Source: Fidelibacterota bacterium (GTDB taxonomy: Bacteria; Fidelibacterota; Marinisomatia; SCGC-AAA003-L08; JACNLC01). From it: 64,000 bases of DNA. The notes beneath the pieces were generated by a model that ran no database searches, had not been told where the DNA came from, and saw only the letters and a program-made list of their open reading frames with translations. Position numbers and translations under genes: made by a program. This document shows, piece by piece, positions 1 through 64,000 of the stretch. Location: positions 5,472-69,471 of the forward strand of contig JABHXA010000002.1 of the NCBI GenBank assembly GCA_018657495.1, given 5' to 3'. Numbering within the stretch: position 1 is the stretch's first letter; the number at the start of each line of letters is the position of its first letter.

Positions 1-1407
1 CAATTTTACTCTGATGGGCATAACCCAAAATCAGATTTTACATTTTCAGGTGGTCAATCTTTTCAATCAAACATCAAATCATTTTACGGACCCGGTATTC
101 ACTGCTCCTTAAGTGCAGGTGATGAGTTATCCGGTGTTGATCAAATATATTACTCAGTGGATGACGGAGACTTTGTAGAATATACCGGTGATATCAGTTT
201 TAGTGTCGAAAAAGAATATAAGCTGCAATATTATGCTGTTGATAATGTGGGCAATGTCGAGGAAGTACAAAGCAAACAATTCACAATTGATACATCCCCA
301 CCCACAACAGAACATGTGAGAATTAAAGTCTATTCTAAAAATACACTTTCACCAATTACAGAATTATTTTTTAATGGATCAGATAAAATTTCAGGATTGA
401 AAGATGTCTATTATCAATTTGATGAATTTGATGATCCAGGAAGATACCCGGATAAACACATCACCATAAATCATCTTCCCGATGGTGAACATACTATGTT
501 CTATTACGGAGTGGATCAGGTTGGAAATAAGGAAAAATCCAATAGCTTCAAATTTTATCTGGATAATATACCGCCGGTGTCAAGAGTGGAGATTCAAGGG
601 GATTTATATTCTGGAGATGATATGGATTACATCTCAGCCAGATCATTACTGAGCTTAGTATCAGACGATAATAAAGTAGGTGTAGATTATATCGAATACG
701 CCATAGACGAAAGAGAATATTTTGAATATGAAGTTCCATTCGCTGCCCCTTTATTATCAGGTGAGTTTAGCTTAAGATACCGTGCAATAGATTTGGTGAG
801 TAATTTGAGCAAAATTGAGAAGCGAACGTTTATGATTGACTCTAAGGCACCCACCAGTAGCTATACTATCGAGGGTAATCATTTTTCTCAGGCTCAGGTA
901 ATTTGGATGACAAAAGATACAAAAATTATTATGACAGCTACAGATAATGCTTCTGGCGTGAGGTTTATCGAATACCAGATTGGCAATAACCCAGTTAGTA
1001 TATATAGTGATTATATTGCCATAAGTAAAGAAGGTCAATATTCGACAAAATCCTGGTGCATTGATATGGTCAATAATCGTGTGGAAAATGATGCCATGCT
1101 ACTGATTGTTGATAATTCTCCACCAGAGATACTCGAGTCTTATAATTTATCACCAATCGACACAAAGGTAGATAAATCAGGAGAGACCATAAACATATAT
1201 CCCAAACATTTATCCATATCGCTGGCTGCGTTGGATAGGTCATCAGGTGTGGAGGCACTTACCTATTCAATTAATGGCAAAGATCCAATTCGTTATAATA
1301 AATCAATCATGTTTCAAAAAGAGGGTACATTTAAAATATCTATCCAGACAAACGATAAGGTGAATAACTCAAGCTCAAAAGAAATTACTCTGGCCATAAA
1401 GGGCTAA
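1..1407 (+). CDS. Secreted or cell-surface tandem Ig-like repeat protein (OmpL47-type / chitobiase-C-like module), 5'-truncated by the window edge
   Basis: Frame 1 is open from nt 1 with no stop before the GTG at 157, so the gene starts upstream of the window. It has at least 5 copies of a ~90-aa module ending YYAVDNVGNVE, YYGVDQVGNKE, YRAIDLVSNLS, WCIDMVNNRV and QTNDKVNNSS. The modules are separated by IDTSPP, LDNIPP, IDSKAP and VDNSPP linkers. The family name is recalled from the motif, not searched. Confidence 0.7.
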   Translation, partial: QFYSDGHNPKSDFTFSGGQSFQSNIKSFYGPGIHCSLSAGDELSGVDQIYYSVDDGDFVEYTGDISFSVEKEYKLQYYAVDNVGNVEEVQSKQFTIDTSPPTTEHVRIKVYSKNTLSPITELFFNGSDKISGLKDVYYQFDEFDDPGRYPDKHITINHLPDGEHTMFYYGVDQVGNKEKSNSFKFYLDNIPPVSRVEIQGDLYSGDDMDYISARSLLSLVSDDNKVGVDYIEYAIDEREYFEYEVPFAAPLLSGEFSLRYRAIDLVSNLSKIEKRTFMIDSKAPTSSYTIEGNHFSQAQVIWMTKDTKIIMTATDNASGVRFIEYQIGNNPVSIYSDYIAISKEGQYSTKSWCIDMVNNRVENDAMLLIVDNSPPEILESYNLSPIDTKVDKSGETINIYPKHLSISLAALDRSSGVEALTYSINGKDPIRYNKSIMFQKEGTFKISIQTNDKVNNSSSKEITLAIKG

Positions 1408-1414
1408 CATTTAT

Positions 1415-4400
1415 ATGCCCACTTCCCGTCTCGTACTGATCACTCTTACTATTTTGTGGAGTCAATTTCTGCAAGCACAGCCAGCCATTCAAAATCATAA
1501 CAAGATCATTTTCGTTGATGAAGATGGGAAATATTATGCTCCCCAAGGTGATCCGGTATCCCTTTTTATTTCTACTGAGTCTGCATTACAGCTACAGCCT
1601 CTATTACTTTCTGCAGAAGGAAATGATGGAGAAAGTTCTTATTTAAAGGAAGGAAAAAATATCCTTGGGGCATTTGGGATCTCAGATCCTGAGAACCTAT
1701 CTATTTCAGAAATTAATGGTCCATTCTTTATCGTTTATGGTGATGGAACATCTCCGAAAACCCAACTTGAATTATCTGGTGCAAATAGATTTGTTGATGG
1801 AAAATCTCAATATTTTGGTCCGGGATTAAAATTGGATTTTGAAGCAATAGATGAGTTATCCGGGTGGAAGAATACATTTCTGTCGATAAACGAAAGCCAA
1901 TTTACTCCTTCATCCTCAACAAAATTTAATTTCACCTCCGATAAGGAATATTCACTTTACTACTATTCGGTAGATAATGTTGGTAATGTGGAAGTCCTGC
2001 AGCAGATAAATTTTTATATGGATGTTACACCGCCACGGACGTTTCTTGACATTTCAGGTACCCACAATGAGAATATTCTAGCCTTGGATGCTAGTATTTC
2101 GTTTAGATCTGAGGATAGCAGCTCGGGAGTAAAACAAATTTATTACCAATTGGATTCCAATGAAATAAGGGAATTTAAAAGTGAGATTATGGTTTCGGGT
2201 TTGGCAAATGGTGAGCATACAATTGTCTACTATTCTGAAGATAATGTTGGTAATCTTGAACATACGATCTCTTATATTTTCTATCTTGATTCTGAGCCGC
2301 CAACACTCAATGTTGATGTAAGGGGAAATAGGTATGTTACGAAACATGCTGTATTTGTTTCAGGGAAAACACAATTACAATTAACTGCAGACGATAACAA
2401 GTCAGGAGTGAATTCCATCTCGTACCAGATTGACGATGGCAGCATTAATGTATATAATAAAATGATTGATCTTCCACAACAAAGCGGTGCTCACGAGATA
2501 ATATACTTTGCAATTGATTTGATGAATAATAGAACCCCTGATTTAATTCAAAAATTATATGTCGATCTTACACCACCGGAATCCGGATGGGATTTAACAG
2601 GATCGGGTTTCTGGGATAATGATACGCTGAGCATCACCAGTAATGATTTGATTTCTTTATATTCTGCTGATCTCGAAACCGGAGTAAAGTCGATTAATTA
2701 TAAAATAAATGACGGGGATACACAGATATATAATGACCCAATTTCAATTGATGCAGATGGTAAGTACAAAATAACCTTTTATGGATTAAACAATATAGAT
2801 AATGCTGAAGATATTAAGTTTCTGTATCTTCAAATAAACAATAGTTTAGCAAGTTTAAAAAATCGCTCAGGAAAATCTGAGCAGACAAAAAATTGGATTC
2901 ATACAGATGAAAAAGGATTGACAGGACCATCCAACGAACCATTTTATCTAACAATATCTTCTTCCAGCGATCCGACTGCACAACAATATGTTCTTGATAT
3001 GGCTACTTTTACAAAAACGGATGGTACGCCATATAATTTTAATAAACATGGTAAGAATATAATAAAAATTACAGACAGTTCTGAACCGACTATAATTGCA
3101 GTGAATATTGATGCGGAACCACCGAATACAATTATAAAATATGAGGGTTCGGAGAAGTTTAATAATGATGCCAGAAGTTACTATAATTCAAAGCTTAAAA
3201 TAATTCTTTCAGCAAGTGATCCGTCTGAAATAATATCTTCAGGAGTACAAAAAACGAATTATTCCATAGATGGGTCACCGTTTAGCAAATATAACCGTCC
3301 ACTGGATATTTTTATAAGGGAAAAAATCTACAAGGTATCATTTTTCTCACTTGACAAAGTGGGTAATATCGAAACCACTAAAAACACCGAATTCTATGTC
3401 GATATCACACCACCTATGACAAAACATATTGTTTCAGGGCGCTATTTTAGGGAAACAATTTCAGGGTCAACTAAAATTGAACTTGATGCATTCGATAATT
3501 TATCCGGCTTAAAAAGTATTTACTATTATATTGATGAAAATGATGAATCCATTTATAAAGAGGTTATTTCAAGCCAAAAATTTGCTATGATTGATGAAGG
3601 TAATCATATTCTATATTATTATTCAATAGACAATGTGGGAAATAAAGAAAGGGTCAAGTCGTTTTCATTTTTTCTAGACCACTCTCCTCCAAATGCCCAG
3701 GTTCTAATTCTAAATGAGTCATTTGAGAATAATGGAAATACTTATGTATCTTCAACCACCAATTTCAAAGTGATAGCAGAGGATGAAATGACTGAGGTAA
3801 AAGATGTAACATTAAAAGTTAATGGTAATAATTTTGAAGGGGATGAATTAGAATTTACGTTACCAAACCGTGCCGGTAATCATGAGATATCCTACTATTG
3901 TTCAGATATTGTGGAAAATGAGAGCAATGAAAAAGTCAAATCTGTGATAATGGATACAGAACCTCCAACTACGAGTTACGAATATGATGGACCAGTATTT
4001 ACAAGAGAAAACCGATTGTACATCAGTGCATTTACTGATATTAATTTAACTGGATTGGATGATGCTTCAGGACTCCGGCAGACTCACAGCAGAATAGGTG
4101 ACAGTGATTTCAAAGATAATATTAATACTTTTAATATCGATACTTATGGCAAAATACAATTTTCCTACTATTCTACAGATAATGTAAATAATCGTGAGGG
4201 AGTAAATGTTGTAGAGGTTTATGTAGACAATAAACCTCCTGATATTGAAGTAAAATTTAGCTCGTCTGAAAACGATGAATTGCAAAAGGTGATGGATTCT
4301 GTTCCCTCTGATGCGCTAATATATATACTCGCTGAAGACCAGCTTACCGGAAGAGAAAGAATTGTTTATACAATTGATGACGGCGCTGAACAGTTATATA

Positions 4401-4510
4401 AATCACCACTTACAAATTTTGCATCCGGTCAAATAGTAAATTTGAATATACGTGCCGTAGATATGGTCGAAAATGAAAGTATCCAATCACTCACTTTTAA
4501 AGTGCAATAA
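1415..4510 (+). CDS. Secreted tandem Ig-like repeat protein (OmpL47-type / chitobiase-C-like modules), 1031 aa
   Basis: The ATG lies 7 nt after the upstream stop. There is a signal-like N-terminus (LVLITLTILWSQFLQAQP). About 9 modules end in YYSVDNVGNVE, YYSEDNVGNLE, YFAIDLMNNR, FYGLNNIDNAE, FFSLDKVGNIE, YYSIDNVGNKE, YYCSDIVENES, YYSTDNVNNRE and RAVDMVENES. Linkers are MDVTPP, LDSEPP, VDLTPP, IDAEPP, VDITPP, LDHSPP, MDTEPP and VDNKPP. Confidence 0.75.
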   Translation: MPTSRLVLITLTILWSQFLQAQPAIQNHNKIIFVDEDGKYYAPQGDPVSLFISTESALQLQPLLLSAEGNDGESSYLKEGKNILGAFGISDPENLSISEINGPFFIVYGDGTSPKTQLELSGANRFVDGKSQYFGPGLKLDFEAIDELSGWKNTFLSINESQFTPSSSTKFNFTSDKEYSLYYYSVDNVGNVEVLQQINFYMDVTPPRTFLDISGTHNENILALDASISFRSEDSSSGVKQIYYQLDSNEIREFKSEIMVSGLANGEHTIVYYSEDNVGNLEHTISYIFYLDSEPPTLNVDVRGNRYVTKHAVFVSGKTQLQLTADDNKSGVNSISYQIDDGSINVYNKMIDLPQQSGAHEIIYFAIDLMNNRTPDLIQKLYVDLTPPESGWDLTGSGFWDNDTLSITSNDLISLYSADLETGVKSINYKINDGDTQIYNDPISIDADGKYKITFYGLNNIDNAEDIKFLYLQINNSLASLKNRSGKSEQTKNWIHTDEKGLTGPSNEPFYLTISSSSDPTAQQYVLDMATFTKTDGTPYNFNKHGKNIIKITDSSEPTIIAVNIDAEPPNTIIKYEGSEKFNNDARSYYNSKLKIILSASDPSEIISSGVQKTNYSIDGSPFSKYNRPLDIFIREKIYKVSFFSLDKVGNIETTKNTEFYVDITPPMTKHIVSGRYFRETISGSTKIELDAFDNLSGLKSIYYYIDENDESIYKEVISSQKFAMIDEGNHILYYYSIDNVGNKERVKSFSFFLDHSPPNAQVLILNESFENNGNTYVSSTTNFKVIAEDEMTEVKDVTLKVNGNNFEGDELEFTLPNRAGNHEISYYCSDIVENESNEKVKSVIMDTEPPTTSYEYDGPVFTRENRLYISAFTDINLTGLDDASGLRQTHSRIGDSDFKDNINTFNIDTYGKIQFSYYSTDNVNNREGVNVVEVYVDNKPPDIEVKFSSSENDELQKVMDSVPSDALIYILAEDQLTGRERIVYTIDDGAEQLYKSPLTNFASGQIVNLNIRAVDMVENESIQSLTFKVQ

Positions 4511-6175
4511 ATGAAGAAACATCTAAATATCTTTATTATTCTCATTCTGCTGTTGACGACTTCAGAATATGGTAAGGCAGAGGAAATATCAGTTCTTAAT
4601 TTTGGGATAAGAGATTTTAATGCTGACCGAAGGAATTGGGCCATCACCCAGGATAATAGGGGAGTGATGTACTTTGGAAATGAAGATGGTGTTCTAGAAT
4701 ATGACGGGACTACCTGGAGACTAATTTCTCTCCCGGAGGAGTCAGGAGTTTATAGCCTCGCTGTAGGCAAAGATGGACAAATATTTGTTGGTGGTAATGG
4801 TGATTTCGGTTGCCTTACCCCTGATGCTCACGGCACAATGGAGTTTATTTCGATGGCGAATAAACTACCTGATAGTTATCCTCAATTTGAAGGTCGTATA
4901 TATAATATATCTGTAGGCATTGAGGGGGTGATATTTCTCACTGATAAATTGCTCATATATTATATTGATGAGTTAATACAGGTGATCCGGGCTGATGATT
5001 ATTATTTTAGTTCTACAATGTTAAACTCAACTTTTTATGTAGCTGATGGTGAAGGTCTCTTTAAGCTTGATACCGGTGTTTTATTACCGGTAGTGACTGA
5101 TGTATCAATCCGTTCAAATTATCTTTTACCTTATAATGACAGCCAAATTCTCTCAATTACGCAAAATCGGGGCGTTGAGACATTTAACCCGGCGGATAAA
5201 ACATTGGATTTCATATCACTTCCTGATCTTGAAACGGAAAAATTTAAAAGTTTGGAATTATCTGCTGCAGCAATTCTCTCAAATGGCAATATTGCAATTG
5301 GCACCGTAAATCAAGGTATGATTATTCTGGAGCCCAATGGGAAGCAAATTAAGAGCTTCAATATATCTTCAGGATTAGGGTGCGGGAATATACTTGATAT
5401 ATTCGAAGACCGACAAATGAATCTGTGGCTGGCATTAGAATGCGGTATATCTCTTGTTTCCGATACAGGAATATTTGGAGATGGATATCCGGAGATAACT
5501 GACATCAACAGCCTCATTCGAGAAGTTGAGGGATTAAAAAATGACTCATTGATATTTGGCGGAGCTTTTTTTGAAATTCCTGGTGGTGTTCATCAATTAG
5601 ACCAGCCAGAAAGTATGATTTATAAATTTCCATATGATTATAATGCATACAGATTTGCTTTTTCATCAAACTATTACGACACCGAGCCAAAACTCCAATT
5701 TCAAACATGGCTGGAAGGCTTGGATGAAGGCTGGGCAAAATGGTCCTCTAGAACGTCGCGTGAGTATACAAATTTGTATTGGGGAAAATATATATTCCAT
5801 GTAAATACCCGATTATCAGATGAGACTATTGGCAAACCTGCATCCTATATATTTATCATAGAAACACCTTGGTTTGAATCATGGTGGTTTTATGGGACGC
5901 AAGTAACAATATTATTCCTCTTACTCACTGCTTCAGGATTACTGGCAAAAATGGGCAAAGCACTCAAACTTTCTAATTATCTCACGACCATTGTTGTGTT
6001 GGTCCTTTTTAAATATTTCCACATGGCTCTTGCACCATATATAGGTCATGTTTCTGCTGGTATCGCATTTTTTAAAATTGTCACCAGTGTGGTTATCGGA
6101 TTTATTATCAATCCTGCTCAGGAGATTACCCAGAAAACCATGCGTAAAGTCTTAGGAACAAAAAAAGACATCTAA
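4511..6175 (+). CDS. Beta-propeller (two-component regulator propeller) plus Y_Y_Y domain membrane protein without any output domain
   Basis: The ATG directly abuts the upstream TAA (TAAATG at 4508-4513). It has a signal peptide and propeller-type repeats (NRGVMYFGNEDGVLEYDGTTW, NLWLALECGISLV). A Y_Y_Y-type segment follows (YRFAFSSNYYDTEPKLQFQTWLEGLDEGWAKWSSRTSREYTNLYWGKYIFHV). The protein then has three hydrophobic helices and stops. No HisKA, HATPase, REC or HTH motif is visible. Confidence 0.7.
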   Translation: MKKHLNIFIILILLLTTSEYGKAEEISVLNFGIRDFNADRRNWAITQDNRGVMYFGNEDGVLEYDGTTWRLISLPEESGVYSLAVGKDGQIFVGGNGDFGCLTPDAHGTMEFISMANKLPDSYPQFEGRIYNISVGIEGVIFLTDKLLIYYIDELIQVIRADDYYFSSTMLNSTFYVADGEGLFKLDTGVLLPVVTDVSIRSNYLLPYNDSQILSITQNRGVETFNPADKTLDFISLPDLETEKFKSLELSAAAILSNGNIAIGTVNQGMIILEPNGKQIKSFNISSGLGCGNILDIFEDRQMNLWLALECGISLVSDTGIFGDGYPEITDINSLIREVEGLKNDSLIFGGAFFEIPGGVHQLDQPESMIYKFPYDYNAYRFAFSSNYYDTEPKLQFQTWLEGLDEGWAKWSSRTSREYTNLYWGKYIFHVNTRLSDETIGKPASYIFIIETPWFESWWFYGTQVTILFLLLTASGLLAKMGKALKLSNYLTTIVVLVLFKYFHMALAPYIGHVSAGIAFFKIVTSVVIGFIINPAQEITQKTMRKVLGTKKDI

Positions 6176-6354
6176 AAGAATTTTTACTCAAACAAATTTG
6201 AAGCAATGTAATACAATATCACTTCTCTTTATTAAAATGGTCCATTTTACGTAATCAATCAAATTCCAAATCCCAGAATAGTATCTATATTTATCGGTTT
6301 AAAAATTTGCTAAAGAGATACAATTTGGAATACTAAAAATGTTAGGATTTATCA

Positions 6355-7167
6355 ATGACTAAATACAATTTTTATCTAACTGTTATTTGTTGCCTCTTTT
6401 TGATGAGTTGTGAAGATGACAATACTGATACAACTAATCAAATAAATTTAGAGTGGAAAAACATTCCGGCTGGCGAATTTACTACGGGGCAATATGATAC
6501 CAGCAATTCACTGGATTATTCCTATGATATAATGGTGAATGAGATGAGCAATGCTGAATATGTACACTTTCTAAACGAGGCATATTCAAAGGGTAGTATT
6601 TCTACAGATTTGAATAGCTCAGTATTTGGATATTATCATGGTGATGAAAAATGGGGTGAAGATAATTATGAATTCCTTGACCTGGATGATGCAGATTGTC
6701 GAATTGAATGGGATGGCAACGAATTTATGGTTGTAAACGGATATGACAACTACCCTGTAGTTGAAGTAACTTGGATGGGGGCATGGGCAATGGCCGCCTT
6801 TTACGGATATTCATTACCTACTCAGACCGAATGGGAAAAAGCGGCACGTGGAAATACAGGTTGGGATTATCCATGGGGTGATGAAGACCCTACTTGTGAT
6901 ATGGCAACTTATGCCGGATGTAATGGTGGAGGTGGTGCAACTGACATAACTCAAACATCGGGTATGAGTCCTTATGGATTGCTTAATATGGCAGGGAATG
7001 TATGGGAATGGGTAGCTTCATTTTCTCAAGAATTTGATTACAAGAGAGAATATTGCGGTGGGGGATGGACAAATTATCAGGAAAGTATTAAGTCATGGAA
7101 GGTTGAAAGCGGCCGACCTGATGAAAGCAAGTACGATACGGGATTCCGTTTAATCAGAATGGAATAG
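6355..7167 (+). CDS. Formylglycine-generating-enzyme (SUMF1/FGE-sulfatase) fold lipoprotein, probably non-catalytic
   Basis: Lipobox LFLMSC is present. FGE-fold motifs are EWEKAARG, YPWGDE, GNVWEWV and GFRLI. The RGGSW-equivalent reads CGGGW and no Cys pair follows it. Confidence 0.75.
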   Translation: MTKYNFYLTVICCLFLMSCEDDNTDTTNQINLEWKNIPAGEFTTGQYDTSNSLDYSYDIMVNEMSNAEYVHFLNEAYSKGSISTDLNSSVFGYYHGDEKWGEDNYEFLDLDDADCRIEWDGNEFMVVNGYDNYPVVEVTWMGAWAMAAFYGYSLPTQTEWEKAARGNTGWDYPWGDEDPTCDMATYAGCNGGGGATDITQTSGMSPYGLLNMAGNVWEWVASFSQEFDYKREYCGGGWTNYQESIKSWKVESGRPDESKYDTGFRLIRME

Positions 7168-7175
7168 CTGAAGTC

Positions 7176-8044
7176 GTGATAATGAGAAATATTATTGCCC
7201 AATTTACTGGTCTAATATTTTGTCTCTTATTTTTAACATGTAATTGGCGTCCGCTTAAAGATTACCAATTTCTATTGGCGCAGGAAAAACTGATCACGAT
7301 TGAAGATTTCCATGCTAATGGACAAAAACTCGTAAACAAATATATCGATAATTTGGATTCGCTTGCCCGTTCAGATATACGGGCTGTAATTGACAGAACT
7401 TGCATGCCATGTGTTAGAATCGAAATAAAATTATCCAAATCTCCCTCCAAATTCAGTGAGATTATAACCCAATCGTTATATGGAATTGGTGTACTGATAA
7501 ATTCCGGGAAATTTATAATAACCTCACAACATCTTTTTGATCATGTAGAATCACCTAATAAAATGAATATACATGATGTATTTGGAAACCAACTAGAGAC
7601 AAAACTGATTGATAAAGAGAGTGTAATTAAATTTTCTCAATCGGAATATGACGATTGGGTTATAATCGAAAACCTGTCTGAAATCAAAAATTATCCTTAC
7701 ATCTACCCAGGAAAATAAATATTGGGGATATCGTGTATGTTTTTGGATTTCCCAAAGGGATGGGGATTGATACAGATGGCAGGATTCTCCGCTCTACCTG
7801 TGACAGCGATGTAAAGAACTTAAAACCTGTGGTGACAATCGGCAAGATCATAAATACAGATCCATTAGTTATTAAACCGATTATTGGTTCATCTATTACA
7901 GGAGGAATGAGTGGTGGACCAGTTGTCAATGAGGACGGTATCTTAATAGGGATTATAGCGGCATCCAGTTTTATCCCCATTGATCAGAAGACGATCCTGA
8001 TCTATAGTGTGACAGGGGCGATGGAATTTGGATCACTCTTTTAA
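7176..8044 (+). pseudogene. Trypsin-like (S1 family) serine peptidase lipoprotein interrupted by a 1-nt frameshift; either a true pseudogene or a homopolymer assembly error
   Basis: ORF 7176-7718 (frame 3) carries lipobox LFLTC, SQHLFDH (candidate His) and DDWVIIE (candidate Asp). The downstream frame 2 is open from at least 7682 and reads INIGDIVYVFGFPKG ... TGGMSGGPVVNEDGILIGI (catalytic Ser motif). The two frames join if the A4 run at 7712-7715 were A5. Confidence 0.55.
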
Positions 8045-8120
8045 AGTAAACTAATTTGACAATAGTAAAATATTCAATAGTAATAAATAATACAATAATA
8101 GATTAATATTAAGGCTGATT

Positions 8121-8648
8121 ATGAAAGTAAATAAACCAGGCGTCCACTTTGATCATATGCTGAGTATGTCACGATCACATCACATGAATTTGAGTGTAAT
8201 GGCTGATCAAAAAGCGAATATGTTGTTAACTATTGCTTCTGTTGTGGTCACAATTTCAATTCCAAGACTGATCGATCCAGTTTTTAGTGCATCAGCTGCC
8301 GTTTTAATATTTTTTTGTTTAGTAACTATTATGCTGGCCACATATGCTGTTATGCCGAAGTTATCGCATGAAGTAAAAAGTAGCGATATTCCTGATTATC
8401 ACCGATCTGATTTTAACTTACTATTTTTTGGAGATTTTATTAAGTTACCATACAATATTTATGAACTTGCAATGGAAGAAATGTTGAATGACCCTAGCTT
8501 ATCATATCAGGCTCAAATTAAGGAAATGTATTCGGTGGGCATGTTTCTTTCAAAAAAGAAATATCGATTTGTCCGGTATGCTTACCAGGCTTTTATGGTG
8601 GGATTGTTCTGTACGGGTTTAACCTTGTTGGTCAAATTTATATGGTGA
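8121..8648 (+). CDS. Small 3-TM protein resembling the DUF5706 / Pycsar-effector (PycTM-like) family
   Basis: 175 aa. The N-terminal segment HHMNLSVMADQKANMLLTIASVVVTI matches my recollection of the aD-x-KA-x-LL signature followed by TM helices. There is a second TM (AAVLIFFCLVTIMLATYAV) and a C-terminal TM (FMVGLFCTGLTLLVKFIW). The family assignment is from memory only. Confidence 0.4.
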   Translation: MKVNKPGVHFDHMLSMSRSHHMNLSVMADQKANMLLTIASVVVTISIPRLIDPVFSASAAVLIFFCLVTIMLATYAVMPKLSHEVKSSDIPDYHRSDFNLLFFGDFIKLPYNIYELAMEEMLNDPSLSYQAQIKEMYSVGMFLSKKKYRFVRYAYQAFMVGLFCTGLTLLVKFIW

Positions 8649-8812
8649 TATTCTACCATTTGGAACAGGTACACTGTCATCACTGAATGTTTTAATAAGT
8701 ATTTAAAAATAAAATCTTTTGACAACCATCATCATAATAAAATATTTAAGGAATTGTTTTTTTACAATCACAATAATCACATTCTTAGATAGAATCAAAT
8801 TAAAAGGTACTC

Positions 8813-9976
8813 ATGAAAAGTAGCGTTATTAAATGGCTCGTAGCCATTGGCATTCTAGTAGTTGGTGCAATTGTAATGACCACATTGGGCTCCACTGAAA
8901 AAGAAACAAAAAAAAGAGACCCAAAGGAAAGTATAAGAAAGGTTGAAATTCAAACTATTGAATTTAATGACTTTCAAATTAAAATTGATGGTAATGGAAT
9001 TGTCAAATCTCAAACTTCCATCGATGTCATTGCTGAAGCCACAGGTCTTTTAGTATATACAAAATCCAATTTAAAAAATGGTACACTGGTTAGCGCCGGA
9101 GAAATATTAGCTGAATTAAATTCAGAAGAGGCACAGAATACAGTGAAATCATTGCGTGCTGATTTTATGAACACTTTATCTTCAATGCTGCCACCAATAA
9201 AACTGGAAAAAAACGAGTTATTCCAAAAATGGGAAACTTATTTCGCAGGATTATCCATAAAACTAACTGTCCCGGAATTACCTGAGCCTGTAAATGATCG
9301 CGAAAAATTGATGCTCAGCAGTTATAGAATATATTCTTCTTATTATGCGGTAAAGAATGCTGAGTTTAAATTGTCAAAACATACAATTTTATCACCGGTT
9401 ACCGGCGTAATTCGATCAAATGGAATCATAACCGGCAGTTTTGTTTCAACAGGTCAGAAACTGGTGACGGTAATCGATTATAAACATGTTGAAGTATCAG
9501 TCCCATTATTGATTGATGATGCAGCATGGATCGATTTTGATACCCATCCACCGGTAAAAATATTTATTGGTGGAACGAAGATGAACTGGGTGACCGGACA
9601 AGTTGTTAGAAAAGATTTCACATTGAATCCCAACTCACAAACTGTAAATATCCATGTGAACTATGTAAACGAAGATGAGATTGACTCCCTTCTACCAGGC
9701 AATTATGTCGACATACAGTTTTTAGGTAAGATATTAAATTCTGTGGCAATTATCCCCAGATCAAATCTTGTAGAAGATACATTTATATATGCGATGGAAG
9801 ATGGACAATTAACAAAAGTACTTGTAGATGTTATCTCATACCAGCAGGATATTGTTCTACTGTCAAATACTATTCCTGCTGGTACAAAACTCATAACCTC
9901 TCTCTTGCAGAAACCACTAATTGGCATGCCGGTGACTGATAATGGAATCCATGAAAAAGAGGATATTACTGAATGA
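8813..9976 (+). CDS. RND efflux periplasmic adaptor (membrane fusion protein, HlyD family)
   Basis: N-terminal TM anchor (WLVAIGILVVGAIVMTTL), lipoyl/hairpin-type motif (HTILSPVTGVIRSNG), and a 4-nt ATGA overlap with the downstream RND permease. Confidence 0.8.
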   Translation: MKSSVIKWLVAIGILVVGAIVMTTLGSTEKETKKRDPKESIRKVEIQTIEFNDFQIKIDGNGIVKSQTSIDVIAEATGLLVYTKSNLKNGTLVSAGEILAELNSEEAQNTVKSLRADFMNTLSSMLPPIKLEKNELFQKWETYFAGLSIKLTVPELPEPVNDREKLMLSSYRIYSSYYAVKNAEFKLSKHTILSPVTGVIRSNGIITGSFVSTGQKLVTVIDYKHVEVSVPLLIDDAAWIDFDTHPPVKIFIGGTKMNWVTGQVVRKDFTLNPNSQTVNIHVNYVNEDEIDSLLPGNYVDIQFLGKILNSVAIIPRSNLVEDTFIYAMEDGQLTKVLVDVISYQQDIVLLSNTIPAGTKLITSLLQKPLIGMPVTDNGIHEKEDITE

Positions 9977-12900
9977 ATATTAAGAACCTGATTAAATATT
10001 TCATCCGTCATTCCATATTATCAAATTGGATTATGATTGTCATTGCAATTGCCGGCGTATTCGCTGTTTTCAATCTAAAGACCAGAATTGATCCGAAAAT
10101 TGAGAGGAGAGAAATCAATGTCGATATACCCTTTCCAGGTGCTTCTCCCATCGAAGTAGAAGAAGGGATAATAACAAAAATTGAGGAAGCACTGCGGGGA
10201 GTAGATGGAATAGATGAGATAAACTCTACCAGCATGGACAATTATGGGTCTCTGGTTATTGAGATTGATGATGGTTACATAATTGATCGTGCCATACAGG
10301 ATATAAAAAATTCAGTGAATTCTATCAGTTCATATCCAATCAACGCCGAAAAACCAGTAGTATATCAGAATACGGGGTGGAATCGGGCAATAATGTTGAG
10401 CATAAATGGGCCGGAGGATTTATATGTTATAAAAAAAATTGTCGATGAATTCAGAGATGAGTTACTCAAAACAGGGAAGATGTCCCAATTTATGATTTGG
10501 GGAATACCAACAAGGGAAATTTCCATCGAAATATCCCCGGATGAGTTGATACGTCATCAGCTTACTATCGAAGATATAACTTCGGCGATTCTTAGTTCAA
10601 ATCTCAATATTTCAGCTGGGTCTGTTCTTACTGAACAGGAACAGATCATGATTAGATCATATGGTCGAAAATATTATGTAGACGAATTCGTAAATATCGA
10701 GCTAATCTCCTCTCTCAGCGGCGAGAGGAAAAAATTATCAGATATTTGTGATGTGAAGGAGAAATGGCCTGAAAATCGATTTTATTCTGAATTCAACGGG
10801 AATCGATCTGTGATGTTTAATGTGATGTACAGTAATAATGAAGATGTGGTTGAGATAGTTGAAATCACCGAAAATATTGCTGCCAAAATGGAATTGAAAT
10901 ATGGGGGACTAGTCAAATTTGATACATTTATAAGGGAAACTGATGATCTGGTTGAAAGGCTGACTTTATTGACCCAAAGCGGTTTACTTGGATTCGGTTT
11001 TATTATTATAACATTGGGGCTTTTTCTAAACTTGCGAATGGCATTTTGGGTTTCTCTTGGGATACCAATTTCCTTTCTTGGTCTGTTTTTTATTTTGTGG
11101 ATATTTGGAATTAGTATCAATCAAATGTCCTTATTTGGAATGATCCTCGTCGTTGGAATACTGGTGGATGATGGTATTATTATTGGTGAGTCAATATTCT
11201 CCCATTATGAAAAAGGTAAAAAACCGATCCAGGCTGCTATTGACGGAACAGCCGAAGTGATAAAACCTGTGGCAATTGCTGTGATTACAACTATGATTGC
11301 ATTTATGCCATATTTTTATTTTTATGGAGAATTGGGAAATCATGTCTGGCAGGTAGGTGCAGTAGTCATTATCAGTCTGGCATTTTCTCTTGTTGAAGCG
11401 GTTATTATCTTACCGGGACATATTGGTCATTCTGGAGCAATTCGGGCTACAAACACAAAGAATCAGCAGGGTGCTGCCAGTGAATTCAGGGATACTTTAA
11501 CAAAATACTCAGATTATCTTGTTAATGTCTTTTATAAAAAGCTTCTTTCTTTTTCTCTGGAATACCGTTGGGGTGTTTCAGCGGGTATTGCGGCCATGAT
11601 AATGGTTATTGCGGGATTATTTATGGGGACTCATGTAAAAGCACAATTTTTCCCTGAGATTGAATTTCCATTTGCTCGTATTAGAGTTGAAATGCCGGCA
11701 GGAACGGCTTCAGAGGTTGCCAGTCAGGTTCGATATAAGGTTATTGATAAAGCCCTCGAATTTGCCAAAATTAAAGAAGAGGAAACAGGGGTAAATCCGA
11801 TTCAGAATTATTCATCATGGTATGGCGGTAGTGTAAATATTTTTCTTGATTTGATCCCCGGGGACGAAAGGGATTGGTCTGTTAGAGAATTTTCAGCAGA
11901 GTTGAGTGAATATATCGGCGAAGTTTCTGAAGCTGAGAATGTTATAATAGGCTCATCAAATTTTGGAGGAAATCCAATTTCTGTAAAATTCCTCAGTTCA
12001 AATTATGATCAGCTGATGCTTGCCAAGAAACTGATGAGATCTGAACTTCAGAAAATTGCCGGTGTCAAGGATATCCAAGACGATACTCCAATGGGGAATA
12101 ATGAATTTCTTATCCATCTCAAATCAAATGCCAAGGCATTGGGTCTTACGCTGAGGGACGTAACCACTCAATTGCGGCAGGGATTCTATGGACAAGAGGT
12201 CATGAGGCTTCAGCGGGGTAGAGATGAAATGAAAGTCTGGGTTAGATTTGATGAGCAAAACAGAGTATCCATCAGTCAGATTGAAAATCTTAAAATTCGC
12301 ACTCCAAATGGAGATTATATCCCATTTAAAAAAATTGCCACATATGAGATAAAGAGGGGAATTAAAAGGATTCGTCACGAAGATGGATATCGGTCTGTAA
12401 AAGTTTATGCCAATCTGGACTATTCAAAAAATGAACTAGGTGTGATTATAAATGAATTGAAAGATGTGATTATTCCAAGAGTACTGGCTCAAACAGATAA
12501 TGTGACCCAAAGCATTGGAGGTCAGGCAGAATATGTGGACAAAATGACAAATTCGATCAAATTTACTATGGCCATGGCAGCAGTTGGGATTTTTACAGTT
12601 CTGATGTTTTTACTAAAATCTTATGTTCAGACGATGCTGATAATGAGCCTCATCCCACTTGGAATTATTGGTGCCGTATTTGGGCATTATTTGCGAGGAA
12701 TTCCGGTATCGATATTATCTTTTCTTGGCATTGTAGCCCTCGCTGGGATTATTATTAATGATTCTGTTGTTCTTCTCGATAAATATAATAGAATGATTAA
12801 AAGTGGGTTGAGTGTAAAAGACTCATTATTAAGTGCTGGAATGGCTCGGTTTCGTCCCATCTTGCTCACAACAATTACAACCGCTGCTGGTTTATCTCCG

Positions 12901-13125
12901 TTAATTGCTCAAAGGAGTGAACAGGGGCAATGGCTTGTACCAATGGCTGTTTCTGTTGCAGCAGGGCTAGTTTTTGGAACAGTTCTTACATTGCTTATGC
13001 TGCCATCCTCCATATACTGCATTAGCGATTTACGGGTTTTATGGAATAAGTTCTTGACAGTATTCGGGAAGCCGATAAAAGATAGAGATGCATTGGAACC
13101 TGCTAATACAGGGTCATCAATTTGA
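9973..13125 (+). CDS. RND efflux transporter permease (AcrB/AcrD/AcrF family)
   Basis: 1050 aa with two blocks of TM helices alternating with large loops. The TM4 motif VGILVDDGIIIGESI corresponds to AcrB LVDDAIVVVEN. The C-terminal half repeats the pattern (GIIINDSVVLLD). Confidence 0.9.
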   Translation: MNIKNLIKYFIRHSILSNWIMIVIAIAGVFAVFNLKTRIDPKIERREINVDIPFPGASPIEVEEGIITKIEEALRGVDGIDEINSTSMDNYGSLVIEIDDGYIIDRAIQDIKNSVNSISSYPINAEKPVVYQNTGWNRAIMLSINGPEDLYVIKKIVDEFRDELLKTGKMSQFMIWGIPTREISIEISPDELIRHQLTIEDITSAILSSNLNISAGSVLTEQEQIMIRSYGRKYYVDEFVNIELISSLSGERKKLSDICDVKEKWPENRFYSEFNGNRSVMFNVMYSNNEDVVEIVEITENIAAKMELKYGGLVKFDTFIRETDDLVERLTLLTQSGLLGFGFIIITLGLFLNLRMAFWVSLGIPISFLGLFFILWIFGISINQMSLFGMILVVGILVDDGIIIGESIFSHYEKGKKPIQAAIDGTAEVIKPVAIAVITTMIAFMPYFYFYGELGNHVWQVGAVVIISLAFSLVEAVIILPGHIGHSGAIRATNTKNQQGAASEFRDTLTKYSDYLVNVFYKKLLSFSLEYRWGVSAGIAAMIMVIAGLFMGTHVKAQFFPEIEFPFARIRVEMPAGTASEVASQVRYKVIDKALEFAKIKEEETGVNPIQNYSSWYGGSVNIFLDLIPGDERDWSVREFSAELSEYIGEVSEAENVIIGSSNFGGNPISVKFLSSNYDQLMLAKKLMRSELQKIAGVKDIQDDTPMGNNEFLIHLKSNAKALGLTLRDVTTQLRQGFYGQEVMRLQRGRDEMKVWVRFDEQNRVSISQIENLKIRTPNGDYIPFKKIATYEIKRGIKRIRHEDGYRSVKVYANLDYSKNELGVIINELKDVIIPRVLAQTDNVTQSIGGQAEYVDKMTNSIKFTMAMAAVGIFTVLMFLLKSYVQTMLIMSLIPLGIIGAVFGHYLRGIPVSILSFLGIVALAGIIINDSVVLLDKYNRMIKSGLSVKDSLLSAGMARFRPILLTTITTAAGLSPLIAQRSEQGQWLVPMAVSVAAGLVFGTVLTLLMLPSSIYCISDLRVLWNKFLTVFGKPIKDRDALEPANTGSSI

Positions 13126-13134
13126 ACTAAAAAC

Positions 13135-14253
13135 TTAACCGAGAGAAGTACCAACCAGCCTTGCTGAATTTACCCATGGATGATCTTTTGTCACTAATTT
13201 TTTAACACCAGCCACCTGTGAAAGTGGAATTGCTTTTGTACCATCGCCATCAGCGGCGACCATGACCCCATAAACCTTTTCATTAAGTAATTTTGCGCAT
13301 GCAGTACCTAGATGTGTGGCAAGTACCCGGTCAGCTGAAGATGGCGTTCCACCTCTTTGCACATGTCCGAGAATTGTCAATCTTGATTCAAGTCCAGTGA
13401 ATTCTTCAAGTTTATTGGTTAGCTCCATAGTATGTGAAACATGTTTTCTATGGAAATTTTTCAACTGGTCTGAAGCTAATATTTTTTCACCCTTTGTCTC
13501 TGCACGGTTTTTCTTTTCAACAAGTTTGTTCACTTTTGCAGCTTGCATAATTGACATAGCGCCTTCAGCAACGGCGACAATACTGAAGTTTTTCCCTTCT
13601 CGGGCACGTGTTAAGATAGTATCTGAAACATGATTTATATCATAGGGGATTTCAGGGATAAGTATTACATCGGCACCACCGGCAATGCCGGAACCAAGTG
13701 CGAGCCAACCGGCTCGATGTCCCATAATCTCCACTACGATTATTCTATTATGGCTCATAGCAGTTGAATGAAGTCGATCAATAGCCGATGTAGCGATACT
13801 CATGGCAGTATCAAATCCAAAAGAGATATCAGTAAATGCCACATCATTGTCAATTGTTTTTGGCAGGGTGATAATATTTAGTCCTGCCTCCTGAAGTTTT
13901 AGGGCATTTTTCTGAGTGCCGCCACCACCAATACAGACAAGTGCGTCAAGTTGATGCCGATGGTAATTCTCAACGATGGCGTCAATCATATTCATGATTT
14001 TACCACCAATTGGCATTCTATGTGGTTTATCTCGGCTAGTACCAAGAATAGTGCCGCCATCAGCAAGAATGCCGGACAGTAGCTTGTTTTCCAGACGGAG
14101 GGTACGATTTTGAACGATACCGCGGAATCCATTCAGGAATCCTATGAAACTCATATTAAAGTTTTGCTGCCCGGCACGAGCAACACCTCGGATGGCTGCA
14201 TTGAGTCCGGGACAATCACCGCCACTTGTTAAAATACCAATTTGTTTTTTCAT
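13135..14253 (-). CDS. pfkA: 6-phosphofructokinase; phosphoryl donor (ATP or PPi) not decidable from sequence
   Basis: [48 protein letters not shown] and GHVQRGG align colinearly by eye with E. coli PfkA. Confidence 0.9.
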
Positions 14254-14303
14254 AAATCCATTGATTGATTACGTGAATGGACCTTGGGTAACATGTAGGT
14301 TAA

Positions 14304-15350
14304 TTACGCCATCATCACGCCATTTTTCTGATCTTCTTTAACTTTATACATCGCCGCATCGGCAATTTGTACCAATCCGGCAGGGTCATTAGCATCTTCC
14401 GGGATAGCAGCAATACCAAAACTTGCAGTAATTTTCACATTAATGCCTTCATCGATCAAAAATTCAGTTGAATTGATTATTTCTCTTATTTTCATTGCTA
14501 CCTGATATGCCGATTTTTTTGTGGTTTGCGGCATAACAATCACAAACTCATCCCCACCAAATCTGCATGCTATATCAACTCGTCTAATATTCTTGTGTAA
14601 TAAATCACCAAATTCTTTGAGAATTTTACTGCCGCATAAATGACCATGATTATCATTGATAAATTTAAATCCATCAAGATCAATGAAAATTAATGAAAGA
14701 CTGGAAAGATACCGACGACAAATTTCACTTTCATATTCCAAAAATCGATTTAGGTACCTGGAGTTAAATAATCCTGTTAAATCGTCAGTTATGGTCATAT
14801 TTTTTATTTTACTCACATAACGGGCGTTTTCAATAGCGATGGCAGCGTAATCAGTGATTGTTGTTAGTAATGCGAAATCATTATGGATAAATGTTTCATC
14901 ATCGACAATATTAATAAATTCGATTACACCAAGAATTTTATTCTTGCTCTTGAGCGGAATACAAACAATTGATTTTGTCTCGTTTCCACTAATATGATCC
15001 AACTTCGATGAGAATCGAGTATCGGTTGATACATCAGGTATGATGAGAAATTTCCCTTCTTTTGCAACCCAACCTGCAATACCTTCACCAATATTTAGTC
15101 TCTCGTCTTTGATAGAATCTGCATTATCACCGACAATTATTTTAAAATACAATTGGTTGCTGTATTCATCCAATAATAATAATGACCACTGCTGGGGATT
15201 AACCATTTCGCGAATGGTATCCACTATCGTTTTAATCACTTCATCAACATCCAGGATGGAGGTCAGAGCCTTTCCTACTTCATTAAAAATAGGTAATGGT
15301 TTTAATTGGTTAATTTTTAAATTTTTGGGTTGCTTATCTCGTCTATTCAT
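14304..15350 (-). CDS. GAF domain diguanylate cyclase (GGDEF)
   Basis: An N-terminal GAF-like region (SLLLLDEYSNQLYF ... GIAGWVAKEGK) is followed by DDLTGLFNSRYL, DLDGFKFINDNHGH and an intact RFGGDEFVIVM active-site motif. Confidence 0.85.
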   Translation of the reverse strand: MNRRDKQPKNLKINQLKPLPIFNEVGKALTSILDVDEVIKTIVDTIREMVNPQQWSLLLLDEYSNQLYFKIIVGDNADSIKDERLNIGEGIAGWVAKEGKFLIIPDVSTDTRFSSKLDHISGNETKSIVCIPLKSKNKILGVIEFINIVDDETFIHNDFALLTTITDYAAIAIENARYVSKIKNMTITDDLTGLFNSRYLNRFLEYESEICRRYLSSLSLIFIDLDGFKFINDNHGHLCGSKILKEFGDLLHKNIRRVDIACRFGGDEFVIVMPQTTKKSAYQVAMKIREIINSTEFLIDEGINVKITASFGIAAIPEDANDPAGLVQIADAAMYKVKEDQKNGVMMA

Positions 15351-15371
15351 TTAATCTCAATTTTGTTTTAA

Positions 15372-16061
15372 TCAAACGCTAAACCGAATTTCAATTATAT
15401 CACTTGGTTGAACTATATAGTCCTTATCAACCAGCTTGGCGACGCCCTTTGATTTACATTCTTTAAAATTGTAATATTTAAAGTATTCTTCAAAGGGGAC
15501 TATATCGGCTCGAATAAAACCTCTTGCAAGATCAGAATGAATCTGGCCGGCGCATGTGACAATATCGGTATTTTTTTTGACAAACCAAGCATGTGATTCT
15601 GGTTGTCCGGATGTATAGAAGAACATGAAATTGCCCTTGTCAATTGCCAGAGAAATTATTGAATTGATATCATCATCCTGCTGAATTTTAATAACAGGTT
15701 TCAGACTAAAAAGGGCAAGTACAGTTAATACGTCTAATTCCTCTTGAGTAAAGGAACATTCTGAAAGGGGAATCTCATCTTCAAGATATTGCAGGGCAGT
15801 TTTGAGTATTTTTTGCTCATTTTCTTCTGTAATACGGTTGAGGCGTCCTTCAATTTTTTCCATATCAAAAATTAGTAAACTCAAGATATCATCTTCTGGT
15901 ATAGCAATAACATCAGCATGAACAAAACCTTCAAAGATAAATTCTGCAAAAAATGGAGCAATTTTCTTTGGTTTATCTTTATTCACTAATGCCGTCAATT
16001 GGCTATCATTATATTTATGTTTTCCTTCCGGTAATTCTATACCGGAAAATGCTATTTTCAT
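15372..16061 (-). CDS. YchF-like protein lacking a functional G domain (helical plus TGS-like/DUF933 C-terminal domains only)
   Basis: 229 aa versus about 363 aa for YchF. The C-terminus AGQIHSDLARGFIRADIVPFEEY ... DKDYIVQPSDIIEIRFSV aligns with E. coli YchF [23 protein letters not shown] ... GKDYIVKDGDVMNFLFNV. The N-terminus SGIELPEGKH replaces the Walker A motif GLPNVGKS. Confidence 0.6.
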   Translation of the reverse strand: MKIAFSGIELPEGKHKYNDSQLTALVNKDKPKKIAPFFAEFIFEGFVHADVIAIPEDDILSLLIFDMEKIEGRLNRITEENEQKILKTALQYLEDEIPLSECSFTQEELDVLTVLALFSLKPVIKIQQDDDINSIISLAIDKGNFMFFYTSGQPESHAWFVKKNTDIVTCAGQIHSDLARGFIRADIVPFEEYFKYYNFKECKSKGVAKLVDKDYIVQPSDIIEIRFSV

Positions 16062-16193
16062 TCATTTCCCTTTTGCAATGTATATGGAATTGATTAAAAG
16101 TTTATGTTCTTCACTGAAGCAATGAGAATAGATTAATATTTTTATGTCATACATGACAAACCGCAAATCATCTCATTTCTTTCAAATTAATTG

Positions 16194-16727
16194 TCAAGGA
16201 AGATCAAAATCTGGCTTTATTATAGAATTTATCCTCAATATTAAAGCATCGTACTTTTTCTGACGATTTGAATCTGGATCATCAACAGAGCTATGTGAAT
16301 CAATTCTATTGATATATGAATTTGGAAACTGATGGAATTTCCCGCCCAGCACAACTAGATCTTTGTACCAAGTAAAGGGTTTTAATTTCTTATCTATATA
16401 GCCTGGATGGGCGATATAGGTATAAACTTCAGTAATATTATCATTTATGGATACTTCAATATATTTGCGATTATAGCCCTTACCTTCAAATTTATCAAGA
16501 ATGAGAGAATCATTTTCTGAGATTTTATATACCACTCCATAAACTTCATCAGTGGAGGATGAAGGTAGGAGGGAGCATTTAGAAGAATTATCCTTGCCAA
16601 TTTTATTTAAAACTAATTGGTATCCTGATAATTTGCAGACTCCAATAAATTTCGCTGTGTGGATTCGGGATGTCAGTCTCAGTGGGTGAAGATTTGATCC
16701 ATAGGTGAAATATAATAAATGTGACAT
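16194..16727 (-). CDS. Gamma-glutamylcyclotransferase (GGCT/AIG2-like) family protein
   Basis: N-terminal YFTYGSNLHPLRL (YGSNL motif) and a mid-protein LDKFEG with a candidate catalytic Glu. Confidence 0.65.
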   Translation of the reverse strand: MSHLLYFTYGSNLHPLRLTSRIHTAKFIGVCKLSGYQLVLNKIGKDNSSKCSLLPSSSTDEVYGVVYKISENDSLILDKFEGKGYNRKYIEVSINDNITEVYTYIAHPGYIDKKLKPFTWYKDLVVLGGKFHQFPNSYINRIDSHSSVDDPDSNRQKKYDALILRINSIIKPDFDLP

Positions 16728-16783
16728 TTTCTTGCGAAATCAATATTGGAAGACTAATTATATTATAATCATGACTAGAAATG

Positions 16784-17545
16784 TCATGATCTCAAATATG
16801 ATGCTCCATTCACATCGATAATTGTACCTGTTGTAAACTTATTGTTTTCATCGGCAAGAAAAAGAACAGCCCTGGCAATATCATCCGGTTCGGCTACCTG
16901 ATTCATTGGGCTTTGGGCAATAATCTTTTTTCCATCATCACCTTTGAGATATTTTGCAGCCATATCGGTTTTTACAAAACCTGGTGCTACAATCCCGATG
17001 TAGATATTATAAGGTGCCAATGCCTGTGCCAGTGATTGACTAAAGGAATTCAAACCAGCCTTACTTGCCCCGTAAGCTGGGTGTGCAGGCTCACCCCTGA
17101 AAGCTCCCCTGGATGAAATCTGAATGATTTGACCTCCGCCATTTTTCATCATATGTTTTGCTCCGCAATATGTGATATTTGCTGGTCCTGTGAGATTTAC
17201 GGATATGGTTTTTTCCCATGCCTGCTGCCAATCATCATAGCTCACATCAGTTATGTTATGAGAAAGATAAATACCAGCATTGTTCACTAAAATATCCAGG
17301 CTGTTGAAATTCTCGATGGTTTTATTCACTGCGGAGGCAGCTTCTGCTGGATCGGAAATATCTGACTTTATGGCGATACATTTTGAAGAGGGAGATTCTG
17401 ATATAACTTTATTTGCTGCCTCATCCTCCTTAGCATAGGTAAATGCAACTCTTGCACCTTGATTAAGGAACATTTTTACAATGGCTTTGCCAATGCCACG
17501 TGATCCACCGGTGACGAGAACTGATTTATTATTAAAGGCTTTCAT
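16784..17545 (-). CDS. SDR family oxidoreductase (FabG-like)
   Basis: VTGGSRGIGKAI (TGxxxGIG), VNNAGI and YGASKAG (YxxxK). It overlaps the upstream hydrolase gene by 4 nt (ATGA). Confidence 0.85.
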   Translation of the reverse strand: MKAFNNKSVLVTGGSRGIGKAIVKMFLNQGARVAFTYAKEDEAANKVISESPSSKCIAIKSDISDPAEAASAVNKTIENFNSLDILVNNAGIYLSHNITDVSYDDWQQAWEKTISVNLTGPANITYCGAKHMMKNGGGQIIQISSRGAFRGEPAHPAYGASKAGLNSFSQSLAQALAPYNIYIGIVAPGFVKTDMAAKYLKGDDGKKIIAQSPMNQVAEPDDIARAVLFLADENNKFTTGTIIDVNGASYLRS

Positions 17546-18333
17546 TCGGTATTATTTTCCTTATACTGACTTAAAAATATAGTTACAGCCTGCCAATATT
17601 GCTCATTATCAGGAAATATTTCCCAAAGAGCCCTTGATCCATGATTTCCTGCAGTTTGCGGTAAAAAAAATGTCTTCTGCATTCCGGGTATACTCTCAAA
17701 GATATTCTTCCACTGGCCATGTTCATTAGATGCAGAGGTTATAAATGCAGGACATATTATATTTTTTGCAGAAGATTGAATAAAATTTGAGGATTCTCCA
17801 AATCGTTCAAAATATTCTCCTGGGGAGAAAGCTAATACACCACTGACAAACTTTTGATTATCTCCAGCAACCTTTAGTGTCAGGGAAGATGAATAGGAAC
17901 TTCCCCAAAGGATAATTTTATTTTCAGGATACATTTTATGAATAAAATCTAATGCTGCAGTGAGATCAGGCAGAGCATCAAGATAATTCGTGGATAATCC
18001 TGCAAGAAGTGCTCGTGAGTTTGTTTGGTTAATTATGCTGTTTACTTCACCACCACTACGTTGATCAACAGCGAGACATTGGAATCCCATCGCATTCAAC
18101 TTTGGAGCAATTTCAATATACTCACCCCGACTCCAACCTGCCTGATGATATAGAATAATAATTGGAGCCGTTGAATCGGATATAGAATACCAGTCGGCAG
18201 TTATCTCAAGATTATCTGCTGACTTAAAGGTTAGAATTTTGACATTAGATTCCTGACTATTTCCAATAACTATATTAATCCCACCAAAAATGATTAATAA
18301 ACAGGCATACTTCTTTATTTTATGTTTCATCAT
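17542..18333 (-). CDS. Secreted alpha/beta hydrolase (dienelactone-hydrolase-like)
   Basis: Signal peptide (YACLLIIFGGINIVIG), nucleophile-elbow-like ILWGSSYSSS and a late GNHGS histidine. Confidence 0.6.
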   Translation of the reverse strand: MMKHKIKKYACLLIIFGGINIVIGNSQESNVKILTFKSADNLEITADWYSISDSTAPIIILYHQAGWSRGEYIEIAPKLNAMGFQCLAVDQRSGGEVNSIINQTNSRALLAGLSTNYLDALPDLTAALDFIHKMYPENKIILWGSSYSSSLTLKVAGDNQKFVSGVLAFSPGEYFERFGESSNFIQSSAKNIICPAFITSASNEHGQWKNIFESIPGMQKTFFLPQTAGNHGSRALWEIFPDNEQYWQAVTIFLSQYKENNTE

Positions 18334-18415
18334 ATTTTGTTACCTTTTGTTATCCTCAATTATAAAATATTTTATACAATTTGCTGTTCAAACAAGTATG
18401 AAAGATGAAAAAGAA

Positions 18416-18916
18416 TCAAATCAAAATTTCGCACAGTATTTCATCCAAATATTCTTTATCAATTAGAATATGTTTTTTTAATACACCCACAATTCTAAAT
18501 CCGAGGGATTTATAGAATGATATTGCATCTGGATTATCTGAACGGATGATTGCTATTAGTTTGGAATATCCAAGTTGTTTAGATATTTTAACTGTCTCGT
18601 CAAATAGTTTTTTCCCAATTCCCAATCCTTGATGAGAGAATGAAACGAATGTGCCAATCTCAGCAACATGCTTTAATGAATCATTATACTTTGAGAATCG
18701 CTCGGTTAATTGAATTCCAACGGCTTTATCATCAGATTTCTTCACAGCGGTAAGGGATATTCCTGATTTTGAAACTTCATCAATCCATTCACTTAATTCT
18801 ATTGTCTCGAGAGGATCAGTAATTGCAGAATATTTCCGGGATTCTATTATGGGGTTAAGGAAATCCAGAATTGAAGGCACATCTTTCGCATCTGTATTCC
18901 TAACGATAAATTTCAT
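18416..18916 (-). CDS. GNAT family N-acetyltransferase
   Basis: 166 aa with the acetyl-CoA motif HQGLGIGKKLF and C-terminal FYKSLGFRIVG. It starts 9 nt after the stop of the upstream kinase. Confidence 0.75.
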   Translation of the reverse strand: MKFIVRNTDAKDVPSILDFLNPIIESRKYSAITDPLETIELSEWIDEVSKSGISLTAVKKSDDKAVGIQLTERFSKYNDSLKHVAEIGTFVSFSHQGLGIGKKLFDETVKISKQLGYSKLIAIIRSDNPDAISFYKSLGFRIVGVLKKHILIDKEYLDEILCEILI

Positions 18917-18925
18917 AATTTAATA

Positions 18926-21900
18926 TTAATTCATATCCAAAGTTTTACGGACTGCTATTGAGAATTCCTGAAATTCAATTGGTTTCCCAATCACTCTTTT
19001 TACTCCGGATTCCTGCAGAATCTCTTTGCTAAGATTACCGCGGTTCCCGGTAATAATTATAATGGGAATCCCCTGATGTGCTTTTTGAATTTCCTGTGAT
19101 AATTCAAGGCCAGTCAGATCAGGCATTGTTAAATCAGTAATTATCATATCATATTTATCCGGTTGCTTATTGAATGCACTCAATGCATCAGGACTGCTAA
19201 AAAATAAATCGACACTATAACCAATACTCTCCAGCATTCGGAGTAACATTCTTCCAACTGTTTTATCATCTTCAACAACTAAAAGATATTCTGTACCAGT
19301 CAATAATGATACTGTCTCAAGTTCTTTAGAATCCAATTCTGATTCGACAATTGGCAGATAAACATGGAATGATGAACCGACACCTGGTATACTGCTAACC
19401 TGTATATCTCCCTGATGGGAACGAATTATTCCATGTACAACTGAAAGTCCCAGACCAGTACCCTTGTCAATCGGCTTTGTGGTGAAAAAAGGTTCAAATA
19501 TATACTCAAGAGTTGTCTCATTCATTCCAATTCCCGTATCAGTAATTGTCAGGCAGGCGTATGGTCCGGGATTTAATTTAGGATTTAGTCTGACATTCTC
19601 TTTATCCAGTACGATCTGCTTTAATTTAATGGTCATCAAACCGCCATTTTTCTCCATGGCCTGCCAGGCATTTGTGCATAAATTCACTATAATTTGATGA
19701 ATCTGAGTTGCATCAGCCATCACATTGCCACAGGTTGGATCAATTTGCTTATTAAATTCTATGGTTGAAGGGAGGGTTGGTCTAAGCAACTTCAATGCCT
19801 CATTTATAAGGGGTTGAAGGCTCAGCGAAAAGCGTTCTTTTTCACTTTGCTTGCTAAACAATAGAATTTGGTTGACTAAATCTCTGGCTCGGTAGGTACC
19901 ATTTATCACTTGTTCCAGATCTTTATATAAAGGGATTTCTACATCCAAGTTAAACATGGCCATTTGTGTGAATCCCATAATTGGTGTAAGGATATTGTTG
20001 AAATCATGGGCGATTCCCCCGGCAAGAGTACCAATCGTCTCCAATTTCTGGGATCTACGAAGCTGAACTTCAAGTTTGGAATTTTCTTTTTCAGCATTCC
20101 TTTGCTCGGTTATATCGTCTGCATATATATATGTATATTCTGCTCCGGTGGAATATGATGCAGAGATTGAGAAAAAATGAGAACCGCAGGGAATTTCTAT
20201 TCTTTTAACTGGCTTTCCGTCCATCCCATCTATTATATCCCCCAAGACTTCAGGTATTGGTGAGCCAACTTGAAGATTCCATTCCTTTAACATAGAAAAT
20301 GCTGGATTGTTGGCGTATAGAAGAATCCTATTTTTATCAATTCTCAATATTGGATTTGGATTTTCTGAAGGGAATTTGGCGAGTGCTTTAATTTCTTCCT
20401 CAGCCTTTTTGAGCATAGTAATATCTCTAATTATACCTTGAAAGCCAATCGCTTCTGCATCAGTACCTATTTTTAGAGAGGCGGTGATTAAACAGTCAAT
20501 AATTTTGCCATCTTTTCTTTTAAGTTGTACTTCATAATCTTTGATGAAACCAAATTTTAGAATATCGTCATTCATAGATTTACGAATTTCCGAGTTGACG
20601 TGAAGAATTTCAACAGGCATAGACAATAACTCTTCCCGAGTATAACCAAATAATTCCACTGCTGAGGGATTAATATCAATAAATGTTCCTCTCCGGGAAG
20701 AGATATAAATTGCATCTCGGGATTCCTCAAAAAGAGTGCGAAGATTTTCCTCGCTCTGCTGCAGGGCGATCTCAGCTAATTTTCGCTCAGTGCTGTCTTC
20801 AATAATTGCCTGCGCACCTGTTACATTACCAAAATCATCATGGATGGGAACAATATTGTAACTCATAAAGGCGGTTTTACCCCATTTCGAGGTATACTCA
20901 GTTTCAGATTGAAAGGCTTTACCAGATCGAATAACTGATTTAAATGCGTCAGAAGCACCTATTATTTGCAGCGGTTTAAAATCAAAAATGTTGATACTCA
21001 TAGTATCATCGAGAGAAGGTGAATTCAAAATTTCAAGCACTTTGGCGTTTACATTTGTCAGATTACCGTTATGATCTACGGAAAGAATGCCCATTGGTGA
21101 AGATTCTACTAATTGACGATACTGTTCTTCGCTTTTTCGAAGTGCTTCTTCATTCTTTTTTCGATCAGTTATATCTACTGCTATGCCTCTAATGCCCAAG
21201 ATTTGGTCATCTCTAATTATTGCAGTTAAATGTAACAGAATTGGAATTATCGAGCCGTCTTTTTTTATGCCATTGTATTCAACTATTTGGATATTCTGAC
21301 CTTTCAGAAGTGTTGATATCCTCCTTTCAGCGATCTCCCGTTCTTCTGGTTGAAGCATTTGAATCGCATTAATTCCACGATCAAAATCTTCGCGTGTGTA
21401 TCCAAAAACTTCGTATGCCCTTCGATTCACATATGTTAAAATCTTTTCTATATTTGTTTCAAAAATTGCTACCGGCAGCATCTCAGTCAATTCTCTATAT
21501 TGCTTTTCACTTTCATGAAGGCGTTCCGATGTATTAACTGCTCTAAATGCTTCGCTGCTATAGGATGTCAGTATTTCTCCTATTTCTCGGTCCTGCTCTG
21601 TAAAAGGTGGTTCAGATTTATTATGAATTGCCAAGATACCAATTGTGATACCAGATTCATCATGAAGAGGGAATACCAGTGAAGATCCATCATTATATCC
21701 ATTCCAACCGCTGGAATCAATTTCGTGATTTTTTGAGATATCGTTAATCAATAATGAAGAATTTGTGCAGATAGCCTGTTGGAAAACTGATCTTTCACTC
21801 AAAGGATGGGGTATGAATTTAGGAGCATGCCCGGGATCAAGAGAGTACACAAGTTTCAGACCATTCTTTCTATTTAAATATAAACTACCGCCGGTAGCAG

Positions 21901-22495
21901 GCATATGTCGTCCAAATTCATCAAGCAATCGGGATCCAAAATCATTAACCTCTGAGCAAAAGGAGAGTGAGCGAATTGTATCAACGATGCTTCTTAACCG
22001 GCTATTGACATGAGACAAATGATTATTTGCCTTTTTTAACTCCTCCTTCTGGTCATCGACTGCATTTTCTAAATATTGCTGATATATTAAATTTTCTTTT
22101 TTCAGACGGGATTTTTCAAGAGCGCTTGTAATGGCATGACTTAATACAGATAAATTTTCAATTGGTTTGAGCAGGTAGTCCCATGCACCCATGTGCAATG
22201 CGTCAACAACGTCACCAATATTTCCTGTACCTGATATAGCAATTAATGGTGTTTCTGGAGACAATTTTGCAATGCTTGATAAAACCTTTAAACCATCTAC
22301 CTCCGGCATTTTAAGATCAACTAATACGAGATCAACTGTATCCTTTTCGAACAACTCAAGACCGATTCTGCCGTTTTCTGCTACCAATGTTTGGTATTCC
22401 ATATCCTCAAGGTAATCGGCAAAACTTTGCAGGATAGCCGCTTCATCATCTATGATTAGTATTCTCGGATTACGATTAGCCTTTAATCTATTCAT
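18926..22495 (-). CDS. Hybrid sensor histidine kinase: REC - GAF - multiple PAS - ENPNP PAS-like module - HisKA - HATPase - REC
   Basis: N-terminal REC (ILIIDDE ... [13 protein letters not shown]). A GAF-like region and several PAS units ending in DITDRK/DITMLK/DITEQR follow. H-box is [15 protein letters not shown], the ATPase G-boxes are DTGIGM and GTGLGLSVV, and the C-terminal REC is LLVVEDD ... [13 protein letters not shown]. Confidence 0.9.
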   Translation of the reverse strand: [1189 protein letters not shown]

Positions 22496-24900
22496 CTATC
22501 GGTTTTGTCAAATGGTAATCTTATTACGAAATTTGCTCCTTTATCCGGATTGGAAATAACAGTCATCTTTCCACCAAAATTTTCTGTAATAATATAAAAT
22601 GATACGCTAAGACCTAGACCAGTTCCAACCCCTGCTGATTTTGTTGTAAAAAAAGGTTCAAAAACTTGTTTGCGAATATCCTCTGTCATACCCGGTCCAT
22701 TGTCTTCAATCTCGATTCGAATGAAATTTTGTTTTGTTTCAGTTTGAATACGTATTTTAAAAATTGGATTTTTCTGTTTCATATCATGCATTGCTTCTGC
22801 TCCATTTCGCAAAATATTTAGCAATACTTGCTGAATCATAGCATCATCACCCACCATTAAAGGTAGATTCTTTTCATATTCTTTAATAATAGTTATAATT
22901 TTAAAATCGAATTGTTTTTTCAAATCGTAGTCGGTTGCAGCAAGTTTGAGAGTACTATTTATGACATTCTCAATGTCAAACGTATTTTTAATATGTTCGC
23001 TTTTTCTGGCAAAGTTTAACATATTGTGGACAATGTCAGCGACACGTTTGCCTAACTGGTGAATAGTTGATAACATTCTCGGCACCTCGCGGTCATCCAT
23101 GTACGAGGCAATTGCTTCCAGCGATACTCCGGAAGAATCGGCAGCTTTTTTATTGGCAGGCAATGATAAATTAATGAGACGATTATTCATGACATCAGCA
23201 GTTTGGAGGATCCCTGCAATGGGATTATTTATCTCGTGGGCCATTCCCGCAGCTAAACCTCCGACCAAGAGCATTTTTTCACTCTGGATCATCATTTCAT
23301 CTAACATCACTCTCTCAGTTACATCGTCAACGCGGATAACTGCCCCTCTCATCCCATTTGCAGTAAGCGGATATATGGTTATGTCTTCATAACGAGTTTC
23401 ATTGTTAACCCGACGCTTTCTCCTTGAATCTGTTTGGACCTTTTGGGTTTGCATTGCCCGGTGCAGTTTTGTTAATTCTTTGGAAAAATGTGGCAGAACT
23501 TTCTTCAGTGGTTTACCGATCGCTTTTTCAACAGTTATTCCCGTTTTCTGATAAGCCTCATGATTCCATTGAGTAATCACACAATCAATATCCACGCCTA
23601 TTAGCACCGAAGGCATTGAATCTATAATGTTTGAAAGGTAGTTACGTAATTGATGCAATTCCTGTTCGGCCAGTTTACGATGGGTAATATCATTATATAA
23701 TCCAAGTACACCATACACGTCACCAGAGGTATTTTTAAGTGGAATTTTTGAGGTCTTCAACCAAATAGTTTTACCTTCAGGTGTCGTCTGAGGTTCCTCA
23801 TAATTTATCTTGGCTTGGTTGCTTTCTATCACTAATTTATCATCTTGGCGGTACATATCAGCCTCATCAAACCAAGCCATATTGTAATCATCATTACCAA
23901 TTATTTCATCAGGGTTTTTTTTTCCTGCATCCTCGGCAAATAATTGATTGCAACCAAGAAATACACTATTTAAATCTTTCCAGAATACTCGCACTGGAAT
24001 GTTATCTAAAACATCACCCAGCATTCGTTTTGATTCAATCAAATCTAATTCAATCTTTTTACGATCGGAAATATCTAGGCAGAATGCCATGAAACGGTTA
24101 TTTGAAAGTGATGAAGCACTTATTGATACATAAATCTCTGTTTTATCTTTTAAGGTAAGAATAGATTCGCCCTTCGACTTTCCTTTATCCTGAAGTCTCT
24201 GAAAAGAATTGAGTGATTTAGAGAGAGATTCAGGTTTGACTAAATCAGAAATGGACATATTTAATAATTCATCTCTAGAATATAATGTCATCTTGCACGC
24301 AGTTTCATTTACATCGATGTATTTTCCATTTGAATCAGCAACAAATATTCCTTCTGGTGCATTCTCGAAATAGGTGCGATTTTTATTTTCACTTTCTAGC
24401 AATGCAGATTCGGCGAGCTTTCGTTTTGTAATATTTCTTACAACTGCCTGTATAAAGGATCCAGATGAAAGTTTAACAAGGTTTAGACTTACTTCAGCGT
24501 CAAATAGTGAACCATTAAGTTGTTTGTGTTTCCATTCAAATATTTGTGGTTTCCCATCCAAAACTGCCGAGATTTTCTCAACAGCTTTTTCATTAGAAGT
24601 TCTGCCATCTGGCTGAAGTAAAGGGGAGAATTTAATGGGCGAATGGCCAATAATTTCATCCCTTTTACATCCGAACATCATTAAGGTTTGAGTATTGCAG
24701 TCAATAAATAAATCACCCTTCATCAAAAAAATGGCGTCGTTTGCAGATTCAAAAAGGGTATGATATTTAATCTCAGATTCTTGCAGTTTTGATTCTACAT
24801 AATCAGTAATTGTGTCTGGAAAATTATATTTTTCAAGTTGTTTTCTCAGTATTTGCAACTCATTTATCAGTTCAGATTTGGTTTTTGAATGATCGTTCAT
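22492..24900 (-). CDS. Cytoplasmic multi-PAS sensor histidine kinase (HEINNP-type H-box)
   Basis: No TM segment. There are four PAS-like units (NITKRK, DISDRK, DITHRK, DDVTERV). H-box is [15 protein letters not shown] and the ATPase motifs are EDNGPGM and GTGLGLSVS. It has ATGA overlaps with both neighbouring kinase genes. Confidence 0.9.
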
Positions 24901-26804
24901 GAATTTTCTCTTAATATTGGAAGTCTTATTGAAAAATTAGCTCCTTTTCCAGGGGAGGAACTGACGGTCAACTCACCACAATGATTTTTAGTAATTATAA
25001 AATATGAGACACTCAAACCGAGACCGGTGCCGACTCCTACAGGTTTTGTTGTAAAAAATGGTTCAAATACCTGTTTGCGTGTTTTTCTGTCCATTCCGGG
25101 ACCATTATCTATTATTTCGATTAAAATAAGATTTTTCTTTTTCTTGATGGACGTCCTGATTATAAATGTTGGATCTTTGATACCGGCATCCTGCATTGCC
25201 TCAGCGCCATTACGAAGTATATTCAATAGTACTTGCTGAATCATGGTTGCTTCACATGGTACAGCTGGCAGGTTCTTTTCATATTCACGGATGAGCTTTA
25301 TGGTCTTAAAATCGTAATGTTTTTTCAAGTCATAATCTGTGGCGGCGAGTTCAATAGTTTTATCCAGTAGTATTTCAATATCAGATTTTGATATATAATC
25401 TCCAGTATTTCGTGCAAAACTGAGCATGTTATTCACAATAGCTGCAACTCTTTTCCCGGAATCATTAATTGTATTCAGCATGCGTGGTACTTCCCTGGCT
25501 TCCATATATTTATTTATTACTGTTAGGGATGTACCAACAGCCTCGGCAGATGCTATATTGGCTTTTATATTGAGATTATCAACTAGACGACTATTCAACA
25601 CTTTCGCAGTCTGCATCAAACCCGCCAGTGGATTATTGATTTCATGGGCCATACCAGCAGCAAGACCACCTACAGAAAGCATTTTCTCACTTTGGATCAT
25701 CATGTCCTCCATATGCACCCTGTCAGTCACATCATCAATCCGGATGACCGCACCCTGGATGTCATTCCCAATAAGGGGATAGATGGTGACATCCTCAAAA
25801 TAGGTAGAATGGTTTACTTTATACTGTTGCTTGTGATTAATCAGAATTTCCCGACTTTCCATCGCTAATTTAATGCGGTTTGTTTCGCTGGCAAGGCGGG
25901 GGATTGCTTCGGACAAGTGTTGACCAATTGCTACTTTCTTTTTGATTCCACTTTTATCAACTGCCTCTTTATTCCATTGCGTGATTACGCAATCTGTATC
26001 AACACCGACTAAAATTGATGGCATTGAGTCAATAATATTGGAAAAATAGTTTTGCAGTTTATGCAGTTCATTCTGTTTGATTTGAATCTGATCAAGCATA
26101 ATGTTGAATCCATCGAATAAGATACCTATTTCGTCGGTACCTTTTTTATGCATTCGAATTGAATAATCTTGATCTTCAGAAATCTTTTTTGTTACTTTAG
26201 CCAGCTTCAGTATGGGCTTGGAAATAGTGAGCTGTAGTAATCTGGCTATAAAATATGCTATGATTAAAAGAACGGCTGTCAAAAGCAACATGAAAAGTAA
26301 GTGTTTGAGAACCTTCTCTTCCAGTTCCTGGGTCGAACCTCTCAAATATAATGTTCCATATTGTTTATTTTCAAAATCAATAGAGTAAAAAGCGTGGATG
26401 AAATCACCCCAGAAACCGACTTGATTTTCATGAATTGGAGGTGGCGCCATAATGTCGTTGTCATATTTATGAAATTCAGCAAAAACAGTACTGTCCTTCT
26501 CATATATAAAAGCATCAAAAATAAATGGATTTGCTTTGAGGTTTTCTAATACCCTGATGGCCTCATCTTGATGTTTAAATTCTAGGCTTGATACACAGTA
26601 CTGACTTATTAAATGAGCATTTATCTGCATATTGCTTTCCAATTCATCTCGAAAGGTTCGAATGTCATAATAGGTAAATAAAGATAAGCCGGTGATAACC
26701 ACAGCTGAACAAGTGAAAACAATAATTAAGATTAATTTGTTCTTTATAGAAATATTATTTAGAAATTGCTTTATATAGAGGAGTGGATGTGGCATCGATT
26801 GCAA
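24897..26804 (-). CDS. Membrane sensor histidine kinase: extracytoplasmic sensor - TM - HAMP - PAS - HisKA - HATPase
   Basis: Two TM segments ([39 protein letters not shown]) flank a ~130-aa loop. A HAMP-like region contains [14 protein letters not shown]. H-box is [15 protein letters not shown] and the ATPase motifs are IDNGPGM and GTGLGLSVS. Confidence 0.9.
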   Translation of the reverse strand: [635 protein letters not shown]

Positions 26805-27003
26805 TAGATTAAATTAAGTAAGTAATTTTGTTGTTTGAGTGGATGGCGGCACATTGACTTGATCTAAGATGAATAATATTACAATCTGTAAATATTTTGT
26901 GTAGGATTCCATTGGTCGTATTTTTTTTTGTTTTGCATTGGTTGCGATCAAACAGGAGATTAGAAAAATGATTTTTTCTTATATTATATCGAATAATTCA
27001 AAA

Positions 27004-27435
27004 TTATTTGTCAACCACATTTTTACTCTTAGAGATTAGTTGGATGATATGGTCGAGATCTTCTTCTAACGCCATCATATCAGTAACTGGCTTACGGAAT
27101 ATTCGATTTGAGACATGACGATCATTGCGAAAATCATCAGGGAGTTGATATTCAGGAGAGCCGGTACATATAGCAAATGCGGTATCAAGATTTTGTCTTA
27201 GAGCTTTTCTTATAAAAGCATCACCATCCATACCCCCCAAACGGATATCGACTATTGCGGCATCAGGCGGATTGGTTTTGAGAATTGACAATGCCATTTC
27301 ACCACTGTTTGCCTGTATTGTCTTCCATTCCAGGTCATCAAAAAAGTCGCTAAAGCTATGCCTGATGGAAATTTCATCATCTAATATAAGAATTGTTTTT
27401 ATTGAATCATTCACGATGTATATCCTCCTGAACAT
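27004..27435 (-). CDS. Stand-alone response regulator receiver (CheY-like)
   Basis: ILILDDE, AAIVDIRLGGMDG (phospho-acceptor Asp) and IFRKPV (conserved Lys). The start is ambiguous among three candidates. The ORF track uses ATG 27468. ATG 27435 is annotated here. GTG 27414 is preceded by AGGAGG at 9-nt spacing. Confidence 0.8.
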   Translation of the reverse strand: MFRRIYIVNDSIKTILILDDEISIRHSFSDFFDDLEWKTIQANSGEMALSILKTNPPDAAIVDIRLGGMDGDAFIRKALRQNLDTAFAICTGSPEYQLPDDFRNDRHVSNRIFRKPVTDMMALEEDLDHIIQLISKSKNVVDK

Positions 27436-27652
27436 TGAGACGATACCATAACTTACATTGAACTGCAAGAGTCAGGATAGCCTCCTAGAACGAAATTAGA
27501 AATGGTTTTGTAATATTGAAACAACAATGGAAATTACCTTCAATGATTTTCAATCCAGGTTGCCACCGTCAGGCTGACCTGAATTAAATGTGATCCTAAA
27601 AAATGTTTAAGAACTTATGATAATAATATCAATAATTATGGATAAATCAATA

Positions 27653-30070
27653 TTATTTATCCAAAACTTTTCGGATTGCTGATGAAATAACCTTCATTTC
27701 AATTGGTTTACTTATAACTTTGTCAATCCCACTCTTTTTTCTAAGATCTTTAGTAATAAAACCACTGTTTCCAGTCATAATTATAATTGGAAAATCTGGA
27801 TTGGATTTTTGTATTTCTCTTGAGAGATCAATGCCAGTCATATTTGGCATAGCCATGTCAGTAATTATCAAATTATATTCATCAGGATGATGCTTAAATG
27901 CTTTCAACGCCTCCGTACTGCTATTATATAAATCTACCTTATACCCTATACTTACAAGCATATGGTAAATCATATTACCAACACTTACATCATCATCAAC
28001 AACTAAAATAGATTCATTCCCTTTGGAAACAATTTCTTTTTCTTCTTTGACAGAAACAGATTCTAAAGTTTCTATCGGCAGGTAAATATGAAAAGCCGAA
28101 CCTTGACCCAAATCACTTAAGACCAGGATATCCCCCTTATGATTCCGAATAATTCCATGGACGACAGAGAGACCAAGTCCAGTACCTTTTGTTACTTCTT
28201 TAGTTGTGAAAAACGGCTCAAAAATATGTTCAACAGTATCGTCATCCATACCTGCACCAGTATCAATAACAGACAGCTTGGCGTAGTTTCCTTTTTCCAG
28301 ACGAGGACATAGTTTTAATGTATCTTCATCTAATAATGTCTGTTCTAATTTAATAGTCAGTCTACCGCCTTTTTCTTCCATTGCCTGCCAGGCATTTGTG
28401 CATAAATTGATTATTACCTGGTGTATTTGGGTTGCATCAGCAAGCACTTTTCCACAATTAGTATCGATTTGACTAATAATTTCAACTGTTGCTGGAATAG
28501 ACGGTCTCAGCAAATTCAGCGCTTCTTTGATTAAGGGTGGTAAAAGGAGGGAAAAATGTTCATTTTCACTTTGTTTGCTAAACAGGAGTATTTGCTCAAC
28601 CAGCTTACTTGCCCTAAAGGCAGCATTCAATACTTGTTCAAGTTTATAATGCATTGGGTCATTTTCTTTCAAATTGATCAATGACATTTCTGTAAATCCC
28701 ATAATGGGGGTGAGAATATTATTGAAATCATGGGCAATGCCGCCTGCTAAGGTGCCGATTGTTTCAAGTTTCTGAGACCGACGAAGCTGTTCTTCAAGTT
28801 TCTGTTTTTCATCTTCTGCTAATTTACGATCGGTGATATCTCTGATAATTTCCTGGAGACGACCATCAGGTAATATCCTGGCGCTGATTTCAACTGGGAC
28901 CTTATTGGAGTCTTTTCGAAGCAGTCTATGTTCTGATACAACAATTTTCCCTTCCAATAATTTTTCCATGCGGAAAAGGGTAGAGGACAAATCCTCAGGT
29001 GGAGTAAGATCTGAGATATTTTTTGTCAGGATCTCACTATGAGAGTATCCTAACATGCTACATCCACTTAGGTTAACAGCGATGTATTTTCCACTATTAT
29101 CAGAAATGAAAATTCCATCAGAAGCCTGTTCCAGTATTGATCGATAATTATTTTCACTGATACGTAAATCACGCTCAGTTTTCTCTTTTGCATCAATTGT
29201 TCTTAACAGGGCTTTCGTTCTTACTCTAACCTGCCACCTCAGTACAATAATTAGTATAGCGATAGTCATCACTATGAACATTAATATGATTAATACCCTG
29301 AGCGGACTTAGCCAACCAGGTATAACCAGTTTATTTACCCCTTCAATCCATTGATTAATTGATTGATAGTAGAATGAATTCTTATTACTTTTTAAAGTAT
29401 TAATGTGTTTATCAATGGTTTTGAGAATTTCATCATTTTTACCAAGTGGGGCTGCCATTCGTAGTTCTACTGGTTTGAAATTTATAAAACTTCTCTGTAC
29501 ATCATATTTACTTTCATGGTACAACCCAAAAATTCTTGGTACTAATCCAGCATCAACCTTGCCCTCAGAAACAAGTTCAAGAACTTCTGAATAATCCTCT
29601 ACTTCTATATATATTGAATTTATATTAAGTTTTTCTTCAAAAGATTTTAATGCAAGAAAATAGATATCTTCCTTTTGTGCTGCTATACGTTTACCGGACA
29701 AATCTATCATGGATTGAATCTCGGAATCCATTGGGAGATAAACTTGTCCCCAATTGGTAACAAGATTTGTTTCATTAAAATTATAAACTTTACCTCTTTC
29801 GACTGTAAATGCTATACCCAACAAAATATCAATTTCATCTGCCTTTAACCGGGCCAGCCCATTGGCCCAGGAACCATGTTTGTATTGGATAACCCAGTTT
29901 TCCTGTTCGGCAATATAATTTATTATATCAATGTATATACCCTTAAAAGAACCATCCTCTTCCATAAAAACAAGGGGTTCATTATCCCAGACACCAACCC
30001 TGAGTGAATCCAGTGAGTACAAAGGTGATAGCGATAATACTATTAAAATAAATAAGATTTTGAAATTCAT
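27653..30070 (-). CDS. Hybrid sensor histidine kinase with periplasmic solute-binding (SBP family 3-like) domain - TM - PAS - HisKA - HATPase - REC
   Basis: A signal peptide is followed by a ~230-aa periplasmic domain ([13 protein letters not shown] ... [10 protein letters not shown] ... VDAGLV), then a TM ([19 protein letters not shown]) and a PAS unit (DITDRK). H-box is [15 protein letters not shown], ATPase motif GTGLGLSVV, and REC is ILVVDDD ... [13 protein letters not shown]. Confidence 0.9.
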   Translation of the reverse strand: [805 protein letters not shown]

Positions 30071-30163
30071 GATGCCCTGTTCGTTGAGTTCAGTTTATAA
30101 TTATAATGCGTTGGCAGCAGAAAATAGATATGCGGCATGTTTTTTAACAGATTGATGATAAAA

Positions 30164-30520
30164 TTAATTTTCATTAATAATTTCCAGGACTTGCCAATCT
30201 TTATCAACCCATAATCCTATAGTTTCAACATTTACAAATTCTTTTTGAAGAGCTTGGATTGATTTATGGATATGTTTAATCTGCATTGTCTTTTGTGAAG
30301 GATTTCCAGCACAATCATGATGACCAACTATTGCTATACCAACAGATTTATGTTTTTCGATTGATATATTTAATCTGTTTATGATGGACTGAATTAAGAC
30401 CGTATTAACATCATCTGACAATATCAGGTTTGGCCCAGCTTCAGTTATTGTATCTACATAATCGGCAGTAAAGCGTTTTTGTAGAAACGAAATTACCGGA
30501 AACTGTACTCGTCCATCCAT
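30164..30520 (-). CDS. Hypothetical protein with beta-carbonic-anhydrase-like Zn-ligand motifs; the true 5' end may lie upstream, up to 30622
   Basis: VGHHDCAGNP matches the HxxC motif. The sequence immediately around the only ATG reads INC-M-DGRVQ, i.e. a CxDxR-like motif whose Cys lies upstream of the ATG. The frame is open to 30622 with no ATG, GTG or TTG. Confidence 0.3.
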   Translation of the reverse strand: MDGRVQFPVISFLQKRFTADYVDTITEAGPNLILSDDVNTVLIQSIINRLNISIEKHKSVGIAIVGHHDCAGNPSQKTMQIKHIHKSIQALQKEFVNVETIGLWVDKDWQVLEIINEN

Positions 30521-30904
30521 GCAATTAATAGCGGTGCAGAATCGAATAGTATTTCCTTTTATTGTATATTGTATAATTCTATTGACAAAGAAAGCGTCTA
30601 GATAATTCGGAGTGGGAATAATCTATACTTGTCAAAAGGGAATTCAAATTATCGAAATAATTTACATCCGTTATGGGATTGAATTATATTCAAAATTCAC
30701 AATGATATCCGGTTACTTAGATATTCTTAATTTTCCATTAGTTCACTGGTTCTCAAAGGATAGGAGAATTGGATGAATGTTACTAAAAAATTATAACAAA
30801 TTATTTTTACTTAAAGTAACAATATTAGTTAGAGGTTAAAAAAGATCAAATACCAGTAGTTGTAGCAATATATTATAAAATTAATGAAGACTGCACTTTA
30901 ATGA

Positions 30905-31561
30905 TTAGTTTTTTGGCAATAGATATTTAAACACGGCTACAAAGTGACAAAAGCTTCCGAACAATACAAAAAGGTGAAATATGGCATGATTAAACTTAAT
31001 TTTACGAATGCTGTAGACTAAGGCACCCAAGGTATAAGAAATCCCTCCAGCAAAAAGCCATTTGAGTCCATCAGCCGGCAGATTATTTATTAATGGCTTA
31101 ATGACAAAAATAATTAACCATCCCATTAAAATATACATTGCCGTAGAAAATAGATCATACTTCCCAGTATAAAATAGTTTTAATGTTATTCCAATAATGG
31201 CAAAACCCCAGGATACTCCAAAAATAATCCATCCGATTGTACCATTCAAAGTAACGAGTGTAAAGGGAGTATAGGTACCAGCAATGAGTACATAAATTGC
31301 CGCATGGTCCACAATTTTTAATCTTTTTCTAACCAATGGCTTTACGGAACCGTGGTAAAGGGTAGATGCTGCATATAAAATTATTAAACTGGATCCAAAA
31401 ATGGTGAAACTTACAATGTGCCAAACGTCTCCATAGAGAGCTGCAAAAACTACCAAAAATATCAACGCAGCAATGCTTAACAAAAAACCAATGCCATGGG
31501 ATATAATATTAATTTTTTCTTCAAGAGGGGAGTAAAATGTTACTTTTTTATCGCTTTTCAT
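30905..31561 (-). CDS. Hemolysin III / PAQR family membrane protein
   Basis: 7 TM helices with motifs ISHGIGFLLS, DHAAIYVLIAGTYTPF and HAIFHLFVLFGSFCHF. Confidence 0.8.
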   Translation of the reverse strand: MKSDKKVTFYSPLEEKINIISHGIGFLLSIAALIFLVVFAALYGDVWHIVSFTIFGSSLIILYAASTLYHGSVKPLVRKRLKIVDHAAIYVLIAGTYTPFTLVTLNGTIGWIIFGVSWGFAIIGITLKLFYTGKYDLFSTAMYILMGWLIIFVIKPLINNLPADGLKWLFAGGISYTLGALVYSIRKIKFNHAIFHLFVLFGSFCHFVAVFKYLLPKN

Positions 31562-31673
31562 ATTTTTTCGACATATTAAATTTAATTCTGATAAAAATTA
31601 CGTACCGTGAGATATCTTTAAACCGCAATAACCAACATATAAAACATAAACCAGATTGGCATTTAATTGTTAT

Positions 31674-33995
31674 TTAAAAAATATCAAAATCATCAATTTT
31701 GACAATAAAACAAAAGGATTTTGAGTTTGATATATCAACTTCGCTCCAGATGAATTCGAATTTTATCAGTTTAAATATTTTATTGAGACCGAACCCATAT
31801 TCAGAGTAAATATCAGTATAATTTATATGGTTTAAGTCATTGTTACCTGCCCAACCAGTATTATATATCATTGAAAATTCCCATGATGCAGGCAAATGGA
31901 GTGTTTTAAAAATAGAATTGTAAACATTGTATTCTAAATAAAGGGCAATTTTCTTCTTTCCATAAAAAGCATTCTGATCAAGAGTCGCAAACGATTTATA
32001 TCTTCGAAATCCTGCAAAACCGCTGTTCAATTCAAATAAATATTGTCCTGGCAAGATACCTTTGCTAAACCCATAGAAAAAGGACATGTCCAGAAAACCG
32101 GAATGAGAAATATTTTGCTTTAAGTATAACGCCAAATGATATTTTGAAAAATTGAAGTCCCCACCAAATTCTGGTATTCCAGTTTGAATAGAGAATTCTG
32201 TTTCCCAATATGTTTGATTTGGTATCTCTCTTTTACCAAAACCTGAGTCCTGATATAAAATATTTGAATATATAAAATTCAGGTTTATTCCGATATTATG
32301 CCCTTCTGAGATTACAGGATTATCGAAATAGTTATTTTTATTAAAAATTCCATGCTCAATATTTTTTATCGCAGAAGAATGCCATTCGTTTAAATACTTT
32401 GCTGAAAGCGTAAACTGACTGATTGAAAAATCGGTATTAATACTAAAACCCTTCGCGTAGTAGTAATCAAAAAAATCAAAATCATTAAAAATGCTGGAAT
32501 ATGTATTCAGGTTTATTGGGTATTTTTCCTGATTCTCACGTGTTTCAATTCTATCATAGAAATCCAGAGCCAAGGTAGATACAGAATGCTTCCGCGACAG
32601 ACTCAGCTCAGGTGAAAATATATATTTCGTTTTTTTGTCACCAAACCCATAACCATAGCCAAATCCCAATGAAAGGGGATTAAACTGATTTTTAGTATCA
32701 ATCGAGATACCCAGGAAAGATCCTTCAACGCGATTAAAACGAAAGAAATCAGAAAAATTACCAATAGGCAGTGTCCTTATCCATGCATACTTATCCATTA
32801 GCTTCAACATATTAACCATAGCTGATATCTTTTTATTATTTTGAACCAGACTATCAATAGCTTCATAAGCCTTCAACTCATCCTTGTTTAGCGGTGGTAT
32901 GTGCATGGTCACTGCATCAAAATCTAAAGAATTTTTAAAAACCACTGCATCCTGATCAGGATGAATAAAATTATCATCATTATCGATTAAATAATTCTCG
33001 CGAAAATTTTCTTTTTTTATTATTAGTACTGGATATTTAGGAATATCAATAACAAATTTGCTCTCACGAAATGAATATATCGGTAAAAACAAACTATCTT
33101 TAAACACTTTGTACTTCTGAATAATATGAATATCTTCGAATACATCATAATTGCATTCTGCATTTAATTGAACATCAATTTGCTTTATAAGAAAAATTTT
33201 ATCGGCGAGATAAATTGACCCCCTCATTGATGGGATATCATTATTTAACGGTGTAAAATTTATTTTAAATATTCTGTAATTATCTTGAAAAAGGGTGTCA
33301 GCCATTATATACTTATAGTGATTTATTGCATCTGGAGCCGTGGGTCCAATAAGATTCTTATTTCCAATATGGATTCGATCTGAGTTAATATCTAAGAAAG
33401 TATTACCACTAATCAGATTTATAGAGTTTGGTATATTTGAAGTTTGTTTTTGACTCATAATAATTTGGCGCCATCTTTCAGGAGCATTGAAATAGAGTTC
33501 TGAATAGGTTTCAAATATTCCGCCATAAGCATTAATATTATATTGAGAAGATCGGTAACTCGTTTTTGTGTATGAATTACATGAATAATTATGCAAGTAT
33601 TCCATTGATTTCCGCTTCTGCCTTGAAGCTTTTAAAATCAATAGTTCAATCGTAGATTTTTGCTCGGCGTAAACGGTAATTCCATCAATGGGCAGGACTT
33701 GAGGGCTCAACTCAATATTTAACTTAATATTTTGGTCTATTAATTGAATGTCAACGGTTTCAGAATGGTATCCTAAGTATTGAAATGATAATTGATATTT
33801 ACCTGGTATTAATCTAAATTGATAATATCCTTCCAGATTGGATGTTGTACCACGATTTGTCCCCTGCAAAGAAATATTACTATATGGTAAGGCTCTACCT
33901 GTCTCTGAATCTCTAATATACCCAGAAATTGTTTGTCCCGTGAGACAAGTGACATTAAATAAAAATAAAATTATAAATGTGGAGGATTTCATCAT
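31674..33995 (-). CDS. Outer-membrane protein with N-terminal carboxypeptidase-regulatory-like domain (DUF5686-like)
   Basis: It has a signal peptide and a CarboxypepD_reg-type segment (ISGYIRDSETGRALPYSNISLQGTNRGTTSNLEGYYQF ... YLGYHSETVDI). About 650 aa of beta-rich, Tyr/Phe/Asn-rich sequence follows, ending in a terminal Phe (DDFDIF). Confidence 0.6.
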   Translation of the reverse strand: MMKSSTFIILFLFNVTCLTGQTISGYIRDSETGRALPYSNISLQGTNRGTTSNLEGYYQFRLIPGKYQLSFQYLGYHSETVDIQLIDQNIKLNIELSPQVLPIDGITVYAEQKSTIELLILKASRQKRKSMEYLHNYSCNSYTKTSYRSSQYNINAYGGIFETYSELYFNAPERWRQIIMSQKQTSNIPNSINLISGNTFLDINSDRIHIGNKNLIGPTAPDAINHYKYIMADTLFQDNYRIFKINFTPLNNDIPSMRGSIYLADKIFLIKQIDVQLNAECNYDVFEDIHIIQKYKVFKDSLFLPIYSFRESKFVIDIPKYPVLIIKKENFRENYLIDNDDNFIHPDQDAVVFKNSLDFDAVTMHIPPLNKDELKAYEAIDSLVQNNKKISAMVNMLKLMDKYAWIRTLPIGNFSDFFRFNRVEGSFLGISIDTKNQFNPLSLGFGYGYGFGDKKTKYIFSPELSLSRKHSVSTLALDFYDRIETRENQEKYPINLNTYSSIFNDFDFFDYYYAKGFSINTDFSISQFTLSAKYLNEWHSSAIKNIEHGIFNKNNYFDNPVISEGHNIGINLNFIYSNILYQDSGFGKREIPNQTYWETEFSIQTGIPEFGGDFNFSKYHLALYLKQNISHSGFLDMSFFYGFSKGILPGQYLFELNSGFAGFRRYKSFATLDQNAFYGKKKIALYLEYNVYNSIFKTLHLPASWEFSMIYNTGWAGNNDLNHINYTDIYSEYGFGLNKIFKLIKFEFIWSEVDISNSKSFCFIVKIDDFDIF

Positions 33996-34234
33996 TTTAA
34001 TAAATGGAGTCTGATCAATAAATCTTTCAATAAAATTATATGTTAAATTAGCATATACAATATTGAAAGTAGCAATCTGAAAAACTCAAAAAAGCGCATT
34101 AGGTATTCTTAATAAAAAGTCAAAGATAAATATTTGAATTCTGGGGTAATTTTCACATCGATTTTTAGATTATTTTAATAATATTTAAACATTCAAATTT
34201 TCAACCTTTTGAACAACAATGGAATAATAATATC

Positions 34235-35365
34235 ATGACATTCCTGGAGAGTACCGAAAAACCAATTACGATTTTGGGCCTAATGTCCGGAACCTCAATG
34301 GATGGTCTGGATTGCGGTTTATTTAATATAAAACTCGATAATGATTATAATCTTGCATGGCAATGTCTAGATTTTGAGACAATTGCATATAACAGTAAAG
34401 TAAAGGATATTATCCGGGCTGCATTATCAGGAGACTATCTTCGTGGGAAAATTGCCGATAATATGTTGGGTCAGATATTTTCCATTTATGTTGAGAAATT
34501 CCTGGATGGAAGAGCGGTGGATCTTATCGGCTCCCATGGTCAGACAATTTCTCACAATGACGGTAAGTCTAACTGGCAAGTTGGCGATCCGCAATATCTT
34601 CATAATTCATTGAACATCCCCATAGTATACAATTTTAGGACATCGGATATAAATGCCGGTGGTAAGGGAGCACCGTTAACCCCCTTTTTAGATTGGCTGC
34701 TATTTCGTAATTCAAATGAAGACATTATAACTTTGAATATTGGCGGGATTTCAAATGTAACCTTTATTCCTGCCTCAGGTGAAAGAGAGAAAGTCCAGGG
34801 GTTCGATACTGGTCCCGGTATGGCACTCATTGATGAATGTGCGCGAAAATGTTTTACCAGAAATATGGATGAGGATGGACAATTCTCAAAATCAGGACAG
34901 GTGGTGCCTGAAATTCTTGATACACTTATGAATCATCCGTTCATTCATAGGAACCCACCAAAATCCACTGGCCGTTCTGATTTTTCTGAAATGATGGTAG
35001 ATCAAATACTAGCAGATTTTCCAGGAGAATCTCATGAAAATATCATCCGAACATTAGTTGTTTTCACAGCGAAAAGCATTTCTTTAAACATTGAGAAACA
35101 TCTTAATTTTAACGCTCTGCAAACCAGAATAATTATTAGTGGGGGTGGCGTAAATCACCCTGTATTAATGGATGAACTTATCAAAAAATCTGGAAGGCAT
35201 AGCATAACATCAAGTACAAAAATGGGAATCGATCCCAATATGAAAGAAAGTTTGCTAATGGCAGTGTTGGCAGCAGCATATCGCCGTCAATTACCTGCAA
35301 ATATGGTTAATGTAACTGGTGCTAATGAATTGGTCGTCCTAGGTGAGTTATATAAAGGAAATTAA
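34235..35365 (+). CDS. anmK: Anhydro-N-acetylmuramic acid kinase
   Basis: LGLMSGTSMDGLDCG near the N-terminus, LNIGGISN and SGGGVNHPVLM. Confidence 0.85.
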   Translation: MTFLESTEKPITILGLMSGTSMDGLDCGLFNIKLDNDYNLAWQCLDFETIAYNSKVKDIIRAALSGDYLRGKIADNMLGQIFSIYVEKFLDGRAVDLIGSHGQTISHNDGKSNWQVGDPQYLHNSLNIPIVYNFRTSDINAGGKGAPLTPFLDWLLFRNSNEDIITLNIGGISNVTFIPASGEREKVQGFDTGPGMALIDECARKCFTRNMDEDGQFSKSGQVVPEILDTLMNHPFIHRNPPKSTGRSDFSEMMVDQILADFPGESHENIIRTLVVFTAKSISLNIEKHLNFNALQTRIIISGGGVNHPVLMDELIKKSGRHSITSSTKMGIDPNMKESLLMAVLAAAYRRQLPANMVNVTGANELVVLGELYKGN

Positions 35366-36724
35366 ATGAACACATATATTTTTCGCGAATATGACATTCG
35401 CGGTGTTGTTGAAACAGATTTTACTGATGTTGTTGTCCGCAATCTGGGGCGTGCATTTGGAACGAGTGTTATCCGCAGAGGCGGTAAAACAATTGCCTTA
35501 AGCGGAGATATTCGTCTGACCACTCCTCATCTAATATCAATTTTTTCTAAAGGATTGCAAGAGACAGGTGTTGATGTGGTCCTGTTGGGCATTATCCCTA
35601 CTCCAGTTAACTATTTCAGTATGTTTCATCTCGACGTTGATGGGGCTGTCCAAATCACCGGCAGCCATAATCCAGTAGAATTTAATGGTTTCAAATTGTC
35701 CTTTAATAAGATGGCATTCTTTGGTGAGCAAATTCAGGAAATGAAAACGCTTATCCAGAAAAATGATTTTGAATCGGGAAGTGGCAATGAGTCTGAAGCA
35801 TCCATTTTAGATGATTATCATCAGATGCTGAAATCAAAAATTAAATTTGATAAACATTTGAAAATTGTCATGGATTCCGGAAATGCCTGTGCCGGTATTA
35901 CTGCTCCTGCAATTTTTGATGAGATGGATTGTGAAGTTACTGAATTGTACAGTGAAGTTGATGGAACATTTCCAAATCATCATCCTGATCCTACCGAAGA
36001 TCACAACCTGGCTGAAGTTGTTGAACTGATGAAATCAGGTGAGTATGATTTGGGAGTGGCTTATGATGGAGATGCTGACAGGGTTGTTGCAGTGGATAAT
36101 TTGGGGCAGATAATCAGGGCCGACAACATGATGGCATTATTTCTTCCTGAAATTGTCAATGATGGCGACAGTATTGTATTTGATGTGAAATGCTCACAGG
36201 CACTGGAAGACATGATTCTCCGATACGGTGGTAAACCTATCATGTGGAAGACCGGTCATTCATTAATAAAAAAGAAAATGAAAGAAGAGCATGTAAAGTT
36301 TGCCGGTGAGATGAGTGGGCATATATTTTTTGGGGATGATTTTTTTGGTTTTGACGATGCCGTATATGTAGCATTACGATTAGCACAGACTCTCTCAAGA
36401 ACTGATCGTAAATTATCTGATCTCACTTCAGAAATCCCCGTTTATTATTCAACTCCAGAGATGCGCCTGGAATGTCCCACTGACGAAGAGAAATTCAAAA
36501 TAGCCAAAAAGGCTGAAGAATATTTTAAAGAAAACTATGATTGTATCACTGTCGATGGAGTCAGGATAAAATTTGGTGATGGATGGGGTTTAGTTCGTTC
36601 ATCAAATACACAGCCTGTCATTGTTTGTCGATTTGAAGCTAATCGGCAGGATAGGATGGAAGAAATCAAAAAAATAGTACTTTCAAAACTCATGGAATTC
36701 GGAGAGATCGCAATCAGTGAATGA
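35366..36724 (+). CDS. Phosphomannomutase / phosphoglucomutase (alpha-D-phosphohexomutase)
   Basis: Active-site QITGSHNP, Mg site AYDGDADRVVAV and sugar-binding loop GEMSGHIFF. The ATG abuts the anmK stop. Confidence 0.85.
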   Translation: MNTYIFREYDIRGVVETDFTDVVVRNLGRAFGTSVIRRGGKTIALSGDIRLTTPHLISIFSKGLQETGVDVVLLGIIPTPVNYFSMFHLDVDGAVQITGSHNPVEFNGFKLSFNKMAFFGEQIQEMKTLIQKNDFESGSGNESEASILDDYHQMLKSKIKFDKHLKIVMDSGNACAGITAPAIFDEMDCEVTELYSEVDGTFPNHHPDPTEDHNLAEVVELMKSGEYDLGVAYDGDADRVVAVDNLGQIIRADNMMALFLPEIVNDGDSIVFDVKCSQALEDMILRYGGKPIMWKTGHSLIKKKMKEEHVKFAGEMSGHIFFGDDFFGFDDAVYVALRLAQTLSRTDRKLSDLTSEIPVYYSTPEMRLECPTDEEKFKIAKKAEEYFKENYDCITVDGVRIKFGDGWGLVRSSNTQPVIVCRFEANRQDRMEEIKKIVLSKLMEFGEIAISE

Positions 36725-37667
36725 AGCGGGAATAACACAACTCAGATCACTTATAAATTCAAGGATAGGGGAGCTGTATCCAGAAGGTCCTATTTCCCTT
36801 ACCAAAACCATAGAATATGTATTAACAGCTGGTGGGAAACGCCTGAGGCCATTACTTACAATGATATCGGCAAATTCATGCGGTGCCAACTTTGAGAAGG
36901 CTTTACCGTCTGCACTCGCCGTAGAGATCCTGCATAATTTTACCCTCGTTCACGATGATATCATGGATGAAGATCAAACCAGACATGGTAAACCTACAGT
37001 TCATGAAAAATGGGATGTTGGAAGTGCAATACTTACAGGTGATGCCATGCTTTCCCTGGCTTTACTTATCCTTCAAGAAGAAGAAACACCTCGTGATTTG
37101 ATGACAGTTTTCACAAAAGGTTTGTTAAGAGTTTGTGAAGGCCAAGCATTCGATAAAGAATTTGAGACTATCAAAAATATATCTTTAGATGATTATGTAA
37201 ATATGGTTGATTTAAAAACAGGACATCTACTTGGACTAGCTGGAGAAATGGGTGCAATAATCGCCGATGCAGATTTACCGGTTAGATATGGAATCCGTGA
37301 TTATGGTCGATTAATTGGACGTGCCTTCCAGGTGCAGGATGATTTGCTCGAGATTTACTCCAATTCTGATAATATGGGAAAAAGTCTGAACAGCGATATT
37401 CTCCTGGGTAAAAAAACCTATTTGATGATTCTGGCAAAAAATAGGATACCTGTTGAAATTCAATCGGCAATTGAATTATGCCAGGAAGATATTAATGGCG
37501 GCAAGAAAGCGATACAAGAACTGTTTATTGAATCAGGAATTGTAAAAAGTACAAAACAGTTTATAATGGATAATATTGAAGAAGCAAATACGATGCTGAC
37601 TAATCTGGATATTGACTGTTCAGATCTACTATATTTTAGTGATTTAATCACGAGGAGAAATAATTAA
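36717..37667 (+). CDS. Polyprenyl (farnesyl/geranylgeranyl) diphosphate synthase
   Basis: GGKRLRP, first Asp-rich motif LVHDDIMDED, and second motif FQVQDDLLE (third acidic residue is Glu rather than Asp), followed by GKKTYL. It overlaps the upstream gene by 8 nt. Confidence 0.85.
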   Translation: MNEAGITQLRSLINSRIGELYPEGPISLTKTIEYVLTAGGKRLRPLLTMISANSCGANFEKALPSALAVEILHNFTLVHDDIMDEDQTRHGKPTVHEKWDVGSAILTGDAMLSLALLILQEEETPRDLMTVFTKGLLRVCEGQAFDKEFETIKNISLDDYVNMVDLKTGHLLGLAGEMGAIIADADLPVRYGIRDYGRLIGRAFQVQDDLLEIYSNSDNMGKSLNSDILLGKKTYLMILAKNRIPVEIQSAIELCQEDINGGKKAIQELFIESGIVKSTKQFIMDNIEEANTMLTNLDIDCSDLLYFSDLITRRNN

Positions 37668-38728
37668 TGTTGAAGAATTATTCAGAACTAAAGAAAAAAC
37701 ATGATTTGGAAAACATGTTCAATGCAATCAATGGATTTTCTGTTCAAATTCAGGATTCTGTGACGCAAATGAAAAATTGGAGCCCTGTAAACGGACCAGA
37801 AAATATTCGAAATATATTGATTTTGGGAATGGGGGGGTCTGCAATTGGCGGAGATATTGCCAGAGTGATTCTTCAAAGTGAATGTGAGGTTCCTATAAGT
37901 GTAAATCGATCTTATAATATACCTGCATGGGTAAACGAGCAGACCTTAGTAATAGCATCGTCATATTCTGGAAATACAGAGGAAACACTCAGCGGTTTGG
38001 ATCAATGTATTGCTAGAAATGCTCAAATCATTGCCATGACCACTGGTGGGAGAGTTGGTGAAATTGCCTTAGAAAATAAATTTGATGTGATTCCAATGGT
38101 CGGTGGTTTGCAGCCAAGAGCTGCATTGGGATATTCATTCACACTCCTTCTCATGGCCTTAATTAAATTGGGATTTGGTCATCACGATTTAATCCATCAA
38201 CTGGAAGTTGCCGTAAATAAATTAGAAGTGCTGTCAAAATCACTTAAGAATTTTGATGAAGATAATTACGCAATAAATATTAGTGAAAAGATTTATGAAT
38301 CTATTCCGGTAATTTATGGCAGTGAAGATCTCACCTGGGTAGCAGCCTTAAGGTTTCGAGGACAGCTGGCAGAAAATTCAAAAATGATGGCTTTCCATCA
38401 CCACATACCGGAGCATAATCATAACGAAATTGAAGGTTGGAATTCTTATCCTGAGTTACTAAAAAAATTGAGTATAATCTGGCTTCCTGATCAGCAGGAT
38501 CATCCAAGGTCATTGGCAAGAATGAAAATTTCCCGCGAACTTCTATCAGATTTACCAAAATCTCAAATTAATATCACATCAGATGGAAGTTCACCATTAG
38601 TCAGGTTGCTCTTGTTGATTCATACTATTGACTGGATTAGTTACTATACCGCACTACTGAATGAAACCGATCCAACACCGGTAATAAAAATTATGTCTTT
38701 GAAGAATGAAATGAGTAAAATAGTTTGA
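37667..38728 (+). CDS. Bifunctional phosphoglucose/phosphomannose isomerase (SIS domain family)
   Basis: SIS motif ILGMGGSAIGGD, ASSYSGNTEET and a C-terminal HHHIPEHNHNEIEGW segment. The TAATG gives a 1-nt overlap with the upstream gene. Confidence 0.7.
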   Translation: MLKNYSELKKKHDLENMFNAINGFSVQIQDSVTQMKNWSPVNGPENIRNILILGMGGSAIGGDIARVILQSECEVPISVNRSYNIPAWVNEQTLVIASSYSGNTEETLSGLDQCIARNAQIIAMTTGGRVGEIALENKFDVIPMVGGLQPRAALGYSFTLLLMALIKLGFGHHDLIHQLEVAVNKLEVLSKSLKNFDEDNYAINISEKIYESIPVIYGSEDLTWVAALRFRGQLAENSKMMAFHHHIPEHNHNEIEGWNSYPELLKKLSIIWLPDQQDHPRSLARMKISRELLSDLPKSQINITSDGSSPLVRLLLLIHTIDWISYYTALLNETDPTPVIKIMSLKNEMSKIV

Positions 38729-38845
38729 GTTTAGAAATTATTCGGACTGATTCGGTTATGCTATCAAGTACAATTAATATATTAAAAACTTAATGGAATT
38801 TATTACTTAAGTCTTTGTAAGATTGCTTATGTATAAAGAAGAAAT

Positions 38846-39427
38846 ATGAAACGAGTTGATGTCATAAAAATAGCATACTTTCCACCAAGCAAGGGGTATG
38901 CAGTCATCCTGAAAGAATGGGGGGGAGATCGCCAATTACCTATAATTGTTGGGAGTACCGAAGCACAGGCAATTGCCCTTGCACTTGAGAATATTGAAAT
39001 GCCCAGGCCCCTTACTCATGACCTCTTAGTCAATATATTGGATAACGTCGATGCTGAAGTAACCAAAATATCTATTTCAGAATTACGAAGCGGCACATTT
39101 TATGCAAATATTGAAATACGAATTGAAAATAACCGGGTAAGAGTTGATTCTCGCCCCAGTGATGCAATCGCAATTGGATTGAGAGCTGGAACACCGATTT
39201 TTGTGAATGAGGATTTGCTAAATATAGAAAGTATTGAAAATAAAGTTATTGAAAGCGAATTCAGTCCCATTCATCATGGTAAGCCTGTAAGAAAAGCTAC
39301 TAGCGTCGAAGAGAAGATTTCAGGAATGAAAAAAGCTCTGAATCAGGCCATAGAATTAGAAAATTATGAAATTGCCGCCCTATTAAGAGATAAACTGAAC
39401 CAGGTTCAGGAAGAAAGAAAATCCTAA
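38846..39427 (+). CDS. Bifunctional nuclease (DUF151/BFN) family protein with C-terminal UVR motif
   Basis: LPIIVGSTEAQAIALAL, RPLTHDLL and VDSRPSDAIAIGLR, then YEIAALLRDKL (UVR-like). Confidence 0.7.
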   Translation: MKRVDVIKIAYFPPSKGYAVILKEWGGDRQLPIIVGSTEAQAIALALENIEMPRPLTHDLLVNILDNVDAEVTKISISELRSGTFYANIEIRIENNRVRVDSRPSDAIAIGLRAGTPIFVNEDLLNIESIENKVIESEFSPIHHGKPVRKATSVEEKISGMKKALNQAIELENYEIAALLRDKLNQVQEERKS

Positions 39428-39472
39428 ATAATTAATATTGCTCGGTATTATTGAATTTCTAATAATATCAAA

Positions 39473-40183
39473 TTAGCATAAATCAAATAAGGCCTTTTTT
39501 GCAGAATCCTGTTCTGCTTCCTTTTTACTCTTTCCACTTCCGACATAAGATTTTTCCTGACCTATTTTTACTACTACATTAAATAGTTTTTCATGATCAG
39601 GTCCTTTACTGACATGGTTTATGAAATAAGGACCATCTGTCTTGTTTTTATGGCAGAATTCAATAAGTTGGCCTTTGTAATTATTTTTTGGATTTGCTAA
39701 ATGAGAATTTGGGACTATGGTTTTTAAAATGGTTCGTTTTGCAGCACCGATACCGCCATCCAGAAAAATTGCTCCCATCAATGCTTCAAATGAATCAGCA
39801 ATGATATTATTTTTAACTTTTTTGTCGTTTAGATTTACACATTTCTCAGCGAGGACGTAATCTTTAAGGCTAATCGTACAGGCTACAGTGGCTAGAAAAT
39901 GTTTATTTACAAGGGAAGACCGGTAGTTTGTTAATGTACCTTCATTTGCATCAGGATATTGGTGAAATAACCAATCTGTCAACACACTTTCAATGATGGA
40001 ATCACCAAGAAACTCCATTCGTTCATAATTGTCCTGATGACCCTTTGCCAGCGATCGGTGAGTCAAAGCGCTTATTAATAATGATTTATCCTTAAATCGA
40101 TAGTGTAGTGAGGTCTCTAAACTGGAAAACTCAGATTTAGACCCCTTTAACCAATCAATAAGATATCGTATTATTCCGTCCAC
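39473..40183 (-). CDS. rnc: Ribonuclease III
   Basis: Signature ERMEFLGDSIIE, second acidic site DSFEALMGAIFLDGG, and a C-terminal dsRBD (KGQLIEFC ... SKKEAEQDSAKKAL). Confidence 0.9.
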   Translation of the reverse strand: MDGIIRYLIDWLKGSKSEFSSLETSLHYRFKDKSLLISALTHRSLAKGHQDNYERMEFLGDSIIESVLTDWLFHQYPDANEGTLTNYRSSLVNKHFLATVACTISLKDYVLAEKCVNLNDKKVKNNIIADSFEALMGAIFLDGGIGAAKRTILKTIVPNSHLANPKNNYKGQLIEFCHKNKTDGPYFINHVSKGPDHEKLFNVVVKIGQEKSYVGSGKSKKEAEQDSAKKALFDLC

Positions 40184-41412
40184 TTTTTGAAAAGCAATGT
40201 AGCGTTGTGACCTCCAAATCCAAAAGTATTTGAAATAGCTGCTTTTAGATCCTTTGCCCTGGCCTGATTAGGAGTATAGTCCAAATCGCAATCAGGGTCA
40301 ACAGTTTCAAAGTGAATAGTGGGGGGCACCAATGAATTTTTTAATGCAAGGATTGTGGCAATCGCCTCGATTCCGCCTGCAGCTCCAAGAAGATGGCCAG
40401 TCATCGATTTTGTCGAGCTAACCGATAATTTGTAAGCATGATCACCGAAGAGAGTCCGAATAGCTTTGGTTTCAGTCCTGTCATTGTATGCTGTTGAGGT
40501 TCCATGGGCATTGATATAATCAATATCTTCAAGCTGGAGTCCAGCATCTTTAACTGCCAATTTCATTGAACGAATTGCTCCATCACCACTTGGATCAGGT
40601 GTTGTAAGATGGTAAGCATCGGCAGTGGCACCATATCCTGATAATTCTGCAACGATATTAGCACCTCTTGCTTTGGCATGTTCGTATTCTTCGAGCACTA
40701 AAAGAGCGGCACCTTCTCCCATTACAAAACCGTTTCGATTAAGATCAAATGGTCGGCTTGCTGTTTCAGGATCAGGATTTTTTGTGAGTGCTTTCATATT
40801 AGAAAAACCAGCTACAGACATGGGATTGATGGTTGCATCAGATCCGCCGGCAATTATAATATCCGCATCACCATACTTGATAAGACGATGAGCATCGCCA
40901 ATAACATGGCTGGATGTTGCGCAGGCAGATACTACTGCATAATTTGGTCCCTTGAACCCATATTTAATAGATACCTGCCCTGCAGCAATATCAGTGATCA
41001 TCGCAGGAATAAAAAATGGACTAACCCTTCTAGGACTTTTCAATAGTCGGGAATGCTGTTCAGTAAATGTGTGTATTCCACCGATACCCGAACCGATAAT
41101 TACACCAACTCTGTCGTGATCCACATTATCTGAAGTAATCCCTGCAGAGGTAATCGCCTGATCTGCGGTCACAAGAGCGTACGCGGTGAATCGATCCATA
41201 CGATTCAATTCTTTGCGATCAATATAATCTTCAAAATTCAAATCACGTACTTCACCTGCAATATGAACAGCAAAATCAGTTGTATCAAATTGCTCTATAG
41301 GCCGAATCCCATTTCTACCATTTGAGATACCATCCCAAAATTCTGAAATAGAATTACCAAGTGGAGACAGGATCCCCATCCCTGTTATTACAACGCGACG
41401 GCTATAATCCAT
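40171..41412 (-). CDS. fabF: Beta-ketoacyl-ACP synthase II
   Basis: VSACATSSH (active Cys), INAHGTST and KSMTGHLLGAAG (two His), and FGFGGHN at the C-terminus. Confidence 0.95.
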   Translation of the reverse strand: MDYSRRVVITGMGILSPLGNSISEFWDGISNGRNGIRPIEQFDTTDFAVHIAGEVRDLNFEDYIDRKELNRMDRFTAYALVTADQAITSAGITSDNVDHDRVGVIIGSGIGGIHTFTEQHSRLLKSPRRVSPFFIPAMITDIAAGQVSIKYGFKGPNYAVVSACATSSHVIGDAHRLIKYGDADIIIAGGSDATINPMSVAGFSNMKALTKNPDPETASRPFDLNRNGFVMGEGAALLVLEEYEHAKARGANIVAELSGYGATADAYHLTTPDPSGDGAIRSMKLAVKDAGLQLEDIDYINAHGTSTAYNDRTETKAIRTLFGDHAYKLSVSSTKSMTGHLLGAAGGIEAIATILALKNSLVPPTIHFETVDPDCDLDYTPNQARAKDLKAAISNTFGFGGHNATLLFKKWTE

Positions 41413-41423
41413 TTTACTTGAGA

Positions 41424-41660
41424 CTATCCCATCTTAGTTGTGATATAATCTACAGACTCACCTACTGTGGTCAATCCTTCAGCATCTTCATCGGGAATTT
41501 CAATATCGAACTCCTCTTCGAATTGCATAATCAATTCAACAGTATCTAAAGAATCAGCACCAAGATCATCAATGAATTTGGCTTCGATTGTGATTTTGCT
41601 ATCTTCCACGCCCAGTTTATCAATAATGATTTCTTTTACTTTATCAAAATATTCTGACAT
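41424..41660 (-). CDS. acpP: Acyl carrier protein
   Basis: 78 aa with the phosphopantetheine site [11 protein letters not shown]. Confidence 0.95.
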
Positions 41661-41680
41661 TTTTTCTCCGTTTTTATTAG

Positions 41681-42421
41681 TTACATTACCATACCACCAT
41701 CAACATTTAAAACCTGACCGGTTATATATGCTGCTTCATCTGAAGCGAGGAACATTGCCAGGTTAGAAACATCCAGGGTAGTACCGAATTTCCCCAAAGG
41801 GATTAATTTTAATAATTCAATTTTAATATTCTCTGCAAGTCCATCAGTCATTTCCGTCATGATGTATCCAGGCGCAATGGCGTTTACAGTAATATTACGT
41901 GATCCAAGTTCTTTGGCGGCTGCTTTGGTCAATCCAAAAACTCCTGCTTTAGATGCAGCATAATTGCTTTGACCAGGATTACCTATTTGACCAATGACAG
42001 AGGAGATGTTAATGATTCTTCCTGCCCTGGTTTTCATCATAAATCTGGTCACAGCCTTTATTCCAGAAAATACACCTTTTAAATTTATATTGAGAACATC
42101 ATCCCAATCATTTTCCTTCATTCTCATGATAAGATTATCACGGGTGATTCCGGCATTATTAACCAGAATATCAATTCGACCAAATTGATTATAGACCTTC
42201 TTTGCCGTGACTTCAAAATCAGATAATGAAGATACATCCATTGGGAATACATGTGAAATTCCACCAGATTTTGAGATTTGGGATTGAACTTCGGATAAAG
42301 ATGATTCAGTTCGGCTAATAAGAATAACGGTTGCACCTGCCTTGGCAAAGTTAATCGAGATATCCTTTCCGATCCCCCTTGAGGCACCGGTGACCATCAC
42401 AACTTTATCTTTAAAATTCAT
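41681..42421 (-). CDS. fabG: 3-oxoacyl-ACP reductase
   Basis: [16 protein letters not shown] and YAASKAG, located between fabD and acpP. Confidence 0.9.
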
Positions 42422-43322
42422 AATTTATAGTTTCCTCAAATTTGCCAAGACTAACATTAGTAGAATCCCTAAAAATTCTTCTATTTAGTCCATGTAGAAC
42501 TTTCCCCGGACCGAGTTCAAAAAAGGATTTATGTCCATCCATTTTCATTTTTTCAATTATTTCCACCCAGCGTACAGGTGACTCCAATTGCAGGAGAATA
42601 TTCTCTTTTATAATCTCAATATCCGTTTCAGGTTTGGCAGACACATTCTGATATACAGGTACAGATGGCGAGTTAAAATTTAACTGATTCATAGCATCGG
42701 AAAGTTGTTCACGAGCTGGTTTCATCAATGGAGAATGAAATGCCCCTGATACATTCAGAGGAATTGCTCTTCGAATCCCTAATTTCTTTGCAGTTTCGAC
42801 TGCTGCAGATACCGCATCAACTTCACCTGAGATAACGATTTGACCAGGTGCATTCATATTTGCCTCAACAACAATACCTTCCTGATCACATATCTCTTTC
42901 ATCTGTTCGTCATTTGCACCAATGATGGCGGCCATACTTCCAGGTTGTTTCTCTCCGGCATTGGCCATTTCAGAGCTTCTCACCTTTACCAGTTTTACTG
43001 CATCTTCAAAAGTTAAAACACCAGCTGCGACAAATGCCGTGAATTCGCCAAGGCTATGCCCGGCGACGCCAGAAAATGTTAATCCTCTGGATTCAAGAAT
43101 TTTATAAATTACGATACTATGAACAAATATTGCAGGTTGGGTATATTGAGTGAGTTTCAGCGATTTTTCCGGACCATTAAAGGAGATATCAGCGATATCA
43201 AAACCCAGAATGTCTGAAGCTCTGAGATAACATTCCTTTGCCAGGTTTGAATTATCAAAAAGATCCTTGCCCATTCCGACAAATTGGGATCCCTGTCCTG
43301 GGAATAGTAAAATATCAGGCAT
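42411..43322 (-). CDS. fabD: Malonyl-CoA:ACP transacylase
   Basis: Start moved to the ATG giving MPDILLFPGQGSQFVGMG. GHSLGEF carries the active Ser. The 26 extra N-terminal codons in the ORF track lie inside fabH. Confidence 0.9.
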   Translation of the reverse strand: MPDILLFPGQGSQFVGMGKDLFDNSNLAKECYLRASDILGFDIADISFNGPEKSLKLTQYTQPAIFVHSIVIYKILESRGLTFSGVAGHSLGEFTAFVAAGVLTFEDAVKLVKVRSSEMANAGEKQPGSMAAIIGANDEQMKEICDQEGIVVEANMNAPGQIVISGEVDAVSAAVETAKKLGIRRAIPLNVSGAFHSPLMKPAREQLSDAMNQLNFNSPSVPVYQNVSAKPETDIEIIKENILLQLESPVRWVEIIEKMKMDGHKSFFELGPGKVLHGLNRRIFRDSTNVSLGKFEETINYEF

Positions 43323-44325
43323 TATTTGAAATACCCCATTTAATATACATTGCACCCCATGTAAAACCTGCACCGAATGCAGATAAAATAACATTATCAC
43401 CTTTATTCAGTCGCCCTGATTCAAAAGCATCCACCAAACCAATTGGAATAGTTGCAGCAGTAGTATTTGCGTATTTGTCAATATTGATCAATACTTTATC
43501 ATCCGATATCCCCAATCGCTTTGCAGAGGCATCGATTATTCTTTTATTGGCTTGGTGAGGAATAAAAAGATCAATATCTTCATTTGCAAGTCCATTTCGT
43601 TTGGCAATATCAAATGAAATATCTGCCATGCCTTTAACGGCAAATTTGAAGACACTCCGACCATCCTGATAGACATAATGCATTTTTTCATCAACAGTTT
43701 TGTGACTTGCAGGATGTAGGCTTCCACCGCCTTTCAGATTTAAAAATTTCCCCCCGCTGCCGTCCATCCGCATTTTGGCATCAATTATTCCAAACTCATC
43801 AGATGGCTCCAGAAGGACTGCACCGGCCCCATCACCAAAAATAATACAGGTATTTCTATCAGTATAATCTATAATAGAACTCATGGTCTCTGCACCAATG
43901 ATGAGTACTTTCTTGTATCGTCCAGTTTCTATCATCATTGCACCTGTCTGTAAGCCAAAGAGAAATCCTGAACAGGCGGCAGATAAATCATATCCCCAGG
44001 CATTCACAGCGCCGATATTATCTTGGACGATTGCTGCTGTAGAGGGAAGCATCATATCAGGAGTTATCGTAGCAACAATTATTGCATCTATTTCATCGGC
44101 AGAAATATTTCTCATCTCAAGAACTTTTTCTACGGCTTTTGTACAGAGGTCAGAAGTGGTTTCACCCTTCGCAACGATACGACGTTCTTTTATACCAGTA
44201 CGGCTGACGATCCACTCATCAGTGGTTTCAACCATTTTTTCAAGATCAGCATTGGTCAATATGTTTTCTGGTACATACATCCCAAGGGCTGTAATATTTG
44301 CATATATTTTCTTTTGGTTCATCAA
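43315..44325 (-). CDS. fabH: Beta-ketoacyl-ACP synthase III
   Basis: LSAACSGFLFGL (Cys), FIPHQANKRI (His) and SAFGAGFTWG. Confidence 0.95.
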   Translation of the reverse strand: MMNQKKIYANITALGMYVPENILTNADLEKMVETTDEWIVSRTGIKERRIVAKGETTSDLCTKAVEKVLEMRNISADEIDAIIVATITPDMMLPSTAAIVQDNIGAVNAWGYDLSAACSGFLFGLQTGAMMIETGRYKKVLIIGAETMSSIIDYTDRNTCIIFGDGAGAVLLEPSDEFGIIDAKMRMDGSGGKFLNLKGGGSLHPASHKTVDEKMHYVYQDGRSVFKFAVKGMADISFDIAKRNGLANEDIDLFIPHQANKRIIDASAKRLGISDDKVLINIDKYANTTAATIPIGLVDAFESGRLNKGDNVILSAFGAGFTWGAMYIKWGISNNA

Positions 44326-44332
44326 TTCTATT

Positions 44333-45346
44333 TTAGTCCATTATATCAAGGTGTGAAGCAACGCGATTTCCAATATTTTCAATTAAATTTGTATCAATAA
44401 GATGCTGAGCATTGATCAGAGAATTATAGATTGATACATGGCTGGAAGAACCATGTGCTTTTAATACAATACCATTGATACCCAGAAAAGGGGTACCCCC
44501 ATAGGTTTCATAATTCATTAATTCTTTCATATCTCGAAAAGCAGGAGCCATGAGTGGTGCCGATATTCGACAAATGGGATGGGATTTTATACTTTCCTTA
44601 AACCAATCCATCATATGGACGATAACGCCTTCAATAAATTTTAATACTGTGTTGCCAACGAATCCGTCACAAATCACAATATCTACTTTTCCATCAAGTA
44701 TATATCTAGCTTCAATATTGCCAACAAAATTATTGATATGTTCTTCCATGAGGGGGAAGGCCTTACGTGTCAATTCGTTTCCCTTATTATCCTCGGTACC
44801 AATATTCAGTAAACCCACGGATGGGTTTTTTTTGCCCATGGAAAACTCCATATAGGCACTTGCCATTATGCCAAAATGGACCAGGTGAAATGCTTTACAT
44901 TCCATATTTGCCCCGGCATCACTTAGAATAAACCCACCGTTATTAGTTGGGATAAACGGCGAAAGTGCCGGTCTCTTAATTCCAGAAATATTTCCAATTG
45001 TAAAAAGTGAGGTGGACAGAAGCGCACCGGTATTACCGGCACTTATAACCGCATCAGCATCGCCACTATTGACAAGCTTAATGGATTTAACCAGGGAAGA
45101 GTTCGGCTTTGTCCGGTGTATTTTTGCAGGGCTATCATCCATGCCCACAATGTCCTGAGCATCATATACAGAAACTTTTTCCGGCATATGTGGAAAGGCA
45201 GTCAATTCTTTGGTAATTAGCTCTTTTTTACCCACCAGAATGATGTTAGCCGCATCGTCACCAAAGTGTTTTAGATACTCGAATGCACCTTTAACATTCG
45301 ACAAAGGTGCATTGTCACCGCCCATTGCATCGATGGCGATATTCAT
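44333..45346 (-). CDS. plsX: Phosphate:acyl-ACP acyltransferase
   Basis: MNIAIDAMGGDNAP N-terminus, VSAGNTGAL, and position between rpmF and fabH. Confidence 0.95.
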   Translation of the reverse strand: MNIAIDAMGGDNAPLSNVKGAFEYLKHFGDDAANIILVGKKELITKELTAFPHMPEKVSVYDAQDIVGMDDSPAKIHRTKPNSSLVKSIKLVNSGDADAVISAGNTGALLSTSLFTIGNISGIKRPALSPFIPTNNGGFILSDAGANMECKAFHLVHFGIMASAYMEFSMGKKNPSVGLLNIGTEDNKGNELTRKAFPLMEEHINNFVGNIEARYILDGKVDIVICDGFVGNTVLKFIEGVIVHMMDWFKESIKSHPICRISAPLMAPAFRDMKELMNYETYGGTPFLGINGIVLKAHGSSSHVSIYNSLINAQHLIDTNLIENIGNRVASHLDIMD

Positions 45347-45359
45347 ATATGAATTTGGA

Positions 45360-45542
45360 TTAAATTCCTTTTGCTGAAATTACAGGTCTATCTTTATAGT
45401 AACCGCAGGAGGGGCATGCCCTATAAGGCAGTTTTGGGGAGTTACATTGTGGACATACACTTACTTGAGGCGTTGTTGCCTTCCAATGAGTGCGGCGTTT
45501 TCTTCCACGCTGTTTTGATATTTTTCTTTTTGGTACAGCCAT
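45360..45542 (-). CDS. rpmF: 50S ribosomal protein L32
   Basis: MAVPKRKISKQRGRKRRTHWK plus a CPQC ... CPSCGYY zinc ribbon. Confidence 0.95.
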   Translation of the reverse strand: MAVPKRKISKQRGRKRRTHWKATTPQVSVCPQCNSPKLPYRACPSCGYYKDRPVISAKGI

Positions 45543-45717
45543 TAAAATCCCTCTGTTTATTCCTTTTTATGTATCAATTTGATTAATTTGACTCTTAGTA
45601 GAGCCTTGTAATTTAACTGAACTAAATTCCATTTTACAATATTTGTTTATACTAAAATACATAAAAAATGCAGAAGTTAGAAAGGATATGGAATGATAGG
45701 CTTTTTATGAGGTAAAA

Positions 45718-46755
45718 TCAGGAGATTTTCAATAGATTGATATCATTTTCATCTTGCTTGATGCGGATAAAAAGTAAGGTCTGAGTTGATATAAATGAAC
45801 TCAGCCCAAATGATAGTGAAATCAACAAAGCGGCAATGTACCAAAGCATAATTATTATGCTGGACTTTGGCATCGTGGCAATTTGGAAAATAAAATTATC
45901 CTGTAAGAATAGATCCAACCCGAATTTTGGAAAAACCTCATTATATGAAGCAAGAACATTTAAATCGGAAAATCTTCTTACAATCCAGAATCCCGCCTTA
46001 AATAAATAAAACAGTCCTGAAAATGAGATTACTGCATTCAAAAGAGAAACGAATAAACCACTAATAAGCAGCCATGGACGTGCCCATAGAATTGAATAGG
46101 ACTGAAAGATAATTCCCATCATATCATGTCCCCATGTAGCTGCAATTGAAGGAAGAAATAGCATTCCATTAATCATCGCCAGAATTGTGTAAACAAGAAA
46201 CATACCGATTAAACATAACAACGGGATCAGGAAAAAATATAATAATAAGCCAATCACAGGCAATTTGGTCAGCAGGGCAAGTAAGATGCTCAGGGCAAAA
46301 AAGAACATAATGATGACAACAAATCCTAATGGCGCAAAAAGGATATTAGTAAAATTTGTATTTAAAAATTTGCGAATATTAGGGCCAGAGAAATCTCTAT
46401 CTCCTTTCAGATACTCTGTAATAGTAACTGCAATAATCGAAGAGGTTATGAGTATAGAGGATATTGCCAGAATATAACCTATGAATAAAATAACATTTGC
46501 CAGAATGGGCAAATCGATATTTGGAATTACAACAGGAATGATACCAATAAAAATAAAGCTTTCATGATAGTCTGTGAACAATAAAACAGTGAGAAATGAA
46601 CCGGCTAACGAGAAGAAATAGGAAGTCAGGAGACCAACAAAACCAATGAATATTATCTTGAATTTTAGCGCATATCTCGAAGCAGAGAAGAGATCCAGGA
46701 AATTATTCCTAAGCCTTAAAACATTATAATACCGATCAATTTCTTTTCTTGACAC
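45718..46755 (-). CDS. Polytopic integral membrane protein, function unknown
   Basis: 345 aa with about 8 hydrophobic helices and a GTG start. It overlaps the upstream SPOR gene by 20 nt. I recognise no family motif. Confidence 0.5.
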   Translation of the reverse strand: MSRKEIDRYYNVLRLRNNFLDLFSASRYALKFKIIFIGFVGLLTSYFFSLAGSFLTVLLFTDYHESFIFIGIIPVVIPNIDLPILANVILFIGYILAISSILITSSIIAVTITEYLKGDRDFSGPNIRKFLNTNFTNILFAPLGFVVIIMFFFALSILLALLTKLPVIGLLLYFFLIPLLCLIGMFLVYTILAMINGMLFLPSIAATWGHDMMGIIFQSYSILWARPWLLISGLFVSLLNAVISFSGLFYLFKAGFWIVRRFSDLNVLASYNEVFPKFGLDLFLQDNFIFQIATMPKSSIIIMLWYIAALLISLSFGLSSFISTQTLLFIRIKQDENDINLLKIS

Positions 46756-47578
46756 GGTCGATCCAAATATCAGTTTTTATTTTCGAGGATACAAATTGTT
46801 TTGCCTTTACAGCATCATCATAGTTTTTAAAATTCCCAACCCTGACTCTAAACCATATTTGGTCAGAATCCATCATATAGGTTCGTTCAATATGAGCTTC
46901 AATCCCAACTATTTTCAACTCTTTTATATTTGCAATAGCAAAACTTTCTTTCTTCCAGGATGAAATTTGAAGACTGAAATATCCCTTACCAGGCGATGCA
47001 AATGCCGGCATTGATTGAATTATAACTTCTGCATGTTTGTTCTTTTGGGATTTCTGTAAATCTACTTCAGTATCAGAAGTATTATCTGAATTGATGACTT
47101 CAGTGTTTTCCTTATTTATGGTCCCATGATCATCAGTTGGGGTCGATTCTTCCTTCTCCTCAACTTGATGTTGGATAACTGGAGGTGAAGTTTCTTTTCC
47201 AAGCGGTTCTGGATTCTGGGAGATGATCTCAAAATCTGAAATATTACTATCAGTGTTGACAGCCAGAAAATGAAAAACATCCTGACTGAGTTTGTCGTTG
47301 GGAGAAATTACTGTGCAGACAATAGAGTATTCCCCTGGTAAATCAGGCGTGAATAAAACTTGATTATGATCGACAATGATTTTTGCCATGCTGGTGAGGG
47401 GCTTTTTGCCATATGACCAATAAAAAGTGATATCAGGCGAATCAGTGATGGCAAATGAAGAACGGACTTTTACGGTATTCCCAATTTCAATTTCTTCTGA
47501 TTTGGGTTCCGAGGAACAAGCAATAATCAGAAGACCGATAATAATGGAAGTAAAGTAAATATATGTCCTGTTCTTCAT
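46736..47578 (-). CDS. SPOR domain lipoprotein (peptidoglycan-binding), with N-terminal Ig-like region and acidic linker
   Basis: Start moved to MKNRTYIYFTSIIIGLLIIACSS (lipobox IIAC). The C-terminal SPOR-like segment is GYFSLQISSWKKESFA ... QIWFRVRVGNFKNYDDAVKAK. Confidence 0.6.
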   Translation of the reverse strand: MKNRTYIYFTSIIIGLLIIACSSEPKSEEIEIGNTVKVRSSFAITDSPDITFYWSYGKKPLTSMAKIIVDHNQVLFTPDLPGEYSIVCTVISPNDKLSQDVFHFLAVNTDSNISDFEIISQNPEPLGKETSPPVIQHQVEEKEESTPTDDHGTINKENTEVINSDNTSDTEVDLQKSQKNKHAEVIIQSMPAFASPGKGYFSLQISSWKKESFAIANIKELKIVGIEAHIERTYMMDSDQIWFRVRVGNFKNYDDAVKAKQFVSSKIKTDIWIDRVKKRN

Positions 47579-47588
47579 AAATAAATGG

Positions 47589-48023
47589 CTAGTTATTGCT
47601 GATAAGTTCGCAATCTGAAAAGAAAAATGCAATCTCTTTTATTGCATTATCATCAGAATCTGAACCGTGAACAGCATTTTCACCAAGGCTGGTGGCGAAA
47701 TCTTTCCTGATTGTGCCTGAATCGGCGTCAGCAGGATTGGTAGCACCAATCGTTTTTCGCCACTCTGCAACGGCATTTTCTTTTCTTAGGGCCAGGACCA
47801 TTGCCTGTCCTGACGACATAAATTCAGTCAGTTCATTATAGAATGGTTTTCCTTTGTGAACAGAATAAAATCCTTCTGCCTGGGCCAGACTCATGCGTGT
47901 AAGTTTCGCAGACAGTATATTAAAGCCGGCTTTTAGAATCCGGTCATAAATAAGTCCAGTGTAATTATTTTTAACTGCATCTGGTTTAATTATTGCAAAT
48001 GTTAAGTTTCCCATGATCTCCAA
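47589..48023 (-). CDS. ndk: Nucleoside diphosphate kinase
   Basis: TFAIIKPDAV, MVLALR and NAVHGSDS (active His). The start could instead be the ATG three codons downstream. Confidence 0.9.
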   Translation of the reverse strand: MEIMGNLTFAIIKPDAVKNNYTGLIYDRILKAGFNILSAKLTRMSLAQAEGFYSVHKGKPFYNELTEFMSSGQAMVLALRKENAVAEWRKTIGATNPADADSGTIRKDFATSLGENAVHGSDSDDNAIKEIAFFFSDCELISNN

Positions 48024-48030
48024 TTAGTTA

Positions 48031-48912
48031 TTATTTATTATTCAACGCGAGTTTTGTTTTCGCTCCAATTTCTGCAACGGATTCGCATACAGAAATCCCA
48101 CATTCCTTTAAAATTCTCATTTTAGCCTCGGCAGTATCATCTCCTCCTGAAACTATGGCACCGGCATGACCCATTCTTCTTCCAGGGGGTGCAGTTTGGC
48201 CGGCAATAAATCCAACAACAGGTTTTGACATATTATCTTTAACCCAGCGTGCAGCTTCAATTTCCATTTGACCACCGATTTCACCAATCAATACAACTGC
48301 GTCTGTTTCAGGATCATTTTCAAATAGCTGCAGAATAGTTTTCATATCGGTTCCAATTATAGGATCACCGCCAATGCCGATGGCAGTAGTCTGTCCAAGA
48401 CCTGCTTTTACAAGTTGATCTATTGCTTCGTAGGTGAGTGTTCCAGATTTTGAGACAACACCAACCGATCCTTTTTTTGTAATAAATCCAGGCATTATAC
48501 CCAGTTTGCATTCATCAACAGTAATTACACCGGGACAATTTGGACCCAATAGCCGTGTACCATTTAAGTCGATTATCTTTTTTACTTCCACCATATCCTG
48601 AACTGGAATTCCTTCTGTTATGCAGACGATAAATTCAATTCCTGCAAATGAAGCCTCAATAATCGCCTCTGCTGCAAATGCAGGCGGGACAAAGATAATA
48701 GAGACATTGGCATCAGTAGCTTCTTTTGCTTCTTCTACAGAATTATAAACAGGAATGGCACCATCTAAGGCAGAAAGACCACCTTTCCCCGGGGTGACAC
48801 CTGCAACGATATTTGTTCCATACTCCAGCATTTGGGTAGCATGAAATGATCCTTCTGAACCGGTAATTCCCTGAACAATTACTCGTGAATTTTTATTAAC
48901 TAAAATAGACAT
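48031..48912 (-). CDS. sucD: Succinyl-CoA synthetase alpha subunit
   Basis: [20 protein letters not shown] and [12 protein letters not shown] (phospho-His). Confidence 0.95.
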
Positions 48913-48926
48913 AATATTTTCCTTTA

Positions 48927-50102
48927 TTAACCGATAGCGGCTTTTACAACTTTTTCAGCCGCATCCTTCATGCTGACTGCGGGTATAATTGAAACTCCAG
49001 AATCCTCAAGTAATTTCTTTGCCTCAATTGCATTTGTTCCCTCTAATCGAACAACAACTGGTACGGATAATTTTAATTCCTTTACAGCTTGAATTACGCC
49101 AGTTGCCACTCGATCACAACGGACGATTCCCCCGAAAATATTTATTAACACAGCTTTTACATTTTGATCCTGAAGTATAATTTTGAATCCATTTTTAACG
49201 GTATCTGCATTTGCGGTACCGCCCACATCAAGAAAATTAGCTGGTTCGCCACCGGATAATTTGATGATATCCATCGTTGCCATTGCCAGTCCGGCTCCAT
49301 TTACCATACATCCCACATTGCCATCTAATTTTATATAATTCAAATTATATTTACCCGCTTCAACTTCAGTGGCATCTTCTTCATGTAGATCCTGCATATC
49401 AGAAATTTCTTTTTGACGATATAAACTATTGTCATCAAAATTAAACTTTGCATCCAGTGCTACAATTTTATCATCCTCTGTAAGAACAAGAGGATTAATT
49501 TCAACCATAGAGGCATCAGTTTCATGGTAACAATTATACATATTCATAAAAACTTTAATTGCTGTTTTTAATGCTGCACCTTCAAGTTCTAATCCATAGG
49601 CGAGATTACGTGCCTGAAATGATTTCATCCCAATTAGTGGATCAATCCAGACTTTCGATATTTTTTCCGGGGTTTCTGCAGCCACAGTTTCTATATCCAT
49701 ACCGCCTTCAGTAGAAACCATAAATACATGATCACCGCGAGCACGATCCAATGTCAAAGCACAATAATATTCATGTTTGATATCCAAAGCCTCGGTGATG
49801 TATACTTTCCTAACTAATTGACCTGTTGGTCCAGTCTGGTGAGTAACCAAATTCATACCGAGGATATTTTTTGAATTTTCCATCGCTGATTCAAAATTTG
49901 GAGAATATTTTACACCACCGCCTTTACCACGACCGCCGGCATGAATTTGGGCCTTTACAACCACTGCTTCCGTATTAAATGTGTCCTGAACCTTCTTGAT
50001 TGTCGCTTCAGCATCTTCAATGCAGTTAATAACAAAACCATCTTGAATAGGTACTTTATATTTTTTCAGCAAAGCCTTTCCCTGGAATTCATGTATCTTC
50101 AC
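48927..50102 (-). CDS. sucC: Succinyl-CoA synthetase beta subunit (GTG start)
   Basis: [29 protein letters not shown], and [10 protein letters not shown] near the C-terminus. Confidence 0.95.
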
Positions 50103-50136
50103 ATTATTGTCCTTTATTATTTCGAATTATAATAAT

Positions 50137-51090
50137 TTAATCCTTAAAAATTGTCGTACCAGCAGTACCGTCTATAGCTTCTTTCAATTTTGAAATGGAT
50201 GTGATAACCACCTTTTCTCCGTGATATTTCAGAAAGTAAAGCGCTGACCGTATTTTTGGTGCCATTGTGCCTCTGGAAAAATGTCCATCCTTTAGATACT
50301 GTTCAATTTCAGAGGCATTTGCTTTGAGAACCGTTTTCTGATTCGGATTTTTGAAATTTAGAAAGATGTTGTCCACATCTGTTATAATAAACATCTCTTC
50401 TGCTTTTATAACCCTACCCAAAAGGGAAGCAGTACGGTCTTTGTCAACAACACCATTTAATCCTTCCAATCCTTTTTCTTCAGTGTAAAAAGCAGGAATA
50501 CCTCCACCGCCGCCAGCAATAACGATGGTGCCAAAATCAACAAGATGTTTTATAGATTTACCATTAAAAATGTACAACGGTTTAGGTGATGGAACGACTC
50601 TTCGCCACAGATCCGGTTCCTGTTCTTTCACAACCCAGCCGAATTTTCGCTTATATTCCTTTGCCCGTTGTTTTGAATAACTGCGGCCAATAAATTTGAC
50701 AGGATCATGAATGGCTGGATCGTTTTCATCTACCCGCATCTGCGAGATAAAACTGACAACTTCCCTTGGTGACTCTATAGATTTTAAGGCATTTTGCAGG
50801 GATTGCTGGATCATATAACCGATGGCCCCCTGCGTGTTTGCAACGAGGACTCCAAGGGGGAGTGGTGGTGTCACATCAGATGCTATTTCATTGCGAAGGA
50901 GCTCTGCGCCAACCTGGGGTCCATTCCCATGAGTTATGCAGATATTGTATCCCAAATTAACAAAATGGAGAACAGCGAGTAAACTTTCACGAGTATGGCT
51001 AAATTGTTCAGATATAGTTCCAGCTTCGTTTTTAGGAGATAGAGCATTTCCCCCAAGGGCAATCATTACAGTAGGTGTTTTTTTATTCAT
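50137..51090 (-). CDS. arcC: Carbamate kinase
   Basis: MIALGGNALS, ITHGNGPQVG and IAGGGGGIP. Confidence 0.85.
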   Translation of the reverse strand: MNKKTPTVMIALGGNALSPKNEAGTISEQFSHTRESLLAVLHFVNLGYNICITHGNGPQVGAELLRNEIASDVTPPLPLGVLVANTQGAIGYMIQQSLQNALKSIESPREVVSFISQMRVDENDPAIHDPVKFIGRSYSKQRAKEYKRKFGWVVKEQEPDLWRRVVPSPKPLYIFNGKSIKHLVDFGTIVIAGGGGGIPAFYTEEKGLEGLNGVVDKDRTASLLGRVIKAEEMFIITDVDNIFLNFKNPNQKTVLKANASEIEQYLKDGHFSRGTMAPKIRSALYFLKYHGEKVVITSISKLKEAIDGTAGTTIFKD

Positions 51091-51135
51091 TAGAAAAAGT
51101 GGCAGGATTTCCCTGCCACTAATTATGTTCTTTGA

Positions 51136-52452
51136 TTATTTTGTGTATTCCGACAATACATCATCAAGGGTTGGATGCCCGATTTCCTGCAGATCGTAAG
51201 TGACTCTTACAGTAGGATGCTTGATTTTTGCAATTCTGCTTAAATCAATTGGTGTTCCAATGACAACCACATCACAATCGGTATTATTGATAGTAGTTTC
51301 AAGATCCTTCATTTGTTCATCACCATATCCCATTGCAGGAAGAAGAGTGCCAATATTTTCATATTTCTCAAAGGTCTCAGAAATTTTGCCTACAGTAAAT
51401 GGTCTGGGGTCAACTAATTCACTTATACCAAACTTTTCTGCTGCCACAATACCTGCTCCATATTGCATTTCTCCATGTGTTAGTGTCGGTCCATCCTCAA
51501 CCACAAGCGCTCTTTTATTTAGTAGGAGCTTAGGATTATCAACGGTAACAGGAGATGCCCCATCAACAATTATTGCAGTTGGATTGATTTCTCTCACTGA
51601 TTCACGAAGCTCAGTAACGTCAAATGAATCAGCAGTATCAATCTTGTTAATTAGCACAACATCAGCGAGCCGGAGATTTGTTTCACCAGGATAGTAACTT
51701 GTTTCATGGCCGGGTCGATGTGGATCGACAATAGTAATCAACAAATCCGTTTGATAAAAAGACATATCATTGTTGCCGCCATCCCACAGTATCACATCTG
51801 CTTCTTTTTCAGCTTCACGCAAAATTGCCTCATAGTCTACACCGGCATATATTATTGTCCCGGTATTTATATGAGGTTCATATTCTTCCATTTCTTCAAT
51901 GGTACATTTATGCTTTTTTAAATCGGCAATTGATGCAAATCTTTGAACTTTTTGAGCCACAAGGTCACCATAAGGCATCGGATGACGTATAGCAGCCACC
52001 TTCTTACCGGCATCTTTAAGTATTTGAGCAACTCTTCTTGTAACCTGACTTTTACCACAACCGGTTCTAATTGCACATATACCGATAAGTGGTTTGGTGG
52101 ATTTTACTGCTGTTCTTTTTGTACCCATCATCTTGAAATCGGCACCGGCAGCGTTTACGATAGAGCATTTATGCATAACTACTTCATGCGGGATATCTGA
52201 ATAAGAAAATACCACCTCATCCACATCGTGTTTGGCGATTAAACTTTCAAGTTCACTTTCATCATAAATAGGAATTCCATCCGCATAAAGTTTTCCCGCC
52301 AATTCACTTGGGTAAACTCTGCCTTCGATATCTGGAATCTGAGTGGCGGTGAAAGCGACTACATCATATAAATCATTGTCTCGGTAATAGGTATTGAAAT
52401 TGTGGAAATCTCGTCCAGCAGCACCCATAATAAGTATTTTTATTTTAGTCAT
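51136..52452 (-). CDS. Cyclic 2,3-diphosphoglycerate-synthetase-like P-loop protein (function in bacteria unknown)
   Basis: The N-terminus ILIMGAAGRDFHNFNTYYR matches my recollection of this family. A Walker A-like motif IRTGCGKSQV is present. The assignment is from memory only. Confidence 0.45.
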   Translation of the reverse strand: MTKIKILIMGAAGRDFHNFNTYYRDNDLYDVVAFTATQIPDIEGRVYPSELAGKLYADGIPIYDESELESLIAKHDVDEVVFSYSDIPHEVVMHKCSIVNAAGADFKMMGTKRTAVKSTKPLIGICAIRTGCGKSQVTRRVAQILKDAGKKVAAIRHPMPYGDLVAQKVQRFASIADLKKHKCTIEEMEEYEPHINTGTIIYAGVDYEAILREAEKEADVILWDGGNNDMSFYQTDLLITIVDPHRPGHETSYYPGETNLRLADVVLINKIDTADSFDVTELRESVREINPTAIIVDGASPVTVDNPKLLLNKRALVVEDGPTLTHGEMQYGAGIVAAEKFGISELVDPRPFTVGKISETFEKYENIGTLLPAMGYGDEQMKDLETTINNTDCDVVVIGTPIDLSRIAKIKHPTVRVTYDLQEIGHPTLDDVLSEYTK

Positions 52453-52488
52453 TTTTGATTATCCTTTAATCTATATTGTTAATTGATT

Positions 52489-54120
52489 TTAATCCTCTTC
52501 CATAAACGGATATTCGTATTCTGTTGGTGGAAGAAATGTCTCTTTAATTGTTCTTTGTGAAACCCAACGTAGAAGGTTCAGGGGGGATCCAGCTTTATCA
52601 TTTGTCCCAGATGCCCGACTGCCGCCAAATGGCTGTTGTCCGACAACAGCACCCGTGGGTTTATCATTTATATAAAAATTACCAGCAGCATTGATCAGGA
52701 TTTTATGTGCTAATTCAATGGCATATCGGTCTTTTGAAAATACTGCTCCCGTTAAACTGTAAGGAGAAGTTTTATCGGCAAGTTCAAGGACATCCTCCCA
52801 GCTTGAATCATAGACATAAATGGTCAGTACTGGACCAAATATTTCTTCTTCCATAGTTTTGAAGTGGGGATTAGTTGTGACAATTGTTGTCGGCTCGATA
52901 AAGTATCCTTTAGACTTGTCAAAATTTCCGCCGGAGACTATTTCTGCTTCATCTGAAGATTTAGCGTAGTTGATAAATTCTACAATGCTGTCAAAAGCAG
53001 CCTCATCTATAACGGCATTCATAAAATTGGGGAAATGATCCACATCACCCATCTTTATAGATTCCACCTTTGCCACATATGATTGTTTTACGTCATTCCA
53101 GATAGACTTTGGAATATAACATCGTGATGCAGCAGAACATTTCTGACCTTGGTATTCGAATGCACCTCTTACCATAGCAGTTGCCAATTCTTCAGGATTT
53201 GCAGACTCATGGGCAATAATAAAATCTTTTCCACCAGTTTCACCAACGATCCTCGGGTAAGTTTTATATTTGGAAATATTGCTGCCAATTTTCCCCCACA
53301 TGCCTTGGAATACGGCTGTAGAACCTGTAAAGTGTATACCGGCGAGATGCTCGCTATCTAGAACTGGATTTCCCACCTGACCACCTGAACCTGGGAGGAA
53401 ATTGATCACACCATCTGGTAATCCCGCTTCTTTGAACATCTGCATTAAATAATAACCGGAATAAACTGAGGATGAGGCAGGTTTCCAGAGAACAACATTT
53501 CCCATCAATGCCGGGGCGGTTGGAAGGTTACCTGCGATCGAGGTAAAATTAAATGGTGTTACTGCAAATACAAATCCCTCAAGAGGACGGTATTGTACCA
53601 TATTCCACATTCCTTTTGGAGAATATGGTGGCTGTTGCTGATAGATTTCCTGCATATACTGGCAATTGAAATTGAAGAAATCAATAAGTTCACAAGCAGC
53701 ATCAATTTCAGCCTGGTAAACATTCTTACTTTGGTTTAGCATGGTTGCAGCATTTAGAATATCACGATATGGTCCGGCAAGCAATTCAGCCATTCGCTTG
53801 AATATGGCAACTCTGGATTGCCATGGCATTTCTGCCCATGATTTTGCAGCAGATAGGGCAGAATCAATAGCCATCTGCACTTCTTTTTCACCGGCTTTAT
53901 GATAAGATCCAAGGATGTGTCGATGATCCGATGGTTTGACACATTTGCCAAGATTGCCGGTTCTGATTTCTTTCCCACCTATAATAATGGGGATATCAAT
54001 ATTATTGCCTGACATTTCATTCAATTTTGCCTGGAGAGAAAAACGTTCTGGAGAGCCGGATCTGTATTCTCTGATTGCTTCATTTACAGCAGTTGGTACA
54101 TTTACAATTGTATTGTTCAT
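52489..54120 (-). CDS. pruA: L-glutamate gamma-semialdehyde (1-pyrroline-5-carboxylate) dehydrogenase
   Basis: 543-aa aldehyde dehydrogenase with catalytic VGETGGKDF (Glu) and FEYQGQKCSAASR (Cys). Its length and termini are typical of stand-alone PruA. Confidence 0.85.
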   Translation of the reverse strand: MNNTIVNVPTAVNEAIREYRSGSPERFSLQAKLNEMSGNNIDIPIIIGGKEIRTGNLGKCVKPSDHRHILGSYHKAGEKEVQMAIDSALSAAKSWAEMPWQSRVAIFKRMAELLAGPYRDILNAATMLNQSKNVYQAEIDAACELIDFFNFNCQYMQEIYQQQPPYSPKGMWNMVQYRPLEGFVFAVTPFNFTSIAGNLPTAPALMGNVVLWKPASSSVYSGYYLMQMFKEAGLPDGVINFLPGSGGQVGNPVLDSEHLAGIHFTGSTAVFQGMWGKIGSNISKYKTYPRIVGETGGKDFIIAHESANPEELATAMVRGAFEYQGQKCSAASRCYIPKSIWNDVKQSYVAKVESIKMGDVDHFPNFMNAVIDEAAFDSIVEFINYAKSSDEAEIVSGGNFDKSKGYFIEPTTIVTTNPHFKTMEEEIFGPVLTIYVYDSSWEDVLELADKTSPYSLTGAVFSKDRYAIELAHKILINAAGNFYINDKPTGAVVGQQPFGGSRASGTNDKAGSPLNLLRWVSQRTIKETFLPPTEYEYPFMEED

Positions 54121-54560
54121 ATAAATTCCTGATCAATATTTATTACGAATTTGGTCCTAAAAAAGTCGTCAAATTTATTGTGCTTCGTCATTGCGTACCA
54201 AGCAGTATAGCAAAACCAAATATTAAATTTTTCCAAATTCAAAAATAAGAGTTCCACCCGGTCTTTATTGTTAAATCTATTGGTTCAGTCGGATGCTTTA
54301 ATAACTGGCAAAAGTAGGGCTAATCTGTTTAAAATTGTTAGTTCGATAAGCTGAGCTAATTTTATTAACTGCAGATTTAGTAGTCTTCTCAATGTACACC
54401 CGGTAAGTCAACTGACATAGCAAAATATCATAACTCTATATCATTAATTGTTCATATATTTGAACCATCCCACGATTCTAAAATAATGAAGATTTAATTG
54501 AATTGGATCAATTAATAAAAGAATTGACCTATGTTAAAAGTATCAAATGAAGGATTAATT

Positions 54561-56291
54561 ATGAATACTATATATTCAAAAATAGTTACTTTTATCTTTA
54601 TAATAACCATCCCTGCGTTACATACCCAGAGTAATCCCGGTGATAATGATCAGAACAATAATCCCCGTGATTGTATTGAAGACAATTTTAATGATTGCTG
54701 TGAACATCCATTTGAGGTCTGGTTGGATAATGATGATGATGGATTAGGTGATCCGGATAACCCGGCGTTGGCCTGTAGCGATTATTTTGGATGGGTGGAA
54801 AATAATAGCGATCCTGATGATAACTGTTACTCAAATATCATCGATTGTCTTGATATTTGTGATGGAACAGCTTATTATGATGATTGTGAATTCTGTGACG
54901 ATGATACTTCAAACGATGACCTATCCTGCACAGGCTGCCTGGATGAGGATGCCATTAATTATGAACCTGACGCCTTATTTGATTCCGGAAATTGTATCTA
55001 CCCGAGCGATAATATTTGGCATGTCTCAGTTTCAGGATCTGATGAAACAGGTATTGGTACGATTGATAATCCATTTGAGAGTATTACACATACCATTGAG
55101 GCAGCAGTTAGCAGTGACACCATACTGGTGCAACCTGGAATATATTATGAGAATATCAATTACTCAGGAAAGAATCTGGTTATTTGTTCATTGCATTATT
55201 TTACCGGTGATACAAATTTTATCCCGATTACGATAATTAATGGAAATCAAAACGGTAGTGTAGTCACTTTTGAGAATGGAGAGGATTCGACAACTGTGCT
55301 GGCAGGGTTTACAATAATAAATGGTATTGGTTCTGGAATAACTGATATTTCTATGATAGGTGGTGGTATCACAATAAAAAACAACTCAAGCCCCCAATTA
55401 AAGTATCTTGATATAAAAAATAACGCATCCGTCAAGGGTGGGGGGGTGCTAATATTAGAATCTAATCCAATACTTCAAAATCTTACAATACATGGGAATA
55501 ATGTACTAGGGGATATCTCTAATAATTTTGGTGGAGGGATATTTTGTAAGATTAGCAGCCCAGCAATTTCGAACACTAAAATATTTAATAATGAGACCAC
55601 TAGATCAGGTGGTGGAATTGCGTTTAGGCTTTCAAATGCTAGCTTGAGTCGATCCATATTATACAACAATGTAGCTCATCATAAAGCAGGTGCAATAGAT
55701 TTTTCTTCAAGCATGGTAATGGTAAATAATGTAACAATATTTGGTAATCATGCCGACCATGGAGGTGGGGCATTTCAATCATATTATTCTGATTCTCATC
55801 CAATAATTATTAATTCTATTATTTGGGGAAATACACCCAATCAGATTTTAGTTGGTTCTCAAGGTCAAGTTGATTTGCATCACTCGGTTATAGATGATAG
55901 CTGGTATGATGGGATTGGGAATTCGTACGACGATCCAATGCTTAATGATGCATCAAATTGTGACTTTTCTCTTGCTGCATCATCTTTATGTATTGACAAT
56001 GGCACAAATACTTTTGAGAATGATCTAATATCCTTTTTTATGAGCAATGAGGAATATATTGGATATCAACCGGATATGGGTGCCATCGAATCAAATTATT
56101 CAATAAATCATGTTGGAGATATAAATGGAGACTATTTAACTGATATTTTGGACTTAATCGCTTTAGTTAATATCATTATTTACAGTCTGGAACTGTCAGA
56201 ATTAGAATTTTGGATAGCTGATTTAAATGAAGATTCAATTATAAATATACTCGATGTCTTTATGCTGATTGAAAATATATTGTGTACTTAA
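54561..56291 (+). CDS. Secreted MopE-type Cys/Asp repeat - right-handed beta-helix (Pmp-like) - dockerin protein, paralogue 1
   Basis: Start moved to the ATG preceded by TGAAGGA (MNTIYSKIVTFIFIITIPALHTQ signal). It has one CC-PFEVW-DNDDDGLGDP-AC-GWV-DNC unit. GGG(I/V)-containing coils include IGGGITI, KGGGVLI, FGGGIFC and SGGGIAF. GYQPDMGAIES precedes a C-terminal dual D-x-N-x-D segment. Confidence 0.65.
   Translation: MNTIYSKIVTFIFIITIPALHTQSNPGDNDQNNNPRDCIEDNFNDCCEHPFEVWLDNDDDGLGDPDNPALACSDYFGWVENNSDPDDNCYSNIIDCLDICDGTAYYDDCEFCDDDTSNDDLSCTGCLDEDAINYEPDALFDSGNCIYPSDNIWHVSVSGSDETGIGTIDNPFESITHTIEAAVSSDTILVQPGIYYENINYSGKNLVICSLHYFTGDTNFIPITIINGNQNGSVVTFENGEDSTTVLAGFTIINGIGSGITDISMIGGGITIKNNSSPQLKYLDIKNNASVKGGGVLILESNPILQNLTIHGNNVLGDISNNFGGGIFCKISSPAISNTKIFNNETTRSGGGIAFRLSNASLSRSILYNNVAHHKAGAIDFSSSMVMVNNVTIFGNHADHGGGAFQSYYSDSHPIIINSIIWGNTPNQILVGSQGQVDLHHSVIDDSWYDGIGNSYDDPMLNDASNCDFSLAASSLCIDNGTNTFENDLISFFMSNEEYIGYQPDMGAIESNYSINHVGDINGDYLTDILDLIALVNIIIYSLELSELEFWIADLNEDSIINILDVFMLIENILCT
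56115..56288 (+). other. Dockerin-like C-terminal module of paralogue 1 (partly degenerate)
   Basis: GDINGDYLTDILDLIALVNII ... ADLNEDSIINILDVFMLIENI. These are two EF-hand-like D-x-N-x-D loops, each followed by a hydrophobic helix. Confidence 0.6.
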
Positions 56292-56576
56292 ATTTCCAAT
56301 TTGTGCTCTTAAAATTATTTATAATTGGATAATTAATTGGGATATTGAGAATTTTTTATAATTAAACTATAATTGGAACCTATTTTAGGATTTCCATTAT
56401 TGAGAAAATTTGAAATAAAATTAATTCAACTTATAATATTCTCAAATAGAAAATCTAAAACACTAATATTTAAAATTAATAAAAGAATATATGGTTACAT
56501 CATATATTATAAATAGTCAAACCGATCTAATTTTAACAAATAAGTGAATCTAATATAATTATTTGAAGGACACAAT

Positions 56577-58499
56577 ATGAACAATATATACTTAAGATTA
56601 TCCTCCATAATCATTCTCATCCCACTTATATCTGCTCAAAATATTATTGAAATAGAGAACTTTAAAAATAATCTCAATGGCTGCATAGAAGACAGCTTTG
56701 GTGATTGCTGTGATGTCCCATTTGAAGTATGGTATGACAATGATAATGATGGCTTAGGTGACCCGAATTTTCCCGCATTGGCATGTCTGGATTATGTTGG
56801 GTGGGTGACAAATGATAGTGATCTGAACGATAATTGTTTTTCCAACGAATTGGATTGTGCTGATAATTGTGATGGCACGTGGGTTGAGGATCAATTCGGA
56901 ATGTGTTGCTCAGAGCTGCAAACATTCTGGCAGGATTTGGATGGCGATGGTCTTGGTAATCCAAATATTAGCATGGAGGCATGTGATGAACCGGAAGGTT
57001 GGTCGTCATTTCCAGTAGACTTAATGGACAATTGTTTTTCCAACATAAAGGATTGTCTCGGTATATGCGATGGAACTGCGTATTACGATGCCTGTGGTAT
57101 CTGTGATGATAATTCTGAAAACGATAATACAAGCTGTGTGGGCTGTATGGATGAGGCGGCAATAAATTTTGATCCAGATGCATTAATTGATTCAGGAAAC
57201 TGTATTTATCCCAGCGATCATATATGGCATGTTTCAGTTTTAGGGTCGGATGAATTTGGTTTTGGGACTGTTGAGGATCCATATTTTACAATTCAACATA
57301 CAATTGACTCTGCAAGTAATTTGGATACAATACTTGTTCATAGTGGTATTTTTTATGAGAATATTAATTTAAATGGAAAAAATTTACTAATATGTTCACT
57401 TTATGCTTTTACATTAGAGGAACATTTTATTTATGAGACTATAATCGACGGTGGTTATAATGATACTGTGATATTAATTGAAAATGGCGAAAGTGATTTA
57501 ACTTACATAATTGGTTTCACAATTCAACATGGTGCTGGCTCAGGAATATCCAATTCTAGTGTAAAGGGTGGAGGAATAACCATTAAAAATCATTCTAATC
57601 CAAATATTAGTCATTTGGATATTAAAGAGAACACATCTATAAAAGGTGGGGGAATAGTAATACTAGAATCTAATCCTTCGTTAGAAAACCTTTCGATATA
57701 TGAAAATATGCTATTTGGAGATATTTCAAATAATTTTGGTGGTGGACTATTCTGTAAGCTAAGCGATCCTATAATATCACATGTTAGCATATTTAATAAT
57801 GAAACGGATAGAACGGGTGGTGGTATATATTTTAGATTATCCAATGCCAATTTAAGTCACTCATTAATATACAATAATGTTGCTCATCATCGTGCCGGAG
57901 GAATAGATTTTTCCTCAAGTACCGTTACTGTTAACAAAGTTACAATGAGTGGTAACCATGCAGATAATGGTGGTGGTGGCTTTCAGACATATTATTCAGA
58001 ATCTCATCCGATAATTTTAAATTCTGTTATTTGGGGAAACACACCAAATCAACTAATAGCTGGTAGTGGAGGTCAATTTGATTTACATTATTCTGCAATA
58101 GAAGATAGTTGGAATCAAGGGGTTGGTAATATTTACGAAGATCCATTATTTGTTAATTCATACGGAGGAGATTTTTCACTGACTGAATCATCTCCTTGTA
58201 TTGATTCTGGAACTAATTATTTTGAGAGTGAATTAATCTATTTTAATATGAATTCAGAAGATTATTATGGTTACCAGCCAGATATGGGTGCATTCGAATC
58301 TGAATATTCGAATTACTTGGTTGGAGATGTCAACTATGATAACGACGTTAACATATTAGATATAATAATAATTGTAGGATTTATTTTAAATGAAATTGAT
58401 CTGACCGACATAGAAATGTGGTTGAGTGATTTAAATCAAGATGGAGAAATAAATATTCTTGATATTATTATTATGATAAACATTATCACTGGAAATTAA
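56577..58499 (+). CDS. Secreted MopE-type Cys/Asp repeat - right-handed beta-helix (Pmp-like) - dockerin protein, paralogue 2
   Basis: The ATG is preceded by TGAAGGA and the signal is LSSIIILIPLISAQN. It has two MopE-like units (FEVWYDNDNDGLGDP and TFWQDLDGDGLGNP). Its beta-helix is colinear with paralogue 1. GYQPDMGAFES precedes the dockerin GDVNYDNDVNILD ... DLNQDGEINILD. Confidence 0.7.
   Translation: MNNIYLRLSSIIILIPLISAQNIIEIENFKNNLNGCIEDSFGDCCDVPFEVWYDNDNDGLGDPNFPALACLDYVGWVTNDSDLNDNCFSNELDCADNCDGTWVEDQFGMCCSELQTFWQDLDGDGLGNPNISMEACDEPEGWSSFPVDLMDNCFSNIKDCLGICDGTAYYDACGICDDNSENDNTSCVGCMDEAAINFDPDALIDSGNCIYPSDHIWHVSVLGSDEFGFGTVEDPYFTIQHTIDSASNLDTILVHSGIFYENINLNGKNLLICSLYAFTLEEHFIYETIIDGGYNDTVILIENGESDLTYIIGFTIQHGAGSGISNSSVKGGGITIKNHSNPNISHLDIKENTSIKGGGIVILESNPSLENLSIYENMLFGDISNNFGGGLFCKLSDPIISHVSIFNNETDRTGGGIYFRLSNANLSHSLIYNNVAHHRAGGIDFSSSTVTVNKVTMSGNHADNGGGGFQTYYSESHPIILNSVIWGNTPNQLIAGSGGQFDLHYSAIEDSWNQGVGNIYEDPLFVNSYGGDFSLTESSPCIDSGTNYFESELIYFNMNSEDYYGYQPDMGAFESEYSNYLVGDVNYDNDVNILDIIIIVGFILNEIDLTDIEMWLSDLNQDGEINILDIIIMINIITGN
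56682..57239 (+). repeat. 558-nt paralogous block A (Cys/Asp-rich N-terminal module of paralogue 2), colinear with 59697-60254
   Basis: Both blocks are 186 codons from the first Cys of CIEDSFGDCC to HIWHVSV and align without indels. By eye most nucleotide positions are identical, for example the shared string gaggatcaattcggaatgtgttgctc. Confidence 0.8.
58323..58496 (+). other. Dockerin (type I-like) C-terminal module of paralogue 2
   Basis: GDVNYDNDVNILDIIIIVGFIL ... SDLNQDGEINILDIIIMINII. This is a duplicated D-x-N-x-D-x-x-(V/I)N-(I/V)LD calcium-loop plus helix. Confidence 0.7.
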
Positions 58500-58684
58500 C
58501 CATTTTTATTAATTATTTATAAAAAATATCATCTCTAAATGATTAGGGTGAAAATATATGTTTTCTCTGATGGATTTTTTGTTTATTATCTTCATTTCAT
58601 TTAATATAAAATGATTTAAGATTAAATAAAGAATACTAATATTCACTAGAATTTTAATTTAAATTTTAATCATATGGGAGAGAA

Positions 58685-59410
58685 GTGAGAAAGATAGCGT
58701 TAGGTAAACCTGCAGAATATGAAGATTTCATTATTTCGCGTCGAATAAGCATTTTAAAATCGTTTGATGATTTTATAAATATTAAGTACAGTCTAATAGA
58801 TATAGGATGCGGTAATGGGGGAAGTCTAATTATACTTTCTGATTTGTTTAGAAAATGTCATGGGATAGATATTATTGAATCTAATCTTAAACAATTATCC
58901 GAAAAAATTTCTGAATATAAAATTCTAAATTGTACATCTAATTTAGAAGATATCGACGCTATGGAGGAGTCAGCAGATAAATATGACAGAATTGTATCAT
59001 TTGAAGTTGTTGAACATGTGAAAAATGATTTTCAAACGGTCAGGAATATGTATACCAAGTTAAATGTTGGGGGTAAAATTGCAATATCAGTACCAAATAA
59101 ATGGTGGATATTCGAAACACATGGAGCATATTTACCAATATTGCCTTGGAATAGGGTTCCATTATTTTCCTGGCTACCGAAGTTTATTCATTCAAGATAT
59201 GCAAAAGCTAGAATTTATCGTAAAAAAGATATTAATAAAATTGTTGAACATGCTGGATTTAAAAATATAAAAATTCAATATATTACAGCACCAATGGATG
59301 TGATAAAGTGGAAACCATTACAGTCATTCTTACGGAAGACAATTTTTAGCAAGAATACAACAAAAATTCCATTTTTATCTACATCGATTATAGTATACGC
59401 AGAAAAATGA
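58685..59410 (+). CDS. Class I SAM-dependent methyltransferase
   Basis: Motif I is LIDIGCGNGGS. An acidic loop (GIDIIE) and post-II SFEVVEHV follow. It uses a GTG start preceded by GGGAGAG. Confidence 0.75.
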   Translation: MRKIALGKPAEYEDFIISRRISILKSFDDFINIKYSLIDIGCGNGGSLIILSDLFRKCHGIDIIESNLKQLSEKISEYKILNCTSNLEDIDAMEESADKYDRIVSFEVVEHVKNDFQTVRNMYTKLNVGGKIAISVPNKWWIFETHGAYLPILPWNRVPLFSWLPKFIHSRYAKARIYRKKDINKIVEHAGFKNIKIQYITAPMDVIKWKPLQSFLRKTIFSKNTTKIPFLSTSIIVYAEK

Positions 59411-59588
59411 TATACAATTAATCACTCTTCAACAATAGTGTGCAAAAAAAGTCAGTTAAACGTTTTATTAATTGAATTCGAGTTCAGAGTAGATATCAAT
59501 TCGGGTTAACCGATCTTTGTTAATAAAAAAGCTAATTTACTTTACTAATCATCATATAGTATTGAAAATTTTATTTAGAGGGTGTATT

Positions 59589-61631
59589 ATGAATAAATTA
59601 TATTTGAAAATATTCTTTTGCTTTCTGATTATTATCCTTCTCCCTGCACAGACTATCCCAGATATTAGTAATAATAATTCACACATCCGCTTTGGGTGCA
59701 TTGAAGACAGTTTTGGAGACTGTTGTGAAGCACCATTTGAAGTTTGGTTTGACAATGACAATGATGGATTAGGTGATCCTGATTTTCCCGCTTTAGCTTG
59801 TATGGATTATGCCGGATGGGTAACTAACAATAGTGATCTAAATGATAATTGCTTTTCTAATGAAATTGATTGTGCGGATAATTGTGATGGAAGTTGGATT
59901 GAGGATCAATTCGGAATGTGTTGCTCTGAGTTACAAACATTTTGGCAGGATTTGGATGGAGATGGCCTTGGTAATCCAAATATCAGTATGGAAGCATGCG
60001 AAGAACCAGAAGGATGGTCATCATATCCAGTAGACCTTATGGATAATTGTTTCTCCAATATAAAAGATTGTCTCAGGACTTGTGATGGAACTGCTTATTA
60101 TGATGCCTGTGGTGTCTGTGATGATATTTCTCAAAATGACAGTACAAGTTGTGTGGGTTGTATGGATGAGGAGGCAATTAATTATGATCCGGATGCTTTA
60201 GTTGATTCAGAAAATTGTATATATCCAAGTGATCATATTTGGCATGTTTCGGTTTCTGGTTCGGATGATACTGGTACGGGTACAGTTGAAAATCCGTTTG
60301 AAACCATCAATCATACAATAGGTGTAGCCGTTACTACTGATACGATTCTTGTCCACACTGGTACCTACTATGAGAATATCAATTATTCTGGGAAAAATAT
60401 TTTAATCTGTTCTATGTTTTATTTTACCGATGATACGAGCTTTATATCGCTCACGAGCATTGATGGCGGGCAAAATGGTAGCGTAGTTACAATTGAAAAT
60501 GGGGAGGATAATAATGCAATATTAAGTGGGTTCACATTGACAAATGGATATGGGAATTTTCGAGATCCGGATGGAAATGGGGTATCCAGACATTTAGGGG
60601 GAGGTATATATTGTGATGGGACAGAACCAATGTTGGAATACTTAATAGTCAATGGAAACTTTGCTGAAGGAGGAGGTGGAATTTATTTAGGAAATGATTC
60701 GAGTCTGATTTTGTTAAACTCTTCAATAATAAATAATACTGTCACAGGATATGGAGGAGGAATAAGATGTGAAAACTCTAATAGCACGTTCTCAGACTTA
60801 ATTATAAAAAATAATAGTGCCGATTCAAAGGGAGGTGGAGTATATATCGTTTACTCAAATCCATTTATGATCAATTCAAAGATTATAGATAATTCAATTA
60901 ATTCTTGGCATGCTGGAGGTCTTTATATTGGTCATGGGTCAGATCCTATTTTGCAAAATTTATTGATTTCTGGGAATTCTGGTGAATATGGTGGTGGTGT
61001 ATCATGTGATACAAACACAAATCCAGTATTTATCAATACCACTATAACTGCTAATGTTTCGGTATACGGTGGAGGAATTCTATGCATATTAAATTCCAAT
61101 CCAATTTTCATTAATTCAATATTATGGGATAATAGCCCACAAGAAATTTATTTATGGGATAGCACAAATTCAATAGCTTTAGCATACTCAGATATCCAGG
61201 GTGGTGAATATTCAATTGTTAACTATCTTGACAATGAAGTTAACTGGATGGAAGGAAATATTGATAGCGATCCATTCTTTCTTGATATTAACAACGAAAG
61301 TTTTTCATTGTCTGAGAATTCTCCATGCATTGATACTGGAACGGATTATTTTGAGTATCAGCAAGAAATATTATTAAATCTTCTTCCAGAAGAATATGAA
61401 GGTTATAATCCTGATATGGGATCCATAGAATCAGAATTTATTGGTTTAGAAGGAGATGTTAATCATGATGAGGATCTTAATGTATTGGACATAATCCTAA
61501 TAGTCAATTTTATACTTGAATTAGACAACTTAACTGATTATGAACAATGGATTGGCGATTTAAACGACGATGGTGAAATCAATATATTGGATATAATTAT
61601 ATTAATCAGTCTTATCTTGCAAGGAGGCTAA
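59589..61631 (+). CDS. Secreted MopE-type Cys/Asp repeat - right-handed beta-helix (Pmp-like) - dockerin protein, paralogue 3
   Basis: Start moved to the ATG preceded by AGAGGG (MNKLYLKIFFCFLIIILLPAQT signal). The N-terminal 186 codons are colinear with paralogue 2. The beta-helix is longer and divergent (LGGGIYC, GGGGIYL, YGGGIRC, KGGGVYI, HAGGLYI, YGGGVSC, YGGGILC). The dockerin is GDVNHDEDLNVLD ... DLNDDGEINILD. Confidence 0.7.
   Translation: MNKLYLKIFFCFLIIILLPAQTIPDISNNNSHIRFGCIEDSFGDCCEAPFEVWFDNDNDGLGDPDFPALACMDYAGWVTNNSDLNDNCFSNEIDCADNCDGSWIEDQFGMCCSELQTFWQDLDGDGLGNPNISMEACEEPEGWSSYPVDLMDNCFSNIKDCLRTCDGTAYYDACGVCDDISQNDSTSCVGCMDEEAINYDPDALVDSENCIYPSDHIWHVSVSGSDDTGTGTVENPFETINHTIGVAVTTDTILVHTGTYYENINYSGKNILICSMFYFTDDTSFISLTSIDGGQNGSVVTIENGEDNNAILSGFTLTNGYGNFRDPDGNGVSRHLGGGIYCDGTEPMLEYLIVNGNFAEGGGGIYLGNDSSLILLNSSIINNTVTGYGGGIRCENSNSTFSDLIIKNNSADSKGGGVYIVYSNPFMINSKIIDNSINSWHAGGLYIGHGSDPILQNLLISGNSGEYGGGVSCDTNTNPVFINTTITANVSVYGGGILCILNSNPIFINSILWDNSPQEIYLWDSTNSIALAYSDIQGGEYSIVNYLDNEVNWMEGNIDSDPFFLDINNESFSLSENSPCIDTGTDYFEYQQEILLNLLPEEYEGYNPDMGSIESEFIGLEGDVNHDEDLNVLDIILIVNFILELDNLTDYEQWIGDLNDDGEINILDIIILISLILQGG
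59697..60254 (+). repeat. 558-nt paralogous block B (Cys/Asp-rich N-terminal module of paralogue 3), colinear with 56682-57239
   Basis: See block A. The protein segments differ only at scattered positions (TWVEDQFGMCCSELQTFWQDLDGDGLGNPNISMEACDEPEGW versus SWIEDQFGMCCSELQTFWQDLDGDGLGNPNISMEACEEPEGW). Confidence 0.8.
61452..61628 (+). other. Dockerin (type I-like) C-terminal module of paralogue 3
   Basis: GDVNHDEDLNVLDIILIVNFIL ... GDLNDDGEINILDIIILISLIL. Confidence 0.7.
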
Positions 61632-62399
61632 GTAGACAGTCCCTAATACAAATATCTCATTTAATAAAGGAATATTTCCGATAGGAGATATTCTTGTTCT
61701 CCATCCCAAACGTATTTCGTGGGACGGTCTAAATGTGAAGAATTTTTTTTGATTGATCTTGAATGACAAACTTTTCATCAGTTTTATAAAATTCATATTT
61801 GTCATCTTACATTTTTTAATTTCAATAATATTATTTAACGCTTCTTCAGATTCGTGTAAGAGATGAAGAATAGGTAACAAAAAGATATTTGGGATCATTC
61901 CCAAAAAGGGTAATTTTTTTAAAAAGGATTTCAAAAATGTCTGTTGATGAAGTCCAAATGGTGAATAAAAAGGTGGAAATGTAATTAGAAAAACAGTGTC
62001 AGGATTTGCAAAAGATTTTAAAGAGGATAAGAAGTCAAATTTATGGTCCAGTAAAATATGTTCAATAACATCACGTAGAATGATAATATCATAATCACTA
62101 CCAAGATTATTTACCGCATTCTCACTGAGAATATCCTGAACTTTATAAGTTACATTATTCGATTCTTTCCAGTTGAAATCTCTGATTTCAACTCCTACAC
62201 AATCTGCTCCCGAATCGCCAAAAGCAGCAGTAAAACCACCATTTCCACAACCAATATCTAGCACTTTTTTACCTTTTACTTGTACATTCCAATTTTTTAA
62301 CAGTGGGATGTAATATTCTTGTGCTAAAAGGAATTGATATTTCCAATAGTATTCCTGCCATGTAGGAAAATCTTTCACATAAATGTGTGTTAGGCTCAT
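61602..62399 (-). CDS. Class I SAM-dependent methyltransferase
   Basis: Motif I VLDIGCGNGGFT, GVEI, and LRDVIEHI. Its ATG overlaps the stop of the upstream MscS gene by 1 nt (TAATG). Its 3' end overlaps the convergent paralogue-3 gene by 30 nt. Confidence 0.75.
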   Translation of the reverse strand: MSLTHIYVKDFPTWQEYYWKYQFLLAQEYYIPLLKNWNVQVKGKKVLDIGCGNGGFTAAFGDSGADCVGVEIRDFNWKESNNVTYKVQDILSENAVNNLGSDYDIIILRDVIEHILLDHKFDFLSSLKSFANPDTVFLITFPPFYSPFGLHQQTFLKSFLKKLPFLGMIPNIFLLPILHLLHESEEALNNIIEIKKCKMTNMNFIKLMKSLSFKINQKKFFTFRPSHEIRLGWRTRISPIGNIPLLNEIFVLGTVYLASLQDKTD

Positions 62400-63427
62400 T
62401 ATTCGTCCCTCTTAATTGTCCTAATCGGAAATGGGATTTCGATATTATTTTCATCAAATCGTTTTTTTAATAATTTGACAAATTCGCTTCTTACTAAATG
62501 CTGGGCGCTAAAATTGGCGGCTCTCATTACCACTGTAAAATCAATGCTGGATTCACCAAATGTATGAAAACGCATTCGCGGTTCAAAATCAGGAATTGCT
62601 CCTTTCACATTATGCATGATTTCCTTCGCAGTCGAAATTACCAGTTCCTCAACACGATCAAGATCACTATCATAGGCAACGCCGCAATCTACCTTGACCC
62701 GTAAGTTGGGAGTTGGAATGCTATAATTCACAATAGTGGCAATTGCCAGTTCAGCATTTGGAACTACGATTGTATTGTTAGACCTGTCGATAAGTGTCGT
62801 ATTCCGCAGTGTAATATCGGTGATTGTACCTTCCATCCCGGAGCTTAATTGTATAAAATTCCCCACATGAAGCTGTTTTGACATGAGAATCTGTATCCCG
62901 GCAAAAAAGTTTGCTAGCGTATCTTTTAAGGCAAAACCGGCAGCCATACTGCCTACCCCTAAGGCACCAAGAAGGGGTGTGATTTTCATACCAAATGTCT
63001 GCAGTAGCATTAATACTGCAATACCAATGATGAGGCTACGCAGTATTATCATTAATATCCCGAGATTATGAAATTCAGTATTATATTTTCCAGTATAACT
63101 TGCTACTGCGGTTCCAATTATATTTGATATCGCAAATGCAGCACTGATAACAAAAAGCACTAAGAATATCTTACTGGCAGGATCCGTAATGGAAATGGGA
63201 AATACACCGGTTTCAAATGCGAGATAAAATCCTCCGATGATCAGCCAGAAAGATATGTATTTTTTAATATTTTTTAGAAAGATATCATCGCCACCCCAGG
63301 AAGTGAGATTTGCCAGTTTCTGCAATTTTACTGCTACAAACGAATTAAAAATTCTTGAACTGATTAATCCAGCGAGTATAAATATAACCGGGAGGATGTA
63401 TGGTTTTGCGATATTAAAATATTCCAT
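62399..63427 (-). CDS. Small-conductance mechanosensitive channel (MscS family)
   Basis: Multiple N-terminal TM helices are followed by the MscS core FAGIQILMSKQLHVGNFIQL ... GTITDITLRNTTLIDRSNNTIVVPNAEL. The ATG at 63427 is preferred over the TTG at 63433 used by the ORF track. Confidence 0.8.
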   Translation of the reverse strand: MEYFNIAKPYILPVIFILAGLISSRIFNSFVAVKLQKLANLTSWGGDDIFLKNIKKYISFWLIIGGFYLAFETGVFPISITDPASKIFLVLFVISAAFAISNIIGTAVASYTGKYNTEFHNLGILMIILRSLIIGIAVLMLLQTFGMKITPLLGALGVGSMAAGFALKDTLANFFAGIQILMSKQLHVGNFIQLSSGMEGTITDITLRNTTLIDRSNNTIVVPNAELAIATIVNYSIPTPNLRVKVDCGVAYDSDLDRVEELVISTAKEIMHNVKGAIPDFEPRMRFHTFGESSIDFTVVMRAANFSAQHLVRSEFVKLLKKRFDENNIEIPFPIRTIKRDE

Positions 63428-63429
63428 AA

Positions 63430-64000
63430 TCAATTACCACTTAATTTATTGAAATCAGATCCTGTTGGAGATTGATACACCGATAAATCAAATCCATTCA
63501 AAGCAGCCATGATATGGTCAAAAATATCAGATTGAATATTTTCATAATCAATCCAATCTACCGTATTCGTGAAAAAGTAAAGCTGTATAGGTAACCCTGT
63601 ATCAGTTGATTGAAGCTGCCGAACCAGCAATGTCATATCCTGCCTTACATTTGGATGATTTCTGAGATAAGATATAATATAAGCTCTGAAGGTTCCAATA
63701 TTGGTCATGCGACGTCCGTTTACAAGTTCATCCATCCCAGATTGATCTTGATTATTATACTGGGTCAGTTCATCTGACTTTGACTGGATATATTCTGAGA
63801 TATAGTGAATTCGTGAGAATCTATCCAACATTTCCTGTGTGCAAAATTTTATTGAGTTGATATCAATATGGATTGATCGTTTGACCCTCCGTCCGCCGCT
63901 GGAAGACATACCTCTCCAGTTTTTGAATGATGAATCTATCATTTTGTGTGTCGGTATGGTGGAAATAGTCTTATCCCAATTTTGAATTTTGATATGATGA
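63430..64000 (-). CDS. Mechanosensitive channel, YbdG/MscM-like, C-terminal part (5' end outside the window)
   Basis: The frame stays open upstream of the ATG at 63942 to the window edge (HHIKIQNWDKTISTIPTHK-MIDSSFKNWRGM). TNIGTFRAYIISYLRNHPNV ... LLVRQL ... GLPIQLYFFT ... IQSDIFDHIMAAL resembles the C-terminal domain of YbdG-type channels. This assignment is from memory. Confidence 0.65.
   Translation of the reverse strand, partial: HHIKIQNWDKTISTIPTHKMIDSSFKNWRGMSSSGGRRVKRSIHIDINSIKFCTQEMLDRFSRIHYISEYIQSKSDELTQYNNQDQSGMDELVNGRRMTNIGTFRAYIISYLRNHPNVRQDMTLLVRQLQSTDTGLPIQLYFFTNTVDWIDYENIQSDIFDHIMAALNGFDLSVYQSPTGSDFNKLSGN

Follow-up and report, generated by a model that had tools for sequence, protein, structure and literature searches.

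Dockerins have their classical place on carbohydrate-active enzymes. Dockerin-like modules are often more numerous than cohesins or are found where cohesins are absent, and dockerins outside cellulosomes are frequently orphans. In the Cloacimonadota, a system composed of a T9SS-anchored cohesin and dockerin-bearing enzymes has already been inferred (PMC8542988). The three genes described here, A, B and C, belong to an abundant uncultured ocean bacterium of the Marinimicrobia and lie within a 64-kb stretch of DNA that was analyzed as a whole (the window). Every module that they encode is widespread, and the association of a beta-helix with a dockerin is a recurrent architecture. We propose, with a probability of about 0.5 for the reading as a whole, that A, B and C are long-diverged paralogues and that their products are modular surface proteins, exported by Sec, dependent on calcium and probably non-enzymatic, which would be displayed by means of a cohesin-dockerin pair.

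Results

Gene A (54561..56291) encodes 576 aa, or 586 aa from an alternative ATG at 54531; gene B (56577..58499) encodes 640 aa, and gene C (59589..61631) 680 aa, the mechanical ORF of the latter starting at a TTG at 59517. All three genes, and the features within them given below, are on the + strand. The earlier note had read them as three tandem genes with signal peptides, forming a secreted paralogous family. The paralogy holds, with 52-61% identity among the proteins (A-B 61%, A-C 52%), and the hydrophobic N-termini resemble signal peptides (maximal 12-aa hydropathy of 2.5-3.2 at residue 7 in a hydropathy scan); however, the genes are not strictly in tandem, for a 241-aa methyltransferase gene separates B from C. 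Proteins identical to A (P0003; NCBI MBT3250906.1, 'hypothetical protein HN729_00255'), B (P0001) and C (P0005; NCBI MBT3250909.1, 'DUF1565 domain-containing protein') are already deposited. P0005 is listed by 161 blocks of the sequence collection, the cluster around A includes a 586-aa form that occurs on 105 contigs, and locus L104 (GCA_018645785.1) is 100% identical to window positions 54061-56791. With lengths of 576-680 aa in DNA of 30-35% GC, and with identical proteins recorded in many assemblies, these are not chance ORFs. In A the signal peptide is followed by one Cys/Asp unit, a Cys-rich segment, a beta-helix and a dockerin; B and C share this order with two Cys/Asp units each.

The body of each protein is a right-handed beta-helix, as had been claimed, located at 55011..56096 in A (residues 151-512, GGG spacing of 26/31/26, ending in GYQPDMGAIES), 57219..58304 in B (residues 215-576, ending in GYQPDMGAFES) and 60234..61436 in C (residues 216-616, with a DUF1565-type N-cap and ending in GYNPDMGSIES). 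The GGG motifs recur every 24-31 residues, the length of one coil. The helix of C matches PF13229 (5.5e-14) and DUF1565 (3.7e-5) in Pfam, and Chlam_PMP is above its cutoff of 20.6 bits in B (21.4) and C (25.2) and just below it in A (19.7); residues 528-575 of B give a weak choice-of-anchor Q match (15.2 bits against a cutoff of 25). In the AlphaFold model of C the mean pLDDT is 81.5, and it exceeds 90 over the helix.

Such a fold would also suit dockerin-bearing carbohydrate-active enzymes, that is, PL9-like lyases or beta-helix glycosidases or esterases acting on marine polysaccharides, in which the N-terminal cassette would serve as a Ca-stabilized linker or binding module. The Foldseek matches of the C helix point that way, with pectate lyase Pel9A first (1ru4, E 8.7e-8, TMt 0.62) and GH136, a PL9 rhamnogalacturonan lyase, GH120 XylC, CE8 pectin methylesterases and AlgE epimerases next, as do a precomputed annotation listing PF22842 (Pel9A-like_beta_helix) for A, the dockerin-tagged chitinase-like and C25 peptidase proteins of related MAGs, and the classical presence of dockerins on such enzymes. 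However, helix identity to the matched enzymes is only 10-16%, PF22842 was not reproduced on A by hmmscan at E<=1, and the family profile, run against PDB sequences with a limit of E<=0.1, brought up neither a lyase nor a hydrolase body; its matches were confined to N-caps and to Rhombotarget A, a protein on which a literature search surfaced no functional study. The GGGI/N-x-x-N repeat is of the PMP/choice-of-anchor-Q type, which is not known to be catalytic. Moreover, in the central coils of 16 homologues conservation is limited to Gly, Asn, Ile and Pro, and it does not extend to catalytic-type residues such as the Asp cluster or Lys/Arg base that PL9 catalysis needs. We consider the enzymatic alternative unlikely; because no catalytic-type residues are conserved in the coils, an adhesin or scaffold is likelier than an enzyme.

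The helix is also the part in which the paralogues differ most. A and B are 63% identical over it, and B and C only 45%, whereas the N-terminal cassettes of B and C are 84-92% identical. As third codon positions have diverged in both regions, the pattern points to purifying selection on the cassette and to a helix that is diverging.

The dockerin claimed at the C-terminus was recovered in all three proteins, at 56109..56288 in A (residues 517-576, with two Ca-loop/helix segments, GDINGDYLTDILD and ADLNEDSIINILD), 58317..58496 in B (residues 581-640) and 61449..61622 in C (residues 621-678). Pfam Dockerin_1 scores 23.5, 33.3 and 28.2 bits in A, B and C, respectively, above the cutoff of 22.9, and 37.5 bits on the isolated module of B. 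The module resembles solved type I dockerins: that of B matches the Clostridium thermocellum Xyn10B dockerin (2ccl_B, 2.7e-4) in phmmer, that of A matches the family dockerin HMM at 2.2e-25, and AlphaFold models that of C as three helices (632-644, 650-656 and 666-677). Of 120 homologues of the helix, 13 have a dockerin at their end, 50 carry a T9SS C-terminal domain (CTD) and two have both, so that the dockerin occupies the position of an interchangeable anchor.

The 64-kb window encodes neither a cohesin nor a T9SS-CTD protein, nor any dockerin besides those of A, B and C. In related Marinimicrobia we found a protein of about 240 aa in which a single cohesin is fused to a T9SS C-terminal sorting domain. 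At one locus (L009) the gene order is sprA, ham1, the helix-dockerin orthologue P0012, a methyltransferase and a 239-aa cohesin-CTD protein, the last thus lying two genes downstream of the A/B/C orthologue; it scores 24.2 bits for Pfam Cohesin (cutoff 24.1) and 48.6 bits for Por_Secre_tail. The family profile matches the Clostridium perfringens NagJ/NanJ cohesins at about 1e-4, and the cohesin fold is confirmed at the level of a model: when the AlphaFold prediction for a family member (P0141, pLDDT 77.7) is searched with Foldseek, nearly all matches are cohesins, among them 2w1n (3e-11), 2jh2 (TMt 0.78) and 6kgf (TMt 0.76). The existence of this protein makes cohesin tethering of A, B and C in the source genome plausible.

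Alternatively, the dockerin-like module of A, B and C might not dock to a cohesin at all; the proteins would then be periplasmic, released or vesicle-borne Ca2+-binders, in which the EF-hand-like pair stabilizes the fold or mediates self-association. The empty window is in line with this, as are the frequency of orphan dockerins outside cellulosomes and the syntenic slot of two closer relatives (L004, L005), which holds no cohesin. In addition, A, B and C carry no T9SS CTD, so they have no evident route to the surface, and their passage across the outer membrane of a diderm is unexplained. Against this, the bona fide cohesin fold with its surface-anchoring CTD occupies conserved slots in several lineages of the Marinimicrobia and is abundant in marine metagenomes, its gene is clustered with the orthologue at L009 and shares one MAG with a dockerin protein (GCA_964527215.1; L016, L099), dockerin proteins are numerous in related genomes, and the family dockerin sits exactly where a CTD anchor is otherwise found. 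We therefore hold the orphan module to be improbable and retain cohesin-mediated display.

The Cys/Asp units occupy 54672..54866 in A (one unit, residues 38-102, regex match WLDNDDDGLGDPDNPALACSDYFGW at residue 54), 56682..57074 in B (residues 36-100 and 101-166, matches at residues 52 and 118) and, within the N-terminal cassette at 59697..60233, residues 37-101 and 102-167 of C, whose Cys-rich segment spans residues 165-215. A motif search placed the Cys-rich segment at 54858..55010 in A (residues 100-150, CDGTAYYD...C-x-GC...AINY-x-PDA...NCIYPSD) and 57066..57218 in B (residues 164-214, CDGTAYYD...AINF-x-PDA...NCIYPSD). A regex for W-x-D-x-D-x-DG-x-G-x-P...C...GW finds one unit in A and two each in B and C; CDGTAYYD, AIN[YF]xPDA and GY[QN]PDMGxxES occur once per protein. 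The features listed in the earlier note are all present at the positions that it gave, with two departures from its longer consensus: in B and C unit 2 differs from the quoted form (CCSELQTFWQDLDGDGLGNP...), and A reads CEFCDD in place of the proposed CGxCDD. The first 215 residues hold 13-19 Cys and 23-26% Asp+Asn. Units of B and C are 86-92% identical, and the single unit of A aligns with their unit 1 in its N-terminal part and with unit 2 in its C-terminal part. In the model of C, the units have pLDDT values of 65-80, and those of residues 155-187 fall below 50.

The units had been called MopE-type. Those of B are indeed homologous, in register over whole repeat units, to a PF11617 (Cu-binding_MopE) protein (P0113; BLASTP E 1e-14, 37% identity), and of ten carriers of the module that were sampled, four are PF11617 proteins; nevertheless, PF11617 gave no match on the isolated module even at E<=10 (Pfam), and the aligned core is short by 5+2 residues, the PGAxE stretch among them. 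By sequence, the unit is related to the 'putative metal-binding' MopE-type repeat but has been shortened. Its DxDxDG loop is a Ca2+ motif, which makes a calcium site likelier than one for copper as in MopE, and these disulfide-rich units most likely bind Ca2+. That A, B and C acquire copper or another transition metal through the Cys/Asp repeats is highly improbable in spite of the PF11617 homology and of the cassette being their most conserved part, since the MopE copper site uses His residues and an oxidized Trp that are not part of the unit motif, the conserved feature is a calcium loop, the PF11617 profile fails on a unit that is shorter, and no copper-related genes lie nearby. The Cys-rich segment of B matches no Pfam family at E<=10; the same module is found in P0103 and P0115, and many giant proteins contain tandem stretches of it (matching query positions of about 120-178). 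N-terminal modules of this kind are present in 2,761 representative protein clusters.

Two methyltransferase genes flank C. The one between B and C (58685..59410, + strand, 241 aa) encodes a class I SAM methyltransferase (Methyltransf_23, Pfam 4.7e-17). We looked in relatives for the arrangement to which the earlier note had drawn attention: at L004, L009 and L011 a helix-dockerin gene is followed directly by an orthologue (60-68% identity), but species-representative genomes contain 347 loci of the family, most of them among unrelated genes, and a functional link to A, B and C is unproven. The second SAM methyltransferase (61602..62399, - strand, 265 aa; Methyltransf_23, 1e-13) is convergent with C, overlaps its 3' end by 30 nt, is only 23% identical to the first and is absent from the syntenic position in L004 and L005; it probably stands outside the system.

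Discussion

In the display model that we favour, a signal peptide would direct Sec export of A, B and C. One or two disulfide-rich DxDxDG units, most likely Ca2+-binding, and a small Cys-rich module would precede the DUF1565/PMP-type right-handed beta-helix, the fast-diverging part, which presumably binds a ligand. The type I dockerin would plug into a single-cohesin protein, expected in the source genome as well, that would be held at the outer surface by its own T9SS C-terminal domain. The helices would thereby be presented on the cell as adhesins or glycan-binding modules that can be interchanged, and the whole would amount to a minimal display system of the cohesin-dockerin type that is not a cellulosome.

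The idea of an undescribed system with a combination of modules not met before finds no support, given that the proteins are deposited, that helix plus dockerin is recurrent and that the Cloacimonadota offer a precedent (PMC8542988). As a matching cohesin on a surface-anchoring tail exists in related genomes, A, B and C are probably an ordinary, uncharacterized case of a type of surface-display system that is already known.

Three paralogues and their deposited records

Genes A (54531/54561..56291), B (56577..58499) and C (59517/59589..61631), all on the forward strand, encode the three dockerin-tagged beta-helix proteins of the window. They had been described as three tandem paralogues, and they are indeed same-strand paralogues, alignable end to end with 61% identity between A and B and 52% between A and C, but the gene of a 241-aa SAM methyltransferase (58685..59410, forward strand) separates B from C; a second methyltransferase gene (61602..62399, reverse strand) overlaps the 3' end of C. 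The N-termini of the three proteins are hydrophobic and signal-peptide-like. Every motif listed in the earlier note was found in them: the unit W-x-D-x-D-x-DG-x-G-x-P...C...GW occurs once in A and twice in both B and C, the motifs CDGTAYYD, AIN[YF]xPDA and GY[QN]PDMGxxES are present in one copy per protein, and the GGG motifs are spaced by 24-31 residues.

These are real and common proteins. In NCBI, C (identical to P0005) has the accession MBT3250909.1 and the name 'DUF1565 domain-containing protein', and A (identical to P0003) is MBT3250906.1, 'hypothetical protein HN729_00255', both from Candidatus Marinimicrobia; C is indexed in 161 blocks of the sequence collection, and a stretch of 2.7 kb in assembly GCA_018645785.1 matches the window at 100% identity. 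For protein A (54561-56291), the precomputed annotation gives PF22842 (Pel9A-like_beta_helix), a family not returned by hmmscan of Pfam at E<=1. A scan of the cluster for promoters and terminators gave counts near the shuffled expectation and was uninformative.

The C-terminal dockerin and a candidate cohesin partner

That the proteins end in a dockerin, as had been read from the duplicated calcium loops, was confirmed by the Dockerin_1 profile (PF00404), which scored 23.5, 33.3 and 28.2 bits in A, B and C, above the curated cutoff of 22.9, and 37.5 bits with the isolated module of B. The three proteins have the duplicated segment of about 22 residues typical of type I dockerins, with two DxNxDxxxxxxD calcium loops and a helix after each; the loops GDVNYDNDVNILD and SDLNQDGEINILD are readable in the dockerin sequence, the AlphaFold model of C has three C-terminal helices for the dockerin, and phmmer with the B module retrieves the dockerins of C. 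thermocellum Xyn10B. The dockerin terminates each protein, no autotransporter beta-barrel being found by the Pfam scan, and no further dockerin is encoded in the 64-kb window.

Close homologues of the three proteins (46-60% identity) all come from Marinimicrobia MAGs, and more distant ones from Zixibacteria, Cloacimonetes, Ignavibacteria and Planctomycetes. When the 120 listed homologues were classified with family-tuned HMMs, 13 had a dockerin end and 50 a T9SS C-terminal sorting domain (CTD), and two, P0008 and P0103, had a dockerin followed by a spacer of about 115 aa and then a CTD. From this breakdown, the dockerin occupies the slot where the family otherwise has a sorting or anchoring domain, which also fits a weak match to the choice-of-anchor Q model (NF041518) just upstream, seen in B only (residues 528-575, 15.2 bits, below the cutoff of 25) and resembling that family in its location and DMGAxE motif. 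Pfam gave no PF18962 match in A, B or C, and the family-tuned CTD HMM found no CTD protein in the window. The stretch that separates the dockerin from the CTD (in P0008, L012_up and proteins of locus L011) was considered as a hidden cohesin and discarded, the cohesin-only HMM returning nothing at E<=0.01.

No cohesin was found in the 64-kb window by Pfam on the nine largest other ORFs, by tblastn or by the family HMM on six-frame ORFs at E<=10; the candidate partner was found only in related genomes. In contig L009, which also carries an orthologue of the helix-dockerin proteins, the gene after the methyltransferase (L009:12819-13535, forward strand) encodes a 239-aa protein with a Por_Secre_tail (48.6 bits) and a cohesin that covers positions 19-130 of the 139 in the PF00963 profile at 24.2 bits, against a cutoff of 24.1; the Por_Secre_tail, a T9SS sorting domain, implies anchoring at the cell surface. 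The protein belongs to a cohesin-CTD family of about 240 aa with one cohesin, other members of which are encoded at L017:2738-3454, L105:8001-8726, L099:8001-8756, L115:8001-8741 and L092:8001-8774; marine metagenomes hold it in abundance, with a precomputed PF00963 match in many of its members. The family profile matches non-cellulosomal cohesins, those of NagJ and NanJ of C. perfringens, at about 1e-4, and Foldseek with the AlphaFold model of the member P0141 (pLDDT 77.7) confirmed the fold by returning almost exclusively cohesins (2w1n, 3e-11; 2jh2, TMt 0.78 and rmsd 3.0; 6kgf, TMt 0.76; 2xdh). In Marinimicrobia the gene was found in two conserved slots: one runs sprA, ham1, a variable segment, cohesin-CTD and a tricorn-like peptidase (L009, L105-L111), and the other aroA, cohesin-CTD, trkA and trkH (L098-L103, L115-L117).

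A less likely alternative is that the dockerin of A, B and C is an orphan with no cohesin partner. In its favor, no cohesin was found in the window; set against it is the presence of orthologue and cohesin-CTD gene on the same contig, L009. The MAG GCA_964527215.1 has a cohesin-CTD gene (L099), a dockerin protein gene followed by the methyltransferase (L016), and a C25 peptidase with a weak dockerin match near the cohesin gene. A comparison of assemblies, accessions, nucleotide overlap and GC found no link between a cohesin-CTD gene and the window's own genome.

Related genomes have many more dockerin proteins, encoded at L011:5027-5632, 5999-7294 and 7331-8842, L012:3879-5390, L007:12134-16084 and L098/L099:15501-16756. 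Their cargo includes TSP3 repeats, a thioredoxin-like domain, LRR with LDL-receptor class A, and a C25 peptidase, and in several of them a T9SS CTD follows the dockerin. These proteins suggest that the FCB-group lineages of these genomes have a sizeable dockerin repertoire.

The central beta-helix

Both profile and structure agree with the right-handed beta-helix that had been proposed. C matches PF13229 (5.5e-14) and DUF1565, and its AlphaFold model (mean pLDDT 81.5) consists of regular, stacked three-strand coils with pLDDT >90 across residues 220-600. The Chlam_PMP model (PF02415, cutoff 20.6) scored 19.7, 21.4 and 25.2 bits in A, B and C, and TIGR01376 was matched by C only (18 bits, cutoff 15). 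Against the PDB, Foldseek gave 38 matches for C at E<=1e-3, those listed being beta-helix proteins (enzymes, tailspikes and others): Pel9A (1ru4, TMt 0.62) came first, followed by GH136, PL9, GH120 and CE8, with AlgE epimerases, phage tailspikes and Rhombotarget A lower.

With Pel9A as the nearest structure, A, B and C could be PL9-like enzymes, but the sequence identity to the Foldseek neighbours is just 10-16%, and the family profile run against PDB sequences matched Rhombotarget A (2.5e-7), dockerins and the N-cap and nothing else, with no PL9 sequence among the matches. In the central coils of 16 homologues the conserved residues are Gly, Asn, Ile and Pro only; Asp, Glu, Lys, Arg and His are conserved at no position there, and, judged by conservation, neither the Ca2+-binding Asp cluster nor the catalytic base of PL9 is seen. 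Polar residues conserved among these homologues lie only in GDTIxV of the N-terminal cap and in SPCID...DMGxxE at the C-terminal end. Such a pattern speaks against a conserved catalytic centre and argues for a structural or adhesive helix, as an argument from conservation and not as proof.

The N-terminal cassette

The N-terminal Cys/Asp units, which together with the Cys-rich segment we call the cassette (56682-57218 in B and 59697-60233 in C, forward strand), had been assigned to the MopE type. The corresponding model, PF11617 (Cu-binding_MopE), has no match in full-length A, B or C at E<=1 or in the isolated cassette or unit at E<=10, and the isolated N-terminal modules match no Pfam or NCBIfam family at E<=10; a direct MopE label was thus rejected in favor of pairwise and phmmer evidence. 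The same model does detect P0113, a database protein with eight copies (320 bits), and BLASTP aligns the B cassette with P0113 at E 1e-14 (37% identity), with entire repeats of about 66 residues lying in register. In this alignment the DGDGxG...C...G(Y/W)V half is kept intact, and DNCFSNELDCADNCDG of the window lies opposite the PF11617 core of P0113, with gaps of 5 and 2 residues inside the core. What survives of the assignment is the homology of the unit to repeats that contain PF11617, and not a match to the model itself.

An exhaustive phmmer search with the 179-aa cassette reached 2,761 representative clusters at E<=1e-3 (657 at <=1e-10), most of the carriers being giant proteins in which as many as 34 stretches match; among ten carriers sampled, four were multi-copy PF11617 proteins and others had a T9SS tail, LTD or IPTL-CTERM. 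The in-register alignment and these carriers place the unit, as a shortened member, in a very large superfamily of Cys/Asp repeats to which the MopE-type motif also belongs. The DGDG unit and a C-x-GC...NY module stand in tandem (<=34 stretches) in proteins of 1,000-4,000 aa (P0262-P0409), and over the cassette modules of the ten sampled carriers Pfam gives PF11617 or no family.

An invariant DxDxDG loop points to Ca2+, and the one in the cassette suggests that it binds this ion. That A, B and C are MopE-like metal-acquisition proteins would draw on the homology of the repeats, but nothing points to copper, and we consider this reading very unlikely.

Between B and C, amino-acid identity is 84-92% in the cassette, 62% in the dockerin and 45% in the beta-helix, and in P0004, from another species, the cassette identity is still 87%; the cassette, not the helix, is therefore the most conserved and constrained part of the three proteins. 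Third-codon identity at identical residues of B and C is 55-69% in cassette and helix and 38% in the dockerin. These low values indicate that the duplicates are old and that the cassette is held by selection; recent gene conversion as the source of the high cassette identity was rejected on a third-codon identity of 57-69%, in favor of purifying selection.

Gene neighbourhood

The methyltransferases beside the paralogues had been mentioned in the earlier note, and the pairing of the 241-aa one with helix genes was found to recur in part. The gene arrangement of the window is repeated in contigs of the same population. In other genomes, the syntenic position, flanked by the genes for aldehyde dehydrogenase and MscS, has one paralogue with the methyltransferase in locus L004, and two paralogues and no methyltransferase in L005; the pair of helix protein followed by 241-aa methyltransferase appears again, in unrelated contexts, in L009 (beside sprA) and in L011, and the methyltransferases of these loci are 60-68% identical. 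Besides the window gene, members of this Methyltransf_23 family lie at L004:11935-12657, L009:11931-12656, L011:12677-13402, L016:6001-6714 and L017:1865-2575. The 241-aa protein is highly conserved, with the motifs WWIFETH and YITAPMDV, and in Marinimicrobia-like genomes it adjoins dockerin-protein genes, the cohesin-CTD gene or both. A ChitinaseA_N-dockerin gene lies 16 nt upstream of it in L016, and other dockerin proteins are encoded near it in L012 and L015.

In species-representative genomes the methyltransferase was found at 347 loci, mostly of Bacteroidota. A helix homologue lies upstream in only two of the 80 best of these 347 loci (L013, L014), and the Bacteroidota loci among the 80 have unrelated neighbours such as GT2, CDF, NUDIX and S8, so the association is restricted to this lineage. 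The idea of a dedicated partner of the helix proteins was accordingly downgraded to lineage-restricted synteny.

Elsewhere in the window, a cluster on the reverse strand (18926-30070) encodes four large and mostly PAS-rich sensor kinases of 1189, 802, 635 and 805 aa; two are hybrids with receiver domains, one has CHASE8 and HAMP, and one a periplasmic SBP_bac_3. Three consecutive ORFs occupy 157-6175 on the forward strand, the second (1031 aa) with a Big_7 Ig-like domain and an N-terminus that resembles a signal peptide and the third (554 aa) with Reg_prop and Y_Y_Y motifs; cohesin, dockerin and CTD were seen in none of them, and they may form another surface or sensor module.

Proposed display at the cell surface

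On the reading with the best support, A, B and C are exported beta-helix proteins, modular and dependent on Ca2+, that would dock to a T9SS-anchored single cohesin. Their dockerin would plug into the candidate cohesin-CTD protein, and this docking would put the diversifying helix on the cell surface. A broader version, which we consider unlikely, is that Marinimicrobia have a minimal cohesin 'socket', T9SS-anchored and encoded beside sprA, that catches a dockerin-tagged repertoire of beta-helix adhesins (A, B and C), chitinase-like proteins and C25 peptidases. Having no T9SS signal of their own, A, B and C would meet the cohesin-CTD protein in the periplasm, dock to it there and cross the T9SS together with it, as piggy-backed cargo. 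The methyltransferase encoded next to them, itself conserved, would belong to the same module.

Among the uncultured bacteria of the dark and low-oxygen ocean, Marinimicrobia (SAR406) rank as some of the most abundant, and little is known about their interaction with particles and polymers. If the cohesin-dockerin pair does display A, B and C, it would be a simple plug-and-socket decoration of the surface in a Gram-negative marine phylum, parallel to the system inferred for Cloacimonadota, and the beta-helices would be candidate adhesins for particles or glycans. In giant marine surface proteins the strongly conserved cassette is a building block that recurs very often and lacks a model, so it would merit a family definition.

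Our literature search found no paper combining Marinimicrobia or SAR406 with dockerins. The suggestion of an undescribed surface system was not supported, since the modules are all widespread, the proteins are already deposited under generic names, and a parallel in Cloacimonadota had been inferred before (Williams et al., 2021; PMC8542988); what the window holds is an unsurprising, if uncharacterised, family of modular surface proteins. Of more interest are three leads from outside it: the T9SS protein with one cohesin next to sprA, the Cys/Asp cassette that lacks a model, and the lineage-specific methyltransferase synteny.

Comparison with known systems

Pel9A (PL9) is the best structural neighbour of the helix and has the same right-handed parallel beta-helix fold, but it shares 14% identity with it, has no sequence-level match and finds no counterpart of its catalytic or Ca-binding residues conserved in the coils. 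The 65-aa cassette unit is in register with whole units of PF11617 proteins, Cys-rich half included, but the core DCDDxxxxxPGAxExCDGxDNDCDG is reduced in the window to DNCxSNxxDCxxxCDG, to which the model is blind. With chlamydial Pmps, choice-of-anchor Q proteins and Rhombotarget A of A. baumannii (9cdu, the best PDB profile match of the family), A, B and C share the GGxI...N-x-x-N coil repeats and a DxGAxE-type motif that closes the helix right before the anchor, and Chlam_PMP and TIGR01376 score about threshold; they differ from Pmps in having no autotransporter barrel and from Rhombotarget A in having no GlyGly-CTERM, the choice-of-anchor Q model stays below its cutoff (15.2 against 25 bits), and their anchor is a dockerin.

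With the type I dockerins of clostridial cellulosomes (C. thermocellum Xyn10B, 2ccl/1ohz) they share the C-terminal module of about 58 aa with its two calcium loops and helices. The host, however, belongs to the FCB group of Gram-negative bacteria, is marine and lies outside the Firmicutes, and in its cargo, a beta-helix of the PMP/DUF1565 type, no catalytic centre can be recognised. No scaffoldin is known, and the candidate partner in related genomes has one cohesin with a T9SS tail. Non-cellulosomal cohesin-dockerin pairs are established, for example by structures from C. perfringens. The cohesins of NagJ/NagH and NanJ in that species (2ozn, 2jh2, 2w1n, 2vo8) match the Marinimicrobia cohesin-CTD family best, in sequence as in structure, and their pairing with dockerins serves a purpose other than cellulose degradation; the C. 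perfringens pairs join secreted glycosidase toxins to each other, whereas the Marinimicrobia cohesin is a stand-alone protein with a sorting domain.

A closer parallel in lineage is 'Ca. Stygibacter' (Cloacimonadota), an FCB-group relative for which a cellulosome-like system was inferred from MAGs (Williams et al., 2021; PMC8542988); it and the Marinimicrobia system are both in-silico inferences. There, signal-peptide proteins with C-terminal dockerins (GH18, C25 and S8) accompany a cohesin scaffoldin attached to the surface by a T9SS CTD, and Marinimicrobia likewise have ChitinaseA_N- and C25-dockerin proteins. The scaffoldin of 'Ca. Stygibacter' has 3,755 aa with tandem cohesins and CBMs, whereas the Marinimicrobia protein has a single cohesin and the cargo in the window is a beta-helix of non-enzymatic appearance.
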